A DNA stretch of 64,000 nt, taken from a virus. The first letter of the stretch is position 1. Each line of letters starts with the position of its first letter. The notes below the pieces were generated by a model. It made no database searches. It was not told where the DNA came from and worked only from the letters and a program-made list of their open reading frames with translations. Positions 1 through 64,000 of the stretch are shown piece by piece. The stretch is from positions 1 through 64,000 of the IMG/VR virus record IMGVR_UViG_3300020125_000155, one strand, 5' to 3'. Made by a program: the position numbers and the translations under genes.

Positions 1-178
1 AACCGTAGACATCAAACGGATAGAACCGGCTGCATAGCTTCTCAAACGAAGTGCCATCCCCAACGCCTAGCTCCAGCAACGGCCCATCCCCCACGGCATC
101 AAGTATCTTTTCGACCCCCGTGCAGTTGGTGAAGTGTTCCATCTCAAAAAACTTGGTGAGCTTTAAGTTCTTGTCCAT
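1..178 (-). CDS. Class I SAM-dependent methyltransferase, N-terminal fragment (continues past window edge)
   Basis: A minus-strand ATG at 178 opens a frame that stays open to position 1: MDKNLKLTKFFEMEHFTNCTGVEKILDAVGDGPLLELGVGDGTSFEKLCSRFYPFDVYG. LELGVGDG is a SAM-binding motif I. It is absent from the ORF track because there is no stop inside the window. Confidence 0.5.
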   Translation of the reverse strand, partial: MDKNLKLTKFFEMEHFTNCTGVEKILDAVGDGPLLELGVGDGTSFEKLCSRFYPFDVYG

Positions 179-294
179 GACCTTAAGAAGTTGGGCCCGG
201 GTCTCGGCTGAAACGGGGGCTGTGGCGGACCCGGGCCCGTGCCTGCGTCTCGGACGGGGAAGCCTTTGAGGCAGGCAATGTGTAGCTAGCAGGA

Positions 295-723
295 CTACAC
301 GCCGCCGTCAAGGGTCTGCTGTGGGAAATAACGTCCCGTCCAGCTAGCGTAATCGTTGGCGATTTTAAGAACGTGCTGTTCGTTGGTTTCGAGACCGATC
401 TTCTGGGCCAGCATGATATCGCCGGTAAAATTAGCTCCATAAGGGACAAAGCATAACCGCCGTACCGTCTTTGCGCCGAAAAATTGTTCGACGTTGAATG
501 GGGCCACGGCTTTATTTATCCGGTACGTCATGCCGGTGTGATTGCCGACAACGTGGAAATAGCTATAGCGGAGATAGTCTTTGCGCTGTTGCGGTGTGAG
601 CCACGACAGAAACAGCGTCATGGCCTTTTCGGAGGGGTCAACCCACGGCTCAGCCATGATCCGCCATGTGTAGAAAGCCGACCACAGCGCCAGCCAGCCT
701 AGCAACCACAACTCTTCACTCAT
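295..723 (-). CDS. Hypothetical protein, hydrophobic Trp-rich N-terminus
   Basis: 142-aa ORF with an ATGA start/stop overlap to the upstream gene (720-723). N-terminal LWLLGWLALWSAFYTW looks membrane-associated. No family recognised. Confidence 0.55.
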   Translation of the reverse strand: MSEELWLLGWLALWSAFYTWRIMAEPWVDPSEKAMTLFLSWLTPQQRKDYLRYSYFHVVGNHTGMTYRINKAVAPFNVEQFFGAKTVRRLCFVPYGANFTGDIMLAQKIGLETNEQHVLKIANDYASWTGRYFPQQTLDGGV

Positions 724-932
724 CCGCCTTTTAGGTGAGGCACGAAGAGAACTTCATCTGCCGGTTGCTGGAGACGGCGGGACACGGTGTAATCCCGTTG
801 CCCCTCGTTCCGAATCGCAGCCGTGTGGCCGGAATTCAAAAGCTCCGTAAACTTCTCCATCGCCTCTTTGGTCTGGGTCTTGTCGAACTCGATAGTGGAG
901 TGGCCGGTGTGATCCATGACATGAAATTTCAT
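720..932 (-). CDS. Hypothetical protein (70 aa)
   Basis: ORF translationally coupled (ATGA) to 295..723. No family recognised. Confidence 0.5.
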   Translation of the reverse strand: MKFHVMDHTGHSTIEFDKTQTKEAMEKFTELLNSGHTAAIRNEGQRDYTVSRRLQQPADEVLFVPHLKGG

Positions 933-990
933 CGGGACCTCCTGTAGCCAAATCCTAACACAAAAAAATAACCCCCAAAAGGCTCAGCGC

Positions 991-1200
991 CTAGATTGCA
1001 GCATTCTTCTCCGCTCGCTCAATAATACCCAAACGCTCCTCCGGTATCCGCCCCTGCCTAGCTAACCGCATGAGCTTCCTTAACCCCGAAAATACCCCCA
1101 AGACCACCGCGCCACGTATTCTCCGCTTCGGCGGATTGCGCTTCGCATAAACCCGCCCCCGCTTGCTGTCCCGCAAAAACTCCCACCGCTCACGATCCAT
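991..1200 (-). CDS. Hypothetical basic protein (69 aa, start uncertain)
   Basis: Internal ATG (MDRERWEF...) of the 94-aa track ORF. The longer form would overlap the upstream gene extensively. Arg/Lys-rich. Confidence 0.35.
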   Translation of the reverse strand: MDRERWEFLRDSKRGRVYAKRNPPKRRIRGAVVLGVFSGLRKLMRLARQGRIPEERLGIIERAEKNAAI

Positions 1201-1450
1201 CCCGCATCTCCTTCCGTCGCCGATACCAAGTCCGCCGCGACATACCCTCACTCTTCCAAGGCTTCGTCGCCTCAAAAGTTTCGCTTTTCCGTCCTACCCT
1301 CGGCCTCCCTACAGAGCGTCTATCCTGTAGCCTCCTAAACGCCGCTACATACCGCTCCGCTAATTCGCATAACCACAACACCTCCGGATTGCGCGCAACC
1401 CCGCTCGCTTTCAGCCTCCCTACCCTCTGAATAACCTCAATATCATCCAT
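1190..1450 (-). CDS. Small putative DNA-binding protein (86 aa)
   Basis: ATG at 1450 with AGGA about 8 nt upstream. The C-terminal GMSRRTWYRRRKE resembles the HTH tail of small phage regulators. The TTG 1492 start in the track lies inside the TGGCAC repeat array. Confidence 0.5.
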   Translation of the reverse strand: MDDIEVIQRVGRLKASGVARNPEVLWLCELAERYVAAFRRLQDRRSVGRPRVGRKSETFEATKPWKSEGMSRRTWYRRRKEMRDGS

Positions 1451-1490
1451 GGCACTATCCTGTAGTGCCATTGGCACCATACATGGCACC
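1449..1490. promoter_or_regulatory. Operator-like array of four TGGCAC/GTGCCA half-sites
   Basis: ATGGCACTA-N5-TAGTGCCAT perfect 9-bp inverted repeat (1449-1471), followed by the direct repeats TGGCACC (1472-1478) and TGGCACC (1484-1490). It overlaps the start codon of the 1190..1450 gene. Confidence 0.45.
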
Positions 1491-1700
1491 AATAGTCAAG
1501 AACCTTATACGGGGGAAGAGAGTGGGGTGCCCTCGATCATAACCCCGGCTAGTCCAGGCACCCTTGGGGAAATGCCCGGACCCGGGCCCGTCTCCCCTCC
1601 CAGACGGTAGCAGCACCCAACAAAACCAATAGCTTAGCACCTATCCCACGCTAACGGGACCTTAACGCGGTCGAGGTTGCGACCTCCGGAGCCCGGGTCT

Positions 1701-2114
1701 ATGCTATCGACCATGAAACGCCTATTGGAAACAAACGAGAATCCGCCTGGAAGCGGGTTTATAGGCCATAACCCTCAATCAAATCATGATGCTGCATACC
1801 CGTCTATTCCGGTAATATCGCCTATTCGTGAAGCTTGTCGGGTTTTGGGTATAGTGCGGGTTAATGGGGTTTCGCTGGTTACAGTGAAGCAATGGCGGAA
1901 CGGGATTAGGAACGCGCCGAGATGGTTTGTTCGACTCCTTATGGATGAGCTAGAAGCGCGCGAAAAACGTCTCCGCGACCTCCGGGAGACCTTGGCGCAG
2001 TATCGTGGCGGACCCGGGATAGGCCACGGGCTCCGGGAGTATTGGCGCGATAGGAAAAGCCGCGAAATAGCGGAACAAGTGCAACGTGAACGCGATAGGT
2101 CCCGTTCACTCTGA
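1701..2114 (+). CDS. Hypothetical protein (about 137 aa), possible HTH
   Basis: ORF 1677..2114, with the first ATG at 1701. The central IREACRVLGIVRVNGVSLVTVKQWRNG is HTH-like and the C-terminus is a charged helix. Start uncertain. Confidence 0.45.
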   Translation: MLSTMKRLLETNENPPGSGFIGHNPQSNHDAAYPSIPVISPIREACRVLGIVRVNGVSLVTVKQWRNGIRNAPRWFVRLLMDELEAREKRLRDLRETLAQYRGGPGIGHGLREYWRDRKSREIAEQVQRERDRSRSL

Positions 2115-2283
2115 TAAATCCCTGATATTATTACCGAATAATTGCGCGATTTGATTCCGTGGCGGACTCCAAGCCTAGCAAAAAACTAAGCATTATCAAA
2201 ACATTAAATTCCCCATTGTAGTAATGCGCGCTACGTTTATTGTCGCCACGGGGGACTCTCCCCCGAACATAGGAGCAAAAACC

Positions 2284-3882
2284 ATGGCGACTAAATCCCA
2301 GATACTAGCGGCGGACGTGGCGTCACTGCTACGGGCCCGCAATCCAGTAATCGTTATTGAAACCCGCGAAGAGGCGAGAGTCGAACGCTATCTGATCGAA
2401 GCGGCAGCGGCAGCTAACTACGTCCCCCGAACATGGGACTGCGGACAAGGAGTCTGCGACATGTCGGGCAAGGTCCTCCCGATTGCGTCTCCCGATATCG
2501 GGGACTTGTTGCAGACGATAGCAAGTCGCGCCGAGTCCGGAAGCGAGCGGGGACTCTGGATTCTCCGCGACCTTATGCCGTGGCTAACATCGGGCCCGCT
2601 TACTGTTAGGCAAGTGTGTAATTTTGCCCGTTCCCGCCCGACAATGCCACAAGCTTCCGCTCAGGCAATTGTCGCATTGGTCGCGTCTGGGAATGTTCCC
2701 GCTGAGCTATCAGGACACGCCACAGTGATAAACTGGGCGTTGCCCGACCGCGAAGAGATAGCCTCTTCACTTAAGGAATCAGTCCGAGTCCTAGTTAACC
2801 CGGAGCGGATTAAGGACGGGTACTTTGCGACCTTGGATGAGGCGTTAGCTAATGCCGCGCCTAATGGAGTCTTTGACGCGGCGGTAGACGCTGCAATCGG
2901 GCTCCCCGAGTCCGAGGCTATGTCATGCTTTGGCCGGTCAATGGTTACATCTCGTAAGATCGACCCGGCCATTATCGCGTCTGAAAAACGTCGAGTCGTC
3001 TCCCGGGAAAAGGTATTAGAGCTATGTGACCCGCTACCCGGAGGGTTTAGCGCAATCGGCGGACTCGAAAATGCGAAAGCTTTTATCAGGCAACGCAAGC
3101 TTGCCTATAAAGCATCCGCCCGCGCCTATGGTCTCCCCGCCCCGAAAGGAATCTTCCTAACGGGAGTCCCGGGCAACGCAAAAAGTATGCTTGCAAAAGC
3201 TTGCGCGACCGAATTGGAATCCCCGCTTATTCGTTTGGACCCGGGCGCACTCAAATCAAAATTTGTCGGCGATTCCGAACGACTCATGCGGCAAGGAATC
3301 CAGACTATCGAAGCAATGGGCAAATGCGTTGTTTGGATTGATGAGATAGAAAAGGCACTCCAGGGCGCGACCTCCGGGAGTGCAGACGGTGGAGTCTCGG
3401 CGGACCAATTAGGGGCCCTCCTAAATTGGATGCAAGAGCGCAAAGGCGAGGCGTTTATCGTCGCTACGTCTAATGACGCAGAATCATTGCCTCCGGAGCT
3501 ATTACGGAAAGGCCGATTCGATGAGGTTTTTTTCGTCGATAATCCGAATCGTGCGGAACGCGCCCAGATACTTGCCGCGACTCTTGTTACCTACAAACGC
3601 AACGCGGCGGGAATCGACTGTGACGCGGTAGCAGACGCAACCCGGGAATTCAGCGGGGCGGAGATTGCCGCGCTAGTCCCCGATGCAATGTTTATCGCGT
3701 TTGCAGACGGGGAACGCGAAATTACGACGGCGGACCTTGTTGCGGTCTCCCAGTCCATTGTTCCCCTAGCGAAGCAAGCTGAGAAAAAAATCGCGGCTTT
3801 GCGCGCATGGGCAAAGGGACGGGCGAGACCAGCGGGGACTATCGAAGAGGAAAAGCCGCAATTGCGCGCGGTCGATCTATAG
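2284..3882 (+). CDS. AAA+ ATPase with unassigned ~290-aa N-terminal domain
   Basis: 532 aa from ATG 2284 (TAGGAG upstream). Walker A is GVPGNAKS, with Ala where Gly normally precedes Lys. Walker B is VVWIDEIE, sensor-1 is ATSN, and LLRKGRFDEVFFVDNP matches the classical AAA second region of homology. Confidence 0.8.
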   Translation: MATKSQILAADVASLLRARNPVIVIETREEARVERYLIEAAAAANYVPRTWDCGQGVCDMSGKVLPIASPDIGDLLQTIASRAESGSERGLWILRDLMPWLTSGPLTVRQVCNFARSRPTMPQASAQAIVALVASGNVPAELSGHATVINWALPDREEIASSLKESVRVLVNPERIKDGYFATLDEALANAAPNGVFDAAVDAAIGLPESEAMSCFGRSMVTSRKIDPAIIASEKRRVVSREKVLELCDPLPGGFSAIGGLENAKAFIRQRKLAYKASARAYGLPAPKGIFLTGVPGNAKSMLAKACATELESPLIRLDPGALKSKFVGDSERLMRQGIQTIEAMGKCVVWIDEIEKALQGATSGSADGGVSADQLGALLNWMQERKGEAFIVATSNDAESLPPELLRKGRFDEVFFVDNPNRAERAQILAATLVTYKRNAAGIDCDAVADATREFSGAEIAALVPDAMFIAFADGEREITTADLVAVSQSIVPLAKQAEKKIAALRAWAKGRARPAGTIEEEKPQLRAVDL

Positions 3883-3892
3883 GGCGAAACAT

Positions 3893-3933
3893 GGGCCCGC
3901 GATATGCGGGCCCGTCCGGACGTTAGGCGTCCG
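3893..3933 (+). terminator. Tandem GC-rich hairpins downstream of the AAA+ gene
   Basis: GGGCCCGC-gatat-GCGGGCCC (3893-3913), then CGGACG-ttagg-CGTCCG (3917-3933). There is no U-tract, so intrinsic-terminator function is uncertain. Confidence 0.35.
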
Positions 3934-3968
3934 CTGATGAGCCCAGACTGGCAAATAGGAACAAGGCA

Positions 3969-4754
3969 ATGAGTCTCAAGATTAGCACTCTTAAACCCGG
4001 ATTATTGGTTAGCCTTAAGACCTCAATTCGGGGAAATACCCAATACCAGCGAGTCGATATTGAACCCGATCACCAGACGGAGACGGGCGAAAGGCGCGCG
4101 GTATGGGAGACCCGCCGCACGATATCGGACCCGGAGGAACATGAGTCCGCGATAAAGGTTCGGGGCAAATGCCGTTCCCTGATATCCGGACTCTGCGCGA
4201 ATTCCGCGTTCGGGTTACTTTGCCCGGAAGCTAAGGCGGCGGACCTGGAGTCGGTTATTGCCGAGTCTCGTAAGCTTGCGGAGTCGTTCAATCAGTCCGC
4301 TAAGCTTTCCCGAATCGATGTTTACGTTATCGCGGGGCGAGTCGCTTCCGATGATGTCGAGGCGGTCCGCGCAATCAATTCGGAGATGCGGGACCTCGTC
4401 GGGGACATGGAGTCGGGAATCAAGTCCCTAGACGTGGAGTCGATCCGGGAGGCGGCGAATAAGGCGCGTTCCGTCTCCCAGATGTTAACGCCAGAGTCCG
4501 CCGAGACCGTACAAAAGGCTATCGAGGCGGCAAGGTCCATAGCTCGCAAAATCGTAAAGGCAGGGGAGGCGGCAGCGACCGAGGTCGATAGGCAAACTCT
4601 TGCGACTCTCGCCGCCGCGCGTACCGCGTTTATCGACCTAGACCCGCAGGGCGACATTGCGGAACCCGTAGGGGAGGGGAGGGCGCTAGACCTTGCTCCC
4701 GTCGCCCCGATATCGGAGCCCGCACCAGCGTCTATTAGCGTCGAATTGGACTAG
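3969..4754 (+). CDS. Hypothetical protein (261 aa), partner of AAA+ ATPase
   Basis: Clean ORF with AGGAACAAGG upstream. It is helical and acidic with a Pro/Ala-rich tail. No family recognised. Confidence 0.65.
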   Translation: MSLKISTLKPGLLVSLKTSIRGNTQYQRVDIEPDHQTETGERRAVWETRRTISDPEEHESAIKVRGKCRSLISGLCANSAFGLLCPEAKAADLESVIAESRKLAESFNQSAKLSRIDVYVIAGRVASDDVEAVRAINSEMRDLVGDMESGIKSLDVESIREAANKARSVSQMLTPESAETVQKAIEAARSIARKIVKAGEAAATEVDRQTLATLAAARTAFIDLDPQGDIAEPVGEGRALDLAPVAPISEPAPASISVELD

Positions 4755-4812
4755 CCTCTTATTGGCGGGGAGTCGGACCTCCCCGCCGTTTGTCAATTTA
4801 GGAGCAAGTGAC

Positions 4813-5151
4813 ATGCCATGCGATTCAAAACCTTTCCGAATTGGACAGACTCTAGACCAGCGCAAAAAACAAGTCCGCGACTCCATCGCGGCTTTAGACG
4901 CGAAGCTTAAAAAGCGCCTAGTCCGCCCCGTTGTCGGAGCCAATGGCGCGATAGCGTTTGCGGGCTGGAATGAGGAGCGGAACGGGATAACCGATAATTG
5001 CGCCTATCGTCGCATAATGGCGACGGGGAGTGCACTAGCTCGCGCTGAGATAGCCCGCGCTGAGATGTTAGCGGGGCGTAAAGTGAATCCCCAAACGGTC
5101 GCCCTTGGGGTTCACAGTCACGATGGGGGCGACACTTGGAGTCAACACTAG
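4813..5151 (+). CDS. Hypothetical protein (112 aa)
   Basis: In-frame ATG at 4813 preceded by GGAG (4801-4804). The track ORF starts at 4693, inside the previous gene. Confidence 0.55.
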   Translation: MPCDSKPFRIGQTLDQRKKQVRDSIAALDAKLKKRLVRPVVGANGAIAFAGWNEERNGITDNCAYRRIMATGSALARAEIARAEMLAGRKVNPQTVALGVHSHDGGDTWSQH

Positions 5152-5167
5152 CAAAACGGGGAATCCT

Positions 5168-5392
5168 ATGACGACTCAGAACTGGAACTGCGACGGGGCG
5201 GGGCCCCACAATAGCGGGGAGGTCCGACTCTATTCATGGGGCGGCGGACCCATGGGCGGGAATTCGATTCTTTGCTCCTATTGCTGGGAACGGGAGAATC
5301 TTTACCGGAGGCGGCGGGGGCGGGAATACGGGGCCCCGGAGCGGTTCCCGGAATTGGATTGGAGCAAGGCCACAATCTACGAAACCGCTTAG
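5168..5392 (+). CDS. Hypothetical small Cys-containing protein (74 aa)
   Basis: ATG 5168 (MTTQNWNCDG...) within track ORF 5105..5392. NCDG and CSYC motifs suggest metal binding. Confidence 0.45.
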   Translation: MTTQNWNCDGAGPHNSGEVRLYSWGGGPMGGNSILCSYCWERENLYRRRRGREYGAPERFPELDWSKATIYETA

Positions 5393-5428
5393 GCGTCCGC
5401 TTCCGTTTGCTCCCGGAGGCGAACGCTA

Positions 5429-5459
5429 GGGGCGGGGCGGATGACAGTCGCCCCGCCCC
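5429..5459 (+). terminator. 11-bp GC-rich stem-loop after the 5168..5392 gene
   Basis: GGGGCGGGGCG-gatgacagt-CGCCCCGCCCC. No U-tract. Confidence 0.3.
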
Positions 5460-5498
5460 GACTCTATCTGGGCTCCCGGGCCCCGCTCCCGGAAATTG

Positions 5499-5639
5499 CT
5501 AACTATCGCTTACTACCGCCCGCCCTAACTATCGCTAACTATCAAACGAGAATCCTAAACGAGATTCCTAACGTAAACGCTAAAACTAAACGATAAACCT
5601 AACCCGAAACGAAAAAGCTAACTACAAACGATAAACCTA
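5499..5639. repeat. Iteron-like array of short direct repeats (CTAACTATCGCT x2, AAACGATAAACCTA x2, six AAACG cores)
   Basis: CTAACTATCGCT at 5499-5510 and 5525-5536, plus CTAACTATC at 5535-5543. AAACGATAAACCTA at 5588-5601 and 5626-5639. AAACG cores recur every 13-19 bp. The stretch is non-coding and A-rich. Confidence 0.6.
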
Positions 5640-5667
5640 TTGACATTGCCTTAAGTGTAGCTATTCT
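5640..5667 (+). promoter_or_regulatory. Candidate sigma70-type promoter
   Basis: TTGACA (5640-5645), 16-nt spacer, TATTCT (5662-5667), immediately after the repeat array. Confidence 0.4.
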
Positions 5668-5815
5668 GACTACTACGCAAACCCGCGATGCAAAAGAATG
5701 GGCGCAACGCCAGTGGCAACGCGGCAAGCTTGCACCCGCGCCACAGAAGCCATGCGACCACGGGCTATTCAGTGACGAGTCCGCACAACTAGACTGCGAT
5801 GACGACCTAAATCGA

Positions 5816-6031
5816 ATGATCGAGCGGAGCCGTGCTGCAAAGACCCACTTACGAATTGGGATGTCTACGATTTGGGATCACAATTCCCCGCAACAGCGCG
5901 CCGAATACCTCCAGCAACTATCCAACGTGCCTGAGATTCGGGCAGGCTTGATCCGCCTAAACGAGGCTCGTCAAAAAAGTCGAGCAACTCAGCCACCATC
6001 CCTTCCACCAAATCAGAACGGCGGATCGTAA
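5816..6031 (+). CDS. Hypothetical protein (71 aa from first ATG; frame open from 5603)
   Basis: The same frame is open upstream to 5603 and reads protein-like (KEWAQRQWQRGKLAPAPQKPCDHGLFSDESAQLDCDDD), but it has no canonical start. Possibly an unusual start or a degraded gene. Confidence 0.35.
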   Translation: MIERSRAAKTHLRIGMSTIWDHNSPQQRAEYLQQLSNVPEIRAGLIRLNEARQKSRATQPPSLPPNQNGGS

Positions 6032-6266
6032 GCATTTCGCCGGGCGCGCCAGCCCCTTGGGGGGCCGCTCTATCTACCTTTTGCGTCTGCTTTGTCAAGG
6101 TTATAATCCCCTAAATTAATAGGCGGATGCTATCGCTCCAGCGGGCCCCCGGACGCAGGGGGCCCTAGCTCGAGGTGTAGCTTTCGCGCACAGACTGAAT
6201 AAATTCGTCAGACACGCCGGCTTCCTCATTCCGAACCGCGTTGTATAACCCATAATATCTAACCGC

Positions 6267-6629
6267 TCAGTCACAATCCAATCCATTTCCGCTAAACTCA
6301 AACACTTCCTCACGCGATTTGAAAGCCGTCAGGATCGGCGCCCCGCTCTTTGCCTCTTCACGCTTTTTTCTAGCTCGCCATCGCTTCCGCATTATCCCCA
6401 GATATTCGACCAGCAAGGTATCCGGTTGCTTCGGTTCTACTACCGATTGAGGTTTCGGCCATTTACCAAATATCTCCTTGAATTTGTGTGCCACCCACCC
6501 GTTTTTGTATCCCTTGTTTTTCGCCAGCCACAATAACCCCGCATACGTTTCCCTAAAATCTCTCTCCCTCAGTCTTGTGGCGACAAGTTCTGTTCTCGAA
6601 ATTCTCTTGCCTAATAAGCTTTTAACCAT
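6267..6629 (-). CDS. Hypothetical protein with WLAKNKGYKNGWVAHKFKEIFGKWP motif
   Basis: 120 aa from ATG 6629 (AGAGGG upstream); the track ORF extends to 6785. The GYKxGWxxHKFKExFG motif resembles C-terminal tails I recall from phage helicase-associated proteins. Confidence 0.45.
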   Translation of the reverse strand: MVKSLLGKRISRTELVATRLRERDFRETYAGLLWLAKNKGYKNGWVAHKFKEIFGKWPKPQSVVEPKQPDTLLVEYLGIMRKRWRARKKREEAKSGAPILTAFKSREEVFEFSGNGLDCD

Positions 6630-7051
6630 CTTACTTAACCCTCTATGCCGAATGGAGAAGCCATAGCTAAGGGCATAGGAAGGGTACACCCGGCTAAGAG
6701 CAGGGTCCTCCCCTATGCCTTCAGCGATCATGCCGAACGGAGCCAGCCGTCGCAGGGGCAGTCGACCCTTATGCACTGTCAGCACGGTTCGACTAGGCGT
6801 CTACATTTGGACCGCAAGATATGGACAGTCGGTAAGCCAGCACTTCCCCTCACGCCTTAAATGGACCGGGTATGCGCTTCGTCTGGACCCTTGGTAGCGC
6901 AAGTGACACTGCACGCCCCAACGCTTAGCGCCGACATGCAGTCGCTTCGGAGGAACCTTGACGGTTGGGCGGGATTTGACGTTTTTACGGAGTGTGTTAG
7001 AGGCTATTCCGTAAACCGGCTGGATAATCCCGCCAAGAATCTATCCAGTCC

Positions 7052-7090
7052 GCCCCGGCAGGCTCATTCCTGACCGGGGCAATCTTTTTC
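7052..7090 (+). terminator. Rho-independent terminator-like hairpin with T-run
   Basis: GCCCCGG (7052-7058), 15-nt loop, CCGGGGC (7074-7080), then aatcTTTTTc. It lies in a region of about 870 bp without convincing genes. Confidence 0.45.
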
Positions 7091-7405
7091 TAGCACTAGC
7101 TTATCCGCTACGCAAACGGCGCTAGATGTGGCGTGTAGCACGTTTTCCTACACGCTAGAGGAATCTATCGTTCTTGTTATGTCTAACTTGTCGTGCAGTG
7201 CAGCAATGCCGGTTCCATCGGTACTTCTTGCGTTGACTTATAAATCAACATGCGAGTTATCCCCTATCCATCGCACCTAATAGTTATCTCGCACTGCAAT
7301 AACCGTTGTGCCGCAGCGGTTTCTTTGATTCCGAATCACTAATTCACCAGAATCACAGAATCGAGTTTGCTAGTATTGGTTATCGGTTGGGATGAGCCAA
7401 TCGGT

Positions 7406-7480
7406 CGCCGGTCACACGGCGGATGTTTGAAAACCGAATCAGAACGAGAAAGCCCCGCGCCGGTCACGCGGCGCGGGGCT
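7406..7480 (+). promoter_or_regulatory. Two copies of the 16-mer CGCCGGTCAC(A/G)CGGCG, the second embedded in an 11-bp GC hairpin, upstream of gene 7504
   Basis: Copies at 7406-7421 and 7458-7473, 52 bp apart. The second forms the apex of AGCCCCGCGCC/GGCGCGGGGCT (7451-7480), which ends 10 nt before the GAGGAG RBS. Confidence 0.4.
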
Positions 7481-7503
7481 CACACAAGCGAGGAGCAATG
7501 ACT

Positions 7504-7950
7504 ATGCGCTACATCTACAATGACGGCGGCAGGGCCGCAAGTGACTACCAAGGCAAGGCGGGAGACTGTTGCGCCCGCGCCTTCGCCATAGCGACCGGCA
7601 GACCCTACCAAGAGGTCTACGACCTCATAAACGGACTGGCGAAGGGCGAGCGAACCGGCAAGAGAAAGCGCGGCAAGTCGAACGCCCGGACGGGGGTGTT
7701 TAAGGGAACCTCCCATAAACTAGCGTATGAGCTAGACAACCGAGTGCGCTGGGTTCCCTGCATGACTATCGGTTCCGGGTGCAAGGTCCACCTAAAGGAC
7801 GGCGAGCTACCCATGGGCCGGTTAGTGGTGAACCTCAGTAAGCACTTCGCCGCCGTGATCGACGGGGTGCTGCACGACACCTACGACTGCTCCCGGGAAG
7901 GAACCCGATGCGTGTACGGGTACTGGGACTTTACCAATCTTCGGGTATGA
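7504..7950 (+). CDS. Hypothetical protein with conserved-looking Cys/His motifs (possible papain-fold enzyme)
   Basis: 148 aa from ATG 7504 (GAGGAG 8 nt upstream). It begins MRYIYNDGGR and contains GKAGDCCARAFAIATG and HFAAVIDGVLHDTYD, followed by a strong terminator. Confidence 0.6.
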   Translation: MRYIYNDGGRAASDYQGKAGDCCARAFAIATGRPYQEVYDLINGLAKGERTGKRKRGKSNARTGVFKGTSHKLAYELDNRVRWVPCMTIGSGCKVHLKDGELPMGRLVVNLSKHFAAVIDGVLHDTYDCSREGTRCVYGYWDFTNLRV

Positions 7951-7952
7951 GA

Positions 7953-8615
7953 CTAAGCCGCCCCTTCGGGGGCGGCTTTTTCTTTGAGCCCGCCGTACTT
8001 AGCGCCTGTCCGGATACCCTCCTCCAAGACGCTCTCAATGGCGACTAGCTGGTAGCTAGGGCAAGGACTCCCAACGGCAGTGATTCGCCAGCCCTGAATT
8101 TCTAGTTCCTTGTTAGCTTGGTTTCTCATTGTGGGGATGCTGAGCCTCCGCCCCTCTGGCGGCGCGCTGTCGTAAAGCGCCTCATAAATCTCCCGAATGT
8201 TTGCCGGGGTTCTGCGCTCGAAAAGGAACCGGACTAATTGCTGCCGCCTCCAGCCGTGAACGTGGGGACACGGTTCCTTGAACGGCTTTAGGACGATCCG
8301 AGACCCCTCTACGGGGCCGAATTCCACTACCAGCTTCCGTAAATAATCGGGGCTATCGTCTGTGACCAGCTTAAGCCTTACGCAATAATCCAAGATGACT
8401 TTTACGCAATTATCTAAATCAGTTCGGGTATTATCCGAAACCATTATATGAGCTTCAAACGGCCCGATAATGGCGTTCTGCCGGTTCTGCCTAGACGCCA
8501 TGATAAGAGCGTCGGCCAACTCTATCCATTTCTTACGCTTTTTGTGTGCGGACCAGTCAATCCGCCTAACCATGTTGACGGAAAAAGGTATAGGTAAATC
8601 AAGGGTGACGGTCAT
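7953..8615 (-). CDS. rusA: RusA-like Holliday junction resolvase with ~100-aa C-terminal extension
   Basis: N-terminal LDLPIPFSVN ... DLDNCVKVILDYCV ... VTDDS matches RusA catalytic acidic motifs. At 220 aa it is far longer than the ~120 aa of RusA. Confidence 0.65.
   Translation of the reverse strand: MTVTLDLPIPFSVNMVRRIDWSAHKKRKKWIELADALIMASRQNRQNAIIGPFEAHIMVSDNTRTDLDNCVKVILDYCVRLKLVTDDSPDYLRKLVVEFGPVEGSRIVLKPFKEPCPHVHGWRRQQLVRFLFERRTPANIREIYEALYDSAPPEGRRLSIPTMRNQANKELEIQGWRITAVGSPCPSYQLVAIESVLEEGIRTGAKYGGLKEKAAPEGAA
7955..7985 (+). terminator. Rho-independent terminator
   Basis: AAGCCGCCCC-ttcg-GGGGCGGCTT followed by TTTTCTTT. It overlaps the last codons of the convergent RusA-like gene. 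Confidence 0.75.
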
Positions 8616-9088
8616 CGCGGGCGATTATACGCAATCTTGCAATGATGGTAGCAGTAGGACTCCACCCCCACTACCGGCGCGGAACAGTAGGCAAACCCTG
8701 CTTCCATCGGGTCGCCCAGCGGCCAGTGGCAGTCCAATCGGTTTAGGTCGCATAGGTCATAGGACGGGCCGGAAACCGTATTAAACGACCGCTGAGCGGC
8801 GTTCGACGGTGTGGGCATGGGAACAGGCTTGGCGAACGGCATCCCGTCAGAGCGCACGGCAGGCTTAAGCATCGTGGCTTTCGCCCGCTGCTGGTTCCTC
8901 TTCTGTTTCTCTTGAGCAACCCTAAGCACTTTCGTTCTCCGCTGCCCCACCACTCCCATACGATAAAGCTTACCTAGTATTTGACTCCTGGTGAATAAAC
9001 CACCGAAATAATTGACGATTTCCCCACCTTTTTTACCCGATAGCCATAAATTCCTAGCGACTTCGGCGTGTTCGTCTCGCATTATCAT
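8612..9088 (-). CDS. gcrA: GcrA-family cell-cycle regulator homologue
   Basis: The N-terminal HTH-like segment is ARNLWLSGKKGGEIVNYFGG-FTRSQILGKLYRMG. The C-terminal CHWPLGDP...FAYC...SYCYHHCKIAY matches the GcrA signature C-WP-GDP ... FC ... YC-H ... AY. Confidence 0.7.
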   Translation of the reverse strand: MIMRDEHAEVARNLWLSGKKGGEIVNYFGGLFTRSQILGKLYRMGVVGQRRTKVLRVAQEKQKRNQQRAKATMLKPAVRSDGMPFAKPVPMPTPSNAAQRSFNTVSGPSYDLCDLNRLDCHWPLGDPMEAGFAYCSAPVVGVESYCYHHCKIAYNRPR

Positions 9089-9137
9089 TGGCTTCCCCTA
9101 TTGACTGTGAGTCGTCTGTCCGTTACTTGTACGCCTC

Positions 9138-9386
9138 ATGCCCGCCGTTGGCAAGTTCGGTCTTACTGAATCCCAATCAAAGGCCCTAGCGTTTATCGAA
9201 CGCTATCACCTTGAGCATGGCTATTCACCATCAATGGCGGATATCGCCAAGGGGATAGGCGGCACAAGTCGGGGCGCGATTCATCGGCTTCTTGTGGCTT
9301 TAGAGGAGCGCGGGCGAATCAGACGACTCCACAACAGGGCGCGGGCGATAGAGGTAATTTATGGCTCTGACTCAGGCACAACTTAA
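9138..9386 (+). CDS. LexA-type winged-helix DNA-binding domain protein (no S24 peptidase domain)
   Basis: LTESQSKALAFIERYHLEHGYSPSMADIAKGIGGTSRGAIHRLLVALEERGRIRR...RAIEV parallels the LexA N-terminal domain. It is only 82 aa, is divergent from the gcrA-like gene, and has no SD before the ATG. Confidence 0.6.
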   Translation: MPAVGKFGLTESQSKALAFIERYHLEHGYSPSMADIAKGIGGTSRGAIHRLLVALEERGRIRRLHNRARAIEVIYGSDSGTT

Positions 9387-10146
9387 GGCCCGGGAAGGCA
9401 AATTGACGGGTTCGCAAATGAATATCGTCATGTCCGGTAATGAAACGAAAATCCTAAACCTCTGGCGCGAGCTTGTGGGTGATCCTCGTTATACCCCGGA
9501 CGATCTTTCTAAGGTGTGGCCGGTCAGGCTGGGGGAGGCCACCGAGGCGCTTAATTTGGAATGGTATGCCTTAAAGCACGGACCCGTAACCCGCATGGGC
9601 GAGGTCGTAACCGATGGCTGGAAGGCTGTAACCCTGGACGGCTGGGATGAGAAGCAGGGTATTCCGGTAGAGTGCAAGTGTGTGAACGGGCGCGCGGCAA
9701 TGCCGGATATTATTGCCCGTTATGCCCCACAAACCCACTGGCAGATGATCGTTACCAAGGCCCAGCAATGCGCCCTTTCGGTAATAATCGGCGGGGCGGA
9801 ACCCATCGTGGAACTTATCCCATACGATAAAGGATATGCGGAAAAGCTAATCGAGCAGGGCAGGGCGTTCCTTGATTCGGTCGAATCACTCACCCCGCCT
9901 GTAGACATGCCGTCTCCCGCCGCCCCTCCGCCACTGCCGGTCAAAGAATACGATATGGCGAGCAGCAATGCGTGGGGGAACTACGCAACAATTTGGCTCC
10001 GGGCATGGAGTGAGGCGGAGCAATTCGATCTAGCGTGTAGGGAGCTAAAACTATTGGTCCCCCCAGACGCCAAGACCGCCTTCGGGCATGGCATTACCGC
10101 GTCACGCAACCGCGCTGGCGCTATTTCAATTAAGGAGACCAAGTGA
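9361..10146 (+). CDS. YqaJ/lambda-Exo-like recombination exonuclease
   Basis: LTGSQMNIVM, EATEALNLEWY, and the PD-(D/E)xK-like DGWD...IPVECK. AGAGG RBS. Confidence 0.7.
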   Translation: MALTQAQLKAREGKLTGSQMNIVMSGNETKILNLWRELVGDPRYTPDDLSKVWPVRLGEATEALNLEWYALKHGPVTRMGEVVTDGWKAVTLDGWDEKQGIPVECKCVNGRAAMPDIIARYAPQTHWQMIVTKAQQCALSVIIGGAEPIVELIPYDKGYAEKLIEQGRAFLDSVESLTPPVDMPSPAAPPPLPVKEYDMASSNAWGNYATIWLRAWSEAEQFDLACRELKLLVPPDAKTAFGHGITASRNRAGAISIKETK

Positions 10147-10598
10147 AAACAACTCCTGTAATGGCGCGGGTTCTAGCTGCGGTAGAGGATGGTCCTATGG
10201 GTCCGTTTCTTTCGCGATGTTGGGTTTGGCGTCGGCATATATCACCAAACGGATACGGGATAATCGGCGTGAAGATTGGCGACGGTTGGCAAAACAAACA
10301 AGCTCACCGTGTTAGCTACGAGAGTTTTATTGGCCCAATCCCAAGCGGGTTAGACTTAGACCATCTTTGTCGGGATCGCCGCTGCGTTAACCCGAACCAT
10401 CTTGACCCCGTAACCCGCTCCGAAAATCTGAAACGCAGTCCGTTGATGAACCGGCAGGGGCACAAAACACACTGCCCCCGGGGCCATCCGTATTCTGGCG
10501 TTAACAGTCGCGGTGGGCGTTTCTGTCATAAATGCGCCGCCGCAACAGCACTCAAATCATACCACAGGAGAAAGCATGACCGTCCCCGTCAAGCATAA
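10143..10598 (+). CDS. HNH homing endonuclease (free-standing)
   Basis: GYG...QAHRVSYESFIGPIPSGLDLDHLCRDRRCVNPNHLDPVTRSEN, plus a C-terminal Cys/His cluster. GTG start with an AAGGAG RBS. It is inserted between the exonuclease and annealase genes. Confidence 0.8.
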   Translation: MKTTPVMARVLAAVEDGPMGPFLSRCWVWRRHISPNGYGIIGVKIGDGWQNKQAHRVSYESFIGPIPSGLDLDHLCRDRRCVNPNHLDPVTRSENLKRSPLMNRQGHKTHCPRGHPYSGVNSRGGRFCHKCAAATALKSYHRRKHDRPRQA

Positions 10599-11598
10599 CG
10601 CAGCACCAGCACCCACGGCGATTGAGGATGTAATCACAAAGGGCGACTTGTCGAAGCTTACCGCCGAGCAGCGCACCGAGTATTACGTTAAACTTTGCAA
10701 TTCTCTCAGCCTCAATCCATTAACACAGCCGTTCGATTGGCTTGTCCTAAACGGTCGTCTCCAGCTTTACGCGAACCGCCGATGTGCAGACCAGTTGCGA
10801 AAGATTAACGGTATTAACATTAACATTGTTTCACAAGAACAAGCGGACGGCTTACTCACAATCCATGTTAAAGCCAAAGACAAAGACGGGCGTGAGGATG
10901 AGGATTTAGGTGTTGTTTCCCTCCCCGAAACCCTAAAGGGCGAGGGGCGCGCAAACGCAATCTTGAAAGCCGTCACGAAAGCAAAGCGCCGGGTCACGCT
11001 CTCGATTGGCGGGCTAGGCTTCCTAGACGAAACTGAAATAGAAGATATACCGGCGCGGGCGAAGCAAGAGGCCATTACACCCGCTATCGCGCCGCCTACG
11101 CCCGCCGCCGCCGCATTGATCGAGGCGACAAAGGCGCAAGAGCCGCCGCCGCCCTCCACCGATGGCGGGGAGCCCCGGGAGGTCGTGCTAGGCGATTCGC
11201 CCGACTGGATATGGTTCGGCCAAACGATGATTGCTTTAGCCCCGGGCCCGCTATGGCAACAGTGGAGTGAGGCCAATCTTAACAACTTTAAGCGCATGGA
11301 GAACGAGGCACCCAAGGTTTACACGCGGATGATGGCGGCGGTTAAGAAGGCTCTAGGCGCGAAGCCTGAGAAAGCGCCAGCGAAGAAAGCCGCCAAGGCG
11401 CAAAAGGCGCAGCCCGAGTTGAAGGATGACCCGGAGCAATATCTTAAATGGCTGGAGGAACGCTGCAAGGCGGAACAGAACAACAGCACGACCGACTACT
11501 TTGAGTTCGCCAAGAGTCAAGGCGCGATTATTGCCGCAGGCTTTCCACCAGATCAGGCGGCGGCAAACGACATCATTAAGAAGCACGCTCCGCAATGA
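10576..11598 (+). CDS. Single-strand annealing protein (Red-beta/RecT superfamily-like)
   Basis: 340 aa from ATG 10576 (AGGAGA RBS). LSLNPLTQPF...GRLQLYA and AILKAVTKAKRRVTLSI resemble SSAP core motifs. It sits in context with the YqaJ exonuclease and has a low-complexity Pro/Ala/Lys C-terminus. Confidence 0.55.
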   Translation: MTVPVKHNAAPAPTAIEDVITKGDLSKLTAEQRTEYYVKLCNSLSLNPLTQPFDWLVLNGRLQLYANRRCADQLRKINGININIVSQEQADGLLTIHVKAKDKDGREDEDLGVVSLPETLKGEGRANAILKAVTKAKRRVTLSIGGLGFLDETEIEDIPARAKQEAITPAIAPPTPAAAALIEATKAQEPPPPSTDGGEPREVVLGDSPDWIWFGQTMIALAPGPLWQQWSEANLNNFKRMENEAPKVYTRMMAAVKKALGAKPEKAPAKKAAKAQKAQPELKDDPEQYLKWLEERCKAEQNNSTTDYFEFAKSQGAIIAAGFPPDQAAANDIIKKHAPQ

Positions 11599-12026
11599 TC
11601 GAAATAGCCGTTCTCAAACGCAAATCCAAATACGCGGGCGAGACCGGCTTATTCGCCGTCGATCAGGTGGCGGACGATGAGATTAAGCGGATGCCAAACG
11701 ATGAGGCTCCGTTGTGGGCGGAGATAACCACTCCGCAGAATATCAAGTTACTACGTTTGCTTTGGGCCGTGGCGCAAAAGCTCGCAGACGGCGGATTATA
11801 CCAAGACAAAGACGAGGCGATGATTGACCTCAAGATTCGCGCCCGTCATGCTCAGTTCGCGGTGGAAAAGGGACGCACGGTAATTGTACCGCGCACACTC
11901 AGCCGCATGGGTCGCGCCGCTCTTAGCAGACTTGCCGATAGGTTCATTTTCATTGTGTGCCAAGACCTCCTCCCGGGCATGGAGGAAAGTGCGTTTCGGG
12001 CGGAGCTAGAGGAAATGTTAGGATGA
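11595..12026 (+). CDS. Hypothetical protein (143 aa)
   Basis: ATGA-coupled to both neighbours. No family recognised. Confidence 0.6.
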   Translation: MIEIAVLKRKSKYAGETGLFAVDQVADDEIKRMPNDEAPLWAEITTPQNIKLLRLLWAVAQKLADGGLYQDKDEAMIDLKIRARHAQFAVEKGRTVIVPRTLSRMGRAALSRLADRFIFIVCQDLLPGMEESAFRAELEEMLG

Positions 12027-12430
12027 ACTCCTGCGCCTATCCACACTGCGGTTGTCCCGTTTCTTTTCCGAAAGGCTATAAACCTAGCGATGCCACGGAA
12101 TGTCCGATGACATGCCATTTAGACTTTATCCGCTCGCTACCCTGCCTCAAATGCGGGAAGGCCCCGAGTGAAGCGGCGCATGTGCGCTACTCGGATGCTA
12201 GAGCGGCGAAGGTCAATCCTGGTTTCGGTGCGAAACCCGAAGATCGCTGGTCCGTTCCGCTATGCGCCTCTTGTCACCGTGGCCTCAAAGGACAGCACAG
12301 CAGGGGGGAATATAAATTTTGGACTGAAACGGGCATTGATCCAATTTTTATAGCCCTTGCATTATGGGGGGTTACAGGGAGTTACGAAGATGGCTGTCAA
12401 ATCGTCAGACACGCCTATTTCCACTCGTAA
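12023..12430 (+). CDS. Cys/His zinc-finger nuclease-like protein (DUF968-like)
   Basis: 135 aa from ATG 12023. LPCLKCGK...AAHV...GFGAKPEDRWSVPLCASCHRGLKGQH resembles the phage DUF968/Ref-type HNH-like motif. Confidence 0.5.
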   Translation: MNSCAYPHCGCPVSFPKGYKPSDATECPMTCHLDFIRSLPCLKCGKAPSEAAHVRYSDARAAKVNPGFGAKPEDRWSVPLCASCHRGLKGQHSRGEYKFWTETGIDPIFIALALWGVTGSYEDGCQIVRHAYFHS

Positions 12431-12992
12431 ATGTGCGCGTTGTGGGCGGCTGTTTTCAAAAGACAGACGATATTCACAAGCACAATGGGACGAGCAGAGT
12501 TATTGCAGCCACCATTGTGCTAGATACGCGCGCTGCGAAAAACCGATATTGCCGCTATTCTTTAACCAAATCCGGGTCGACCCAATTACAAAGTGTTGGA
12601 TTTGGACCGGCCCCACAGATGAGAAGGGTTACGGGCTAGTCACAGTAAACCAAAAAACGAATCGGACTCATCGCGCGCTATTCTCCATCACTGTGTCAGA
12701 CATACCAAAGGGGATGAAAGTTTTGCATCGCTGCGACGTTCCTGCGTGCTGCAACCCCTATCATCTATTTTTAGGCACGGTGAAGGACAATGCCGACGAT
12801 ATGATGATGAAGGGACGAGGAGCGGAGTTAAAGGGAACTGAGGTTTGGAACGCGCGATTAACTGAAGCAGAGGTTTTAGCCATTCGTGCCGACTCTAGAA
12901 CGCAAGAAGAAATAGCCGCTACTTACCAAATTGCCCAAACTACGGTTTCGGCCATTAAGCGGCGCGCTAACTGGGGTCACTTGCCGGATTGA
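12390..12992 (+). CDS. HNH homing endonuclease with C-terminal HTH
   Basis: CWIWTGPTDEKGYG...HRALF...GMKVLHRCDVPACCNPYHLFLGTVKDN, with a C-terminal QEEIAATYQIAQTTVSAIKRR helix-turn-helix. Confidence 0.75.
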   Translation: MAVKSSDTPISTRKCARCGRLFSKDRRYSQAQWDEQSYCSHHCARYARCEKPILPLFFNQIRVDPITKCWIWTGPTDEKGYGLVTVNQKTNRTHRALFSITVSDIPKGMKVLHRCDVPACCNPYHLFLGTVKDNADDMMMKGRGAELKGTEVWNARLTEAEVLAIRADSRTQEEIAATYQIAQTTVSAIKRRANWGHLPD

Positions 12993-13003
12993 CAGCCCCT
13001 TAA

Positions 13004-13028
13004 CACTGTAGTATGAGGCTCTACAGTG
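13004..13028. other. 8-bp stem hairpin upstream of integrase gene
   Basis: CACTGTAG-tatgaggct-CTACAGTG. It is similar in shape to GCGTGTAG-cacgttttc-CTACACGC at 7131-7155. Confidence 0.25.
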
Positions 13029-13038
13029 GGAATAACCA

Positions 13039-13992
13039 ATGAACCTCTCCGCCCTCATCGAGTCGTACCGGACTGATAAGGTCTCGCCCTATCAGAAGGT
13101 CCGGTATCGGTCCCAGAAGCACTATGATTCGTTGCTTCGGGTAATCGAGCAAAGCGACCACAGGGAGGTAGGGGTGCTAAAGAACCGCGACCTCCTGGAG
13201 CTTCATGCCGACTGGTCCGCTAGGGGTATCTCCATGGCCCATAGCCTTATGACCATGCTCCGGACGCTGGCGAGCTATGGTTCCTCAGTCTTGGAGGATG
13301 ACGACTGTGCGAGGCTTTCTGCCCGTTTACGGGGCATGAAATTTGAGAACGGCAAGCCCCGGGTCTCCCGTATTACCAGAGAGCAAGTAATTGCCGTGCG
13401 CCGTCAGGCCCGTCTTATGGGACTGGGCTCTGTAGCCTTAGCCCAAGCCTTCCAATTCGATCTTATGCTTAGGCAAGGGGACGTAATCGGCCAATGGGAA
13501 CCGGAGCGGTTAGGGGCCGAATCGGACGTGCGCTGGCGCGGGGAGGTCTGGGTAAGGGGTCTCCGGTTTGAGGAGATATCGGCACAAATCTTGCGTCACG
13601 TCACCAGTAAGAGGGGCAAGGCAATCGAAGCCGATTTGAGCCTTGCGGGGATGGTACTGGAGGAACTTGATTATGTGTGGCCCATATACAAGCGCCCGGA
13701 ACGCGGTCCTATCGTTATATGCGAAAGAACGGGGTTCCCTTGGCAATCTCACTCGTTCCGTTCTGAGTGGCGTAAGGTCGCCCGCGCTGCGGGTATTCCT
13801 GATAGCGTGTATAGTATGGATTCTCGCGCTGGTGCTATTAGCGAAGCTACTGACTTGGGGATTCCAACGGAGCTAGTCCGCCACGCGGCTACGCACTCCA
13901 ACGCGACCACGACCGAACGCTACAGCCGGGGCGCGGCGGATAAGGTGCGTGAGGTCCAGAGGATCAGAGCGAACGCGGCTATTGGGGGTTAG
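13039..13992 (+). CDS. int: Tyrosine recombinase / phage integrase
   Basis: 317 aa. The C-terminal catalytic region has HSFRSEW (H-x-x-R) and HATHSNATTTERYSRG (His ... Tyr nucleophile). Confidence 0.85.
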   Translation: MNLSALIESYRTDKVSPYQKVRYRSQKHYDSLLRVIEQSDHREVGVLKNRDLLELHADWSARGISMAHSLMTMLRTLASYGSSVLEDDDCARLSARLRGMKFENGKPRVSRITREQVIAVRRQARLMGLGSVALAQAFQFDLMLRQGDVIGQWEPERLGAESDVRWRGEVWVRGLRFEEISAQILRHVTSKRGKAIEADLSLAGMVLEELDYVWPIYKRPERGPIVICERTGFPWQSHSFRSEWRKVARAAGIPDSVYSMDSRAGAISEATDLGIPTELVRHAATHSNATTTERYSRGAADKVREVQRIRANAAIGG

Positions 13993-13994
13993 CT

Positions 13995-14102
13995 ATGGCT
14001 TGTAACTGTCAGTTTCTTGCTGGTGCGATTACTGGCTTTCTAATCTGCGCTCTCAGCGTTTGCTTGTTTAAGATTGGGCGCTGGTTTGTGGCGGATCACT
14101 AA
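13995..14102 (+). CDS. Single-TM micro-protein (35 aa)
   Basis: MACNCQFLAGAITGFLICALSVCLFKIGRWFVADH, with GGGGG 6 nt upstream. Below the ORF-track size cutoff. Confidence 0.3.
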   Translation: MACNCQFLAGAITGFLICALSVCLFKIGRWFVADH

Positions 14103-14109
14103 GGAGAGG

Positions 14110-14265
14110 TTAATGACGTTCCCGACGCTTCAGTTCTCGTTCTACAGCCACACGAACGAAATCCGTCCGATCCTCGCCTTCGGTCAGAACAGCCTCAATC
14201 CGCTCAAAGGTTCCTTTGGGGAACCGCGCCTGCATATCCTCGGCCCATTGTTTCTTGCGTCCCAT
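14110..14265 (-). CDS. Ribbon-helix-helix (CopG/Arc-type) repressor candidate, 51 aa
   Basis: Hand translation gives MGRKKQWAEDMQARFPKGTFERIEAVLTEGEDRTDFVRVAVERELKRRERH. This has an RHH beta-strand plus two helices. It is divergent from the early operon and adjacent to palindromic operators. Not in the ORF track (under 60 aa). Confidence 0.6.
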   Translation of the reverse strand: MGRKKQWAEDMQARFPKGTFERIEAVLTEGEDRTDFVRVAVERELKRRERH

Positions 14266-14270
14266 TTATT

Positions 14271-14307
14271 TCTCATATGAGGTATTGACGCAATAAGTCA
14301 TATGAGA
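14271..14307. promoter_or_regulatory. Two palindromic operators (TCTCATATGA / TCATATGAGA) bracketing a TTGACG -35 box
   Basis: The self-complementary core TCATATGA occurs at 14272-14279 and 14298-14305, 26 bp centre to centre. TTGACG is at 14285-14290 and GATAAT at 14306-14311 (15-nt spacer). Confidence 0.55.
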
Positions 14308-14345
14308 TAATGGAACAAAGGTCAAGGCAAGAACGGAGAGGCGCA

Positions 14346-14696
14346 ATGAGCATTCCAGAAGCCCTAATGGCAGCACGGCCCTACGTTGAATGCTGCACCG
14401 AGCCGCACGGCAATGACGGCGCATCCAAAGCTCTAAAAGAAATGGACAAAGCGGCGAGCGACCATAGAAAGATTGTGAATGCCCTGCAGGCCCTGCGGGA
14501 GCTAGTCGAAGTCTGCGAGTACGTCAAACCGTTCGCAGGAGCGGTTGCGGTAAAAGCATCCGTAAAGGACATTCGGCAAGCGGGCCGCTTTGTGAAAGCT
14601 GTGGAACGGGCGAAAGCGACAATCACCCGTAAAGAATGTACCGATGATCTTTGTCCGCATTGCGGGGCCGCCTGGAAAGACCATTACTGTCCATAA
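14346..14696 (+). CDS. First early-operon protein (116 aa), C-terminal Cys cluster
   Basis: ATG 14346 preceded by GGAGAGG; the track start at 14310 abuts the -10 box. The protein ends CTDDLCPHCGAAWKDHYCP. Confidence 0.55.
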   Translation: MSIPEALMAARPYVECCTEPHGNDGASKALKEMDKAASDHRKIVNALQALRELVEVCEYVKPFAGAVAVKASVKDIRQAGRFVKAVERAKATITRKECTDDLCPHCGAAWKDHYCP

Positions 14697-14753
14697 CGAA
14701 CAAACTGGCGCGCACGCCTATGTCGTCAATGACTTAGCATAGGGATTAACGCA

Positions 14754-14843
14754 ATGGAGGGCCTGCTCGTACTCATTCTAATCGGTGTGGTGGTGGCCGT
14801 GTTTTTCTCGTTTCTGGCTCTTATGGGCAGTCGGATTAAATAA
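14754..14843 (+). CDS. Single-TM micro-protein (29 aa)
   Basis: MEGLLVLILIGVVVAVFFSFLALMGSRIK, with AGGGA 8 nt upstream. Confidence 0.3.
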   Translation: MEGLLVLILIGVVVAVFFSFLALMGSRIK

Positions 14844-14860
14844 GGAAGGTGGTTCATCTG

Positions 14861-15043
14861 ATGAAACTCAAAGCGAGCATGGTTCCGCATTCCAGTGTGG
14901 TTGGATCATCCATCAAGATTCAGGATGAAACCGGACAGATCGTCGCCATGCTTGCGATTTTGGTTCCCAATCCGGCGCTCGACTACAAATCAATCGCAAA
15001 AGCCGTTGGCGAGGCTGTCTGCGCGTCACTAAGGGGAGAGTAA
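14861..15043 (+). CDS. Hypothetical protein (60 aa)
   Basis: ATG 14861 after AAGGAAGGTGG. MKLKASMVPHSSVVGSSIKIQDETGQIVAML... Confidence 0.5.
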   Translation: MKLKASMVPHSSVVGSSIKIQDETGQIVAMLAILVPNPALDYKSIAKAVGEAVCASLRGE

Positions 15044-15134
15044 TGCGGACCGTGACCTATACCAATCTTCTAGGGGAAACCGTCACGGCCCCTGTGCGCG
15101 GCAAGCAATTATTGGGGAGTTAGGCGAGGAACCG

Positions 15135-15221
15135 ATGACCGCAGAAGGTTGGGCTTTAGTTACGTTGGTTGTTCTCGTCCTCGCCGCTTACTGCGTGTGG
15201 GGATGGATAGCAACTCGATGA
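15135..15221 (+). CDS. Single-TM micro-protein (28 aa)
   Basis: MTAEGWALVTLVVLVLAAYCVWGWIATR, with GAGGAA upstream. Confidence 0.3.
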   Translation: MTAEGWALVTLVVLVLAAYCVWGWIATR

Positions 15222-15234
15222 TGGTGAGTGACCT

Positions 15235-15327
15235 ATGAGCCTTGAACAAACACTCGGCTGGATCATGGTTTGCCTGTTGGCTCTTGCTCCGATTTTGGGC
15301 TGGTTGCTGGCAGAGTATTGGCGATAA
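15235..15327 (+). CDS. Single-TM micro-protein (30 aa)
   Basis: MSLEQTLGWIMVCLLALAPILGWLLAEYWR, with GGTGAG upstream. Confidence 0.3.
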   Translation: MSLEQTLGWIMVCLLALAPILGWLLAEYWR

Positions 15328-15341
15328 TGGGGGAGTTAGTC

Positions 15342-15482
15342 ATGGCCGCAACGAGGAAAAATGTCGATAAGCTCATCAAGAGCCTAGAGACTGTTATTGC
15401 TAATGGTCACACTCTGATCCCGGTTAAAGCTGACGATCTGAGAATGTTGATTGAAGCTGCACGTCGCGCGACATTGCCTTAA
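15342..15482 (+). CDS. Hypothetical protein (46 aa)
   Basis: ATG 15342 after GGGGGAG. MAATRKNVDKLIKSLETVIANGHTLIPVKADDLRMLIEAARRATLP. Confidence 0.45.
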   Translation: MAATRKNVDKLIKSLETVIANGHTLIPVKADDLRMLIEAARRATLP

Positions 15483-15706
15483 TCAGTGGAAAACGAACAT
15501 GCTCAGGACATGGCGACGATTTATCGACTGGCTTAGACAGCCGGTAGAGAGCAGCATCGTAGCAGCACTATCATGACTGAACGCATCTGCAAACGCTCAC
15601 ACCGGCGCTCTTGGTTTCGCATTGGGCGCAAGATAAAGGGCAAATGGCGCTATTGGTGCTGGTGCGATATTTGCCGCAGAGAATGGCGACAGTGACATCA
15701 CATTAA

Positions 15707-15901
15707 ATGAGCCTCTTTATATCATACTGCGTTCTAGCAATAGGCTTGATGCTCAGTGCTGCTTGCTTTCGTATGGTTTACGAAGTCTGGCGCGGCCCAA
15801 AGCGACGTAGTGATACACGGCTACGGCTACGGCGACGGCGAGAGGTTAATCGAGACACCGTGCGCCTCGGCGGCTTTCAGGGGCAGGAGAAGTCAACGTG
15901 A
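15707..15901 (+). CDS. Small membrane-anchored Arg-rich protein (64 aa)
   Basis: N-terminal TM segment (LFISYCVLAIGLMLSAACF) and a stop overlapping the GTG start of the next gene. It contains a 21-nt copy of the GGCTAC/GGCGAC repeat, read in another frame. Confidence 0.45.
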   Translation: MSLFISYCVLAIGLMLSAACFRMVYEVWRGPKRRSDTRLRLRRRREVNRDTVRLGGFQGQEKST

Positions 15902-16203
15902 TAAATCATCCAAATCGGGGCAAGAAAAACAGCGAGCGAGCCGTTGTGGTGACGACTAGCCATCGGGGCGTGTTCTTTGGGTATGCCCACGACGTTGACG
16001 GCGAAATCATCAGGCTCCGGGCGGCCCGGAACTGCGTCTATTGGGCCTCGACCATTAAGGGCTTCATGGGGCTTGCCGCTACTGGCCCGAACAAAGATTG
16101 CAAAGTCGGCCCCGCCGCCGACATTTCGCTCCGTGATATTACGAGCGTCATGGAATGCACTCCCCAGGCAGTCCAGGCATGGGAGAGCGCGCCGTGGAAG
16201 TAA
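15898..16203 (+). CDS. Hypothetical phage protein (101 aa)
   Basis: GTG start with AGGAGA 7 nt upstream. VVVTTSHRGVFFGYAHD...ARNCVYWASTIKGFMGLAATGP looks like a conserved globular phage protein. Confidence 0.6.
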   Translation: MINHPNRGKKNSERAVVVTTSHRGVFFGYAHDVDGEIIRLRAARNCVYWASTIKGFMGLAATGPNKDCKVGPAADISLRDITSVMECTPQAVQAWESAPWK

Positions 16204-16748
16204 CTGCGCCAAATGTTATTCGGGGCACAGCCCCGAATCCCGCTCTCTTTGAAAAATACGGCTACGGCTACGGCTACGGCGACGGCGACGGCGACGGCTC
16301 CGGCTACGGCTACGGCGACGGCGACGGCTACGGCTACGGCGACGGCTACGGCTCCGGCTACGGCTACGGCTACGGCGACGGCTACGGCTACGGCTCTAAA
16401 GAGTATTGGCTGGCCACAATCGACGGCTTCGCGTCGAAGTGGCCAGAACATTTCCGCGGGAGGCTGGCAGAGTTACGCCAGCTTGGCGCGACGATTGCTT
16501 TCTGGCGATCCGGCAATGACGGGCAACCGTCGAATGGGGGCAAAAAGATCGAGGCCGCCGCGCCGGGTGTTATTCATACCGCGCCCGGTCCGCTCAATCT
16601 CTGCAACGCCGGGACACTGCACGCCACTTTGCTACCGCCGAAATGGGAAGGCTCGCGATGGTGGATCGTGGCGCTGACCGGACAGGTGATCGGCGACGAG
16701 GAAAAATATGGCGCGCTCAGCCGGGAAATTCTCGGCGAGTGTATCTGA
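16179..16748 (+). CDS. (Y/D/S-G)n repeat protein with conserved-looking C-terminal domain
   Basis: A 47-residue strict dipeptide repeat (YGYGYGYGDGDGDGSGYGYGDG...) is followed by a ~115-aa domain (PLNLCNAGTLHATLLPPKWEGSRWWIVALTG). The start is ambiguous: ATG 16179, or GTG 16194 with a GGGAGAG RBS. Confidence 0.6.
   Translation: MGERAVEVTAPNVIRGTAPNPALFEKYGYGYGYGDGDGDGSGYGYGDGDGYGYGDGYGSGYGYGYGDGYGYGSKEYWLATIDGFASKWPEHFRGRLAELRQLGATIAFWRSGNDGQPSNGGKKIEAAAPGVIHTAPGPLNLCNAGTLHATLLPPKWEGSRWWIVALTGQVIGDEEKYGALSREILGECI
16257..16397 (+). repeat. In-frame hexanucleotide tandem repeat (GGC-TAC/GAC/TCC), about 23 units
   Basis: Read directly from the sequence. Several other reading frames across it, on both strands, also lack stops, which creates spurious ORFs (AVAVAV on the minus strand, TATATA on the plus strand). 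Confidence 0.9.
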
Positions 16749-16770
16749 CGCATTCTGGGGAGATTAGTCG

Positions 16771-16818
16771 ATGACCGTAAGTAAGCTGACCGTAAGTAAG
16801 CTGCTTAGCTTGTGCTGA
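16771..16818 (+). CDS. 15-codon leader-like micro-ORF built on a 15-bp tandem duplication
   Basis: MTVSKLTVSKLLSLC. GGGGAG lies 8 nt upstream, the perfect direct repeat GACCGTAAGTAAGCT x2 spans 16773-16802, and the stop abuts the TTG start of the next gene. Confidence 0.3.
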   Translation: MTVSKLTVSKLLSLC

Positions 16819-17010
16819 TTGTGCACGAAGCATGGTCGGCAGGCGCGAACGCGACCAAAAAGATTAACAGTCGCGCAAGTCGCACAAATTCGCGCGCTCA
16901 AGGGAAAGGTTACGCAAGCAGAATTGGCCCGACGCTACGGCATGAAAGTCGGCTGCATTGAATACTGGCATCGCCACGATAGGCCGCCAGAGCGACTCAT
17001 TTCTACCTGA
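16819..17010 (+). CDS. Small HTH protein (63 aa)
   Basis: TTG start. LTVAQVAQIRALKGKVTQAELARRYGMKVGCIEYW is helix-turn-helix-like. Confidence 0.45.
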   Translation: MCTKHGRQARTRPKRLTVAQVAQIRALKGKVTQAELARRYGMKVGCIEYWHRHDRPPERLIST

Positions 17011-17333
17011 TGACCGAGGGGAACATGAGATTTGAACCCATGACGGTTGACTTGACTGCGGAGCTTGAAAAGAAAAAGCAGTTACAAGCCGAGATCGCCA
17101 GATTGCAGAATGAACTGGACCTGCTAAAGCGCGACCACGCTTCCCTGCTCGTCATGTTCAATGAGCGGTCGGATAGTATTGGCGCTCTGCAATCGGAGAG
17201 CGCCCGCCAGCGCGCGGCGCTTGAGCGGCTTCGTAAATTGTTCGCTCACATCGAGGGCATAAACGACGAGCGCGATGCTGTGCCAATCTTGTTGGAAGCA
17301 CGCCGCATTATTAAGCAGTCAATCGAGAAATAA
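17010..17333 (+). CDS. Coiled-coil protein (107 aa)
   Basis: Heptad-like LEKKKQLQAEIARLQNELDLLKRD. The start may instead be ATG 17025. Confidence 0.55.
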   Translation: MTEGNMRFEPMTVDLTAELEKKKQLQAEIARLQNELDLLKRDHASLLVMFNERSDSIGALQSESARQRAALERLRKLFAHIEGINDERDAVPILLEARRIIKQSIEK

Positions 17334-17342
17334 CTTGGTTGC

Positions 17343-17519
17343 ATGAAAGCCATCCTCATCGCCATCGCCCTCTGCTACACGCAGCGCCAAGCGCCAAAAA
17401 CGCATTACACCTACTGCGTCTGCTTCTATGGCGGCTATCACACTTGCACGGTCAACGTGTCGTGCGAGGCGAGCGGTGGGCGCTGCGAAATACCGTGTAA
17501 GCGTGAGGAGCAAAGATGA
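17343..17519 (+). CDS. Cys-rich small protein with signal-like N-terminus (58 aa)
   Basis: MKAILIAIALCYTQ... with 7 Cys. ATGA-coupled to the next gene. No obvious SD. Confidence 0.35.
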   Translation: MKAILIAIALCYTQRQAPKTHYTYCVCFYGGYHTCTVNVSCEASGGRCEIPCKREEQR

Positions 17520-17773
17520 CAACCAGCACAGACTTCAAGAGCGGGTACGATGCCGCCAGCAGAGCGAAGCAGCGAATCATTGATGCGCTTGAACAACAGA
17601 ACACGGGATTGCGCGCGGCGCTTGAGGAATGCAGCAAGCTAGTTAATTCGGGCCACCACTACCACGCCATTTTTGACGCGGTTAACGTGGTTACTACTAA
17701 CGCGCTCGCTAATCCTGCGGCGGCTCCCACCACAACGGCGGCTTCGGTGTCTCATCCGGCCAGCAAGAGATAA
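17516..17773 (+). CDS. Hypothetical protein (85 aa)
   Basis: GAGGAG RBS. Last gene of the plus-strand early block. Confidence 0.55.
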   Translation: MTTSTDFKSGYDAASRAKQRIIDALEQQNTGLRAALEECSKLVNSGHHYHAIFDAVNVVTTNALANPAAAPTTTAASVSHPASKR

Positions 17774-17776
17774 TCA

Positions 17777-17803
17777 GCGCAGCGGCTATGACGACCGCCG
17801 CGC
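17777..17803. terminator. Imperfect hairpin between convergent early and late operons
   Basis: GCGCAGCGG-N9-CCGCCGCGC (one mismatch). No U-tract. Confidence 0.25.
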
Positions 17804-17820
17804 CGATTCGCAGCCAGAGT

Positions 17821-18324
17821 TTAAGCCCCTGCATATCTGACGCGGTGATGATGGCTATGAGCGATGCGGACATGATGGCGGCGTTCCCTTACCGCAACTT
17901 TTGAACCGTGCGGATTGACCACAGTATAGCCCGCTAATGATATGTGATGCACTCTAGTTTGGTGCCCTCCGCTATTGGCGTCATAGGCGTTAACCATTCC
18001 GCCGCCGAGTACGTCCAGAATCACGAATACATGATGGCTCCGTACTGCCGCCATTCCCGGCGCAGCCGCAGCACGCGGGAACCGGAACCAATTGGACGCT
18101 AGGTAAAGATCTCGTACCGGATGCCCGAATATCTTGGCACTAGCCCCGCAGCCGCAGAACGACGTGCGCGGGCAACCGGCAGGATGGGCGACGATGCTGC
18201 CGCTATCGTAACCGTGCCCCCGGTGATGTGAGTAATGATGTGAGTGGTGTCTGTGGTGAGACTTGGCTTCGGCATAACCCAGACTAAGGACAAGCATAAT
18301 CGACGCGAGAATAAGCTTTCGCAC
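17821..18324 (-). CDS. Secreted NlpC/P60- or CHAP-like cysteine peptidase with His-rich termini
   Basis: Signal peptide MRKLILASIMLVLSLGYAEA. Mature N-terminus KSHHRHHSHHYSHHRGHG. Cys motif SFCGCGAS, His motif SHHVFVILD, and the tail RRHHVRIAHSHHHRV. Confidence 0.5.
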   Translation of the reverse strand: MRKLILASIMLVLSLGYAEAKSHHRHHSHHYSHHRGHGYDSGSIVAHPAGCPRTSFCGCGASAKIFGHPVRDLYLASNWFRFPRAAAAPGMAAVRSHHVFVILDVLGGGMVNAYDANSGGHQTRVHHISLAGYTVVNPHGSKVAVRERRHHVRIAHSHHHRVRYAGA

Positions 18325-18392
18325 GATACCCTCCAGCCATTGTTGGGAAGAATCAGATTGTCGCGTAGAACACTACAGAGGTCAAGGTGGGG

Positions 18393-18824
18393 CTAACGCC
18401 TAAAATACATATCGAAGATCACCGCGAGTAGCCCTGCTGCGCCAAACAGATAGCCGACCATTTCCTTCATGCCAACGCCGCGTGCCAGTTGTGAAATTGT
18501 GGTTTCTCTCAAGCCCTTTAACTCAGTTTTTAGTCCCTCAATTTGAAGATCAACAACGCGACCGACAGCAAAAGTCTTGGCTTGGTCGAGACTCATGGTG
18601 CGGATTTCATTCAGGCTTTTAAGGTGCGAATCAACCTCAGTCTTAGCCACCACCGTTGCTTCTTTGGCGGCAGCAAGCGCGGCAACAACAGCATCATCTT
18701 GTCCTCTCGCCCGTTGCTCATAACGCTTGTCGCGCTCGTCCATAAGCTTTTCAAAGGCGGCTAAATTGGCTTCAAGCGCGCGGACCTCTGCAATCAGGTC
18801 GGCATGGGAGCATTTCTCAACCAT
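18393..18824 (-). CDS. Coiled-coil protein with C-terminal TM anchor (143 aa)
   Basis: Long helical region followed by GYLFGAAGLLAVIFDMYF at the C-terminus. Confidence 0.6.
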   Translation of the reverse strand: MVEKCSHADLIAEVRALEANLAAFEKLMDERDKRYEQRARGQDDAVVAALAAAKEATVVAKTEVDSHLKSLNEIRTMSLDQAKTFAVGRVVDLQIEGLKTELKGLRETTISQLARGVGMKEMVGYLFGAAGLLAVIFDMYFRR

Positions 18825-18825
18825 C

Positions 18826-19029
18826 TCACCGCTGAGCCTGTCCCATTATCATCGCCATAAATCCGCAGACACCCATTGTCGCGCCGGAAATAGCCTGCCA
18901 CTTGTCGGGCCAGATATTCCACGCAACCCCAGTACCGGATAAACCCATACCAGCCCACGTCGCAGGCTCACACAATCGGTCGCTGAGCATTGCAAAGAAA
19001 CTGCGGCGCTTGGGGCGCTTTCTTTTCAT
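18826..19029 (-). CDS. Small membrane protein (67 aa), holin-like
   Basis: Basic N-terminus and two hydrophobic stretches (ATWAGMGLSGTGVAWNIW, ISGATMGVCGFMAMIM). Confidence 0.45.
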   Translation of the reverse strand: MKRKRPKRRSFFAMLSDRLCEPATWAGMGLSGTGVAWNIWPDKWQAISGATMGVCGFMAMIMGQAQR

Positions 19030-19295
19030 CGCGCTTTAATCCTCACGTCGTATTCTCCGTTTGGTAATTCTCTCGCTCTCACGACATAAAAGAAAAATGG
19101 CCTACCGTTATAAACAACGCCCTTCGGCAACGGCTTCGTCTTATCCGGCCAAAGCTCGCTCGCAAGGTAGCCGATTGGAGGATAAATCGAAGAGGCGCGG
19201 GCATGAGCCATCAAGGTCAAAAGCGATATGGCAATCGCAAGTAAGCTAAATACGACAGAAATTGTATTGAGCACGCTCTTTGTTTTTTCCGTCAT
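19026..19295 (-). CDS. N-terminally anchored membrane protein (89 aa)
   Basis: ATG 19295, ATGA-coupled to the upstream gene. TM segment VLNTISVVFSLLAIAISLLTLMA. Confidence 0.5.
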   Translation of the reverse strand: MTEKTKSVLNTISVVFSLLAIAISLLTLMAHARASSIYPPIGYLASELWPDKTKPLPKGVVYNGRPFFFYVVRARELPNGEYDVRIKAR

Positions 19296-20044
19296 AGCGT
19301 CCTCATGGCCTGTTGCAACGTGGCGTAGTCGAACCCGTCGGGCGATTTCTGGTTTACGATAGCTTCTTGCGAAAGATAGGTCCGCGCCTCGTCGCAGAAG
19401 GTGGAGAAAAACCGCAACGTCATTGGCTGTGTCTTGCCCCACGTCACGACGTAGAGCATGTCGCGCTTGGCAATCATCGGGACGTAATGCCCGCCCTCGA
19501 TTGGCGAGCCCTCAACAACGTCCCACGGCTGACCGGCCTCGAATTGATCCATTGCCGATGCCGGAAGCTGCAAGCCGATGCCGACAATATCGAACAGATA
19601 AAGCGCCTGCCATAAATGCGAGACATTGCCGGGTGTCAGTCCAAGCGATGCCGCGACCTTGTGACGGTTGCCCTTGGCGTCGAGCAGTCCCGTGGTGCGC
19701 CGGTAGTTCGCGGCGTCTTGGACGTTTGTGCCTTGGTCTGTCGCGGGATTGGACGGGTCGTAGCCGGTGACGGCGGAATAGTCGCTCAATACGCTGGCGT
19801 CAGTGAACGGAATAGCGTTACCGACTTCCATATTGAGCAGCATCGTTTCGTGGGCACCACCAGCGAATACGCAATCCCCCGCAGTTTTATTCCCAAGCAT
19901 CCCCCATGCGTCATGGCCGATTACGTCCTCATGCCCGAACGCGGCAGGTGGCGGCGGCAGTGCAGTAGGATCAACCAAAGCCTCAAGCGAAAACTTCTTG
20001 GGGTAAGGCGTCGCGTCGGTCTTTCCCAATTTGTAATCAGCCAT
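19292..20044 (-). CDS. Papain-fold (C1-like) cysteine peptidase candidate
   Basis: WGMLGNKTAGDCVFAGGAHE (Cys), EGGHYVPMIA (His) and YVVTWG (papain NSWG-like) occur in the papain order. Confidence 0.55.
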   Translation of the reverse strand: MADYKLGKTDATPYPKKFSLEALVDPTALPPPPAAFGHEDVIGHDAWGMLGNKTAGDCVFAGGAHETMLLNMEVGNAIPFTDASVLSDYSAVTGYDPSNPATDQGTNVQDAANYRRTTGLLDAKGNRHKVAASLGLTPGNVSHLWQALYLFDIVGIGLQLPASAMDQFEAGQPWDVVEGSPIEGGHYVPMIAKRDMLYVVTWGKTQPMTLRFFSTFCDEARTYLSQEAIVNQKSPDGFDYATLQQAMRTL

Positions 20045-20216
20045 GTGGCACTGCCTCTCCGTTCGGTTCGACCGTCACGCGATCGATATTGCCGTCCTGC
20101 CGAACTCGCTTCATCACCACCGGGCCGCCAAATGCCAGCTTGTCCGGGGCCGGTTCGATCTGCCAGCCCTCGGACAATAGCTGCTTGACGGTACTCGCCT
20201 GCTCAAACGATGCCAT
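20037..20216 (-). CDS. Hypothetical protein (59 aa)
   Basis: ATG 20216 shares one nt with the upstream stop (TAATG). MASFEQASTVKQLLSEGWQIEP... Confidence 0.45.
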   Translation of the reverse strand: MASFEQASTVKQLLSEGWQIEPAPDKLAFGGPVVMKRVRQDGNIDRVTVEPNGEAVPHG

Positions 20217-20548
20217 TACTGCGTTTTGACGAAGTGAATGACCACGTTGTTGATCACCGTTGTCTGCCACGGTGACGCGCCGAACCTATGCGACGCAACT
20301 GGCGGGACTTGATTGATAAAGTTGCAGGTCGCCGTTGCGATTGACAGTGCAGTGGCACCAATCGGGAAGGTCGAAATCAACTGCGCTATGGCTCCGGTCG
20401 AATTGTCCACAATAGCGTGGCACACCACTTGAATGTCGGTAATAACCGCGTTCACGTCGGCAGTCGCCGTTGCGATCTGCGTTGCCGTACAAGCCGTCAG
20501 TGAACCACCGAACAGCATTGCCAGCAAAAACATCCTGATTCTGTGCAT
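20216..20548 (-). CDS. Lipoprotein (110 aa)
   Basis: MHRIRMFLLAMLFGGSLTAC has a lipobox-like LTAC. Confidence 0.55.
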   Translation of the reverse strand: MHRIRMFLLAMLFGGSLTACTATQIATATADVNAVITDIQVVCHAIVDNSTGAIAQLISTFPIGATALSIATATCNFINQVPPVASHRFGASPWQTTVINNVVIHFVKTQ

Positions 20549-20561
20549 TGGGGTATTCCTT

Positions 20562-20777
20562 CTAGCTTTCCTCAGTAAAGATTGCGTTGCCGTTTTCAAT
20601 GGTCAGCTTCACGTTTCCCGCCAGCGGGAATCTAATCGGCAAGGGGAATGTTACGGGCCGATTACTGGGGTGGTCGGTCATTGTAAAACCGTACTGCTTG
20701 AAAACGGCGTATAAATCGTCCTCCGACAGAGACGCTATGGCTTCGGGATCACCAAGGATTGTCGCCTTGATGTTCAC
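20562..20777 (-). CDS. Hypothetical protein (71 aa)
   Basis: ORF in an operon of coupled small genes. Confidence 0.5.
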   Translation of the reverse strand: MNIKATILGDPEAIASLSEDDLYAVFKQYGFTMTDHPSNRPVTFPLPIRFPLAGNVKLTIENGNAIFTEES

Positions 20778-21013
20778 GACGGGGGCGCGGTCAGGCGTTT
20801 TAGGCCGGTCGAGACATTGGACGGGGCATCGTAAAGGCCAAACACGACGTTGCCGGTTGCCAAAAGAAATAGCTCGTCCGCCGCTACCGTTTTAACGGTA
20901 TCAATAGTCTCGGGCGGGAGATTACCCCACTGGACCGCACCCGCACCAATTCCTGTCAAAACCAGTGCGATGAAATTGCACCACTTTCCGATTCTCGGGT
21001 CGATTCCACTCAT
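20774..21013 (-). CDS. Small membrane protein (79 aa), holin candidate
   Basis: Hydrophobic WCNFIALVLTGIGAGAV and LFLLATGNVVFGLY. ATGA coupling on both sides. Confidence 0.5.
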   Translation of the reverse strand: MSGIDPRIGKWCNFIALVLTGIGAGAVQWGNLPPETIDTVKTVAADELFLLATGNVVFGLYDAPSNVSTGLKRLTAPPS

Positions 21014-21219
21014 GGCGCTCTCCCAGCTTTACTTGTTTGTGCTCTGACAACTGCTTTTGCTATCTCATCGGATAGCACGTTTACCCTCTGGTCGGTGATG
21101 TATTGGTCAACCAGAGCTTCCTCCCAGCCGGGGAGTTCAAAGCTGTTCACCATTTCCACAATACCGGATTTGGCGGCGCGGAAGGCGGCGACGAATTGAG
21201 CTTGTGTTGGGTTAGCCAT
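21010..21219 (-). CDS. Hypothetical protein (69 aa)
   Basis: Coupled ORF. No family recognised. Confidence 0.5.
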   Translation of the reverse strand: MANPTQAQFVAAFRAAKSGIVEMVNSFELPGWEEALVDQYITDQRVNVLSDEIAKAVVRAQTSKAGRAP

Positions 21220-21890
21220 TAGTATGCCGATTGTCCGTGGTAGCGGACTATAACACGCGGTCGCCCAAATACGCTAATTCCGGCTAATTTGCGTCCCGAA
21301 CTGGTAACTACTGTCACAGCCCGCACAATGTCGTTTACCGCGTCCGGGTCATGGTCGCTGCACGTATGGCAGTCAGGACGCTCGATAAAGGTCAGATTGG
21401 CGGGGTTAAACCCGGGGCCAGGAACCAGCCTGCCGCAGCCTAGCCCCCCAGTATCGGCGCAATTCGGGTTATAGGTCTCCTGGGCCCGCAAGACATTGCC
21501 GGGGATGGGAATACCCCCGCACCATTCCGACACCTGTATGACCGCTATTAGGTCAATGCGATGCCTTGTACCGGCAGCAACGTCCGGGGCATGGTTTGCC
21601 CCGCAGGAGAACCCAATAACGACCTCTTTAACCGTGGCAGGATCGGCACTTATCGCATTCGCTACGGATTGCGTGTCCGTATATTGGTAAATAACGACAC
21701 GGGTAACGCTGGGGATTCTAGCCACTCTTGCCGCGATGTTATCCATTCCCCCATTGTCAAAAGCCTCCCCGCCAAGCGGCAGAAGGGCATAAACATGGGT
21801 TCCGCTCGTAGAGCTAGGGTCCGGTACAGGGATTACCGGGGCTGTGGCGCAGCCAGCAAGCACCAGCGCGGCAAAAATCGTCGCTCTCAT
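21219..21890 (-). CDS. Lipoprotein with G-x-S-x-G nucleophile-elbow motif (putative esterase/lipase-fold)
   Basis: MRATIFAALVLAGCATAP (lipobox LAGC). VVIGFSCGAN contains GFSCG. It lies directly downstream of the endolysin gene. Confidence 0.5.
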   Translation of the reverse strand: MRATIFAALVLAGCATAPVIPVPDPSSTSGTHVYALLPLGGEAFDNGGMDNIAARVARIPSVTRVVIYQYTDTQSVANAISADPATVKEVVIGFSCGANHAPDVAAGTRHRIDLIAVIQVSEWCGGIPIPGNVLRAQETYNPNCADTGGLGCGRLVPGPGFNPANLTFIERPDCHTCSDHDPDAVNDIVRAVTVVTSSGRKLAGISVFGRPRVIVRYHGQSAY

Positions 21891-22537
21891 CGTCCAACCC
21901 CCATAACTTGAAGGTCTTGAGGATCGTAAGCCTTCCCGTAGGCAAGGGGAATACGATCATATTTCGCCGTATAGCCCTCTAGTGGTGCCTTGGCGGGTGG
22001 GAAAGCTAAGCCCAAGCTATAGGCCCGCAAATCTACAATCCGCGCTGACCAGCCGCCGCGATAGACCGGCCAAGTCCCCAAGCCCTGCAAAAATCTAAGC
22101 CGCGCGTCACAGAGACCGTTGATAAACGCCCGTGGCTCACAGCCGTTGATTGCGGTCAGCGTCTTATTGCCGAGTATTCCATCAATATCGCTACCCGTAA
22201 AACCAACTACCCTTTGTGCGTACTTGACCGAGCGAGACGGGCCAGAGTTCACCCCAAAGTCAAACACCACACAATCCGCGCCCACGTTGAGAGCGTTAAA
22301 GGCGCAAGCCGTAGCGTATTTGGTAGCATAAATATCGTCGGCTTCCGACAACGGCATTGCCCGGACCAGTGGTGCCCATCGCACCATGGAATCCATAGCC
22401 TCATGGCGATGCTCCGCTAGGTCGTAACAAGTAATTCCGTATTTGGTCGGTCCACCGGGGTCGTTACGGTCCCAGCCATAGCCCCCTTCGTAGCGCCCCA
22501 CCATTCTTTCAACGAAAGCTTTATAATCAATTATCAT
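21887..22537 (-). CDS. Endolysin, GH108 N-terminal domain plus PG_binding_3-like C-terminus
   Basis: 216 aa from ATG 22537 (ATGA-coupled). RYEGGYGWDRNDPGGPTKYGIT is the GH108 signature. The C-terminal RLRFLQGLGTWPVYRGGWSARI is peptidoglycan-binding-like. Confidence 0.8.
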   Translation of the reverse strand: MIIDYKAFVERMVGRYEGGYGWDRNDPGGPTKYGITCYDLAEHRHEAMDSMVRWAPLVRAMPLSEADDIYATKYATACAFNALNVGADCVVFDFGVNSGPSRSVKYAQRVVGFTGSDIDGILGNKTLTAINGCEPRAFINGLCDARLRFLQGLGTWPVYRGGWSARIVDLRAYSLGLAFPPAKAPLEGYTAKYDRIPLAYGKAYDPQDLQVMGVGR

Positions 22538-23889
22538 GTAGTTAGCGTTTGCAGTTGTGTGGCTGTTGCGGCGATGGTCCACGCGCCGAATTGTTGATAG
22601 TTTCCGTAAACATTTGAGCCACTACTTGTGCTACCAATCTCAAGACTCGTTGGCGCAGACGCAAACAAATTATTGCTGTCAGTTGCGGCAGGATTCCCAT
22701 TCGCAGAAATTCCTCGGCTTCCGGTCGTGCCTCCCGCTGCAATAACATTCTTCGCTGACCATGAGGTTATTCCAGTTGTAAGGGTATGACCGGCACCATC
22801 CGCAGTTGCCGCAAGGCTTGATGAGCTTTGAAATATCTTCGACCCGGCATTATTATCACCAACAAGCCTGCTCGACACAAATTGCTGATTGATGGTATTG
22901 CTGAAAAACGTGGCGGTAGTTGCCGTCCACGGAACAGTTAAAATATCCGCCACTCGCTGCACCGTTCCCGATGTAGTCGGGATGTAGGAGGAGGCGAAAG
23001 CGAGGGCCTCAAGCTGCGCGCCCCATAGGTAAATCCCATTGCCTGTCACGCCGAGATAACTTTGCGTATTGTTGGCTGTTGCAATCCCAACTGTGAAGAA
23101 TTCTTGTGAAGCGCCTGTACCTCCAGTGCGCGTTACCGTGCAGCGATACCACCCATTCCCAACATTATTAATAGTTGCGGTACTGCCAGCGGCATTAGTT
23201 CCGACAACACCGTTAGACAGATCAAAAAACGTATCATGGAACACATTGTTCGTGACCGCACTGATTACCAGCCATGTACGTTCCGCAGCTTTAGCGTAAA
23301 CTGACCATGTCCAAGGCACTGCCGTAAGAGTAAAGCTCTGCGATGTTTGATGTAATCCGTTGCTATTATCCTCCGCGAGCTTATCTGCCGTAGTCGTGCC
23401 ATCTGGAGCCGCTATGGCATTCGCAGAAACCGTTACACCTGTTAGAAAAGCGGTCCATACGGCATCATCAAGCTCTTGCGAATGTAGGCACACATTCATG
23501 CTTGCCCCTTCGAGCAAAATCCCTTTCGGCGTTAGCGCGACCGGATCATAGTTGAAACGCAGCACGTTATTGCCAGCACTTGCCAACAACCCAGATGAGT
23601 TGGTGTAGGTCGCTGGTGAGGCGCGAGTGAAAGTACCGCTGATAACGGCAAGCCAAGATGCAAAAGACCCGTAAACAGTCCCGTTGTACCAATAATTATT
23701 GGTTGTTCCCTCAGTCGTAAAATCGGCATATAGAACGGGCTTCGTCGTGCCAACCAAAGGAAGCCATGGAGGCCCACCTGGAACACGTCCGGGTCCCGGG
23801 AATATAATGTTCTGTGCAATTACTCTGCGACAAGACGCGGCTAAGACGGCGGCGGAGGCTGCGCCGCGCAAAAACAATCGTCGCGTCAT
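22534..23889 (-). CDS. Fibre-like lectin-fold protein carrying a twin-arginine (Tat) signal
   Basis: The N-terminus MTRRLFLRGAASAAVLAASC matches the Tat motif (S/T)RRxFLK plus an h-region. The body contains GIYLWGAQLEALAFASSYIPTTSG, typical of phage fibre or LamG-like domains. Confidence 0.55.
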   Translation of the reverse strand: MTRRLFLRGAASAAVLAASCRRVIAQNIIFPGPGRVPGGPPWLPLVGTTKPVLYADFTTEGTTNNYWYNGTVYGSFASWLAVISGTFTRASPATYTNSSGLLASAGNNVLRFNYDPVALTPKGILLEGASMNVCLHSQELDDAVWTAFLTGVTVSANAIAAPDGTTTADKLAEDNSNGLHQTSQSFTLTAVPWTWSVYAKAAERTWLVISAVTNNVFHDTFFDLSNGVVGTNAAGSTATINNVGNGWYRCTVTRTGGTGASQEFFTVGIATANNTQSYLGVTGNGIYLWGAQLEALAFASSYIPTTSGTVQRVADILTVPWTATTATFFSNTINQQFVSSRLVGDNNAGSKIFQSSSSLAATADGAGHTLTTGITSWSAKNVIAAGGTTGSRGISANGNPAATDSNNLFASAPTSLEIGSTSSGSNVYGNYQQFGAWTIAATATQLQTLTT

Positions 23890-24509
23890 CTAATTACACG
23901 CCAGTTAATAGTCACCGCGCCGGGAGTTATTGACGAATCGGTGTTATTGCACACCTTAAAATTCACGGTATCCGCAGTTGGATAGACCATAATAATCAGC
24001 ATTCCCGTTGTCAGCGGTATATAGCCCGTCACCGCCGTAGGATCGGCACTGAATGACGCAAAAATTACATCCGTAGTTAGCACTCCAGTTGCCGAAGCGG
24101 TCTGCGCCGCCGTGCAAGTGGCCGATGAAATCGAACCTGTCGCCAGAGTTTTCGCGCCAAAAGCGATAGTCTGTGACATAACGGCAGTGCCGTTGAGGGT
24201 TATATTTATCCCGCCAGTAGCTCCACCAACATTAGTGAACGCGATGTTGCCGCCAGTGTTTGTGACAGAAAAACACAGGCTGTTGTAAGGTCCGGTAGGA
24301 GGTCCGCTGTTCTGGCAAATCCCCGCCCCTTGAGCGACCACACCGATACTTGTGAGAAATGGTATAGCCGCATTGCCGCAGTCTTGGGCAACGCCGTTTG
24401 TCGTCCAACACACAGCATGGCCGGGCGTTACAAAACCGGATTGTTTTACCGACTGTGCGGCGCAAGGAGTCGCCAGCAATAACGCGAGAAAGAGCGTTAT
24501 GAGCTTCAT
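23886..24509 (-). CDS. Fibre-tip-like protein with Sec signal peptide
   Basis: MKLITLFLALLLATPCAAQS, then SGFVTPGHAVCWTTNGVAQDCG, a motif shared with the next gene. Confidence 0.55.
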   Translation of the reverse strand: MKLITLFLALLLATPCAAQSVKQSGFVTPGHAVCWTTNGVAQDCGNAAIPFLTSIGVVAQGAGICQNSGPPTGPYNSLCFSVTNTGGNIAFTNVGGATGGINITLNGTAVMSQTIAFGAKTLATGSISSATCTAAQTASATGVLTTDVIFASFSADPTAVTGYIPLTTGMLIIMVYPTADTVNFKVCNNTDSSITPGAVTINWRVIR

Positions 24510-25000
24510 GGCAATGGCTGGTAAAAAATACTTACGTTTGCGGTAGCGGGAACCCCCTGCGGGGTTTGCACACGGAAATAAAGCACAGGATCGGACAGGG
24601 CTATCGTGTTCTGGTTATTGACGGTCAACGATTGAGCGTTATTGCTCGTATCCGCCAGAGACGTTGTAATTGTTACTGCCGTTCCGCTAGTGACAACCGC
24701 AACCCCACCCGCCGCCTGTGCCGTAAAAACGCCGCATGTAGCCGACGAAAGCGAAGCACTGGCTCCGCTAATGTTTATGCCGTGAATCCGGTATCGAGTG
24801 TACCCAGCAGGCAAGTTGATCGGAATGGCGGTGTCGGTATTGCCCGCATTGAAATTGACGGCGATTACCCCACTGACCAGCATCCCGTAGAGATTGGTCA
24901 GAGCTACGCCAGCATCCTGCGCTATGCCATCGGTTGTCCAAGACGCCAGATGACCAGGAGTTACACTGCCTGATTGAAGAATGGGCGAGCCAGTGGGCAT
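24506..25000 (-). CDS. Fibre-tip-like protein, signal-less paralogue
   Basis: The N-terminus QSGSVTPGHLASWTTDGIAQDAG is paralogous to 23886..24509. The remainder is Gly/Thr/Ser-rich. Confidence 0.6.
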   Translation of the reverse strand: MPTGSPILQSGSVTPGHLASWTTDGIAQDAGVALTNLYGMLVSGVIAVNFNAGNTDTAIPINLPAGYTRYRIHGINISGASASLSSATCGVFTAQAAGGVAVVTSGTAVTITTSLADTSNNAQSLTVNNQNTIALSDPVLYFRVQTPQGVPATANVSIFYQPLP

Positions 25001-25031
25001 GAAGAGAACCTTACCACACCCCGGAAAACCG

Positions 25032-25478
25032 TCAATTTACGGTGAAGCTATAAGCATTTGAGAAATAATCCGTGGTAATGACAGAAACTTGCCAAGCGCC
25101 GCGCTGAGAGAGTTCCCCTATCCCGAAGAGGTAAACGACATACTGCCCTGCCGGGAAATTGGGTAAGTAACGCTGCCCAACGTCAGGCTGGCCGATAAAG
25201 CCGAACCGGGGGTCGCCAATCTGCAACGTGCCGTCCGGTCGAACAAAGGTAAACAACAGGGGCGCTTGGTAAGTCGGCAATCCCGTCCCTACGTAAAACA
25301 CCAAGGCGCAAGATTCGCCTAGATTGGGGGACGGGCCGAAGAAATAGCCCTGTACCGCGTCAATGACAAAGACCTTCCCAGAGAGTAGACGGGGAAACGG
25401 TACAGGCGCGGGGGCTGGCCCCAAGTCAATCTGGAAGGCATTGTTTTGGAAGGCGCTAGGCTGGAAAGCCGTTGCCAT
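25032..25478 (-). CDS. Hypothetical structural protein (148 aa)
   Basis: The N-terminus AFQPSAFQNNAFQ is a repeat motif seen in fibre-associated phage proteins. Confidence 0.55.
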   Translation of the reverse strand: MATAFQPSAFQNNAFQIDLGPAPAPVPFPRLLSGKVFVIDAVQGYFFGPSPNLGESCALVFYVGTGLPTYQAPLLFTFVRPDGTLQIGDPRFGFIGQPDVGQRYLPNFPAGQYVVYLFGIGELSQRGAWQVSVITTDYFSNAYSFTVN

Positions 25479-25479
25479 G

Positions 25480-26085
25480 TCACGATTTGGCGCGGCGAGT
25501 TAGGGTGAAAATTATATCCCATACCGCATTGACGTGATCGCGCACCGCCTCTTGTAGATATTGTTCGTTACGCACACGCAATTCCGGCGCGATAAGGTAG
25601 CCCCAGCCGAAGTCGAAATCGCACTTAATCGGGTAATGATCTAGCTTCTGGGCATCACGCCAACCCTTGTTGAAATACAACATTGAGTTATCACAGATCG
25701 GAGGCCATGCGTGAAATGGGTCCTGTACCGCACGCATTGACGACCAGTAGGGCACAACAATAGTCATTTTTGCGCCCGCCTTGAGAATTCGCCAACACTC
25801 GTCCATGAACGGGAGCCGTTCAGGGCCGGTCAGATGCTCAAGAAAATGGGCGGTGTAAGCCTCGTCTACCGACTCGTCGTCAAGCGGCCAAGGGTACTTT
25901 TGCAAATCATAAACGTAATCGGCCCCGACATCGGGACTAATATCAATGCCAATCCAGTTGTCGCCCCATTGCTCTTTTGGTTCCGGGCGGCGTTGACCGC
26001 AGCCCAGATCAAGCCGTAACGGGTCGCCGGGTTTCTTTGGTGCGAAATTTACCGCTGTGACTTCTTTGAGTTTCGTCTTTGCCAT
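25480..26085 (-). CDS. Class I SAM-dependent methyltransferase
   Basis: 201 aa from ATG 26085 (GGTGGGAG RBS). LDLGCG motif I, HFLEHL, ILKAGAKMTIVVP. The start lies 77 nt inside the upstream SDR gene. Confidence 0.65.
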   Translation of the reverse strand: MAKTKLKEVTAVNFAPKKPGDPLRLDLGCGQRRPEPKEQWGDNWIGIDISPDVGADYVYDLQKYPWPLDDESVDEAYTAHFLEHLTGPERLPFMDECWRILKAGAKMTIVVPYWSSMRAVQDPFHAWPPICDNSMLYFNKGWRDAQKLDHYPIKCDFDFGWGYLIAPELRVRNEQYLQEAVRDHVNAVWDIIFTLTRRAKS

Positions 26086-26890
26086 TAACCCGCTCCCACC
26101 TTCTGTTTTCGTACTCAATGCAATCGCGCAGCGCATCCCGCACTGGTCGTAGACGGAAACCCGCTTGTTCTGCCTTGGACGTATTAAGCGTGCAGAACGA
26201 GCGTTCCGCCTTAACTGTTTTCAAGAAAGCATCTTCGCTTGCAAACCACTGTTTTTTCAAGCCAAGAAGAGAAATAATTTCTTTCGTCGTCACCGAACCA
26301 GGATTGGTAAAATTGTAAACTCCCGGCGCTGGCCTTTGGCTCACAGGAAGCTCACACAGCCAAGCGATAGCATCGGCGGCGTCGTCCAGACACGTCAGGG
26401 AATTCTCAGAGTCAATAAGAATTGGATAGCTACCCAGTTTGGTGAGTAGATTGCGCGGGTCAGGTCTATACGAAAACGGCATCCTAATTCGCAGCACATA
26501 AGATCGCGGACCAATCCTGCGCTCCGCTATTCCCTTGCAGACGGAATAGAACGAACCGAAGAAATTTTGCCCGTTTCCTTCACTCCACGGGCCACCCTCG
26601 TACAAACATCCGCTACCAATGTGGATAACCGGGCGCGTCCCGGCGCGGACATTGCATTCCATCGGCCAAAGGATATTGCCCTCAATACATTCCGCACGAT
26701 GAATTTCGCAAGCATCTACGTTAGGACGCCCGACATACCCAGCCGCATTGATAACAAAATCTCTTATGGAGTGCGGTTCGTGCTCCCAGCTTTCGCCGTG
26801 ATGAGCCCAGTTGAAGCGTAACCCCCGCGCCGTTAGCGCCTCCGAGATGGCAGTACCGACATAACCATGACCAATAAGTGTAATCACCAA
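26009..26890 (-). CDS. SDR-family sugar-nucleotide reductase/epimerase (RmlD-like)
   Basis: Rossmann motif IGHGYVG at the N-terminus and the catalytic Y-x-x-x-K (YSVCK). 293 aa. Confidence 0.65.
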   Translation of the reverse strand: MVITLIGHGYVGTAISEALTARGLRFNWAHHGESWEHEPHSIRDFVINAAGYVGRPNVDACEIHRAECIEGNILWPMECNVRAGTRPVIHIGSGCLYEGGPWSEGNGQNFFGSFYSVCKGIAERRIGPRSYVLRIRMPFSYRPDPRNLLTKLGSYPILIDSENSLTCLDDAADAIAWLCELPVSQRPAPGVYNFTNPGSVTTKEIISLLGLKKQWFASEDAFLKTVKAERSFCTLNTSKAEQAGFRLRPVRDALRDCIEYENRRWERVNGKDETQRSHSGKFRTKETRRPVTA

Positions 26891-26903
26891 ATCACGTCCT
26901 GTA

Positions 26904-27176
26904 TTAACCAGCGATACCGATAGGCGTCACGCCAGCCTGCGCTTGCTGTTGCGCCACTGTCGTTTCGATCTGCTTAACATTGAAAATCGTCCAGGACACC
27001 AAATCCGCCACCCATTGCAATAATGTCTGTGCTGGCGTGGGCGTGGGCGGCAATAGTGCCGCGTCGAGGATATTCCAGGCATTGAGCAACCGCTGTACGT
27101 CAGCATCCGGGAACGTGTAGGCTTTTGAGCCGTTGACAACGCCAGAACCAGACAGAGTGAAGGTCAATGTCGCCAT
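26904..27176 (-). CDS. Hypothetical protein (90 aa)
   Basis: ATG 27176 with a GAGGAGG RBS. It sits between the GT and SDR genes. Confidence 0.5.
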   Translation of the reverse strand: MATLTFTLSGSGVVNGSKAYTFPDADVQRLLNAWNILDAALLPPTPTPAQTLLQWVADLVSWTIFNVKQIETTVAQQQAQAGVTPIGIAG

Positions 27177-27187
27177 AACAGCCTCCT

Positions 27188-27910
27188 CTACCACATAGTA
27201 TCGTCTATTTCTGAGTAGTGCCCAACTTTTATCGAGCAATCTATCGCACAGCGATAGCCGCATTTACGAGCATCCGACCAGAAATAAAGGTCTTGCGTTG
27301 TCATCCCCTCTGTCCGTGAGGATGTTGTTTTGAACCATGGACGACGCAATTTCGGGTCCTTAAACATCGCCAGCCGGAATACGGTGAAGCCCATTCCAGT
27401 GCCGTTGCATTCAACTAACCCGCCATTAACATCGGGTTTTTGCGGGCGGAAATTGAAGGGGGCTGAATGAGGGTCGCCCCAAATTTGGGCTACCCCACCG
27501 TGGCCTTTGGTGAAATACAACCCACCAATAGCTGCATACTCGGGGTGCTTCTCCATTTTCGCAAGCAAGTTAAGAACACCATCGGGCGGCGGAGCATTGT
27601 CAGATTCAATGAAAAGAACATACTTCCAGTTTGACAGGTCGGGGTGGATTAAGATGCTTTCGATAGTTCGCGTATAGGCTTCACCAATTTCCATGCCCGC
27701 AGTGAACAAACGACAAGTTCGATTGTTGGGCGGAGACATGAGACCCAGCCACGAAGAAACCACACGGATAGGAACCGGCTTGATGGTGGGGATAACAATA
27801 ACTGTGGATAAATCCTTATAGGCTACACCTTGGTCAAGACGTTCTACGGCCTTGTCCAAGTTAGCATTGTGCTTGCCGCCATCGTATGCCGAAATAATCT
27901 GTGGGATCAT
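27188..27910 (-). CDS. GT-A fold glycosyltransferase (GT2-like)
   Basis: STVIVIPT, the FIESDN acidic motif and QDLYFWSDARKCGY...VGH. The start is ATGA-coupled to the stop of the 995-aa fibre gene. Confidence 0.55.
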   Translation of the reverse strand: MIPQIISAYDGGKHNANLDKAVERLDQGVAYKDLSTVIVIPTIKPVPIRVVSSWLGLMSPPNNRTCRLFTAGMEIGEAYTRTIESILIHPDLSNWKYVLFIESDNAPPPDGVLNLLAKMEKHPEYAAIGGLYFTKGHGGVAQIWGDPHSAPFNFRPQKPDVNGGLVECNGTGMGFTVFRLAMFKDPKLRRPWFKTTSSRTEGMTTQDLYFWSDARKCGYRCAIDCSIKVGHYSEIDDTMW

Positions 27911-30894
27911 AGCGTGTTGACGTTGTTCACATTAAAATACGGTATTCCGTAAGTTTGGTTTCCTACGGCGGTATTTATGGTCACTGGGTTCACTTGCGTT
28001 AAACCGATTGTACCGGGGAACGCCCCAGTCGTAGTACCATAAGTACCTTCAAATTGCAGCGGCGCAAGCCAAGCGCGGCTAAAGACGCTATCAACCAAAA
28101 ATCCTATGCCGCCAGCACTCCCCGAGATACCGGCATCCAATTGTGCCATAACCGCACTCATCGAAAGTATATTGGAGCCAGTCGATGACGTTGACGCGAT
28201 TAGCCCAAGCCAATACTCACCCGGCGTCATTAACGTAGCCATCGGCACAGTTGCCAACTTCATGCCGCGAGCCATCGTGGCAAGACCGCTCCCGGCAGAG
28301 GAGGTCGAGGCCCCGCCCCAACTCACTTTATAGCTTGCATTACTGCTTCCGGAAAAGAAGCCCGCCTGCGACGTGCTGAAAATTGTCGAGATATTGCTGG
28401 TATTCACCGTATCGCGGGTGAATAGTGCAACTGATAGGGTGTGCGATACCGCGTAACTTGCTGACGCGCCGGTTCCTGCGCTAACGCTGGATAAAAGATT
28501 TAACCGGCTTACAGTCATCGGCCATGGCACATTAAATGGAATTAGCCACAGGCTGTTTTGTCCAAGCGACAAATTGAAAGAGCCTGCAAACTCCCGTGGC
28601 TCCCACGCCGACATGGCCGCTGGTGCGGATAAGACAATCGAACTGTTGGAATAACCAGCACTGAGAATACCGACCGCATCAATCGAATGAGTGCGAGCAT
28701 CCAATGTCGTGCTTGATGATTGGCCTGTGGTGTTCCCGACCGCATAAAAACCTTCAGTTTGATTGGATTGATTGAAGGCTGAAACTGTAACAGTCGCGGA
28801 TTGCCCGTTTACCGATCCTGACAATGTAATGTTATTGCCACCGGCAAGAACCAGTTGGGCGTTAACCGTTCCTGACGTGCCCGACGTATTGCCTATACTC
28901 GATATGCCGCCGCTGAAATTACCGCCGCCAACCGAGGGGACGGAAATAATAACAGAGCCGCCAGACATACCGACCGACGCCACACCCGCCCCATCAAAGC
29001 TTAACGAGCGTGCGTCAACTGTGGTCGAAGAACTTGCCGTTGTCGTATTGCCGACCGCATACAGCCCCATCGTTTGCGCGCTTTGCGAGGCCGAAATGTC
29101 CATCGAGCCAGCGGAAAACCCGACCGTCACAATGCCGTCGCCACGGAAGCTGAGTGTCCGCGCGTCTACCGTAGTTGACGAACTCTCTGTAGTATTGCCG
29201 AGGCCGTATAAGCCAAGCGTCTGATTACTCTGCGCCGCGACAGATGCCGATATGATTAAGTGACTATTTGAGGACCACCCGACCGATACAATGCCGTCAC
29301 CGTCTATCGAGAGAGAACGTGCGTCATGCGTAGACGATGAACTGGTGCCGGTTGTATTACCCGAACCATAAATTCCTAGTGTCTGGTTGGTTTGTGCTGC
29401 GTCCGTTGCGGAAATAACGACCGAACCCGCCGAATAGCCAACGGACACAATTCCCGCGCCGTCGAACGAAATAGTACGCGCGTCTACCGTAGTTGACGTT
29501 GATTGCCCCGTGGTGTTCCCAACCGCATAAAGCCCCGCGCTCTGGTTCGTTTGAGCGGCTACCGATGCCGAGATAATCAAATGGCTGTTGCTAGACCAGC
29601 CCACCGATACGATCCCGTCGCCATCAATGGTCAGCGACCGCGCATCGTGCGTGGAGGACGACGATGTTCCTGTTGTGTTTACCGACCCGTAAATACCCAA
29701 CGTCTGATTTGTCTGGGCGGCGTCTGTCGCAGAAATAACAACTGACCCAGCCGAATATCCGACTGAGACAATCCCGGCACCATCAAACGAGAGTGTGCGC
29801 GCGTCGAGTGTAGTAGATGAACTTTGTGCGGTGGTATTCCCGACCGCATAAAAACCTTCAGTTTGATTGGTCTGAGCCACCGTAGTAGCGGAAATCAGGA
29901 GCGAGCCGCCTGACATGCCGACGCTGACAATGCCCTGACCCACATGCGTAAACGAGCGTGCGTCAACGGTAGAGGACGAGGATTGCCCGACTGTCTGACT
30001 CGAAGCGTAAACCCCGATGCTCTGATTGGTTTGCGCGATTGTATTGGGGGCTGAGATGAGTAAGTGGCTGTTGTTCGTACTCCACCCTACGGAGACAGCA
30101 CCAAGACCTTCTATGGTCAGAGAACGGGCGTCATAGGTAAGAGACGAACTGTTGCCAGTCGTGTTTTGTGAAGCGTATACGCCGTCCGTCTGATTGGTTT
30201 GTACGCCGGATAACACCAAAGTCCCGGCTGAGAACCCCGCCGATATAAGGCCCGCAGCACTGATGGTGACATTGTTCAAAGTGGTGCTGGAGCTTTGGGC
30301 GGTAGTATTGCCGCTGGCACCCCAAGTCTGTGCCGCCGCCGCCGCCGATGGCACTGAGATAACCACAGAGCCACCGGACATACCCACCGAGGCGATTCCG
30401 GCCCCATCGAAACTCAGCGAACGTGCATCAAGCGTGGTGGACGAAGATTGCCCCGTGGTGTTCCCAACCGCGTAGAAACCTTCGGTCTGTACCGACTGGC
30501 TGGCCGAAACTATGAGATGGGAATTGTTCGACCAGCCTACGCTTACGATGCCGTCGCCATCCAGCGTTAAGGACCGCGCATCGTAGGTAGCGAATGAGGA
30601 CTGCCCGGTAGTATTGACGGAACCGTAAACACCTAGTGTCTGGTTGGTTTGCCCGCCACCCGCTGCTCCGGAAAATATAATTGATTGGTTTAGCGTATCA
30701 GCGGATAGCGTAATGTTGTTGCCGCCCGCCAGCACGATCCCGGTTCCAGAAATCGTGGAGCCGCCCCCGGCAAAATTGCCGCCAAGCGTTATTGTCTGAT
30801 TATGGACTGAGTTCCAGTCGGATGGTCTAACAATAGAGGTCGCCGGGTCATCGGCAACCGTCTGATTGTAAACATGCTTGATTTGTCCGACCAC
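27907..30894 (-). CDS. Large repeat-containing tail fibre/spike (995 aa)
   Basis: N-terminal VRPSDWNSVHNQT is fibre-like. About twelve ~53-aa repeats follow (QTNQTLG-YGS-NTTG-SSS-T-DARSL--DGDGIVSVGWS-NSHLIISAS, alternating with ...FDGAGI-SVG-S-GSVVIS), then a distinct ~230-aa C-terminal domain. Confidence 0.75.
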   Translation of the reverse strand: MVGQIKHVYNQTVADDPATSIVRPSDWNSVHNQTITLGGNFAGGGSTISGTGIVLAGGNNITLSADTLNQSIIFSGAAGGGQTNQTLGVYGSVNTTGQSSFATYDARSLTLDGDGIVSVGWSNNSHLIVSASQSVQTEGFYAVGNTTGQSSSTTLDARSLSFDGAGIASVGMSGGSVVISVPSAAAAAQTWGASGNTTAQSSSTTLNNVTISAAGLISAGFSAGTLVLSGVQTNQTDGVYASQNTTGNSSSLTYDARSLTIEGLGAVSVGWSTNNSHLLISAPNTIAQTNQSIGVYASSQTVGQSSSSTVDARSFTHVGQGIVSVGMSGGSLLISATTVAQTNQTEGFYAVGNTTAQSSSTTLDARTLSFDGAGIVSVGYSAGSVVISATDAAQTNQTLGIYGSVNTTGTSSSSTHDARSLTIDGDGIVSVGWSSNSHLIISASVAAQTNQSAGLYAVGNTTGQSTSTTVDARTISFDGAGIVSVGYSAGSVVISATDAAQTNQTLGIYGSGNTTGTSSSSTHDARSLSIDGDGIVSVGWSSNSHLIISASVAAQSNQTLGLYGLGNTTESSSTTVDARTLSFRGDGIVTVGFSAGSMDISASQSAQTMGLYAVGNTTTASSSTTVDARSLSFDGAGVASVGMSGGSVIISVPSVGGGNFSGGISSIGNTSGTSGTVNAQLVLAGGNNITLSGSVNGQSATVTVSAFNQSNQTEGFYAVGNTTGQSSSTTLDARTHSIDAVGILSAGYSNSSIVLSAPAAMSAWEPREFAGSFNLSLGQNSLWLIPFNVPWPMTVSRLNLLSSVSAGTGASASYAVSHTLSVALFTRDTVNTSNISTIFSTSQAGFFSGSSNASYKVSWGGASTSSAGSGLATMARGMKLATVPMATLMTPGEYWLGLIASTSSTGSNILSMSAVMAQLDAGISGSAGGIGFLVDSVFSRAWLAPLQFEGTYGTTTGAFPGTIGLTQVNPVTINTAVGNQTYGIPYFNVNNVNTL

Positions 30895-30922
30895 GCCGTT
30901 CCCCTAGCGGCGAGGCGGCAAT

Positions 30923-31201
30923 CTACAGCCTTCGCGCTATGAATGAAGCCGCTAGCGCAAAGATACCGTACATTCCCAATCCAACCAACTGCAACACCGA
31001 TGGGTTAGGCAAGACCTCAAGCCACAGGGCAAAAGCGGACGCCGTAGCGAGCAATACGAACAGCTTGGATAGGGCTACCACGAACCGCTGACTTAGAGCC
31101 TGAAGGCCCAAAGTAAGCGCCTGTAGCCCCGCCTGTTCGGCTACGGAGGTCTTTTCAGACCCGGGTTCGTCGTCCGGTACGATGCTGAATTTCGCTGCCA
31201 T
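30923..31201 (-). CDS. Membrane protein (92 aa)
   Basis: ATG 31201. Two hydrophobic helices (LFVLLATASAFALWLEV, VGLGMYGIFALAASFIA). Confidence 0.45.
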   Translation of the reverse strand: MAAKFSIVPDDEPGSEKTSVAEQAGLQALTLGLQALSQRFVVALSKLFVLLATASAFALWLEVLPNPSVLQLVGLGMYGIFALAASFIARRL

Positions 31202-31412
31202 TTGTCTCCGCCTTGCGTAATTCGTCCTGCAATACAGCCATAGTGGTTTCGTCGTCAGATTCGTCCGGTTTTCCCTTTCTAGCAAGGGAATAGAACGCCA
31301 AAAGGACCTTCAGCGCCTCTACCTTTTCGCCTAGTTTTACGTCCTCTCTGGAGGCTTGTTCGGCGGTTTTAGCCGCCAATTGCTCGATTTTGAGCAGAAT
31401 CTTCTTGCTCAT
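31155..31412 (-). CDS. Hypothetical helical protein (85 aa)
   Basis: ATGA-coupled to the 1000-aa gene upstream. Confidence 0.5.
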   Translation of the reverse strand: MSKKILLKIEQLAAKTAEQASREDVKLGEKVEALKVLLAFYSLARKGKPDESDDETTMAVLQDELRKAETNGSEIQHRTGRRTRV

Positions 31413-34411
31413 TGCATCGTCCCAGAGCCGGGATCTTGAAATGCACCGATAGCCCCGCCGACATTCATCCCGGTATTGAACCGAGATTGCAACACATCAC
31501 GCGCCATTGCCCGCTCCGCACCGCCCTTTCGTAGCTCGCCGGAAAGCCAGTTTATGAAATTTGGATGTGAAACACCGTCCATAACAGTTCTGAAAAACTT
31601 ACCCAACACAAACCGCCCTACAGAGGACACACCGGGAACCTTGCTAATAAGCTTCATTGGCTCACTCATACCCAAAGGAATCCGCGTCATAGGATGCATA
31701 ACCATAGACATGCCAGCCAAGGACCCACCAATATCCCCCTTAGACGCGCTGAAGAGGAATTCAGCATTTTTTACCAATTCCAGCATTGTGTCCCGGGTTA
31801 CACCGGGGAACATAATCGCTTGGACCTCCTCTGAAATGCCCCTTCGACCCTCACGCTCGCCAGCGCCACCAATCTCCTCCCGCAAGTGCCCAACTTTGCC
31901 CAGCGGCCTCTGGAATAACCGCTGTACGTAAACCTCCCGTAATGCGTTCATTTCCGGCGATTTAAGGCCAAACCTATTAGCCGCCGCTACAATCAAATCC
32001 TGATCCGCCAGAATGCGGTTAGCCGCCCGTATAGGCAGTGCCGTCATGCTTTTCTCGTAGAGAAAGTGCATGGGCTCTTGCCGCCGAGACTCCCGCATCG
32101 CTTTCATTTGAGCGTTGAAATCTTTGTCTACCCGCTTTACGCCCTCAGAGAGAGCTTTCAGCGGGTCCGCATCGGCCATCTGCTTGACCTGTGCCGCCAT
32201 CATCTCGGATCGGTCGATAAGAGATTGCAGGGTTTCGTCGCCGCCAACCTTCAGCGTAAGATTGCCCTCCAATTGCTGCACGTTACGGGCGGCTTTATTC
32301 AAACGGTCAGCAAACTCTTTGGAATATCCCTTCTCCAACGTACCGTCCTGATACATAGACTCGACGCTACGAGCGAAGCCCTTTGCTTCAACCTCACCAA
32401 GCAGATTGAGATTCTTGCTAATTACTTTTTGCGTATGCGCCGCTTGGACATATTTCCACAGCGTAGGACCCACGATATCCCGGGCGCGGCTTAGAGCTTC
32501 TGAGCGGTTAGCGTCAAACAATACATCGGCCAGAACATGAGGGTCTGGGGGGACGCCCTCCCTCAAACCCTTCATTATCGTAGTAACCATGCTGTCGTTA
32601 AGATACGGGACATTCTCCCGGTAGAAATTATCCGCAGTGTCCAGCAGTCGTGACGCCTCCCCCAAGCGCGGGTCGAGAGAAACATCATGGAGCATTTCGT
32701 TCACTCTACCAGCAAATTTCTTAACCGAACCTTCCCGCATACTCGGCGTGAGGTCCGCGTAATCTATCCCGCTTCGCAGCCATGACCTTAGCTGCCGTAA
32801 TTCCTTGAACGTGAGGTCCGTAGGCGGGACCGCTTCCGAAACAACCTTGCCACCCTCTCCTTCTACAGCTTCCTTACCGGCAAGCTTCTCCAACAAGGCA
32901 ACCTCCGGGTATTTGCCACGGAGTTGTTGCGGCATCTCAGCAAGAAAATCGGACGCTTCTCCGCCTAGCGTTTCGCCAGCCCCGGTAATAGGCGTGGCCC
33001 CGCCCGCTACATCGCTAACGTCATATAAACCGCTCGCCCGCTGCCTAGTCGCTACATTCCAAGAGCGAAATTTACGCCCCACCATGCGCCACAACGTCCC
33101 CGCCCTACCACCTTGCTCAGCCTGCATCGCCGCCGATTCAACATCATTTTTGATGTCGTTAATTCCGGCTTGCACAAAATCTTTTGCCGTTTGCGCCGTT
33201 TGCGCCTGCGCTTGCACTAAACGCTCTCGATTCGCTTTCTGTTGATCCGCAAAAGCCTGCTCGCCACCGGCTTCCCGAACGGGCGCACGAACATCCTCCA
33301 GCGCGGCCTTACGTGCGGCTTCCAGGGCGGCATCATCGCGGGCTAATTTTTCCTGAAATACATTGAGGGCTAATTCACCGGCACGTTTTGAGGAAACGCT
33401 TTTGGTCGCCGCCGTCAGACTCTCATCTAACTTCACCCCAATTTCAGGATGCTCAAGCAACTCTTTGGCGTCTGCTTCATAAACATCCCGGGCGCGTTCT
33501 CCGAATACATTGCGGCCTTGAAATATCTGGTCAAACTCCTCAAGCTTTGTGAGCATCGGAGCTTCTGGAGCCAAAATTGACGGCGGCACAACGCCGGGGC
33601 CGTGTTTTTCAGTTAGATTGCGGGCCCGCTCAATAGTTTCTTGAGTCGTGCCCAAAAAATATCTAGCCCGCTCCGGGGTTATACCAAATGATTCAAGAAT
33701 CTCATGCAAGCCTTCGGAAACATTCTTGGCCTTGTCTTTCAACCCCCGAGTCTTGCCAACAATTTTCGACGCCCCGCTAAGAGCCTTTGACGCCACCTTC
33801 CCTACGCCTTCACCAACAGCCGTATACGCGCCTTCCCAAAGTGTGCTGGAGACGTTTTCAGACAAGTTTTGATGGATACCGAAAAGAGCCAAGACGGCAT
33901 TATTGAAGGAACGCCCTCCCATCGCTCCCAGAACACCGCCGCCAGCAATACCCGCTGGGCCTAATCCCGTCCCCACTACTCCACCAGCGGTCATGCCACC
34001 CAAAGGCGCGGCTTCCGACGCTGTGTAACCGGCTAACTCACTGAGACCTCTCTGGGCCCCGGGACGGCGGAGCTTACCGTCATCGTCAATGTAAAGACCG
34101 GCAACGTCCTCCTTGACCTTGCCGGGATAAAACTTCTCCAAGGCTTGCTTTTTGGCGTCCGGAGTAACGGCCATGTCGTGCAGCATTTCCGCCGTAAATC
34201 CTATGCCCTCATAGGTAGGCTTAATACGCACCTTTTTGTCCGGACCCATGTATTCCGCGCCCTCCGGAACCGATGCAAAATCGGTGTCGTCCGCTATCTC
34301 ATAGGGCTTAACGCGGGTTTTTTTGTCTGGGCCAATATACTTGCTGCCGGGGCCTAACTTGGCAAAATCCTCATCCCCGCTGATAGTCGGAATGTTGGCT
34401 TCCGGCGTCAT
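31409..34411 (-). CDS. Very large internal virion / ejection protein candidate (~1000 aa)
   Basis: Size and position match T7-gp16-like internal proteins. It has a Gly-rich hydrophobic segment (GGMTAGGVVGTGLGPAGIAGGGVLGAMGG) and long helical regions. The start (ATG 34411) is uncertain. Confidence 0.55.
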   Translation of the reverse strand: MTPEANIPTISGDEDFAKLGPGSKYIGPDKKTRVKPYEIADDTDFASVPEGAEYMGPDKKVRIKPTYEGIGFTAEMLHDMAVTPDAKKQALEKFYPGKVKEDVAGLYIDDDGKLRRPGAQRGLSELAGYTASEAAPLGGMTAGGVVGTGLGPAGIAGGGVLGAMGGRSFNNAVLALFGIHQNLSENVSSTLWEGAYTAVGEGVGKVASKALSGASKIVGKTRGLKDKAKNVSEGLHEILESFGITPERARYFLGTTQETIERARNLTEKHGPGVVPPSILAPEAPMLTKLEEFDQIFQGRNVFGERARDVYEADAKELLEHPEIGVKLDESLTAATKSVSSKRAGELALNVFQEKLARDDAALEAARKAALEDVRAPVREAGGEQAFADQQKANRERLVQAQAQTAQTAKDFVQAGINDIKNDVESAAMQAEQGGRAGTLWRMVGRKFRSWNVATRQRASGLYDVSDVAGGATPITGAGETLGGEASDFLAEMPQQLRGKYPEVALLEKLAGKEAVEGEGGKVVSEAVPPTDLTFKELRQLRSWLRSGIDYADLTPSMREGSVKKFAGRVNEMLHDVSLDPRLGEASRLLDTADNFYRENVPYLNDSMVTTIMKGLREGVPPDPHVLADVLFDANRSEALSRARDIVGPTLWKYVQAAHTQKVISKNLNLLGEVEAKGFARSVESMYQDGTLEKGYSKEFADRLNKAARNVQQLEGNLTLKVGGDETLQSLIDRSEMMAAQVKQMADADPLKALSEGVKRVDKDFNAQMKAMRESRRQEPMHFLYEKSMTALPIRAANRILADQDLIVAAANRFGLKSPEMNALREVYVQRLFQRPLGKVGHLREEIGGAGEREGRRGISEEVQAIMFPGVTRDTMLELVKNAEFLFSASKGDIGGSLAGMSMVMHPMTRIPLGMSEPMKLISKVPGVSSVGRFVLGKFFRTVMDGVSHPNFINWLSGELRKGGAERAMARDVLQSRFNTGMNVGGAIGAFQDPGSGTMQ

Positions 34412-34436
34412 CGTCTCGCCGGTCAATTCCTTAAAT

Positions 34437-36296
34437 TCACTTCCCGATGACTCGGCCACGACTCCACTCCGGTTGACTATCACCCTTTGGCGTGTCCGTT
34501 TTCTCTTCGGGCGCTTCAAACGGTTTACCTTCTATAATGCCGTTGATATTCTCCCGCATTCTCACAAATTGCTCGCGTAAATCATTCCAGTTACGCAAGG
34601 CGTTTGGTCTCGTATCCCCCGCGTTAAGACCTCTCACAACCTTACTTACCTTTTCATGCTCGCCAGCCAGCGGGCGGGATGTAGATTCCGTTATGAGGCG
34701 CGGGGCAATTGTCTGTAGCTCGTTAATTAGGCTTTCTGCCTCGCGTCTATCCGTAGCATTTGAACCCAGAAGGTTTGACAAGCTTTCCGCTGATCTAGTC
34801 GCGTAACCAGCAGCGCCGACCGCACCAACATTCTTCTTGATAAGTTTGATTAACTTATCAATCGTCTCAATTCCCGTTTTGTAACGGTCAGAGGCAATGC
34901 GGAGGTCCGCCGACTTATTGGCTGTTAATTGTGTGGCCTTGGCTTTGCTAATTTCCTCCATTGCCTTGTCGTGGCGCTCTTTTTCCTGTTCCGCAGTTAT
35001 ATCCTTTGCCAATCGACCAGCGGCAATGTCATCCATGTTCTTTTTATGAAGCGCATCCTCTTCCGCCTTTGCCTCCGCAATCGTTAGCCTCTTGCTCGCC
35101 AGTCCTTCCATAGTCTCATCGTGACGAGCCCTATTTTTAGCGGCAAACTCGGCAATATCAGCGCGCTTTGCAGCAATCGGGTTGTGGGCAGTAACTACAT
35201 CCCGCGCGTTCTGGTCATGCGCTTCATTTCTTTCCTTCTCAGTGGCGTCCCCGTGCGCGGCATCCCAAGCGTCATTACGCTTATCAATCTCTCCCTGAAT
35301 GGCACCAGAAGCGGTACGTCCATAACGGCCAGCGTACTTTGCTTCCGATATTTTCTTCTGCGCGTCAGTCAGGGCCGTAAGCGGGTCCTTACCGTCCTTA
35401 ATACCCTTGTTGAACGCATCCTGAAGCGCCTTGGTCTCCAGCATGGCGGGAACAACCTTGGCGTATTCCTGCATTGCCCTGTTGCGGCCCTCAATCACAT
35501 CCCAAGATTCTTTATCCATACCCGCGTGTAACAGGCCAAGCATCCGGGCATCGTTATACTTTACGGCATGAGCCTCCAGCTTTGTCCGCCAAGATCCGTC
35601 TCGTTTGTCATAAAGCTTGGCGATGTCCTCAAACTCAGTGTGTTCCAGATTGTGCCGCTTGACCGCTAGATCGCTATTGACTTTCCATTCGTCAAAAGCG
35701 CGGTTGTAGGCATCCATATCCCCTACGTTGATGGCGTTCATCGCCGCCGCCCCGCCAACCAAGGCCGCGTTCATTGGCATTGCGGAGAACGAAGAAGCGA
35801 GCATGGCAAAGACAAACCCGGGGGAGCCTAGCTGCTCCCATAAATCAGTTTTGGGCGGAGCCATGGTTCGCGGATTCCACGGTTTCAGGTCCGCCGTGCT
35901 GGCGCTTTCCTGCGCGAACTTCCTCTCCATCATCCTCTGGAATTTATCGTCGTCCGCCGCCCGTCTCTTATCCAAATAATCCTCGTATCCAATCTTCTCC
36001 TGAAGAAGCCCGGTTTGGAAGTTACGATTCTCCTCAATCCTTTCCGGTGTTGGATAGCCCTGCATGAAATCCGATATGGACGGCGTAGCGACATCCGAAA
36101 CCAAACTGGAATCGGTTGAATCGGGAATGGCGTACCGCGACGTGTCGGTTATGGTCGAAACCAGACTTGGACCGGGAGCGGTATCGGGCGCATCCGGGAC
36201 ATCAGGCGTCGTGTCCGCAGAAGCAACAACCGGATCGGGCGGATCGGGCGTTACATTACCGCCCCGCCGAGGAGGGTCAGTGGCGGGCTCAAGCAT
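34437..36296 (-). CDS. Internal virion protein candidate (619 aa)
   Basis: Pro/Asp/Thr-rich N-terminus, a hydrophobic segment (GFVFAMLASSFSAMPMNAALVGGAAAM) and a helical C-terminal half. Confidence 0.55.
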   Translation of the reverse strand: MLEPATDPPRRGGNVTPDPPDPVVASADTTPDVPDAPDTAPGPSLVSTITDTSRYAIPDSTDSSLVSDVATPSISDFMQGYPTPERIEENRNFQTGLLQEKIGYEDYLDKRRAADDDKFQRMMERKFAQESASTADLKPWNPRTMAPPKTDLWEQLGSPGFVFAMLASSFSAMPMNAALVGGAAAMNAINVGDMDAYNRAFDEWKVNSDLAVKRHNLEHTEFEDIAKLYDKRDGSWRTKLEAHAVKYNDARMLGLLHAGMDKESWDVIEGRNRAMQEYAKVVPAMLETKALQDAFNKGIKDGKDPLTALTDAQKKISEAKYAGRYGRTASGAIQGEIDKRNDAWDAAHGDATEKERNEAHDQNARDVVTAHNPIAAKRADIAEFAAKNRARHDETMEGLASKRLTIAEAKAEEDALHKKNMDDIAAGRLAKDITAEQEKERHDKAMEEISKAKATQLTANKSADLRIASDRYKTGIETIDKLIKLIKKNVGAVGAAGYATRSAESLSNLLGSNATDRREAESLINELQTIAPRLITESTSRPLAGEHEKVSKVVRGLNAGDTRPNALRNWNDLREQFVRMRENINGIIEGKPFEAPEEKTDTPKGDSQPEWSRGRVIGK

Positions 36297-37555
36297 TAGG
36301 TCGTAACCGCGCCGGTCGTGGAATTGACGTTGATGTTAAAGCCGCCGCCCTGACCGGGTATCCTAGAACCGCCGTTCATCGCCGCCGCAAAGGCACCAAT
36401 GGATTGCGAGGTCATCTGTGCAAGCTTCATATCGAGGTTTTGCACCATGATAGGCAGTTGCGCGGCAATGTCAGTGGCGGAAACCCCCGTAGAAAGAAGC
36501 TGATTCGCCGTCTGTACCATCTGAGCGCCGGATTCATTCAATTGCTGCTCAAGGCTAGTTTTCAGCATCTCGCCTTGTCGGTCGATAGCCGCAAGGTCCT
36601 GGGCCAGCGCGGTATTGTAAAGCGGGTCAGTGGATTGCCCCATATTCGACGCCGCCTGAATCCGCCGCGCCTTGGCCGCATTGATGCTCTGGGTAACTTG
36701 ATCTTGGAATCCTTGGGGTAGCGTTCCGGTCTTGAGGTAATCCATCAAATCTGAGCCGCTGGTAAGAATCGGCTGCGCGGCCTTTTTCGCAGTTGCCGCA
36801 ATCTGGTCAAGTTTCTGCGTCCGTTGCTGCTCTTGCGCGTTTAGCGCATCTATCTGTTGCTTTTGCTGGTAGCCTTGATAACCAGCCAGCCCCAAACCAG
36901 CCAAACCAGCGTAAGGCGCGGCGCTCTTAATTGCACCACCAATAGAACTGAGAATTCCCGGCGATTCCGGCGCTACAGCCCCGGGTGGGGGCACGCCACC
37001 CGTAACCCCGGCATAGGGAACAGGCTGTGTTCCAAACGCGCCAAAGGCGGGATCGGTAGGAGCGGCACCCCCTGTCACCCCGGGATATGGGATAGGAGAC
37101 GTGGCCGCGCCGGGCGTACCGGGCACTGGGGCACCACCGGCTGCGGCTACAGCGGGGTCTACAGTCCCACCACCACCCATATCAAACGCAGTGCCAGCCC
37201 CGCCAAAGGGCGATGTCCCCTCCGTAAGACTGGCGGTAGCAGGCAATACATCCGAGCCTATAGCCGTGCCCGCGTCAGTCACCCCCGGGCCTATGGTAGC
37301 CAAATCGAACCCGCCTGCCGCAGCATCCGCAGCCGCTACCCCACCCCCAGCTTCGCCAAAGCCCGCAAATAAGCCCGGTAAGACCTCCGGAGCGGCAACG
37401 GCGGCTAACGCAGCCGGTACGGCAATTTCTAACCCCTGCGCCCAGCCCGGTTGATTCTGGAAGCTAGAGCCAAAGTCCTTAAAGATATTGGAGGGGGCAA
37501 GATCGTTGCCCAAATTGCTGAAGTCCCCGGAAAACACGTCAGTGAGGAAACTCAT
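36296..37555 (-). CDS. Gly/Ala/Pro-rich internal virion protein candidate (419 aa)
   Basis: Low-complexity N-terminal two thirds and a helical Gln-rich C-terminus. Shares one nt with the next start (TAATG). Confidence 0.55.
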   Translation of the reverse strand: MSFLTDVFSGDFSNLGNDLAPSNIFKDFGSSFQNQPGWAQGLEIAVPAALAAVAAPEVLPGLFAGFGEAGGGVAAADAAAGGFDLATIGPGVTDAGTAIGSDVLPATASLTEGTSPFGGAGTAFDMGGGGTVDPAVAAAGGAPVPGTPGAATSPIPYPGVTGGAAPTDPAFGAFGTQPVPYAGVTGGVPPPGAVAPESPGILSSIGGAIKSAAPYAGLAGLGLAGYQGYQQKQQIDALNAQEQQRTQKLDQIAATAKKAAQPILTSGSDLMDYLKTGTLPQGFQDQVTQSINAAKARRIQAASNMGQSTDPLYNTALAQDLAAIDRQGEMLKTSLEQQLNESGAQMVQTANQLLSTGVSATDIAAQLPIMVQNLDMKLAQMTSQSIGAFAAAMNGGSRIPGQGGGFNINVNSTTGAVTT

Positions 37556-37558
37556 GGG

Positions 37559-37900
37559 CTATCCTATCCCTAATATCGCGCCAATTCGGACATGCTCATC
37601 CCCGTTAAGTCTAAGCCATTGTTGGAATTGGCCCGGGTCCTCCCAGTCTAACTCTAAAAGGTTATAGCCGCTAGTTCCGAGTGCGGCATTGGCCTGATCG
37701 TGGGCGATTTGGTGATTGTATAACCACATCCCCAAGTCGTTTGGGTCTACCTGATTAAGAAGAAAAGTCTGCAACCCGGTCACATTTTTAAGGGTCGTTA
37801 TGGCTGGTATCCAATCGTAGTGTATCGCCCCGTGATTAAAGGCCCACGCATCCCACCCTTCCTGGTCCTTTGGGGCGGTATAAAGAAAAGGTAAACTCAA
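37559..37900 (-). CDS. Hypothetical structural protein (113 aa)
   Basis: Trp/His-rich. ATGA-coupled to the HNH gene upstream. Confidence 0.55.
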   Translation of the reverse strand: MSLPFLYTAPKDQEGWDAWAFNHGAIHYDWIPAITTLKNVTGLQTFLLNQVDPNDLGMWLYNHQIAHDQANAALGTSGYNLLELDWEDPGQFQQWLRLNGDEHVRIGAILGIG

Positions 37901-38361
37901 GACCCAATCTCCTTTTGAGAGTGGGGAACCATTCCTTTACGCAGCCTAAACCTACGCTGCCACTCCCTTTGGCAACTTCTACAATCGCGCCCGCCACCAA
38001 CCTTTATGTAGGTGTTTTCTAATGTGTATTCATGGCCTTGAGGACAATGTGTTTTAGATTTTTGCCAGTCGCTTAACTGCTTAGGAGATTTGCCGCGCAG
38101 CACATTTATCCGCCGCGATACCGGCTCTAGGTGGTCTGGATTTATGCAGCAGCGATTACGGCAGAGATGATCTATTTCAAGCCCAGATGGGATTTCCCCT
38201 CTCGATAGCTCATAAGAAATGCGATGTGCTTTGCGAGCCTTGCCATCAAAATGAATTCTACCATAACCGCCTCCGTCAAGCGCCCCAACCCATACCAAAC
38301 ATCCCGAATTTGGCTCAGGCACAGAATAAAATTCAAGCCTTTCGGCTATCGCTCTAATCAT
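37897..38361 (-). CDS. HNH homing endonuclease (free-standing, inside tail module)
   Basis: CLVWVGALDGGGYG...AHRISYELSRGEIPSGLEIDHLCRNRCCINPDHLEPVSRRIN. Paralogous to the genes at 10143 and 12390. Confidence 0.8.
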   Translation of the reverse strand: MIRAIAERLEFYSVPEPNSGCLVWVGALDGGGYGRIHFDGKARKAHRISYELSRGEIPSGLEIDHLCRNRCCINPDHLEPVSRRINVLRGKSPKQLSDWQKSKTHCPQGHEYTLENTYIKVGGGRDCRSCQREWQRRFRLRKGMVPHSQKEIGS

Positions 38362-39230
38362 GCTGCAAATCCGAAGTCTGATACTCGGAAGCTAATCGTA
38401 GTCAGCGTCAAGGTCGCATTATTAAGATTGTTCTGCATACTCACAATGACCGAGCCCGCAGCCGCTACATAACCTCTCAATGAAACAGAGCCAAAAGCCA
38501 AGGTTCCTACCTCGCCCACAAAAATCATATCGTTTATCGCAGCGCCGGTTAGAGCTACCGTCGTTTGAGTAAAGGCGAACGGAGTAAGGGTTACTTGACT
38601 GATAGAGGCTAACGTAGAATTCAGCCGTATTAGAGCGTTCAGCCCAGCAAAAGAAATCGACGCGGCGCTTATAATGCCAGAGACAGAAGCATTAGCGCCC
38701 AAGAGAGACGCCACGGAAAGACTGGATAGGGTGGCTATACCCCCAGCGACGTTGACAGTTCCGATACTCGCCACTCCGCTTATGGAGGCATTGCGGGCAA
38801 TCAGAGCCGCTACCGAAATAGACTGGGTAATAAATTGCGACGAACCAGTTTGGAGATGGAACCCGCCGCCGCCGCCGTTAAGCGCCAAATCATAGCGCAG
38901 TGTAAACGCGCAAAGCTGCACGATTTCGCCGCCCGTCAACGCCACAGGCCCAGTTGGGGTGTCGTTATAGATCGGTAAAACACCGGAAATGCCCACAACG
39001 GTTGCCGTGGCTCCGGTCGAATTGGTCGCCGCCGCAATTCCAGTAAATTGCATATTCTGTTGGAAAGCAGTGAGTGGGGCGGCGGGATTGGCTGGAGTCA
39101 AAGTCAGGGCATTAGTCCCGGCCACCGTGCAAGCCACCGGGGCCAGATAGGTAAGGCTTAGAAGGTTCGCATCCAGTTCATTCGGAGTAGCGGGCCCAGC
39201 CCCTAAACCTGTGAAATTTGTCCAAACCAT
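38358..39230 (-). CDS. Tail fibre-like protein (290 aa)
   Basis: Ala/Thr/Gly/Ser-rich beta-type composition in the tail module. Confidence 0.5.
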   Translation of the reverse strand: MVWTNFTGLGAGPATPNELDANLLSLTYLAPVACTVAGTNALTLTPANPAAPLTAFQQNMQFTGIAAATNSTGATATVVGISGVLPIYNDTPTGPVALTGGEIVQLCAFTLRYDLALNGGGGGFHLQTGSSQFITQSISVAALIARNASISGVASIGTVNVAGGIATLSSLSVASLLGANASVSGIISAASISFAGLNALIRLNSTLASISQVTLTPFAFTQTTVALTGAAINDMIFVGEVGTLAFGSVSLRGYVAAAGSVIVSMQNNLNNATLTLTTISFRVSDFGFAA

Positions 39231-39233
39231 CTC

Positions 39234-39875
39234 TTAAGCCCTGTATAACGCTTTCAACGATTCGCTTATCTTTATTCTTGTTTCGACGGACAGGGGTTTG
39301 CCAACCCTTGCGGCGTGAAGCCTATCCATCAACCCTTTTGGTCTTGGTACACCCCTTCTTGCCGCCCGTAGCTTTGCCTTAAACTCTTCCGTCCTTGGCC
39401 TTGAAGCGGATGCTATGGACAGCTTTTTCCGATGTTCTGCGGTAAACACCTTCCCTTTATTTGCAAGCCCAATCCTACGTTTCGTTTCCTCCGAACACAC
39501 CTTACCAATCTGCCAAGCAGACATTTTCTGGCGAACTTCATCGGAAAGAGTAAAACCGTAAATCCGTTCTCCCCCACTGGTCAAATTATAGCCATGGGGG
39601 GAAAGGCAATTATACTGGACTATCAACCCCCTCTCCCGCGCTGCGGCATTTTCAAAACCAATAATATCTTCAACCATTTCAACCGTAAATGCGGACTTTC
39701 CGTACAGGGCAATCGCAGCGGATATCGCGCTCCGCTTTCTGGACTTTGCAGAAAATTGAACATGCTGTGACCACCTAAACCTTACCGAGCGGCTAGTCAT
39801 ACCAATGTAAATCTTGCCATTTACAAGATTGGTAATTTTATAAATGTGAAACAATCTATGCACGGTACTGAACAA
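39234..39875 (-). CDS. GIY-YIG homing endonuclease with NUMOD3-like repeats
   Basis: IYKITNLVNGKIYIGMT...R...H, YG and E motifs, then five S/T-x-E-x-R-x-K-hS repeats. Visibly lower GC than its flanks. The start overlaps the end of the 783-aa gene by 20 nt. Confidence 0.8.
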   Translation of the reverse strand: MFSTVHRLFHIYKITNLVNGKIYIGMTSRSVRFRWSQHVQFSAKSRKRSAISAAIALYGKSAFTVEMVEDIIGFENAAARERGLIVQYNCLSPHGYNLTSGGERIYGFTLSDEVRQKMSAWQIGKVCSEETKRRIGLANKGKVFTAEHRKKLSIASASRPRTEEFKAKLRAARRGVPRPKGLMDRLHAARVGKPLSVETRIKISESLKALYRA

Positions 39876-42207
39876 TCTCCGTTTGCAGCATTTCCGATAT
39901 TAGCACCATGTCATCGCACATTGTCGTAATAGTCATCCCAGTCAAAACCCCTACTTGTCCGACCGCAGTAGGCGGCAAGACCGAAATAGCATCGGGCCAC
40001 ACCTGCGCCCACGAATACGGCCCACCACCCTGTTGCTGCCATACATACGGCACTCCAGCGGCGGTCGCCCAGCTAAAGGCAGGGGGCGTTCCACTAATCG
40101 GATTCCCGGTCACTTGATGTACGGGAATCCCGAACTCGTTATCTATGGTGATCGAGTAGCTAAGACTTTTGGCCCCGATAAATTGCGCAAGAGCAAATAT
40201 GTTGCAGGAACTTTTTGTATGGTCGTACCCTGTCGGAGCGTCCCACAATCTTGTCTGCATGGTCTTTTTGAACGCATTGGACGGTTGCTCAAATAACCGA
40301 TAGATGCCGGTCCCGTCCGTTCCCCAGGACTGGAATACCGAACCTATTTCTTGCGCCGCAATAAACGTAAGCGCCACATCTTGTTCCGACGCCCACCAAA
40401 ACTTTTCGTTAAACATGAAAAGCTTGTTTCGCTGTGTTTTTAAGATCGGGTCAATGATCGGAACCAAAACCATCCATACCAGCTTGCCAAAAATCAAATC
40501 TTTAGCGGCGGAAAGCTGCGCCCCGTTAAAACTGCCCGGGGCTGAATTGTATATGCCGTCTAACATTTCGGATTTCTTCTGGAACGTGCCTCCCGAAGAG
40601 ACATAAACGCCATTTTGATTGGCTATAAGAATATCCTGCCCAATAGTCGTGACAGACGCCGGATATGGCGTTCCAGTCTCGGGGTCGGAATTGTTGTTCG
40701 TAAACGTAGTCGTGGTGACGTTATTAGCGGTAGTCACTTGAACGCCGGAAATATAGTTCATCGAGGAATCCCCGATGAGGAAAAGAAAACCGTTGGTTTG
40801 AACCGCTGCCGTGTACCCGACTTTCAGAAAGCTATCGTTTGATTTTTCTGTGCCGCCACCATCTGACGTGGCAAAATCAGTTACGGAGCCGGGGGCACTC
40901 CAACTAAAAACTGCACCATTAAATATCCAAACATGCCCAGCATAGGTAGCTATTGCCGTGCCAGATAGGCCAAATGGAGCAACGGAAATTGTCCCCGCTG
41001 CCGTCGAAGAACTGTCGTTAACAACCAAAGTTGGCGGGGTATTTGACCCATAAATACCCCCAGAGCTAATCGTGACCTCCGCAATCACGCCACCCGACAA
41101 GACGGGCAACAATACTGCCTGAGATTGAGGGGAACCGCCCGCCGATACGGCAATAGAGCAATTCGGCCCGTATCCGGCACCACCGTTATTGATCGTAACG
41201 CTAGTGACAACAAAACAACCGGCATCGGTAATAGTCAGGGGTGGATTAGGGTCGCCGCCTGCAAAAAGACCGCCATTATTTACGGTGACGCTAGTAATGA
41301 CTCCGTTCGTAATAACTGGGGTAAGCGTTGGCGCTGTAAGAACTCCTCCTCCTGTAGCGGTTACTGTAGTTACAGGACTATAGCCGCTACCGCCGTTATT
41401 TACGGTGACACTTTGAATCGTAAACTTGCCCCCGACTGCTACGGTATTTGCGGTTAAGACCGCGCTAGTGCCGGGCCCGCTTGCAGACAAAACCGCCGTT
41501 AAATTACCGCCGCTGCCCGCTTGGTTCCCCCCGGTAAATGTCAATGTTGGCGTATCAGTGCCAAGATAACCACTGCCGGGATTTGTAATTACCACGCTAA
41601 CAACATGCCCCGCGCTGTCTATGGTCGCGGCGAAAGTAGCGCCGCTTCCCAGCCCTCCCGTCGCCTGGACAAGCGGCGCGGTAACATAACCGCTGCCCGT
41701 ATTCGTCAGCAGGACTCTCGGCGCAAGTGTACCGGCAGTGTAGACAACCGAGCCGTCCCAAATCCAATAACCGTTTGGTTGATTAGCAACGATAAGAAGA
41801 TACTGACTGCCATACTGAGCAACGCCGAGATTGCTAATAGACGGATTGAGAATTGACCCAGTTGGAAGAATTTGAGTAACAGCGCCGTCCGTTGTGCCCA
41901 CCTGCACAACGGAACCGTCCGACAAAAACACAACGGCATACGGCGTTGGCCCGATATTATAAAAATAAAAGCAGACAACCGCTAACCCGCCCGGCGCGGT
42001 GTAAACAGCGGGGCCTATGCCGTGCAGCGTGCGAAGATTTCTCGGCGCAAGAGGCATGAACCCGTCGCACCAATACATTTGCTGATCGGGAACGCCAGCG
42101 CGGGTAGTGGCAGTGTTTATGCCTTGGAATTGCTCGCAAACTAACGGGGCAGGGCCACGCCTTGCCGAGCCACTGTCGCCCTGATCCCGCTGTTGCTCAG
42201 ACGGCAC
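39856..42207 (-). CDS. Large tail (nozzle / tubular-B-sized) protein with five G-x-G-Y modules (783 aa)
   Basis: Size and position are comparable to T7 gp12. Internal modules are TGSGYVTAPLV, NPGSGYLGTDTPTL, NGGSGYSPVTTV, NGGAGYGPNCSI and SGGIYGSNTPPTL. Confidence 0.5.
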   Translation of the reverse strand: MPSEQQRDQGDSGSARRGPAPLVCEQFQGINTATTRAGVPDQQMYWCDGFMPLAPRNLRTLHGIGPAVYTAPGGLAVVCFYFYNIGPTPYAVVFLSDGSVVQVGTTDGAVTQILPTGSILNPSISNLGVAQYGSQYLLIVANQPNGYWIWDGSVVYTAGTLAPRVLLTNTGSGYVTAPLVQATGGLGSGATFAATIDSAGHVVSVVITNPGSGYLGTDTPTLTFTGGNQAGSGGNLTAVLSASGPGTSAVLTANTVAVGGKFTIQSVTVNNGGSGYSPVTTVTATGGGVLTAPTLTPVITNGVITSVTVNNGGLFAGGDPNPPLTITDAGCFVVTSVTINNGGAGYGPNCSIAVSAGGSPQSQAVLLPVLSGGVIAEVTISSGGIYGSNTPPTLVVNDSSSTAAGTISVAPFGLSGTAIATYAGHVWIFNGAVFSWSAPGSVTDFATSDGGGTEKSNDSFLKVGYTAAVQTNGFLFLIGDSSMNYISGVQVTTANNVTTTTFTNNNSDPETGTPYPASVTTIGQDILIANQNGVYVSSGGTFQKKSEMLDGIYNSAPGSFNGAQLSAAKDLIFGKLVWMVLVPIIDPILKTQRNKLFMFNEKFWWASEQDVALTFIAAQEIGSVFQSWGTDGTGIYRLFEQPSNAFKKTMQTRLWDAPTGYDHTKSSCNIFALAQFIGAKSLSYSITIDNEFGIPVHQVTGNPISGTPPAFSWATAAGVPYVWQQQGGGPYSWAQVWPDAISVLPPTAVGQVGVLTGMTITTMCDDMVLISEMLQTEIVQYRA

Positions 42208-42208
42208 A

Positions 42209-42655
42209 TTACACCTTCACATGCCTAGTCTCTGTTAGATGAATTTTGCCGAGTTTGGCCCTAATCATCTCCACAGGAACATCGGTATCCTTGGCGATAA
42301 CAAGCTCATCAATACCCAAAGAAGCCGTCCAGCGATGAAATTCATCGTAAAAGTTCGCCGCCGCCTCCACTTGATTAGGATTCTGCCGGTCCTCACACCA
42401 GACAAAGCGTTCATGCACAACGCGCTTGGCGTCGAGTGTGCCAACTTGGACGACCTCCGCTAGAGCTACCCCGTGCGGCTGAGAAAGAAAAAGACAATCG
42501 TTCCGGTCGCACATCGCCCGCAGCCAGTTCGCCCAGCCTCTCTCATCCTTATTCGGGTATTTTGCTACCAGACGCTTGAGAATCCAGCCGCACTTATCCG
42601 TAAGATCGGATTGGCTGAAGCGTTGAATTGGTTGACCAACAATAGGTGCAAGCAT
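42209..42655 (-). CDS. Hypothetical protein (148 aa)
   Basis: Clean ORF in the tail module. No family recognised. Confidence 0.55.
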   Translation of the reverse strand: MLAPIVGQPIQRFSQSDLTDKCGWILKRLVAKYPNKDERGWANWLRAMCDRNDCLFLSQPHGVALAEVVQVGTLDAKRVVHERFVWCEDRQNPNQVEAAANFYDEFHRWTASLGIDELVIAKDTDVPVEMIRAKLGKIHLTETRHVKV

Positions 42656-43582
42656 TTAGTACCTCCCATACGGATTCACGACCCGCCCAATCCTCGCATA
42701 TTGCGATTTACGCAGGCACATATTGTCGAACAAATCGAGATAAAACTTACCGGCGTTAAAGTTCTGGATTCCCAGATAGGCGAGATGGGCCGCAAAATAC
42801 GGGACAACATCATCCCATGGCGGCTGAATAATCTCTACGCTCTGGTCATCGGTCAAATCTTGCGGAATGCACTGGCAATCCCACTCCATTTGATAGGTCT
42901 GGGACGGAAGCGGGTACATATAAAACGACCCTGACGCGCCCTGACCGAATTGCGAGCCGAATGTGGGGACGTACTGATACTGAAACGGGTACTGGCGAAT
43001 CATCGCCTGATAGGTCGAGAACGAGTAAACCGGCACTGAGTATCGGTAGTTGGAATAAATTATGGACACCCCGCGCACGGCATAAACCGATTCCACCCCC
43101 GGGAACTCGGACAAGTCCACATCGGCAAAGTTATAGACCTCCTGCCCGCGATTTAGCGTATTGACGAATTTAACGGTGGGCGTAACGGTCGCACCTACCC
43201 CCGTTGGATCGGTGATCGTCATAACGGGGATAAAATAACCAGCACCGCCGTATATATTGTTGATCCCGGTAATAACGCCGTTGAATACCTGCGCCGTCGC
43301 TTGGGCTTGCGCTCCGTTGGGAAGCGGGGGCGCGCCAGAAGGAAAATCCGGAGGCGTAATTACGCAAACCGGGGAGGTATAACCGCTCCCGCCACTGGTT
43401 ACAGTCCATTGGGTAATCTGCCCGCTAACCGTCGTTAACACGCGAACGCACTGGGTACGTTCGGCAATCTCACGGCGAGCGCGATTGATGTATTCGATTA
43501 AATCTTCGGGATTGAATAGCTCTTGCTTCTCATCCCGAAGGAATCTCTGCGTTTGCTGGAGATAGTCGAACAGCGTACTCAT
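42656..43582 (-). CDS. Structural protein with two G-x-G-Y modules (308 aa)
   Basis: SGGSGYTSPVCVI and GGAGYFIPVMTI. ATGA-coupled to the upstream gene. Confidence 0.55.
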   Translation of the reverse strand: MSTLFDYLQQTQRFLRDEKQELFNPEDLIEYINRARREIAERTQCVRVLTTVSGQITQWTVTSGGSGYTSPVCVITPPDFPSGAPPLPNGAQAQATAQVFNGVITGINNIYGGAGYFIPVMTITDPTGVGATVTPTVKFVNTLNRGQEVYNFADVDLSEFPGVESVYAVRGVSIIYSNYRYSVPVYSFSTYQAMIRQYPFQYQYVPTFGSQFGQGASGSFYMYPLPSQTYQMEWDCQCIPQDLTDDQSVEIIQPPWDDVVPYFAAHLAYLGIQNFNAGKFYLDLFDNMCLRKSQYARIGRVVNPYGRY

Positions 43583-44238
43583 TGCCCGCCTCTCGGGCTA
43601 ACCCCGACTTGATTCGGAAGCGTGATATTCGGCTGTTGCGCGTATTGATACTTCAGAACATCAGGATTCGCCGCGCGCCGCGCCCGCTCTACATACATTT
43701 GATAATAGGCTAGGTACTTCTCGGCATCCTGCATTCTTGCGGCGGTTTGGGAGGACAGAAGCGCGTACCACGCTGCACCGAACGGAACAGCGTCAGTCCA
43801 AATATACGGTATGGCTTCCGCATCGCTATCCTGCGTCAACGCTATTGGATAGCAGACGCATTCCAAGCTCAGCGTGTAGATAATGTCGGGGGGCGGATCG
43901 AGCCACAGACTCCCGCCTACGACCGTGCCAGCGCCAGCATTGGTCATCGCCCCCGTACTTGCCGTGCCCTGCCTCTCTTGCGCCCAAAGCTGGGGCGGTC
44001 CCGACACTGGGACAGGATTGTTTAAGCCGTAAAGCTCAAACCATTCCCACGGTCGCGGGCTCAATCTCTTAAACCCGCTACCCACCGCGTATTGCAGGCG
44101 GCGAACGTGAATCACCCCCTGAACGCTGGTATCGCTAATCGTTATAGCGGAGAAATTATACTCACGTTGCCCAACAACGGTTAAAAGAGTGCCTGTGCGA
44201 CGGATGCACTGCCCGTCGCCAGCCAATTGCCCGCGCAT
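43579..44238 (-). CDS. Structural protein (219 aa), adaptor / tubular-A-sized
   Basis: Position between the head and tail genes. No motif-level support. Confidence 0.5.
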   Translation of the reverse strand: MRGQLAGDGQCIRRTGTLLTVVGQREYNFSAITISDTSVQGVIHVRRLQYAVGSGFKRLSPRPWEWFELYGLNNPVPVSGPPQLWAQERQGTASTGAMTNAGAGTVVGGSLWLDPPPDIIYTLSLECVCYPIALTQDSDAEAIPYIWTDAVPFGAAWYALLSSQTAARMQDAEKYLAYYQMYVERARRAANPDVLKYQYAQQPNITLPNQVGVSPRGGQ

Positions 44239-44366
44239 GGTGTTGATGTACGAGGTCAGGTCTGCCGTCGCATACAGCGGCGTGGGCGCGGCAGGGTTTT
44301 GGAGTAAGCGGGCTGTTTGGGTTTGATAATATGCTAAAATGACACGACCCTCCCGGGATAGGTGCC

Positions 44367-44885
44367 ATGAAGTATAGAAACGATCTTGCCCCTGAATATA
44401 TTAGACAACTTTTTGACTACGACAACAAAACTGGAAATCTGATATGGCGCAACGGTGTTAGCAAAAACCGTAAATCCAGAGGCGGCAATAGCAGGGCGGG
44501 GCGAATAGCCGGGGAGGTCCCCTCCAGCAATGGCTACCGCTACGTTAAAATTGGACAATATCGCTACCTCATCCACAGAATAATCTTTGTGCATCAAACT
44601 GGGCGATGGCCCAAGGACCAAATCGACCACGAAACCGGCAACCCGCTCGAAAACAGTAAAATACGCGCGGCAAACCAATCTCAAAATCGCTTCAACCAAA
44701 AGAAACAGAAAAACAATAACTCTGGTTTTAAGGGCGTTTCTTGGGACCGCAATAAATGGCGAGCGCAGATTTCCGCGTATGGCGAACGAAAGGTTCTGGG
44801 TCGATACGGCACGCCAGAAGAGGCTTACGCCGCTTACTGTGAAGCGGCTTCCGAACTTCACGGAGAATTTGCTAATTTTGGATAG
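44367..44885 (+). CDS. HNH-AP2 homing endonuclease, opposite strand to the structural operon
   Basis: GYRYVKIG...LIHRIIFVHQTGRWPKDQIDHETGNPLEN (HNH), then SGFKGVSWDRNKWRAQISAYGERKVLGRYGTPEEAYAAY (AP2 domain). The 184-aa minus-strand ORF over it is an antisense artefact. Confidence 0.8.
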   Translation: MKYRNDLAPEYIRQLFDYDNKTGNLIWRNGVSKNRKSRGGNSRAGRIAGEVPSSNGYRYVKIGQYRYLIHRIIFVHQTGRWPKDQIDHETGNPLENSKIRAANQSQNRFNQKKQKNNNSGFKGVSWDRNKWRAQISAYGERKVLGRYGTPEEAYAAYCEAASELHGEFANFG

Positions 44886-44913
44886 CAAGGCACGGGCCTC
44901 CGTACCCTGTTTA

Positions 44914-45162
44914 TCACACGCGGAGCAAAACTAGATTGCCCGGGGTAGATCGTTCAGCGTCAATTTTATATTGCTTCAAGCCGCCATCGGGGCCCTGACA
45001 GATTATCACGTCCCCGCTAGACATGGCTCCAGCAAGACCGCCCTTAGTAGACAGAGATATATTTCCTACGCTGGTGTCCGGTACGAGTATGGGCTTATAG
45101 CCGATAACGGGATTGTGCGCCCCGACGCCCGTAAGACTCTGGGAGTAGGTCGGTTTAGCCAT
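44914..45162 (-). CDS. Hypothetical structural protein (82 aa)
   Basis: ORF between the capsid-side genes and the HEG. Confidence 0.5.
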   Translation of the reverse strand: MAKPTYSQSLTGVGAHNPVIGYKPILVPDTSVGNISLSTKGGLAGAMSSGDVIICQGPDGGLKQYKIDAERSTPGNLVLLRV

Positions 45163-45172
45163 TACTCAGCCT

Positions 45173-46345
45173 TTACCGAAGCGGCTGGATTTGAATCCAA
45201 TCCGGTGTGCTGCCCATAGTCAGGGCGATGGTGGAGCCCACAATCGAACCCGCTTGGCCTTGGCCCGCCATCGGGCCTGCAAGCTGGATTGCCGTGGGGA
45301 TGCCCATGAACAAGCCGCCATCAATGATAGTGCCGACTTGCGCCGCAGCCGTGCCCGCATTGGTAATCGCATACTGGGCCTGCAACGGACGGGGAATCCA
45401 CGCGGTATGATTGAACTCCGGTGAATTGACGATTGTACCAACCGAGGGAGCGCCGCCGACTGACGTAATAAGACCGGCAACCGTGCCCAAGCCCGTGCCT
45501 GTACCGGACAGAGATACCGCCGTGACGCACTGGCACATGATCGGAACAATAGTGGCGTTTGACCCCGCGCCAGCCACCGTAAGGGTGATATTGGCCGGAT
45601 TGCTGATCGGGGCACCCGAGTTCGTGCAGAGAGCGCCCGTGATCGAGCCGGAACCCGTCGTCAGTACCGTGATGGTCGCCGCCGTGATGCCGGTTGCAAG
45701 GTTCGGGTCGAACGGCGATGGGACTACCACCACCTTCGGAGCGGAGGGATAGCCAGCACCAGGATTGGTCAACGTGAACGCCGATACCGTGCCGGAAGCA
45801 ATAACCGCATAGCCAGCGGCTTGAATGCCGCCAACACCGTTAGAGTTGTTCGCAGCCGGGGGCGGCGGGGGAATAAATACCAGAGGGGCTACGCCATAAC
45901 CGGCACCAGCGGAGGTAATGCTGGCGCTGCCTAGCTGACCGCCGACAATCGGGGCCCACGTCGAACCGCCGCCGCCCGTGACAGAGATGGTCGTGGAACT
46001 CTGTACCCAGCCGCCGCCGTATTGCGTAACAACCGCCCCGACCGGGCAACCCGTCATATTGGCGATTCTGACGTTGAAGCCGTCCGAGGAGACAACTGCC
46101 GTGCCCCTCTCGTAAGCGCCGCCCTGACCGACAACCCAAGTCCCCGTCACCGGGTCTAGGTGCTGGATAATGGCGTAGAAACCAGTCGTTACCAGCCAAT
46201 CGCCGCGCGGTACGAGGATGGATTCGCCCGGAGCCAAAGCTTGCCGATTGGAAGAGGCGTCGTAGGGGGAATTGGCGAGTTCCGATGGATAAAGGTTCTG
46301 CGGGAATTGCAGACCTTGCCCGGGGCCGGAAAGAAAACCAGTCAT
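45173..46345 (-). CDS. Capsid-associated (decoration/fibre) or tail protein with G-x-G-Y modules (390 aa)
   Basis: Immediately downstream of the capsid gene. SAGAGYGVAPLVFI and NPGAGYPSAPKVVVV. Gly/Thr/Ser-rich. Confidence 0.5.
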   Translation of the reverse strand: MTGFLSGPGQGLQFPQNLYPSELANSPYDASSNRQALAPGESILVPRGDWLVTTGFYAIIQHLDPVTGTWVVGQGGAYERGTAVVSSDGFNVRIANMTGCPVGAVVTQYGGGWVQSSTTISVTGGGGSTWAPIVGGQLGSASITSAGAGYGVAPLVFIPPPPPAANNSNGVGGIQAAGYAVIASGTVSAFTLTNPGAGYPSAPKVVVVPSPFDPNLATGITAATITVLTTGSGSITGALCTNSGAPISNPANITLTVAGAGSNATIVPIMCQCVTAVSLSGTGTGLGTVAGLITSVGGAPSVGTIVNSPEFNHTAWIPRPLQAQYAITNAGTAAAQVGTIIDGGLFMGIPTAIQLAGPMAGQGQAGSIVGSTIALTMGSTPDWIQIQPLR

Positions 46346-46370
46346 CTATCTCTCCTTCAGAACTGCGCGT

Positions 46371-47420
46371 TCAGAACTGCGCGCCGCCGATATTGAACCC
46401 AAGGGCGTTGGAGGCCGGTTTGCCCGTTATCACGTCATAACCGACGACCGTAACCCCCTGTTGCCCGATTTGACCGAGAGGAACGAGCGAATAGAAGCCC
46501 GAGAAGTCGAACGCAGCATCCTCCGATAAATACATGGCCGTGTATTTGCAGTTGACCGCAAATACCGAACCCTTTGGACAGAAGTGGTCATTGAAGATTG
46601 GAATACCGTTGACCACAAGATTCGGGAACGAGGAGCGAACTTGCGTGTCCATGTTGTAGGGGTTCCCCACAACCGGATTAAGCTGTTCAATGGCGACGAA
46701 AGAGTTGTTCAACGTCGCATAGTCCCCGGGGGACATGACGACAAAGGTAGGAGCTTCGCCACCCGCCGCGTCAGTCACTTGGGCGGTGAAGGTTGCCATC
46801 GTGGATCGAGTAAACCCGACCGTATTCACGGTGGCCGTTGAATACACGCCCTTACTCAAGTCGATATATTGACCCTTGAACGGCGCGTTGCCTTGGGCAT
46901 TTCGATTGATTCCGCCGTAACTTGGGACGTTTGTGCCGTCATCAAAGGCGTTAGCGAAGCTATCCGGTTGGAGGGGATTCGCGGTGTTATTGGTGTAGAG
47001 CAGAGCCGCCATGTTCTGCCGGGTGCCGGCGAACACGTCATTCATGCGGGCCTTGAGGAGCGAGATTTCCCGTTCCGTAGCCTGGATAATGGTCTCACCG
47101 AACGGCAGGGGGACCGGAACTACCCAGTAGGCGAGATTGAATTGGAGGTTCTGTATCCCGGGTGTCACGACGGGAGAATTGAAGCCGCCGCCGTAGCCCG
47201 TCCATTGCCCCTGCACCATGCTCTGCCCTTGGGCCGGGATGGTGACTTGGTTCAAGCCGCCAGCCGCACGTTGGGCATTGCCAATCATGTAATAGAGCGA
47301 CGGTGAGCCAAAGTAGATTTGGACGAATAGGCGGGGAACGAACGCGCGGCGATTTACTGCGGCGAGTTCGTTGTAAAGGCTACCGGCTGGGGGCGCTACG
47401 CCAATTCCGGGTAATGGCAT
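46371..47420 (-). CDS. Major capsid protein candidate (349 aa)
   Basis: Follows the scaffold-like gene, and its size is typical of HK97-fold capsid proteins. Assignment is by position only. Confidence 0.6.
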   Translation of the reverse strand: MPLPGIGVAPPAGSLYNELAAVNRRAFVPRLFVQIYFGSPSLYYMIGNAQRAAGGLNQVTIPAQGQSMVQGQWTGYGGGFNSPVVTPGIQNLQFNLAYWVVPVPLPFGETIIQATEREISLLKARMNDVFAGTRQNMAALLYTNNTANPLQPDSFANAFDDGTNVPSYGGINRNAQGNAPFKGQYIDLSKGVYSTATVNTVGFTRSTMATFTAQVTDAAGGEAPTFVVMSPGDYATLNNSFVAIEQLNPVVGNPYNMDTQVRSSFPNLVVNGIPIFNDHFCPKGSVFAVNCKYTAMYLSEDAAFDFSGFYSLVPLGQIGQQGVTVVGYDVITGKPASNALGFNIGGAQF

Positions 47421-47467
47421 CGTATTCTCCTTTAGGCCGCAGCCGTGGTCTACAGTTTAAGCAAATT

Positions 47468-48076
47468 TTAGCGCCGCCCGCCTGCGACTTGCTGGCGGAA
47501 TTCATTAAGCGCGTCGCGCGCCATACGATCAGCAACTACGTTGTCTTGACCCTTGGAATCGATGAGCTTTTTGATGCTGTCGTTCGCCTTGTCGTCAGGC
47601 TGCGGGTCAATAAAGTTCCAAGCCCCCGTGCCCCCGGGCATCGCAGGCGGAGGAGTCGGGTGTTCCTTCTCCCAGTAAGCCGCCGCAATCTTGTGGTCAG
47701 TGATCCCGTTCGGGGCCATTAGCTCTTCTTCGATCTTTTTGACGCCCTCTTCGGTAAAGCCGTTTTGCAGCATCCAAGCGCGACCGGCTTCCCATTTGGC
47801 GTTCAACGCCCCCTTCGTCCTTTCCTCTTGCTCTTTCACCCTCTCATCCTCGATCCCTTTTTTGAATTCAGCGAGGTCTTTACGAAGCCCCTCAATCGGC
47901 TCCGTAATCGCCTTCTGCTGGTCTAGGTGCGGGGTAGACACACTCGGGTCCAGTTCCTTCTCCATCGCCTCTAGGGCGGCAGCATTCTTCGGATTGCTGG
48001 CAATGCGACGAAGCCTCTCACGGAGCTTCACGCTACCGTTATAGGCATCTTCATCAACTTCGATCATTCTACCCAT
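47468..48076 (-). CDS. Scaffolding protein candidate (202 aa)
   Basis: Highly charged, helical, Glu/Lys-rich, and directly upstream of the capsid gene. Confidence 0.55.
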   Translation of the reverse strand: MGRMIEVDEDAYNGSVKLRERLRRIASNPKNAAALEAMEKELDPSVSTPHLDQQKAITEPIEGLRKDLAEFKKGIEDERVKEQEERTKGALNAKWEAGRAWMLQNGFTEEGVKKIEEELMAPNGITDHKIAAAYWEKEHPTPPPAMPGGTGAWNFIDPQPDDKANDSIKKLIDSKGQDNVVADRMARDALNEFRQQVAGGRR

Positions 48077-48104
48077 AGTCTACCCCACTGTTCTTACTGG
48101 TCTT

Positions 48105-48293
48105 TTACTTGCTACCCGGGCCGGTACTCGCGTTCGGGACATGCGAAAGCGGCAATTTGTCCGAAACCTGTGTTTTCGGCATGTGACTCGGGCGACCGCC
48201 GATATCCGCTCGACCCAAATCAACCCGAACGATCTGTTCGTCACTCTCGGGAATTGATTTAGCCGAGTTCTGGAAGATGTTGAGATTGCTCAT
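48105..48293 (-). CDS. Hypothetical protein (62 aa)
   Basis: ATGA-coupled to the 56-aa ORF upstream. Confidence 0.45.
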   Translation of the reverse strand: MSNLNIFQNSAKSIPESDEQIVRVDLGRADIGGRPSHMPKTQVSDKLPLSHVPNASTGPGSK

Positions 48294-48460
48294 TTATTTT
48301 CTCCTGCATTCGGTACGCTAACAACCCCATGAGGCCACTGAAGAGGTCGGTCAATGTTCCCCACCTTTTGACGCCGGTTGATATCTTCCGGCACGGCAGT
48401 AACGGGAACTTGCCCGATGAAGTTGATATTGTTGTGTTTTTTGTCCTCAAAGATGCTCAT
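48290..48460 (-). CDS. Hypothetical protein (56 aa), missed by ORF track
   Basis: Hand translation gives MSIFEDKKHNNINFIGQVPVTAVPEDINRRQKVGNIDRPLQWPHGVVSVPNAGENK. It is ATGA-coupled at both ends (48457-48460 and 48290-48293). The track ORF 48259..48450 is in a different frame. Confidence 0.45.
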   Translation of the reverse strand: MSIFEDKKHNNINFIGQVPVTAVPEDINRRQKVGNIDRPLQWPHGVVSVPNAGENK

Positions 48461-48897
48461 GCGGCCATCCCCTGACCACCGGGGGCAGCACCAGCGGCAG
48501 CGCCGCCAACAGGACCACCACCACCACCCTGAGACTGCGCCCTCATAGCCTGCATGGCCTTGTTTTGCTGGGCTTGCTGCATCATGGCGTTTTGCATGGC
48601 GTTTTTCTCTCCAGCCGGTGAGGACGACCCTGCCGGGGAGATTTTGATAAGCTTGCCTAAAGCGTCGTGGATTTTCGCGCCTAGCTCAGAGGCGGCTCCG
48701 ACTGACGACATGGCTTGCTCAAGAAACTTGATTGCGGCGGCGACTTGCTGAAGCGCCTGCGCTTGCGAGCCCCGATTGGAGGTCGGCTGTGTTGCCGATG
48801 ACTGCCCCATCGGGGGTTGCTTCATTTGAGAAGCCTGCCCCGGCTGGGGCTTACCAGCAGAGGCAGGAGTCGGGGGTGTCATAGGCGAAACAGGCAT
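48457..48897 (-). CDS. Low-complexity Gln/Ala/Gly/Pro-rich protein (146 aa from ATG 48897)
   Basis: MPVSPMTPPTPASAGKPQPGQ..., with a helical middle and a GGGGGPVGGAAAGAAPGG tail. The track start at 49053 is less likely. Confidence 0.45.
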   Translation of the reverse strand: MPVSPMTPPTPASAGKPQPGQASQMKQPPMGQSSATQPTSNRGSQAQALQQVAAAIKFLEQAMSSVGAASELGAKIHDALGKLIKISPAGSSSPAGEKNAMQNAMMQQAQQNKAMQAMRAQSQGGGGGPVGGAAAGAAPGGQGMAA

Positions 48898-49159
48898 TGC
48901 GACCTTAAACTTACGGCGAGCCACGCCATTGCGCGTGGACCCGCCGTTACTGGTTACTTGCGACGGTGTTTGCGACCGCGCCGGAAACGAAGCGTGTTCA
49001 TCTTTCACTCCTTCTTGCGGGCGAGTGAGCCTACCCGCGATGAAAAACGGCACTTAAGCCGTGACGTGAGCAGTATCGTCTACCGCGTTGACAAACACCA
49101 CGAAGCAAAAGTAAGTATTACGCGACATTAGGTGATGATTTTCGACGGTTAGCACCAGA

Positions 49160-49360
49160 ATGCCGGAAAATGGGTCTGACGGCTATTTGCTCACGCTCAA
49201 AGAGGCGGCGAGAATCTTAAAGATTCACCCCAACACACTCAGCCGCTTTCTGAAACGAAACAAAAAGAACCCCCCGCCAATTTGTCGCCCAACATCATCC
49301 CGGATACGTTTCCCTAAAGACGATTTTCTAATCTGGGCCCGCAGCAACGGAGTTAAATAA
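49160..49360 (+). CDS. Excisionase-family (HTH_17/AlpA-like) DNA-binding protein
   Basis: YLLTLKEAARILKIHPNTLSRFLK...IRFPKDDFLIWA matches the excisionase-type HTH pattern. It is on the opposite strand, inside the morphogenesis operon. Confidence 0.55.
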   Translation: MPENGSDGYLLTLKEAARILKIHPNTLSRFLKRNKKNPPPICRPTSSRIRFPKDDFLIWARSNGVK

Positions 49361-49734
49361 TGTTCTCTATGACAATCGTGTTTGGTTCCGCGCCTGTTCC
49401 CTGGACGTTGCTGTTTAAGACTAAGGAAGCCTTTGACGCGGCCATGCAGACCTACCGAAACTCCAAGGCAACGAGTTTCGAGGGCGTCAACTTCACCACC
49501 ACCGATGACTTCGGACAGACGATTGACGTGAAACGGGACGCAATCCACGGCGTCATGTTTGAGGACATGGAGCAATCGAAAGTCGCCCATATCGAACGCG
49601 GTCTACACCAGACCAGGACTCAGATTGCGGCAGAGCGCGCTGGGCAGGCAGACCCGGGAATCTCAGCTTACGTTAGGACAAGACAGCAAGGCCCTGCGGT
49701 TATTTCGCCGTTCAACGGCGCTTTCCGCCAGTAA
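49360..49734 (+). CDS. Hypothetical protein (124 aa)
   Basis: Coupled (TAATG) to the HTH gene. Its 3' end overlaps the convergent portal 3' end by 23 nt. Confidence 0.5.
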   Translation: MFSMTIVFGSAPVPWTLLFKTKEAFDAAMQTYRNSKATSFEGVNFTTTDDFGQTIDVKRDAIHGVMFEDMEQSKVAHIERGLHQTRTQIAAERAGQADPGISAYVRTRQQGPAVISPFNGAFRQ

Positions 49735-51475
49735 ATTGCTTCTCCAGAAGCTTGTGCCCCATCTCGGGGTTTGTCTCCATAAGCTTCTGCAACATCTCTT
49801 GCTGGCGCTTTTTCTTTTCTCTCGCGGCGATCTTGGCAATTTCTTTGTTCGGCAACGGCGTGTTGTCGATCACATATTCCTCATCCACGATACCCTTGCC
49901 CTGCGCCGCAAACACTAGCTGCGTGTTTTCATCGGAGAAGATCGGAGACGACGAATGCGAGTCTACGGTTATTCTCCAATCGGGCGGTAAATCAGTCAGA
50001 AGAAAACTTGTCTCGTCTATCTCTTGGATATTATCGCCTTTCGTCCAATAGAATTTCTCGTCCTTCAATTCGCGGATCGAAGCCGTGAGGTCAGCGCACT
50101 CCGCGCAGTTACGTTCCACGATCAATGCGCGGTCCCGCAGCGTAGGAGACGCGGTTTTCATCAAGGTATTGGCGTGCGAGCCCGCGCGTACCCCCTGCTC
50201 GCCCATCCCCTGCATGATCGGGGGGAAGCCCCTTAAGAGGTTAATCTGTTCGTCAATCCACTTAAGAAGCGGCAAGGCTTCCGGAGGAATGTGTGGCGTC
50301 ATGTCCTTAACGTCCGCGCCTTGCCCTAGATTCCCGTAACCGGCAGCGCGAAACTGGGCATAGGACTCATCGGTAATTCCGTTCTCCCCGATGAAAAACA
50401 GAAGCTTATCAACTTGCATCCCGTACATGCGCCTTAGATCGTCGCACCACATGGATAGAAGCGCCTGCGGTTCAATAAGGTCTACAAGTTCAGAACGGCC
50501 CCAGAACCACCCTTCAGTCTCGTTCGGCTGTATCTTCCGGTAGGGTTGCAAATCGGACCCGTCCGCCAATAGATTCTTCTGTTTGAATATGATTTTCCCG
50601 TCCGAATAGGGCGTGACCAGAATATCGGGTTCGATCAATTGGATTGTCGTATAAATCCCCTTCGGTCCCTTGACCCAGAGTTCGTGCATACGGACCTGTT
50701 CCGCAGCGATTACAGGACCCATCAGGGAATAATTCGGATCGTTATTTAGCTGCACGATGCCCCCGGGCATGGGGCTGACCATACTTTGCACACCAGTATT
50801 GATTTGCGAGGTCGATAAGACTTGATGGAAAAACGAGCTAGGCTCCCCGGTCGCCTGACCCTTGCGAGCGTGGGTCATAATCCGCTCGTAAAGCTTCTCC
50901 GCGTTGGGGAGCTTCCAAATTCTCTGCCAAACTTCCGGCCCCGTGAGATTCGACGTTTCACATAGGATTTCCTGCTCGCTGATTTTTAGCTTGTCCTCCC
51001 GGTAAACGCCGAAATTCCACGGCATTACCAAAGAATCGTGATAACTCGGATGTTCTTCGGCGGTATCCTCCGCCTCCATCTGCGGCCATTGCTTCAGAAT
51101 AGCCGCGCCGTATTTTAGCGACTCGTAAACCCCTCTCCCAAATGTGATATCGGTTGAATTCCGCTCCCAAATTCGGGTCACGCCCTTAGCCGCCTCCGCC
51201 CCTCTTTCGTAAATATCCTTTGGGTATGGACGCTCAAAATCCATGGAGAACTTGAGTTCGACGGGAGAAAACAAATGAGCGGCGGTCTCATCCAAAGCCT
51301 TGTGCATCTTGTTAATGAGGGCCTTGCTACCATCGTACCTTCCGGTTTCCGTAATAGCGTTCATGGTCCGGTAATAAGCCGCGCGCATACCGCCAGAGGC
51401 GCGACAAATTTCAATCCAGTCGTTTGCTTGCTGGAGTAGCTTCTTAGGGTCCGTACTGATCCCGCCCGGTATCAT
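49712..51475 (-). CDS. Portal protein candidate (587 aa)
   Basis: Size and position between the terminase-side genes and the scaffold. ATGA-coupled to the upstream gene. Confidence 0.6.
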   Translation of the reverse strand: MIPGGISTDPKKLLQQANDWIEICRASGGMRAAYYRTMNAITETGRYDGSKALINKMHKALDETAAHLFSPVELKFSMDFERPYPKDIYERGAEAAKGVTRIWERNSTDITFGRGVYESLKYGAAILKQWPQMEAEDTAEEHPSYHDSLVMPWNFGVYREDKLKISEQEILCETSNLTGPEVWQRIWKLPNAEKLYERIMTHARKGQATGEPSSFFHQVLSTSQINTGVQSMVSPMPGGIVQLNNDPNYSLMGPVIAAEQVRMHELWVKGPKGIYTTIQLIEPDILVTPYSDGKIIFKQKNLLADGSDLQPYRKIQPNETEGWFWGRSELVDLIEPQALLSMWCDDLRRMYGMQVDKLLFFIGENGITDESYAQFRAAGYGNLGQGADVKDMTPHIPPEALPLLKWIDEQINLLRGFPPIMQGMGEQGVRAGSHANTLMKTASPTLRDRALIVERNCAECADLTASIRELKDEKFYWTKGDNIQEIDETSFLLTDLPPDWRITVDSHSSSPIFSDENTQLVFAAQGKGIVDEEYVIDNTPLPNKEIAKIAAREKKKRQQEMLQKLMETNPEMGHKLLEKQFTGGKRR

Positions 51476-51963
51476 CCGCGACCGTTAAGCCTTTGGAGGG
51501 CTCCCAATGCGCTTGCGCCCGCGTGGGGGTACACCCCCTGCGTCGTCTTTCCGTTAATCGTTACCGCCCCAGAGGCGATGGTGGGGCCGTACTCAGCCCC
51601 GCCGCCAACAAAACTACCCTTCAGGTTAGTCTGTATGGGTTTGGCATAAGTCTCCCCCACCTGCACATTGTCACGGAGGTCCGTGATCTTCAAATGGGAC
51701 ATCTCGGACACGGGGACACCAGCCATCGCCGCCGCCTGTTCGGCACGGGCGATAGACGAAGATTCCATCTCACGAAACACCTTGTCGGGCGTGTTGGTGG
51801 TAGCAGATCGTAACGATGGCATACGAATGACATCCCCCGGGTCATCCTCAAAGTCCTCCCCGCAGATGGGACAAGATTCCGGGTATGCCGTGGGGGAATA
51901 GAACTTCTCGCCGCACTCATGGCAGCGAATTCTTACGCGCGTCTTAGTACCGCCGCCCTGCAT
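51472..51963 (-). CDS. Zinc-ribbon protein (163 aa)
   Basis: The N-terminus is CHECGEKF...CPICGE (CxxC-N14-CxxC). It sits between TerL and the portal. Confidence 0.55.
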   Translation of the reverse strand: MQGGGTKTRVRIRCHECGEKFYSPTAYPESCPICGEDFEDDPGDVIRMPSLRSATTNTPDKVFREMESSSIARAEQAAAMAGVPVSEMSHLKITDLRDNVQVGETYAKPIQTNLKGSFVGGGAEYGPTIASGAVTINGKTTQGVYPHAGASALGALQRLNGRG

Positions 51964-53860
51964 ATCTCCAGCTATTCCTTAAAAGTTGCGCCTGAGAGGT
52001 TAATCTACCTACTTTTTTCGTCTTAAAAAAGTCCTCCAGGTGGTTCTGATTGAAAAGGGCTACCTGATCCACAATGCTAAGGCGTCGTCTTGATTCTTCC
52101 GCCTCTCTGGTCCGCTTCTGGGCGATAAGCCCGTTCATCACCTTAGTTTCCCAATAATGAACGGCCAAGGCCAGCGCAAACACCCTATCATCCTTCATTT
52201 TCCCGGGGGCTTTGATCGAATCGCCCTCCCGAGCAATGGTTTTCATCTCATCGACAGCCGAAAGACTACGTACATGCAGCTTGTCATTAGCCACAAAGTC
52301 ACGAAGTCTCTCCATGACGGTAACTTTTCGACCGATATTCGTAACCCAGTGCCAATTATAACCAGCACCCATAGAGTCAGGACGAGTGTAAATGTAAGTC
52401 CGTACATTGCGGAAGATATCCGCGATTCCCTTGTCCTGGACGATTGCTTGGTGTCGGGCTGCATCAATCTTCATCCTTAAGTTTTTGAGTTCGTTAAAGA
52501 CCGCTGTTCCGGGTCCGTTAAGCTCAAGGATGTATCGTATCTCGGCTCTATTTTGACCGTACCAGCCAAGTAATGTCGCAATGACCCATGCCAACTGATA
52601 CGTAGTAACCAGCGGCCAAGCATACTCCGCGACTTGATCCACCCCATCAGCGTAACAGCGTAGTACCTGTATAGAAGATCGGTCATTGTCCTCATTCTCC
52701 CCGAATGCAGGGTCCACCCCCATCACATACATGCCGTCCGGGTCCGGTTCCTCCCAGACTTTGAGTTCGGTCATCCTCATATTTTCGGCCTGATACACCC
52801 GCATGTCGGTGAATTCAGCACCGACCCAGAACATATAACCCTTGAACTTATTGGAGACGTGCGCGCGGGTTAGCTCAGTAAGCTTCTCTTGCGGGAAGAA
52901 TACGGAACCCGTCTGCTGGAAGGCTTCTCCCTCAGTCCAAGGTTGTTCTTGGATACGAATCGGAGAACCCTCATAGTCCGGTCCTCCCTCATCGCTCGCG
53001 TCAGCCGTTGGGTCCATCTTGCGACGAATCCAAGCAAGCTGTTCAACGGAGACATCGAAGCCGTAGAGTTCCTTAACGGTTTGTATCTTTTCAATTTCTT
53101 TTGTTGTTGGTGGCGCTTTACCGTACATACCAAAGTCGAGGGCATCGCGTTCTATCCTCTGTGAGTCTTTCGACCACCACCCTAAGAAGATACACTTTCT
53201 ATGCAGCGGGTCCTTACGCGCCTCCTGCCACATTTCCCACCAGCGATTATAGCCACGCGCAGTAGACTCCCTAATATAGAGTCGATCCGGGTTCGTGTCC
53301 GAGAGCGACTGTTCAAACGCCTCAAGCCCTTCATCGTTATCGTAGGAACACAATTCAGATAGAGTGGCGAGAGCGAGGCCAACGCTTCGGCCAAGCGTAC
53401 CTGAACTTTTGGATTTTCTAACTCCCGCAGACATGAAGAGGACGCCCGAGTTGTTGTAGAGCGTGAGGCCCGCCCGGTTGTTCGTCTTGATCTTGGGGAA
53501 TTTGAGCGTTTTCGGTAGCTCATTTATCATTACCTCCAATTCAGCCCGCGATTCCTGCTTGTTCTGGTCGGTATCAAAGACAATCGCGCCCTTCAGACCA
53601 GCAAACATGCCCTCAAAGAAGATAATCAGGGCCCGAACAAGGGTGCTGATACCCAACTGGCGGCTTTTGAGAATGTAAACGTCGTGGACATCCGCCTCTA
53701 AGGCGTCGAAAATCTGGGTAATAGCGTAGCGTTGCCCCCAATAGAGGCTTTCGCCTAGACAAACCCGCCCGTAGTCCTTGGAATTGATAAAACAGCGGTC
53801 GAGGAAGGCGTAAAACGCCCTCTCCATCGCCTGCCGTTTAGACTTTGACCATCCAGCCAT
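51944..53860 (-). CDS. terL: Terminase large subunit
   Basis: 638 aa. Deviant Walker A KSRQLGIS (lambda gpA type, Lys at the motif start). RNase-H-like nuclease acidic motifs MGVDPAFG and KDDRVFALALAVHY. Confidence 0.8.
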   Translation of the reverse strand: MAGWSKSKRQAMERAFYAFLDRCFINSKDYGRVCLGESLYWGQRYAITQIFDALEADVHDVYILKSRQLGISTLVRALIIFFEGMFAGLKGAIVFDTDQNKQESRAELEVMINELPKTLKFPKIKTNNRAGLTLYNNSGVLFMSAGVRKSKSSGTLGRSVGLALATLSELCSYDNDEGLEAFEQSLSDTNPDRLYIRESTARGYNRWWEMWQEARKDPLHRKCIFLGWWSKDSQRIERDALDFGMYGKAPPTTKEIEKIQTVKELYGFDVSVEQLAWIRRKMDPTADASDEGGPDYEGSPIRIQEQPWTEGEAFQQTGSVFFPQEKLTELTRAHVSNKFKGYMFWVGAEFTDMRVYQAENMRMTELKVWEEPDPDGMYVMGVDPAFGENEDNDRSSIQVLRCYADGVDQVAEYAWPLVTTYQLAWVIATLLGWYGQNRAEIRYILELNGPGTAVFNELKNLRMKIDAARHQAIVQDKGIADIFRNVRTYIYTRPDSMGAGYNWHWVTNIGRKVTVMERLRDFVANDKLHVRSLSAVDEMKTIAREGDSIKAPGKMKDDRVFALALAVHYWETKVMNGLIAQKRTREAEESRRRLSIVDQVALFNQNHLEDFFKTKKVGRLTSQAQLLRNSWRYAGRRY

Positions 53861-53948
53861 AGACTGCGACCGCTAGACCACCCACCAACAGCATCAGCAA
53901 CAACCAGCCGAACCACTGACCGCTATAATCCGGCTGGCGTTTCGACAT
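53838..53948 (-). CDS. Single-TM micro-protein (36 aa) overlapping terL start
   Basis: Hand translation gives MSKRQPDYSGQWFGWLLLMLLVGGLAVAVYGWMVKV. It overlaps terL by 23 nt. Confidence 0.25.
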   Translation of the reverse strand: MSKRQPDYSGQWFGWLLLMLLVGGLAVAVYGWMVKV

Positions 53949-54050
53949 CAACAGCCCTTACAGATCGACGGCGGCGCGGGCATAATCAGGTTGCAGTGGT
54001 CGATACCCTTTAGCTACCTCACCCAATCACTCTATAGCAGTTTTTCAGCA

Positions 54051-54299
54051 CTAGCGCCGCCCAAAACCAGCCGTATTTCGCTCTTGCTCCTGAAGCTTAT
54101 CGAGCATTGCCTTAACCTCAACTTGGAGCATAGCCCAGAAATGAACGGCTGTGCTGGACGGATCGGAATTGCGAATAGTCAAGCTAGACACCGCCTCTCC
54201 GCCGATTACCGGGGGGACAATCACATAAGCCCCGCCAAAATCATCCGGATTGCGCTCTATCTTCTCCGCCATCGCGGTAAACGGCTCACTTGGCTTCAT
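54051..54299 (-). CDS. Hypothetical protein (82 aa)
   Basis: ORF upstream of terL. Small-terminase candidate by position only. Confidence 0.4.
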   Translation of the reverse strand: MKPSEPFTAMAEKIERNPDDFGGAYVIVPPVIGGEAVSSLTIRNSDPSSTAVHFWAMLQVEVKAMLDKLQEQERNTAGFGRR

Positions 54300-54468
54300 T
54301 CTGAATCTCCGAAGCCAAGCGTAGAGCTACTGCACCGTAGGCCTCCATGGCTTGCGTGAAACCGCGCTGCTCCGCGTCAATGCAGAGAATACGGAAATTC
54401 TCGTACTTGCCCTTCTTGTAGAGAATACCAAACGCCTTCTTCAGTACGCCGTCCGGGTCAAGATTCAT
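54286..54468 (-). CDS. Hypothetical protein (60 aa)
   Basis: Coupled ORF. Confidence 0.4.
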   Translation of the reverse strand: MNLDPDGVLKKAFGILYKKGKYENFRILCIDAEQRGFTQAMEAYGAVALRLASEIQNEAK

Positions 54469-54680
54469 CGCAAATACCTATGGCTGTATTGGCCTTTTAT
54501 CTCTGAGTTTATCGCCTGACCTACACTCGGAGCATTGGCAACCTTCTGCGCCGTATCCTCCGGTACGCCCGTGTACACACTCACCCGACCTGAATTCCAC
54601 GTAATTTGGAGTTCTTCCGTACCCTCATCATACGCAACCTTTTGAACCATGCTTGAATACACATTTTGCTCCCAAGCCAT
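54465..54680 (-). CDS. KTSC-domain protein (71 aa)
   Basis: SSMVQKVAYDEGTEELQITWNSGRVSVYTGVPEDTAQKVANAPSVGQAINSEIKGQY follows the KTSC pattern. Confidence 0.5.
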   Translation of the reverse strand: MAWEQNVYSSMVQKVAYDEGTEELQITWNSGRVSVYTGVPEDTAQKVANAPSVGQAINSEIKGQYSHRYLR

Positions 54681-55192
54681 TACAAAGACTCATTACAATT
54701 GCATCTCGCAAACTCACCGAACAATCTTCTGGCCTCCATATCATAAGCAGCCGACGCATGTTCTTTTTCTTTATAACAACCAATATGGACTGCTTTCCCA
54801 TCAACATGAATACGAGCAACCCATTTCCTGATATCAGAATGCCACACAACACCCTTTACCCCAGACGTGTTATCCTTCCGCAGCGAAGCGTTCTGTAATT
54901 GCTGTGATCTAAACGCCTCACGGAGATTGCACAAACGATTATCCGACCTCTCCCCGTTAATATGGTCAATCTCCGCAACAGGCCACTTACCGTGATTATA
55001 AAACCACGCGAGACGATGGGCATAATACTTCCGGTCCAACACTCTTATCGTTCTATATCCATGGGGTTCTAGGGTGCCCAAAAACCAATCTTTCTTATAC
55101 CCATTACCCGGCGTAATCCATTTGAATCGCCCCGTCTGCGGATCATAGCGCAACAACAATAGCAACTCTTCGTGAGATATTAGCTTACCCAC
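54680..55192 (-). CDS. HNH-AP2 homing endonuclease
   Basis: GYRTIRVLDRKYYAHRLAWFYNHGKWPVAEIDHINGERSDNRLCNLREA, then SGVKGVVWHSDIRKWVARIHVDGKAVHIGCYKEKEHASAAY. Lower GC than its flanks. Confidence 0.8.
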   Translation of the reverse strand: MGKLISHEELLLLLRYDPQTGRFKWITPGNGYKKDWFLGTLEPHGYRTIRVLDRKYYAHRLAWFYNHGKWPVAEIDHINGERSDNRLCNLREAFRSQQLQNASLRKDNTSGVKGVVWHSDIRKWVARIHVDGKAVHIGCYKEKEHASAAYDMEARRLFGEFARCNCNESL

Positions 55193-55206
55193 TGGCGGGT
55201 GGTGTC

Positions 55207-55422
55207 TCAGTTTGATTGTGGCCGGAAACCGAACGCGCTCAAAATAATGATCGAAATAGTATGAAGACCGATGGCGATCATAGTCGCCATCGCAACTTCG
55301 CTAATTACGCTAGTTCTGATGATTTCACGGGATAGCCGCTCGTAGGTGGCGACCCCGATGAAAAAGAATAGGCCCGGAGTTAGCAGCAGGATAATTGCGA
55401 CGGTGGTCCACGCGATGGACAT
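55207..55422 (-). CDS. Membrane protein (71 aa)
   Basis: Two to three hydrophobic helices. Confidence 0.5.
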   Translation of the reverse strand: MSIAWTTVAIILLLTPGLFFFIGVATYERLSREIIRTSVISEVAMATMIAIGLHTISIIILSAFGFRPQSN

Positions 55423-55443
55423 CGGGCCACCGTAGTCAAGGAG

Positions 55444-55617
55444 CTATGCCGCCTCAGGCTCTCGCACGGGCGCGCGATGGGCCTCGATATATTCGACCAC
55501 ATTTTTGAGGTCGGCACCCTCTGTCCCTTTAGCGGAGGCAGAGATGGCCTCTTTGACCAGGTCGAGGTCACCGTCAGCGATCAACACGAGCTGGTCTATA
55601 AGCTCAGAGTTTTTCAT
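55444..55617 (-). CDS. Hypothetical acidic protein (57 aa)
   Basis: ATG 55617 within track ORF 55444..55629. Confidence 0.4.
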   Translation of the reverse strand: MKNSELIDQLVLIADGDLDLVKEAISASAKGTEGADLKNVVEYIEAHRAPVREPEAA

Positions 55618-55846
55618 TGTGACGAGCACAGCGAACCTCCACGAACCCTTTATTTAACGCGCTTATTACTGATTTGTTCACACCAGAATGGCATCGGCGG
55701 AGTCCGACCGCAAGGGCACCTTTTCGCCTTGACCACAATGCCGCGCCATCATCAAAACAAAGTTAAGGTACGCGGCTTTCCTGCAACAGTCTGGCGATAC
55801 TGTCCAAAGTCATATATGCTTACCGGCAAGCAAAGCAAGGTGGAAT

Positions 55847-56047
55847 ATGAAGAACGGCCCCGACAGCGAGCGCATGTCAGTTCGTATTCTGGACAAGAAC
55901 GGCGACGAGATTGTTTCGTTTTTTAGCGACAAACCTACCGGAGACCGGGGCGGCTTCTCGGCCAGTCTTCGAGATGCCCTCGTAGCGTTCCGCAAGAAAT
56001 ACCCGAAGACTCGCTTCATTGATGTTGAATTTACGGGGCGCGCTTGA
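55847..56047 (+). CDS. Hypothetical protein (66 aa), moron-like plus-strand gene
   Basis: AAGGTGG RBS. Coupled to the next gene. Confidence 0.5.
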   Translation: MKNGPDSERMSVRILDKNGDEIVSFFSDKPTGDRGGFSASLRDALVAFRKKYPKTRFIDVEFTGRA

Positions 56048-56277
56048 TGCCCCGAGGCCCCAAAGGCGAACGCCGCCCCGCCGACACCAACGCCGCCGCC
56101 GTAATGATCGGCAAGATCGCTACTGGCGAGCTTGCCGACGTGACCACGGATGAGGGCAAGAACGCCGCTGCCGTCGCCTTGGGCCGCATGGGCGGGAAGG
56201 CGCGAGCCGAATCAATGTCGGCCCGAAAGAGAAAAGAGATTGCTAAGAAAGCTGCGGCAACACGCTGGAAACGCTAA
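56047..56277 (+). CDS. Small basic protein with GRMGGKARAESMSARKRKEIAKKAAATRWKR tail
   Basis: TGATG coupling. The C-terminal GGKARA...R-EIA-KAA--RW motif is common in small plasmid and phage DNA/RNA-binding proteins. Confidence 0.5.
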   Translation: MPRGPKGERRPADTNAAAVMIGKIATGELADVTTDEGKNAAAVALGRMGGKARAESMSARKRKEIAKKAAATRWKR

Positions 56278-56298
56278 TAAAAATAGGATTTGTATATT

Positions 56299-56682
56299 TT
56301 AAATTGATTTTACAAAACAATCCGCTAAACTGAGACACCACCCACTGGCGTAATCCTCTCTTTTCTGGAGCATTAGCTGGTGGATCATGGGCAACAAAAC
56401 AGCATCGTCATCCTCTACCGATTCGTCCGAAAACAAAAGCATTGGTATTTTCAATAGCGGTTGTTTCATCTGACTATACCACGGACTATCAGGCGGCACC
56501 CTCCAGACCAGAATTCGCCTGCGGTCTCTCTTATGCGGACCCAATTGCAGGAATTCCAACTCGCACTCTTCCTCATATCTCATCGCCCGCTGTTTCGTCT
56601 TAGTCAAAAGCTTAGACGGCTGGCGAATCCGCGATTGTCGATCTTTGTGCGTAGCGAAAAACTCCTCATCGGTCATGTTCAA
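56299..56682 (-). CDS. Hypothetical protein (127 aa)
   Basis: ORF downstream of the second sugar cluster. Confidence 0.5.
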   Translation of the reverse strand: MNMTDEEFFATHKDRQSRIRQPSKLLTKTKQRAMRYEEECELEFLQLGPHKRDRRRILVWRVPPDSPWYSQMKQPLLKIPMLLFSDESVEDDDAVLLPMIHQLMLQKREDYASGWCLSLADCFVKSI

Positions 56683-56956
56683 TTACCGGCGCGTCTAGCT
56701 TACGTTGTTCTTTTGGCTTCTGGATAATATCTCGGGCCTTGTTCCGAATAACCCGAACCCATTTATCCAACGCATCGAGTGGGTAATCCCCGGTCGCCTT
56801 ATGCGATGCAACCGCCGCCTCCGCCAGCACTTCGGCCATTGCCTCTGCGTATTTAATGATTGCGTGTTGCGTCTGGACCGTACCGACTAAGTGACGCGCA
56901 TAACCGTCTAATTCGTCATCGGTCATTAGTAGTGGGTTTTTATTCAAGATATTCAT
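56666..56956 (-). CDS. Hypothetical protein (96 aa)
   Basis: ATG 56956, ATGA-coupled to the FkbM gene. Confidence 0.5.
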   Translation of the reverse strand: MNILNKNPLLMTDDELDGYARHLVGTVQTQHAIIKYAEAMAEVLAEAAVASHKATGDYPLDALDKWVRVIRNKARDIIQKPKEQRKLDAPVIEHDR

Positions 56957-57744
56957 ACCGCAACCTCCTTCCACACCTCCCCCACCGCGTATATGCTTGA
57001 AAACAGGATATTTGTGTTCATCATGGACGGGATAATCCTTGTCTGGGACGGAACCCGCGTCGGCAATGCACCGCTCTTATGCAGTAAAAACGTCTCGTAA
57101 TGGTGTTCCGCCATAAATTCTCGTAAGCGTTCCTGACTCGCCCCCAACAATGCCATGGCTTGCTCGTTCAATTCGGCCACAATGTACTGGCACTGGAGCT
57201 TATCCGCCGCGCCCAATAACGCCGCTTCCTCCGCGCCCTCAATATCTAGCTTAATAAAGTCTGCCTGCGGGTAATCAGCTAACGTAACGGAATCGTATTC
57301 CTTACACGCGCCGCCATTATTGCCAAGAGTATTGGTCCCCGGGTCCATCGCAAAATAAAATTTCACCTTTTCATGTGCCCGCCACAGCGGTTTGCGAACA
57401 ATCTCCACATTCTTAAGCTTATTCAGACTAATGTTTTGCTCAAGCTTCCAAAGATTGTTGTCGCCGGGTTCAATCGCCAACACTTTTCCTTTGTCGCCCA
57501 CCATTTTCGCCATGAGGACGCTGAAGAAACCGACATTCGCCCCGCCGTCGATCACAAACATCCCGGGCTTAATTACCCGTTGCATGACGTGAAGCAACTC
57601 GGGCTCACAGCAACCGTATAGCTGGAATTGTTCTACCATCCCCTTGTCGCAAGGGTTATCCGGATGATAGATCATCCTAAACTTGTACGTTACGCCATTA
57701 AGCGTGAACGATACGTCGTTTATTGACGACTTTGCTTGGAACAT
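56953..57744 (-). CDS. FkbM-family SAM-dependent methyltransferase
   Basis: VIDGGANVGFFSV, LAIEPGDNN and DFIKLDIEGAEEAALLG are FkbM signatures. Confidence 0.75.
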   Translation of the reverse strand: MFQAKSSINDVSFTLNGVTYKFRMIYHPDNPCDKGMVEQFQLYGCCEPELLHVMQRVIKPGMFVIDGGANVGFFSVLMAKMVGDKGKVLAIEPGDNNLWKLEQNISLNKLKNVEIVRKPLWRAHEKVKFYFAMDPGTNTLGNNGGACKEYDSVTLADYPQADFIKLDIEGAEEAALLGAADKLQCQYIVAELNEQAMALLGASQERLREFMAEHHYETFLLHKSGALPTRVPSQTRIIPSMMNTNILFSSIYAVGEVWKEVAV

Positions 57745-59119
57745 TCTTTTTCAGCCTGTTTTCTAGCGCAGCACAAATCCGGTCGAACACTGGACGCCAC
57801 TGAAGGTCCTCACCCTGCTTAAATACGCGATGCTTGGGAGCCCACAGAACATCCGTACCGTCATGCCCCACCCGGTAGTCCGGGCCCATAAAGCTATAAG
57901 GCATCCAGAACTCTTTGCCCGCCATTGAGCAAATATGCCCCAAGGCACTTTCACAGCCGATGACCAAATCTAGATTCTGAAGTAGCGACACCGTATCGCA
58001 CACGTCGCGGATATACGGAGACAAGCCTTTAATCACCGCCGTAGCGCCTATGGAGTTGGCTTCCTCGGCCCCTTCCCCAACCTGTAACGAATAAAGTTGC
58101 ACCCCCGGGACCCGCGCTAACTCCAAAAACTGCTGCACGGGGATCGAACGGTGTTCGTCAATGTCGTTTAGCTTGGAACCCCTCCACGCAATGCCGACGT
58201 TTAGCTTCTGGTCGGGGACCATCCACGTTGTCGGCATGTGAAACAGCGGCGGCTTGATCTGAGGAGTATTGCGTATCTCCTCATCCTCCAGCCCAAGCGC
58301 GAATGGCAGGCTAACAAATGTTGTCCACACATCGGCTTGGGGAAAGTTAGACCCGAACGGCAACAGATTGATATTCTTTATACCGATGAAGGCGTGCATA
58401 AACAGCCGCATCAACTCCGGTTGAACGTAGGCATGAATGTATTTCGCTTTTTTCGCCGCCTTTCCGACGAACCGAGCAAACGTAAGGGTGTCACCGAGCC
58501 CCTGATCTGCGACAAGAAATACAACCTTGCCCTCCTCGCCCTCCCACTTAGGATACGGGTATTGGAGGAACTGGTGGAGCCGCCACTTGAACCTGATTTC
58601 AAAGTGCTTGAATCCTTCCTTTAGCTTGCGGGCGAATAACAGGGAGAAAGCGTAAGCCGCCTCGTTAACCACGTCATCCGGTTCAAATTCGTATGCCTTT
58701 TTCGCGCATTGCAGGGCCTTTGCAGTTTCGTTTCTAAGGCCATGGACCTGAGACAGATTTAGCCACGCTTGATGGCAGTTCGGGTCAAGGTCTAACGCTT
58801 TCATTAGCGCATTGTAAGCTTCATCCATCCTTCCCGTCGTGAACAGACGCCACCCGAGATTGGAATATATCTTTATCAATTCATCGCGGTCTGTTTCGTG
58901 CTGCAACGCCTTTCTGTAGGCGGCAATGGCGGAGTGAAAATAGTTAAGGTCCGAACAATTATTGCCGTATTGGAACCAGCCGTGCGCCCACGTTGGGTCT
59001 ACGTCGCACGCAGAGGCAAATAACTGGAAAGCAGTCGTGGGGTTAGACGGCTTAGACTTGTCGTTTATAGTTTCGACTGCTTTATTGAAGAACTTGATTG
59101 CTGTTGCCCTATCGCCCAT
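57698..59119 (-). CDS. TPR-repeat / GT-B glycosyltransferase fusion (GT9- or GT41-like; FlmG/OGT-type architecture)
   Basis: The N-terminal ~170 aa contain TPR-like repeats (AIAAYRKALQHE, EAYNALMKALDLDPNCHQAW, KALQCAKKAYEFEP). The C-terminal half contains VADQGLGDTLTFARF and GCESALGHICSMAG, typical of TPR-linked heptosyltransferase-like GT-B domains. Confidence 0.6.
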   Translation of the reverse strand: MGDRATAIKFFNKAVETINDKSKPSNPTTAFQLFASACDVDPTWAHGWFQYGNNCSDLNYFHSAIAAYRKALQHETDRDELIKIYSNLGWRLFTTGRMDEAYNALMKALDLDPNCHQAWLNLSQVHGLRNETAKALQCAKKAYEFEPDDVVNEAAYAFSLLFARKLKEGFKHFEIRFKWRLHQFLQYPYPKWEGEEGKVVFLVADQGLGDTLTFARFVGKAAKKAKYIHAYVQPELMRLFMHAFIGIKNINLLPFGSNFPQADVWTTFVSLPFALGLEDEEIRNTPQIKPPLFHMPTTWMVPDQKLNVGIAWRGSKLNDIDEHRSIPVQQFLELARVPGVQLYSLQVGEGAEEANSIGATAVIKGLSPYIRDVCDTVSLLQNLDLVIGCESALGHICSMAGKEFWMPYSFMGPDYRVGHDGTDVLWAPKHRVFKQGEDLQWRPVFDRICAALENRLKKNVPSKVVNKRRIVHA

Positions 59120-60057
59120 GAAACTATCCTGAGTCCTTCTTCCAGAGTAACCAGTGGTTTGTAGTATTTGGAAAGCTCAGCCGTATCCGCTACCCGCGCA
59201 AACACGCCTTCCGGTTTGTATGGGTCATTTTTTATTACCGCGTCATGGCCCAGCATCTTGCACGTAATTTCGGCCAATTCCCGAAACGAGACCGCGCGAC
59301 CAGTTCCGAGATTGAGAGGCTTGCCGGATAACTCCTCTACATCCATCGTCTTTTCGACGGCATGAACCACGTCGTCTATCCAGATAAAATCCCTTAATTG
59401 CCCGCCAGAGCCCCAAACCACAACCGGATTTTCTTTGCTAACAATCCGCCTGACGATTGCGGGAACGGGGTAGGTTAAATCCTGATCCTCCCCGTACCCG
59501 CCGAACGGACGGTAAATACGAACATCGAGTCCGTAATGTTCGTGGGCGTACTTTGCTAGAAGCTCTCCGCTGAGTTTGGCCCAACCGTAGGTCATGTCGG
59601 GAAACTCAAAATCATCCGTCTCGTTAAATTCCAGGGCAATCTCGGGCAACGGGACGTTGTTATCCCTTTGCTGGAGACTGAGCGGATACACAGCGGAGGA
59701 CGAAAAATAAATTACCTTGGGCATTGTCTTAGATCGCACCACCCAATTGAACATCTCCGCATCAATCGAGAGGTCCGTGGCAACCGCCAATGGATCACTT
59801 TCGATATTCACCCTGCCCCCGACAACCGCCGCTAGATGCACCACAAGGTCAAACCGTGCAGACGAGTAGGCATGAAAGAAATCGCGCACGTCCATGTAGT
59901 GCAGATCGAATTTCTTTTCCGGCTGGTGCGGCCAATCATCCAGCGGCTTCCCGGAATAGAGGTTATCCACTACGACAACATCATGCCCAAGGTTAATCAG
60001 GCGATTGACAAACCGCCGTCCGACAAACCCGCAGCCTCCGGTAACTAGCGCTCTCAT
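59065..60057 (-). CDS. NAD-dependent sugar-nucleotide epimerase/dehydratase (extended SDR)
   Basis: 330 aa from ATG 60057 (ATGA-coupled). VTGGCGFVG Rossmann motif and the YGWAK catalytic Y-x-x-x-K. Confidence 0.75.
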   Translation of the reverse strand: MRALVTGGCGFVGRRFVNRLINLGHDVVVVDNLYSGKPLDDWPHQPEKKFDLHYMDVRDFFHAYSSARFDLVVHLAAVVGGRVNIESDPLAVATDLSIDAEMFNWVVRSKTMPKVIYFSSSAVYPLSLQQRDNNVPLPEIALEFNETDDFEFPDMTYGWAKLSGELLAKYAHEHYGLDVRIYRPFGGYGEDQDLTYPVPAIVRRIVSKENPVVVWGSGGQLRDFIWIDDVVHAVEKTMDVEELSGKPLNLGTGRAVSFRELAEITCKMLGHDAVIKNDPYKPEGVFARVADTAELSKYYKPLVTLEEGLRIVSWAIGQQQSSSSIKQSKL

Positions 60058-60245
60058 ACCGCCCCCTCCGCGCACATCAAATGGCACTTAGCCGGATCAA
60101 TGGCGGGAAAAAATACCACGCCGCCATACCTCGTAATACTGTAATGCCTCGGCACGCCCGTTTCCTTCGGATTGTTATTCCGCAATTGCCACATTTCCTC
60201 TTCGGTTATCAGGGTTATGGCCCTGTAGCTCTCAGGAAAAGACAT
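60054..60245 (-). CDS. Hypothetical protein (63 aa)
   Basis: Coupled ORF within the sugar cluster. Confidence 0.45.
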   Translation of the reverse strand: MSFPESYRAITLITEEEMWQLRNNNPKETGVPRHYSITRYGGVVFFPAIDPAKCHLMCAEGAV

Positions 60246-60672
60246 CCCAATTTCCCAAATCAGAAGGAAGGTCGGCGGCTAGGCAGTCAACCTTGAGGTC
60301 CTTTCGTTCTCCGAACGCTACCGCAAGATTGTTCTTTGCGGTGTTGCGAATTCCATTGACGCTGTGAGTCGCGCGAAGCAAATCCCCCTCATACGCCTTA
60401 TCCCCGTGGTAACTACCTTTCCGCACAACCGATTCATTTTCCCATATCCATCGGTTTGCCAACATGACCATCATAATCATCCGCAGATCGTAGGCGCGGA
60501 ACCGAAAGTCCTTCTCGCCGTGAAGCCGGTTTAGCTCCGAATTTATGTCTTGCTCAATCAGTCCGATTTCGGACAGATACGATTCGCGGTTTTCCCCAAT
60601 AAAGATTGACTTCAGCAATACGATGCTGAGTCGGTCAATCAATTCGGCAAGCGTGGGGAGATACTGTCTCAT
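60232..60672 (-). CDS. DUF4254-like protein (146 aa)
   Basis: LAELIDRLSIVLLK ... NRWIWENE ... HSVNGIRNTAKN resembles DUF4254, a family seen in sugar-modification clusters. Confidence 0.4.
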   Translation of the reverse strand: MRQYLPTLAELIDRLSIVLLKSIFIGENRESYLSEIGLIEQDINSELNRLHGEKDFRFRAYDLRMIMMVMLANRWIWENESVVRKGSYHGDKAYEGDLLRATHSVNGIRNTAKNNLAVAFGERKDLKVDCLAADLPSDLGNWDVFS

Positions 60673-61952
60673 AGCGGAGGCAAGCTGTGGAAATCGAATT
60701 TGACGTGCGGCAGATACGGTTGCGGGTCGCGTGATCTTATACCGTAGAAACTTAACCCGGGTTGTAGCGCGGTAACTTTAACTGTTCGATAGGAGCAAGC
60801 GCCGGGAACGGATATAGCGAGCGTACCCGAATGACTCTCGGGCGGAATGCCGGGCGTACAGCCATACCCCGAAACCTCATCCTCCACCTTAACCTGAGAA
60901 CCCGCCTCTCCCCCGGAGACCAAAATATCGACCGGGCCCATGACGGGAATCTCAATGATGGGGGGATTATCCCACCTAACCTGCGTGCTGCACGCTTCGT
61001 CGGCCAGCCCAAAACCGGCCTTCCAGGCAAAACATCCGTAGCCAAGCGACCACTTGAATCTCCAGTCGCCAGAATAAACCGCGCCGAGACTCGGTAGCTG
61101 GTGCGGGAAGATCGTCCAGGTGTCGCCGTAAAATAATCTCAGCCCCGGGGTGACGGGGAATTCCACCGCACCCTTACGTATCTGTTCCAAATTCCCGGCA
61201 TATTTCCTGAAGGCTTTTTCGTTCTGCAATTCCTTCACGGGCTTTTTTGCCATCATCAAGCCCATTGACGCGATATCTTCTAGCTGAGTTGCTTTGGCGG
61301 GCGTAAGCGCAAGGCTACAAAAGCCGTGCTGGGCGAGCATCCTGTCCCATTGCCAATCGGCTACCAGCATGTGTTCCGAGCCCCGGAAGGCCCAATAAGC
61401 TCCGATATCCACACCCGAAAGCATGGAAAAGGTCTTACGGTTCTCCACCGTCATCCCAGTGCGGTAATGCTGAAGGATCAACTCAGCGGCTTCGCGGGTC
61501 ATAATAATCATCCCCGCGCCGAGATTGTGCATTACCGCATAACCGTCGTGCTGGATGAGGATTCTGTCAACGTAGGTGCGCGCAGACACCGCGCCAACCT
61601 TAAGTCCCGCTCTCTCCCCCTTCTGGAAAAGCGCGATGGTTTTATCGAACCAGTCATCGTGGAGAAGGACATCGTTTTCAACAAGTCCGATATAATCGTA
61701 TGCAACACCTTCCTCTCTTCCGTACTCAAGTAGGGTAGTAAGAGCGCAGACAATGTAGCGACACGACCCACCTGTGAGGACCACCGCCGTTTTAACCTTG
61801 TCGCATTTACTAGCGTGGTACGCTTTACCACCTTCCGTTTGCGAGCCATCGAACCAGAATACGTCATATTTTTTGGGCTCCAATAATGGTTTCAGAGTTT
61901 TTTTCGTCAGGTGCACTCTGTCCTTACTAGAAAAAGCAATGGCTACTCTCAT
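60669..61952 (-). CDS. GT-A-like glycosyltransferase with unassigned C-terminal domain (427 aa)
   Basis: RVAIAFSSKDR, the GLVENDVLL acidic motif and MIIMTREAA. The C-terminal ~180 aa are unassigned. Confidence 0.4.
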   Translation of the reverse strand: MRVAIAFSSKDRVHLTKKTLKPLLEPKKYDVFWFDGSQTEGGKAYHASKCDKVKTAVVLTGGSCRYIVCALTTLLEYGREEGVAYDYIGLVENDVLLHDDWFDKTIALFQKGERAGLKVGAVSARTYVDRILIQHDGYAVMHNLGAGMIIMTREAAELILQHYRTGMTVENRKTFSMLSGVDIGAYWAFRGSEHMLVADWQWDRMLAQHGFCSLALTPAKATQLEDIASMGLMMAKKPVKELQNEKAFRKYAGNLEQIRKGAVEFPVTPGLRLFYGDTWTIFPHQLPSLGAVYSGDWRFKWSLGYGCFAWKAGFGLADEACSTQVRWDNPPIIEIPVMGPVDILVSGGEAGSQVKVEDEVSGYGCTPGIPPESHSGTLAISVPGACSYRTVKVTALQPGLSFYGIRSRDPQPYLPHVKFDFHSLPPL

Positions 61953-62434
61953 ATTGACCCCGCAAACGATCCATACACTTCATTTGCTTTCGCAAGATAA
62001 GCCGCAGCCGCTTTCTCTGGCGTCGAAAAATGTCCGAGATAAATTCTTTGGCCGTCTCTAGAGATTCTAGCCACCCACCTGTCCCCAGATTTAGACACAC
62101 CACGAAATTTTACCGCACCACGCGGCGGCGAATTTATTTGATTCTCACTTCGGTCTGATTCTCTCAGATTGCTAAACACGTTGTCCGACTTAACCCTATT
62201 GATATGGTCGATATCGTTCGCAGGCCACTTACCAGTAACAAACCTCCAAATTATCCGATGTGCCACCAAAACCGTGTTGGATATGCCAACATAAACATAG
62301 CCGTCTGGTTTTATGGTGCCCGCAACCCGACCCGCGCTCCGACCATTTCGCCAACGCAACACGCCTTCTAGCGGGTCATAGCTAAAACGTCGGCGTAAAT
62401 ACTCTTGCGAAAGCCAATCAAAATCTCGCTTCAC
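61949..62434 (-). CDS. HNH-AP2 homing endonuclease (inside sugar cluster)
   Basis: GYVYVGISNTVLVAHRIIWRFVTGKWPANDIDHINRVKSDNVFSNLRES, then FRGVSKSGDRWVARISRDGQRIYLGHFSTPEKAAAAY. Confidence 0.8.
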   Translation of the reverse strand: MKRDFDWLSQEYLRRRFSYDPLEGVLRWRNGRSAGRVAGTIKPDGYVYVGISNTVLVAHRIIWRFVTGKWPANDIDHINRVKSDNVFSNLRESDRSENQINSPPRGAVKFRGVSKSGDRWVARISRDGQRIYLGHFSTPEKAAAAYLAKANEVYGSFAGSI

Positions 62435-63489
62435 GCCGCCCTCGCCTGCATGACCAACTCGACATCATCCATGAACGCCTGCGCCAACTCGTTAGCCTTT
62501 CGTGGGAACCATGTGACGTGAGACAGCGTGTCGTAGATCGAGCGAACCGGATGAACGTCTTTCGGTAAAGCGGGAATGTGATCGAGTACCGTTGCAAGGT
62601 GAACGATATGCTCCATGCCGAACATCTCAGCTTGGAGGTCCTTCACCAAGTCGTGCTGGTTTCGCTGTTGCCACACAAAGGGCTTGCCGAAATGGGTGAC
62701 GTAACCCTTTTCGCGCATGATCCTCTGGCAGATCAAAGACGCAAAGATATCGTCGTATCGACCGAACTGCGGACAGCAGAGGAGGGCGGGGGCAAGCTCC
62801 CGCAGAACTGCCGTATTTTGGGTATTGCAGACTGTCCAAGTGTTGTTATCGACAACGAATCCGGATTGGAACAACTCTGACACGTTATGCACAAAAGGAT
62901 GACGGGAAATCCTATCCACAGCCGATGTGTCAGGATCACCCAGAATAGTTCCTTGGGCCAAACCGATTTTCGCGTTGGTCGTAACCCCAATCGTTCCATC
63001 CGAAAGCTTCTCCTGCGGGAACCCACGTTGAACAACCGGATTTCCCCCGTCCTCTGGGTACTGCCACTGCCCCGCATCAAACCATGACCCTTTCGGGTCG
63101 CCAACAATGAGTCCGTCAAACGGAGCGCCGAACAGCATGGCAAAGTCGGCAAAGTAGGACGGCGAGAGAGGGAAATTATCGTCATCCACGCTGATTATAA
63201 CGTCAGCGCCCCAGCGTAGAGCTTCCAGAAGGGCTATGTTGCGGCGGGTGATTGTGTTCCAGCCGAGTAATTCAGAGCATTTATATTTGCTCTGGTCGCT
63301 AGGCTCCAGCCACGTACAGCCGTCAATCTTGGCGCAAAACTGATAGGCTTCGTGCGGGGTTTTCATATCCCCCGCCACAAAAAATCTCACGCCGAAGCCG
63401 TCGTCGTTAGGCGAGTGCGCCCGGTAAAGACTAAGAACCTTCGGAATGTTTATGGTGGTCGTCACCAGTCCTATTTTCATGCCTTGCAC
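62431..63489 (-). CDS. STELLO/DUF288- or GT75-like GT-A glycosyltransferase (352 aa)
   Basis: IGLVTTTINIP, FVAGDMKTP, RRNIALLEALRWGADVIISVDDDNFP. Confidence 0.5.
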   Translation of the reverse strand: MQGMKIGLVTTTINIPKVLSLYRAHSPNDDGFGVRFFVAGDMKTPHEAYQFCAKIDGCTWLEPSDQSKYKCSELLGWNTITRRNIALLEALRWGADVIISVDDDNFPLSPSYFADFAMLFGAPFDGLIVGDPKGSWFDAGQWQYPEDGGNPVVQRGFPQEKLSDGTIGVTTNAKIGLAQGTILGDPDTSAVDRISRHPFVHNVSELFQSGFVVDNNTWTVCNTQNTAVLRELAPALLCCPQFGRYDDIFASLICQRIMREKGYVTHFGKPFVWQQRNQHDLVKDLQAEMFGMEHIVHLATVLDHIPALPKDVHPVRSIYDTLSHVTWFPRKANELAQAFMDDVELVMQARAA

Positions 63490-63616
63490 CCACTAGCCAA
63501 TTATTCAGAATTTGACGCACCAACTGAGGAGTCGTGAGGTCGCGCTTGTGCGCCTCCTTTTGTATCGCGTGCCACTTTTTGGGTTCGACACGAATCATTA
63601 CCGGAAGAGTTTTCAT
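63431..63616 (-). CDS. Ribbon-helix-helix (CopG-like) protein (61 aa)
   Basis: MKTLPVMIRVEPKKWHAIQKEAHKRDLTTPQLVRQILNNWL. The tail overlaps the start of the downstream GT gene by 59 nt. Confidence 0.5.
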   Translation of the reverse strand: MKTLPVMIRVEPKKWHAIQKEAHKRDLTTPQLVRQILNNWLVGARHENRTGDDHHKHSEGS

Positions 63617-63846
63617 GCTTTACCCACCGGACGGAGTACGAGCATCGTACTTTCGTCATTGCTATACCGACTGTCAGAGGCCCCAAAACGGGCATAATCC
63701 CCGAGACAAATAAAAAACTGCCCGCGCTTAATTTCAAGCTTCCATTCATGCTTATGCAGCAATTCAAGCATCTGCTTTTCCTCATCACCTTCCGGAGTAA
63801 GGGTAATCTGGCGAAGCCCGTCCGTAATAACCAAAGAAATTTTCAT
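63613..63846 (-). CDS. Hypothetical protein (77 aa)
   Basis: ATGA-coupled on both sides. Confidence 0.5.
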   Translation of the reverse strand: MKISLVITDGLRQITLTPEGDEEKQMLELLHKHEWKLEIKRGQFFICLGDYARFGASDSRYSNDESTMLVLRPVGKA

Positions 63847-64000
63847 ACCAGCCTTACCGCTATTGCCTCTTGATGCTGTCTGCCGACAAATTCAATGTCA
63901 AAATAGGTTTCATCCAGCCATTCCCTCACCGCCCGCTGTTCGTGAAGGACATTGCACTCCGCGCCGTCAATCTCGTCAAACAACAGAACCGTACCCTTGC
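63843..64000 (-). CDS. C-terminal fragment of a protein (possibly TylF/class I O-methyltransferase-like); start lies beyond window
   Basis: The frame is open from the window edge: KGTVLLFDEIDGAECNVLHEQRAVREWLDETYFDIEFVGRQHQEAIAVRLV. The hydrophobic-DE/DD-C-A-EW pattern resembles the end of small sugar O-methyltransferases. Confidence 0.35.
   Translation of the reverse strand, partial: KGTVLLFDEIDGAECNVLHEQRAVREWLDETYFDIEFVGRQHQEAIAVRLV

Follow-up and report, generated by a model that had tools for sequence, protein, structure and literature searches.

The 64,000-nucleotide stretch of viral DNA analysed here (the window) carries a minus-strand gene cassette for the probable synthesis of an unusual furanose, its transfer by a TPR-guided, GT9-like enzyme and its methylation. 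We tentatively read it as a conserved cytoplasmic glycosylation cassette of an uncultured ~64 kb phage lineage that acts on proteins recruited by the TPR domain, with one or more virion proteins as the likeliest targets.

The nine minus-strand ORFs of the original prediction are all found in the ORF list of the window, at the positions given for them. From 63846 down to 56299, adjacent start and stop codons overlap, giving an operon-like packing; no promoter or terminator signal delimiting the transcription unit stood above chance. A scan of all cassette products found no transmembrane segment in any of them, and all are predicted to be soluble. The features, with the large terminase as context, are:

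63846..64000, minus strand: C-terminal part of a predicted Methyltransf_24-like class I SAM methyltransferase, the first cassette gene, split by the window ends
2..178, minus strand: N-terminal part of the same gene, with motif I LLELGVGDG, running across the contig junction
63613..63846, minus strand: 77-aa ORF (ORF list), no Pfam match
63431..63616, minus strand: 61-aa ORF, possibly ribbon-helix-helix (weak, sub-threshold PF13467)
62431..63489, minus strand: predicted GT75-family NDP-pyranose/furanose mutase homologue (profile match to MtdL)
61949..62434, minus strand: HNH-AP2 homing endonuclease (HNH_3, AP2, phrog_99)
60669..61952, minus strand: 427-aa conserved protein, putative GT-A-type (GT2-like) transferase (co-linear hhalign hints)
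60232..60672, minus strand: 146-aa conserved protein, weak DUF4254-like motif (PF14063 matches of orthologues)
60054..60245, minus strand: 63-aa ORF (ORF list), orthologues in L001, L014 and L016
59065..60087, minus strand: extended-SDR nucleotide-sugar epimerase/reductase (PF01370), closest to GDP-L-fucose synthase
58580..59119, minus strand: TPR domain (~residues 1-180) of the 473-aa fusion (TPR_2, TPR_1, AlphaFold)
57698..58552, minus strand: GT9-like GT-B domain (~residues 190-460) and disordered tail of the 473-aa fusion (Foldseek, hhalign)
56953..57744, minus strand: FkbM-family SAM methyltransferase (PF05050, TIGR01444)
56299..56974, minus strand: two small ORFs, 102 aa and 127 aa, no family match
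51944..53860, minus strand: large terminase (phrog_2, 1e-11), with tblastn matches to annotated terminases

The proposed TPR–GT-B fusion, set in an operon of sugar-nucleotide, transferase and methyltransferase genes, is borne out. The TPR half of the 473-aa protein matches TPR_2 (3e-16) and TPR_1 (2e-11) in Pfam, and the AlphaFold model (pLDDT 94), in which the TPR domain forms ten helices (pLDDT >93) and the second half adopts a GT-B fold, indicates a genuine fusion. TPRs can also scaffold enzyme complexes rather than bind an acceptor.

Likeness to GT41/OGT had been suggested, with structural and remote-homology analysis of 57698..59119 to decide between GT9 and GT41. The likeness holds for the full-length model, which superposes on SPY, OGT and XcOGT (E 5e-12) as its top PDB matches, but the catalytic domain alone is nearer to GT9. 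In Foldseek, this domain matches TibC (1.2e-7), then WaaC, WaaF and 3tov (TM 0.58), while XcOGT (2.5e-5) ranks below the GT9 enzymes (~1e-7); TM-scores of these matches are only 0.5-0.58. An hhalign comparison with WaaF (E 0.0064) places ESALGH over DSGLMH, and G209, D210, E390 and H395 are invariant. Cellular relatives score above the PF01075 (GT9) threshold, and tblastn matches bear the PGAP name 'glycosyltransferase family 9'. The phage domain itself reached none of the Pfam GT models, PF01075 and PF13844 included, and had no match among PDB sequences. Judged by the model, the catalytic half appears closer to GT9 than to GT41. A canonical LPS heptosyltransferase was considered and rejected, given the missing PF01075 match, the Glu in place of WaaC Asp261 and the N-terminal TPR.

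The 352-aa protein (349 aa from its likely true start, the ATG at 63480) had been described as a STELLO/GT75 GT-A enzyme. The family assignment stands and the role of transferase does not: the gene family profile matches MtdL (7yua, 7xpr) at E 4.5e-41, and we regard the protein as a likely GT75 NDP-pyranose mutase homologue, providing a furanose donor, rather than a conventional transferase. MtdL is a pyranose-furanose mutase (PMC9937993). The two proteins are 34% identical and have 10 of the 13 functional residues in common; most of the residues that bind sugar and phosphate are kept, and the DXD, Arg159, Asp195, Gln229, Arg257, Asp260, Arg289 and His292 are common to both, whereas the phage protein has Gln for the Mn-binding His287 (Q274), Ile for Asp87 (I80) and Thr for S228. 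Many homologues carry PF03214 RGP; on the window protein itself, the Pfam STELLO and RGP matches are below threshold only.

The extended-SDR assignment of the next sugar enzyme is confirmed by Pfam (PF01370, E 1e-38); its likely start is the ATG at 60057. Its best NCBIfam match is Fcl at 3.9e-27, far under the Fcl cutoff, and tblastn ranks E. coli Fcl (2e-23) before RfaD (6e-10) and Gmd (0.002). The S/Y/K triad is kept, and Fcl Cys109 and His179 are replaced by Ala and Tyr. The enzyme thus seems closest to GDP-L-fucose synthase but without its Cys/His epimerisation pair, so the identity of the sugar is not fixed by this gene. A relative, L002, has a Gmd-like SDR added beside the Fcl-like one, which together with the mutase would complete a route from GDP-Man through a GDP-6-deoxyhexose to a furanose.

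The FkbM methyltransferase is well supported (PF05050, 5e-12; TIGR01444, 73.3 bits against a cutoff of 37.7), as had been predicted, and its gene adjoins TPR-GT homologues in Azospirillum and lies near them in Burkholderia. Two edge fragments had been taken as possible methyltransferases; that class is retained, but they are probably halves of one Methyltransf_24-like gene wrapping round the contig ends rather than two genes. Residues 139-192 of the L001 orthologue (PF13578) match window positions 63995-63846 (52% identity, E 3e-12), and its residues 1-57 match positions 178-2 (E 1e-6); the source record, at 64358 bp, extends 358 bp beyond the window.

A possible second transferase is the 427-aa protein, which has 558 homologues, none of them with a Pfam domain. 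The protein has no match in Pfam, PHROG, NCBIfam or PDB, so that the GT-A label given to it finds no family-database backing; 4 of 46 family members match PF00535 weakly (E 0.02 or worse). However, hhalign against WcaA, WcaE and the GT75 DXD loop gives co-linear alignments (E 0.05-0.07) with E92-N-D94 aligned to the DXD, a sub-threshold hint of a putative GT2-like, GT-A-type transferase. Since the GT75 gene appears to encode a mutase, the transferase count falls to one solid and one putative. The original tally of at least 4 GTs and 2 SDRs, which drew on a further 'cluster 1', could not be reproduced. Neither that cluster nor a second SDR was found: neither the E. coli probes (Gmd, Fcl, RfaD, GT2, GT4 and GT9) nor the cassette proteins had a tblastn match elsewhere in the window, an SDR-motif scan of the window detected one SDR only, and no sugar enzyme turned up among 30 other ORFs scanned with PHROG or Pfam.

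Among the remaining genes, the HNH-AP2 homing endonuclease is confirmed as such (HNH_3, 6e-14; AP2, 5e-6; phrog_99, 9e-54). L001-L006 lack it, as do 29 of 30 viral loci, and it is a mobile insertion outside the sugar pathway. Two other labels survive in weakened form. The 146-aa window protein has no Pfam match, but among its orthologues (L001-L003 and several viral loci) those of L002 and L001 match PF14063 (DUF4254) at E 0.003 and 0.07. The 61-aa ORF, called RHH, matches PF13467 RHH_4 at E 0.0018 but below the gathering threshold (18.8 bits against 25); its L001 orthologue is 67% identical.

Among related phage loci, 15 extend far enough upstream to be counted; all of these have the TPR-GT and the 427-aa gene, 13 have GT75 and ~12 have FkbM. 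In relatives the cassette always lies directly upstream of the KTSC-TerL-portal genes, with the 127-aa ORF kept between cassette and terminase. By gene order, the cassette is a fixed genome module beside the genes for packaging and virion structure rather than a variable accessory, and this position makes virion proteins the most likely acceptors.

In the favored scheme, the SDR and mutase would start from an NDP-hexose or NDP-6-deoxyhexose of the host and yield the NDP-furanose used as donor. By the logic of FlmG and TibC, the TPR domain would dock the protein acceptor and the GT9-like domain transfer sugar to it; the 427-aa neighbour would probably add the furanose, and FkbM and the first methyltransferase would O-methylate the glycan. 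Glycosylation of virions, if it occurs, would alter their surface properties or recognition. The suggested link to Ser/Thr-repeat fibres was not upheld, as neither such tracts nor such a fibre was found among the virion proteins. The idea of virion-protein glycosylation by phages is echoed elsewhere (PMC11256854).

The classical acceptor of GT9 enzymes is the LPS core and not a protein, which counts against the virion reading. An LPS or other glycan acceptor is a serious rival, although we consider it unlikely. The cassette would then remodel a host envelope glycan (LPS core, O-antigen, capsule or glycolipid) for receptor masking or superinfection exclusion, with the GT9-like enzyme at the inner membrane face acting on a lipid-linked acceptor and the TPR serving only to anchor it to proteins of the host's LPS assembly. 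In structure, the GT9-like domain has WaaC and WaaF among its closest matches and its signature aligns with theirs, but the top match, TibC, is a protein heptosyltransferase, a TPR is not part of canonical GT9 enzymes and the phage protein gives no PF01075 match. Azospirillum homologues lie with GT4, GT2, FkbM and other methyltransferases typical of surface-polysaccharide loci. The cassette itself encodes neither a flippase, polymerase or ligase nor an initiating phosphoglycosyltransferase or any membrane protein. A weak integrase-like ORF suggests that the phage may be temperate; the module, however, is fixed and syntenic beside the terminase, not an accessory near the integrase.

A host protein is the second choice of acceptor after a virion protein. 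Modification of a flagellin, pilin or secreted adhesin, blocking the receptors of competing phages or altering the host, seems improbable to us. The TPR and GT-B layout is that of FlmG (flagellin) and cyanobacterial Ogt (pilin), and the GcrA homologue encoded by the phage suggests a host among the alphaproteobacteria, where FlmG-type systems occur; but the contigs are binned into unrelated MAG taxa, and the cassette family scans gave no other sugar-pathway match, with no nonulosonic-acid pathway seen. Cellular homologues adjoin an autotransporter and lie near RTX-like and YadA-like proteins, yet none of those examined has a flagellin nearby, so the proposed flagellin linkage is not sustained. 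Strict conservation beside structural genes fits a virion role better.

Glycosylation of phage DNA (hypermodified bases) against restriction, as in T-even phages, is very improbable: some phages are known to modify DNA with glycosyltransferases for which they also supply the sugar nucleotides, and all cassette enzymes are cytoplasmic, but no hydroxymethylase or base-modification gene was found among the scanned part of the window's ORFs, a TPR domain and FkbM sugar methyltransferase are without known precedent in DNA glycosylation, and the GT9 and TibC likeness points to protein or LPS acceptors.

The cassette can be compared with several known systems. Like the phage fusion, FlmG, which O-glycosylates flagellin in Caulobacter and Brevundimonas, is a soluble cytoplasmic enzyme with an N-terminal TPR and a C-terminal GT-B domain; the likeness drawn here is one of domain layout. 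The GT-B domains are of similar size (~290 aa; FlmG residues 309-596, phage ~190-460), while the TPR region spans ~180 aa in the phage and ~310 aa in FlmG. Acceptor binding in FlmG falls to the TPR and donor specificity to the GT-B domain; as proposed originally, this logic holds as an analogy, and we adopt it as a working model. FlmG transfers pseudaminic or legionaminic acid and has genetic links to flagellins and to the genes for nonulosonic acids, whereas the phage cassette has neither.

The autotransporter heptosyltransferases (BAHT) TibC and Aah (4rap, 4rb4) are cytoplasmic, GT9-related GT-B enzymes that glycosylate proteins, and TibC is the best structural match to the catalytic domain alone (TM ~0.5), at an identity of only ~12%. 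Unlike the phage fusion, TibC lacks a TPR; by its PDB titles it assembles into an iron-containing dodecamer, and its donor is ADP-heptose. In Ralstonia, an autotransporter gene is followed by a TPR-sulfotransferase gene and then by a homologue of the phage GT domain, much like tibC with tibA, a hint of a protein acceptor.

WaaC and WaaF (GT9, PF01075) have the GT-B fold in common with the phage domain, and the C-terminal signatures correspond (ESALGH; DTGLSH in WaaC, DSGLMH in WaaF). The invariant G209-D210 presumably resembles the N-terminal Gly-Asp motif of GT9 enzymes. The phage protein differs in its Glu at the Asp261 equivalent, its extra TPR domain and a setting devoid of heptose-pathway genes. 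GT41 enzymes (OGT, SPINDLY, XcOGT) have the same TPR and GT-B architecture, but the full-length match is TPR-driven (TM only 0.38), and, compared with the size of the GT41 catalytic region, the ~280-aa phage domain leaves no room for the GT41 intervening domain.

MtdL and Hyg20, GT75 NDP-pyranose mutases from bacteria, serve the biosynthesis of A201A and hygromycin A and are encoded in antibiotic gene clusters, while the phage homologue lies in a phage operon. The SDR that partners the phage homologue is of the GDP-fucose-synthase kind, which is what a route through GDP-L-Fuc or GDP-L-Gal would call for (PMC9937993).

Among phages, no GT75 or furanose route is reported in the glycosylation gene sets of mycobacteriophages. 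There, transferases whose genes adjoin the structural genes are proposed to modify proteins of the capsid and tail with sugars; to our knowledge, these enzymes are not TPR-GT9-like. Synechococcus phage S-SRM01 encodes an uncharacterised protein of the same architecture as the phage fusion (TM 0.70, E 4e-21), although the two are only 20-27% identical, and TPR proteins of this kind also occur in uncultured phages.

The cassette lies on the minus strand directly upstream of the KTSC, large terminase (TerL) and portal genes. All of the ORFs that the original prediction had assigned to it are present on that strand, each where it had been placed. The genes on which the analysis centers, with the terminase encoded on the same strand, are:

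63846-63995 and 2-178, minus strand: Methyltransf_24-like gene, the first gene of the operon
62431-63489, minus strand: 352-aa protein, predicted GT75 mutase homologue
60669-61952, minus strand: 427-aa protein, putative transferase
60232-60672, minus strand: 146-aa protein
59065-60087, minus strand: extended SDR
57698-59119, minus strand: TPR-GT, a 473-aa fusion of an N-terminal TPR region to a C-terminal GT-B domain
56953-57744, minus strand: FkbM methyltransferase
51944-53860, minus strand: large terminase

Each gene in the run from 63846 to 56299 either reaches a few bases into its neighbor or lies directly against it, so this region is packed like an operon. Two small plus-strand ORFs (66 and 77 aa; 55847-56277) break the minus-strand run between the cassette and the terminase, the 77-aa one being very basic and rich in Ala and Lys. 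Domain searches bore out the labels of the 161-aa ORF (HNH_3 and AP2), the extended SDR (PF01370, 1e-38), the TPRs (N-terminal ~170 residues of the 473-aa ORF) and the FkbM gene, which scores 73.3 bits against the curated TIGR01444 cutoff of 37.7 and 46.8 bits against the PF05050 cutoff of 22.7. The ORF labeled RHH stays below the threshold of that family (E 0.0018). The 427-aa, 146-aa and 63-aa proteins have no match in Pfam, NCBIfam or PHROGs; the DUF4254-like label of the 146-aa protein reflects a weak motif present solely in two orthologues.

The two suspected methyltransferase fragments at the window edges do encode a methyltransferase, but as the N-terminal (2-178) and C-terminal (63846-63995) portions of the single Methyltransf_24-like gene, seen in the window and its closest relative only. 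The window is nearly the entire phage contig: identical proteins are encoded on a JGI contig of 64,358 bp. The split of this gene between the two ends implies that the contig is circular or has terminal redundancy, with the cassette continuing across the window ends. Neither the first sugar cluster nor the second SDR that had been counted for this phage was found anywhere in the window by family scans, an SDR-motif scan or tblastn, and the tally of enzymes had been inflated. Promoter and terminator scans returned no more sites than in shuffled sequence, and no tRNA gene was found in the window.

No DNA-level relative of the window was found among 50,697 phage records, and the closest terminase, from an uncultured phage, is 36% identical. 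Gene content was compared by tblastn of the cassette proteins in seven MAG loci and 30 IMG/VR loci, the latter chosen by terminase similarity alone (59-89% identity). The gene order is constant: GT75, 427-aa, (146-aa), SDR, TPR-GT, (FkbM), 127-aa, KTSC, TerL, portal. Fifteen of the viral loci include ~6 kb or more of sequence upstream of TerL; in these the TPR-GT and the 427-aa gene are always present, GT75 is present in 13 and FkbM in about 12. The binned hosts of the relatives are discordant (Hyphomicrobium, Acidiferrales, Solirubrobacteraceae and Verrucomicrobia).

The window itself encodes a 158-aa GcrA homologue (8612-9088, minus strand; PF07750, E 1.2e-20). As GcrA is an alphaproteobacterial cell-cycle regulator, this suggests an alphaproteobacterial host, and it is a hint that the phage may interfere with the cell cycle of its host. 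An endolysin-type gene (21887-22582, minus strand) matches Glyco_hydro_108 and PG_binding_3 (E 6.5e-16); endolysins of this type come mainly from phages of Gram-negative hosts. Elsewhere in the window, a tandem repeat of TACGGC (16257-16395; 23 copies, 90% matches) encodes Gly-Tyr/Gly-Asp (GYGYGDGDG...) in a plus-strand ORF (16155-16748) and Ala-Val in an ORF on the opposite strand. A 167-aa ORF (17821-18324, minus strand) with an N-terminal signal-like segment and histidine-rich ends (HHRHHSHHYSHHRGH ... HSHHHRV) may encode a secreted metal-binding protein or peptidase.

Three homing-endonuclease genes of the HNH class, two of them of the HNH-AP2 type, are found in the window:

12357-12992, plus strand: HNH homing-endonuclease gene
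54680-55192, minus strand: HNH homing-endonuclease gene of the HNH-AP2 type, second copy
61949-62434, minus strand: HNH homing-endonuclease gene of the HNH-AP2 type, inside the cassette

The gene inside the cassette is missing in close and distant relatives and is thus a mobile insertion; the two HNH genes flanking or inside the cassette, both absent from relatives, are therefore considered recent arrivals. The relatives carry extra DNA of their own between the SDR and TPR-GT genes, which was considered as a possible source of further sugar genes and rejected as such, since it contains serine-recombinase-like and HNH-type genes and no sugar enzymes. The serine-recombinase-like genes (~235-254 aa) of four related phage loci are:

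L002, 5996-6760: serine-recombinase-like gene
L003, 6470-7177: serine-recombinase-like gene
L004, 2758-3477: serine-recombinase-like gene
L006, 6089-6793: serine-recombinase-like gene

The L002 copy, the one that was scanned, has CcrB/XisF-type matches (E 1e-17 to 1e-20). The adjacent 171-aa ORF (6946-7461) has no NCBIfam match and is possibly of HNH type. Both genes are absent from the window and from the related locus L001. Within the operon, the junction of the SDR and TPR-GT genes seems to be a hot spot at which insertions recur.

The TPR-GT had been compared to GT41 enzymes and FlmG, with structure prediction and remote homology named as the means of deciding between GT9 and GT41. Sequence searches with the full-length protein are swamped by TPR matches, and no PDB sequence match lies outside the TPRs. 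Queried singly or as a profile, the C-terminal 303 residues have no match in Pfam or PDB, and PF01075 matches neither the protein nor its C-terminal domain, even at E ≤ 10. The full-length AlphaFold model (pLDDT 94) has the GT41 enzymes SPINDLY, OGT and XcOGT as its best PDB matches (E 5e-12), with a TM-score of just 0.38. When the C-terminal domain is folded alone (pLDDT 86), the top Foldseek matches are TibC (4rap and 4rb4; 1.2e-7, TM about 0.5), WaaC (5.7e-7), WaaF (6.1e-7) and the Veillonella GT9 structure 3tov (7.3e-7, TM 0.58), while XcOGT appears at 2.5e-5 and GT41 ranks under all GT9 and TibC matches. The domain is modeled with the two-Rossmann GT-B fold of WaaC, WaaF and 3tov. GT41 membership was rejected on this ranking (1e-7 against 2.5e-5 for the domain alone) and on the lack of a PF13844 match.

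Intermediate sequences provide a link to GT9 (PF01075), the LPS heptosyltransferase family with ADP-heptose as donor and lipid A-Kdo or core as acceptor. Two cyanobacterial multi-domain relatives, P0121 (3114 aa, Oscillatoriales) and P0144, match PF01075 (cutoff 22 bits) with 109 and 76 bits, and the matching stretch corresponds to the phage motif LDLVIGCESALGH. By hhalign, phage E390-S-A-L-G-H395 falls on DTGLSH of WaaC (E 0.078) and DSGLMH of WaaF (E 0.0064), with E390 aligned to WaaC Asp261; on this alignment the phage enzyme would carry an Asp to Glu variant of the GT9 signature D-[ST]-G-x-x-H. Across 55 homologues E390 and H395 do not vary, and neither does G209-D210, which by resemblance may be the N-terminal Gly-Asp motif of GT9. 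This invariance argues for an active enzyme, if the signature residues have the catalytic roles ascribed to them in the WaaC literature. The catalytic domain is therefore best described, from models and alignments, as GT9-like but atypical in its TPR fusion, its Asp to Glu change and its position below the reach of Pfam. What the original prediction had observed was largely right, and its interpretation is supported in part, with GT41 replaced by a GT9-like assignment and fewer enzymes than it had counted.

The family is large. In addition to 754 close homologues, an exhaustive search (E ≤ 1e-3) gave 32,317 representatives. Many of these, the matches P0121-P0270 for example, are giants of 1,400-3,100 aa, in which three to six copies of the GT9-like domain are interleaved with TPR blocks; one such protein from Oscillatoriales is named 'tetratricopeptide repeat protein'. 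Proteins built in the same way are encoded by Synechococcus phage S-SRM01 (TM 0.70) and by uncultured phages, and several plasmid matches found by tblastn bear the PGAP name 'glycosyltransferase family 9 protein'. No characterized member of the family was found, and Pfam coverage is absent.

The 352-aa protein, previously labeled STELLO/GT75-like and counted among the glycosyltransferases, belongs to the GT75 family, with STELLO and RGP matches that remain below threshold. PF03214 (RGP) or PF03385 is found in many of its 755 homologues. A 43-sequence profile of the family matches the crystal structures of MtdL with E 4.5e-41 over nearly the full length (profile positions 3-304), with a pairwise identity of 34%. 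MtdL is a GT75 NDP-pyranose mutase that produces GDP-L-galactofuranose or GDP-L-fucofuranose, and its plant relatives make UDP-L-arabinofuranose (PMC9937993). Its Arg159 is catalytic or autoglycosylated, Arg257, Asp260 and Gln229 contact the sugar phosphate, and His287 is a Mn2+ ligand (PMC9937993). Ten of the 13 metal-, nucleotide- or sugar-binding residues described for MtdL are identical in the phage protein (D102, D104, N105, R155, D187, Q224, R244, D247, R276 and H279 in the alignment), so that the DXD motif and the equivalents of Arg159, Arg257, Asp260 and Gln229 are retained. Ser228 is replaced by Thr, Asp87 by Ile, and the Mn ligand His287 by Q274, a Gln that is invariant across the phage family. 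By homology, the protein is a pyranose-furanose mutase of the GT75 type; as such it would be the source of a furanose donor and is not counted as a conventional glycosyltransferase. Among other phages, distant unannotated GT75 homologues occur in a few cyanomyoviruses only, and no publication connecting GT75 with phages turned up in a literature search.

The 427-aa protein is a putative transferase. None of its 558 homologues has a Pfam domain, its profile has no match in the PDB, and four of 46 homologues match PF00535 with E 0.02 or worse. The GT-A fold originally assigned to it is echoed in co-linear hhalign matches of the N-terminal ~130 residues to WcaA (E 0.07) and WcaE (E 0.055), and in the alignment of the conserved E92-N-D94 with the DXD loop of GT75 (E 0.054), but all of these are sub-threshold. 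Since its gene always follows that of the mutase, the protein is plausibly the user of the furanose donor.

The SDR has GDP-L-fucose synthase as its top curated-family match (3.9e-27), with ADP-heptose 6-epimerase a close second, and all family matches are far under their equivalog cutoffs (NF047922, 95.5 bits against 500). Matches to solved structures lie between 1e-20 and 1e-26 for generic 4-epimerases, for GDP-mannose 3,5-epimerase and for GDP-fucose synthetase alike. BLAST ranks E. coli Fcl (2e-23) over RfaD (6e-10) and Gmd (0.002), making an ADP-heptose epimerase less likely, and no heptose-pathway gene was found in the cassette by family scans. The Ser/Tyr/Lys triad is retained. Cys109 and His179 form the epimerization acid/base pair of Fcl; their equivalents here are Ala132 and Tyr206, so the SDR was rejected as a true, orthodox GDP-fucose synthase. 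Fcl is again the top match for the SDR beside the mutase in every relative, and L002 encodes an additional SDR whose top match is GDP-mannose 4,6-dehydratase (6e-46). A dehydratase, an Fcl-like enzyme and a GT75 mutase together follow the logic of the fucofuranose route of hygromycin A, which by analogy points to a GDP-6-deoxyhexofuranose as the product.

Cellular homologues offer some clues to the acceptor. The search of genome contigs returned phage-like contigs in unrelated MAGs and a single paralogue array, a Phycisphaerales contig (L007, 1-10032) in which at least six TPR-GT9-like paralogues, 24-36% identical to the phage protein, lie in tandem on one strand. Among plasmids and chromids, tblastn matched 116 records, led by Azospirillum (44), Ralstonia (15) and Burkholderia with its allies. 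An FkbM methyltransferase and a GT4 gene flank the homologue on two Azospirillum plasmids. In B. ambifaria the homologues have an FkbM gene at a distance of 5.5 kb and a YadA-like adhesin close by. A homologue in Azospirillum B510 adjoins a 2,751-aa calcium-binding protein, in the vicinity of a type I secretion system, a SIS-domain protein and a GDP-L-fucose synthase. On a Ralstonia pseudosolanacearum megaplasmid (L045, 4369-10810), an autotransporter (PF03797, 2e-61) is followed by a TPR-sulfotransferase (PF13469, 7e-46) and then by a 387-aa homologue of the phage GT9-like domain; other Ralstonia megaplasmids among the matches listed have tblastn matches at corresponding positions. This row echoes TibA/TibC and AIDA-I/Aah and suggests an uncharacterized system in which an autotransporter is modified by glycosylation and sulfation. 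No FliC-like or flagellin gene was found near eight cellular homologue loci; the proposed FlmG-like link to flagellin was dropped for this reason and because none of the linked genes occurs in the cassette. These contexts are anecdotes, yet the TPR-GT and FkbM pairing recurs, and by analogy they speak somewhat for secreted proteins as acceptors.

In a 19-residue Kyte-Doolittle scan the hydrophobic segments of the cassette proteins all stay below 1.6, and the cassette lacks a flippase, polymerase and initiating transferase. The chemistry must therefore be cytoplasmic, with a soluble or inner-leaflet acceptor. We propose, as the model with the best support, that the SDR and the GT75 mutase would make an NDP-furanose from an NDP-sugar of the host. 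The TPR domain would then dock an acceptor protein for glycosylation by the GT9-like domain, following the logic of FlmG and TibC; the 427-aa protein would probably add the furanose, and FkbM, together with the first methyltransferase in the sub-lineage of the window, would methylate the glycan. Virion proteins are the acceptor that we tentatively favor, since the module is fixed beside packaging and structural genes in every relative; host proteins come after them and are improbable. Ser/Thr-repeat tracts, sought as possible acceptor sites, were not found in the virion proteins (49712-22534), where the richest 30-residue window contains 13 Ser/Thr.

The GT9 kinship of the TPR-GT domain and the polysaccharide-type gene contexts in Azospirillum would also fit the main alternative, modification of LPS or another envelope glycan, but the cassette contains no membrane or lipid-carrier enzymes and its position is not that of an accessory module, and we regard this alternative as rather unlikely. 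DNA glycosylation by the cassette is very unlikely indeed.

Taken together, the data could describe a soil and freshwater phage lineage with its own cytoplasmic system for protein O-glycosylation, in which a GT9-like transferase guided by its TPRs decorates virion proteins with a methylated glycan that contains a furanose, the donor comes from the first viral GT75 mutase, and the family of more than 32,000 representatives comprises general bacterial protein glycosyltransferases for autotransporters and other secreted adhesins. As a whole this composite is speculative and unlikely to be correct. Glycosylation of virion or host by phages bears on receptor recognition, evasion of immunity and defence, and particle stability, and few systems are understood. 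The module, a handful of soluble enzymes fixed in a lineage, offers a compact system for finding the acceptors of the TPR-GT9-like family, which may bridge the LPS-type heptosyltransferases and enzymes that glycosylate proteins, such as TibC and FlmG.

Several features are shared with known systems. An N-terminal TPR superhelix followed by a GT-B domain is present in GT41 enzymes and in the phage TPR-GT. FlmG, compared here by its description, likewise has N-terminal TPRs and a C-terminal GT-B domain of ~290 aa; its gene is linked with those for flagellin and for the synthesis of pseudaminic or legionaminic acid, whereas the phage cassette has no such genes. The BAHT protein heptosyltransferases, the group of TibC and Aah, resemble the phage domain in catalytic-domain structure, but they are iron-binding dodecamers encoded adjacent to an autotransporter substrate and the phage has no autotransporter. 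Phage glycosylation cassettes and TPR-GT protein glycosyltransferases are kinds already known. No description of GT75 combined with a TPR-GT9-like enzyme and a methyltransferase was found in the literature searched, nor one of the furanose-sugar route that GT75 would add to phage cassettes. The distinctive feature is the combination of this route with a TPR-GT9-like enzyme and one or two methyltransferases, as the fixed core module of a widespread lineage of uncultured phages.
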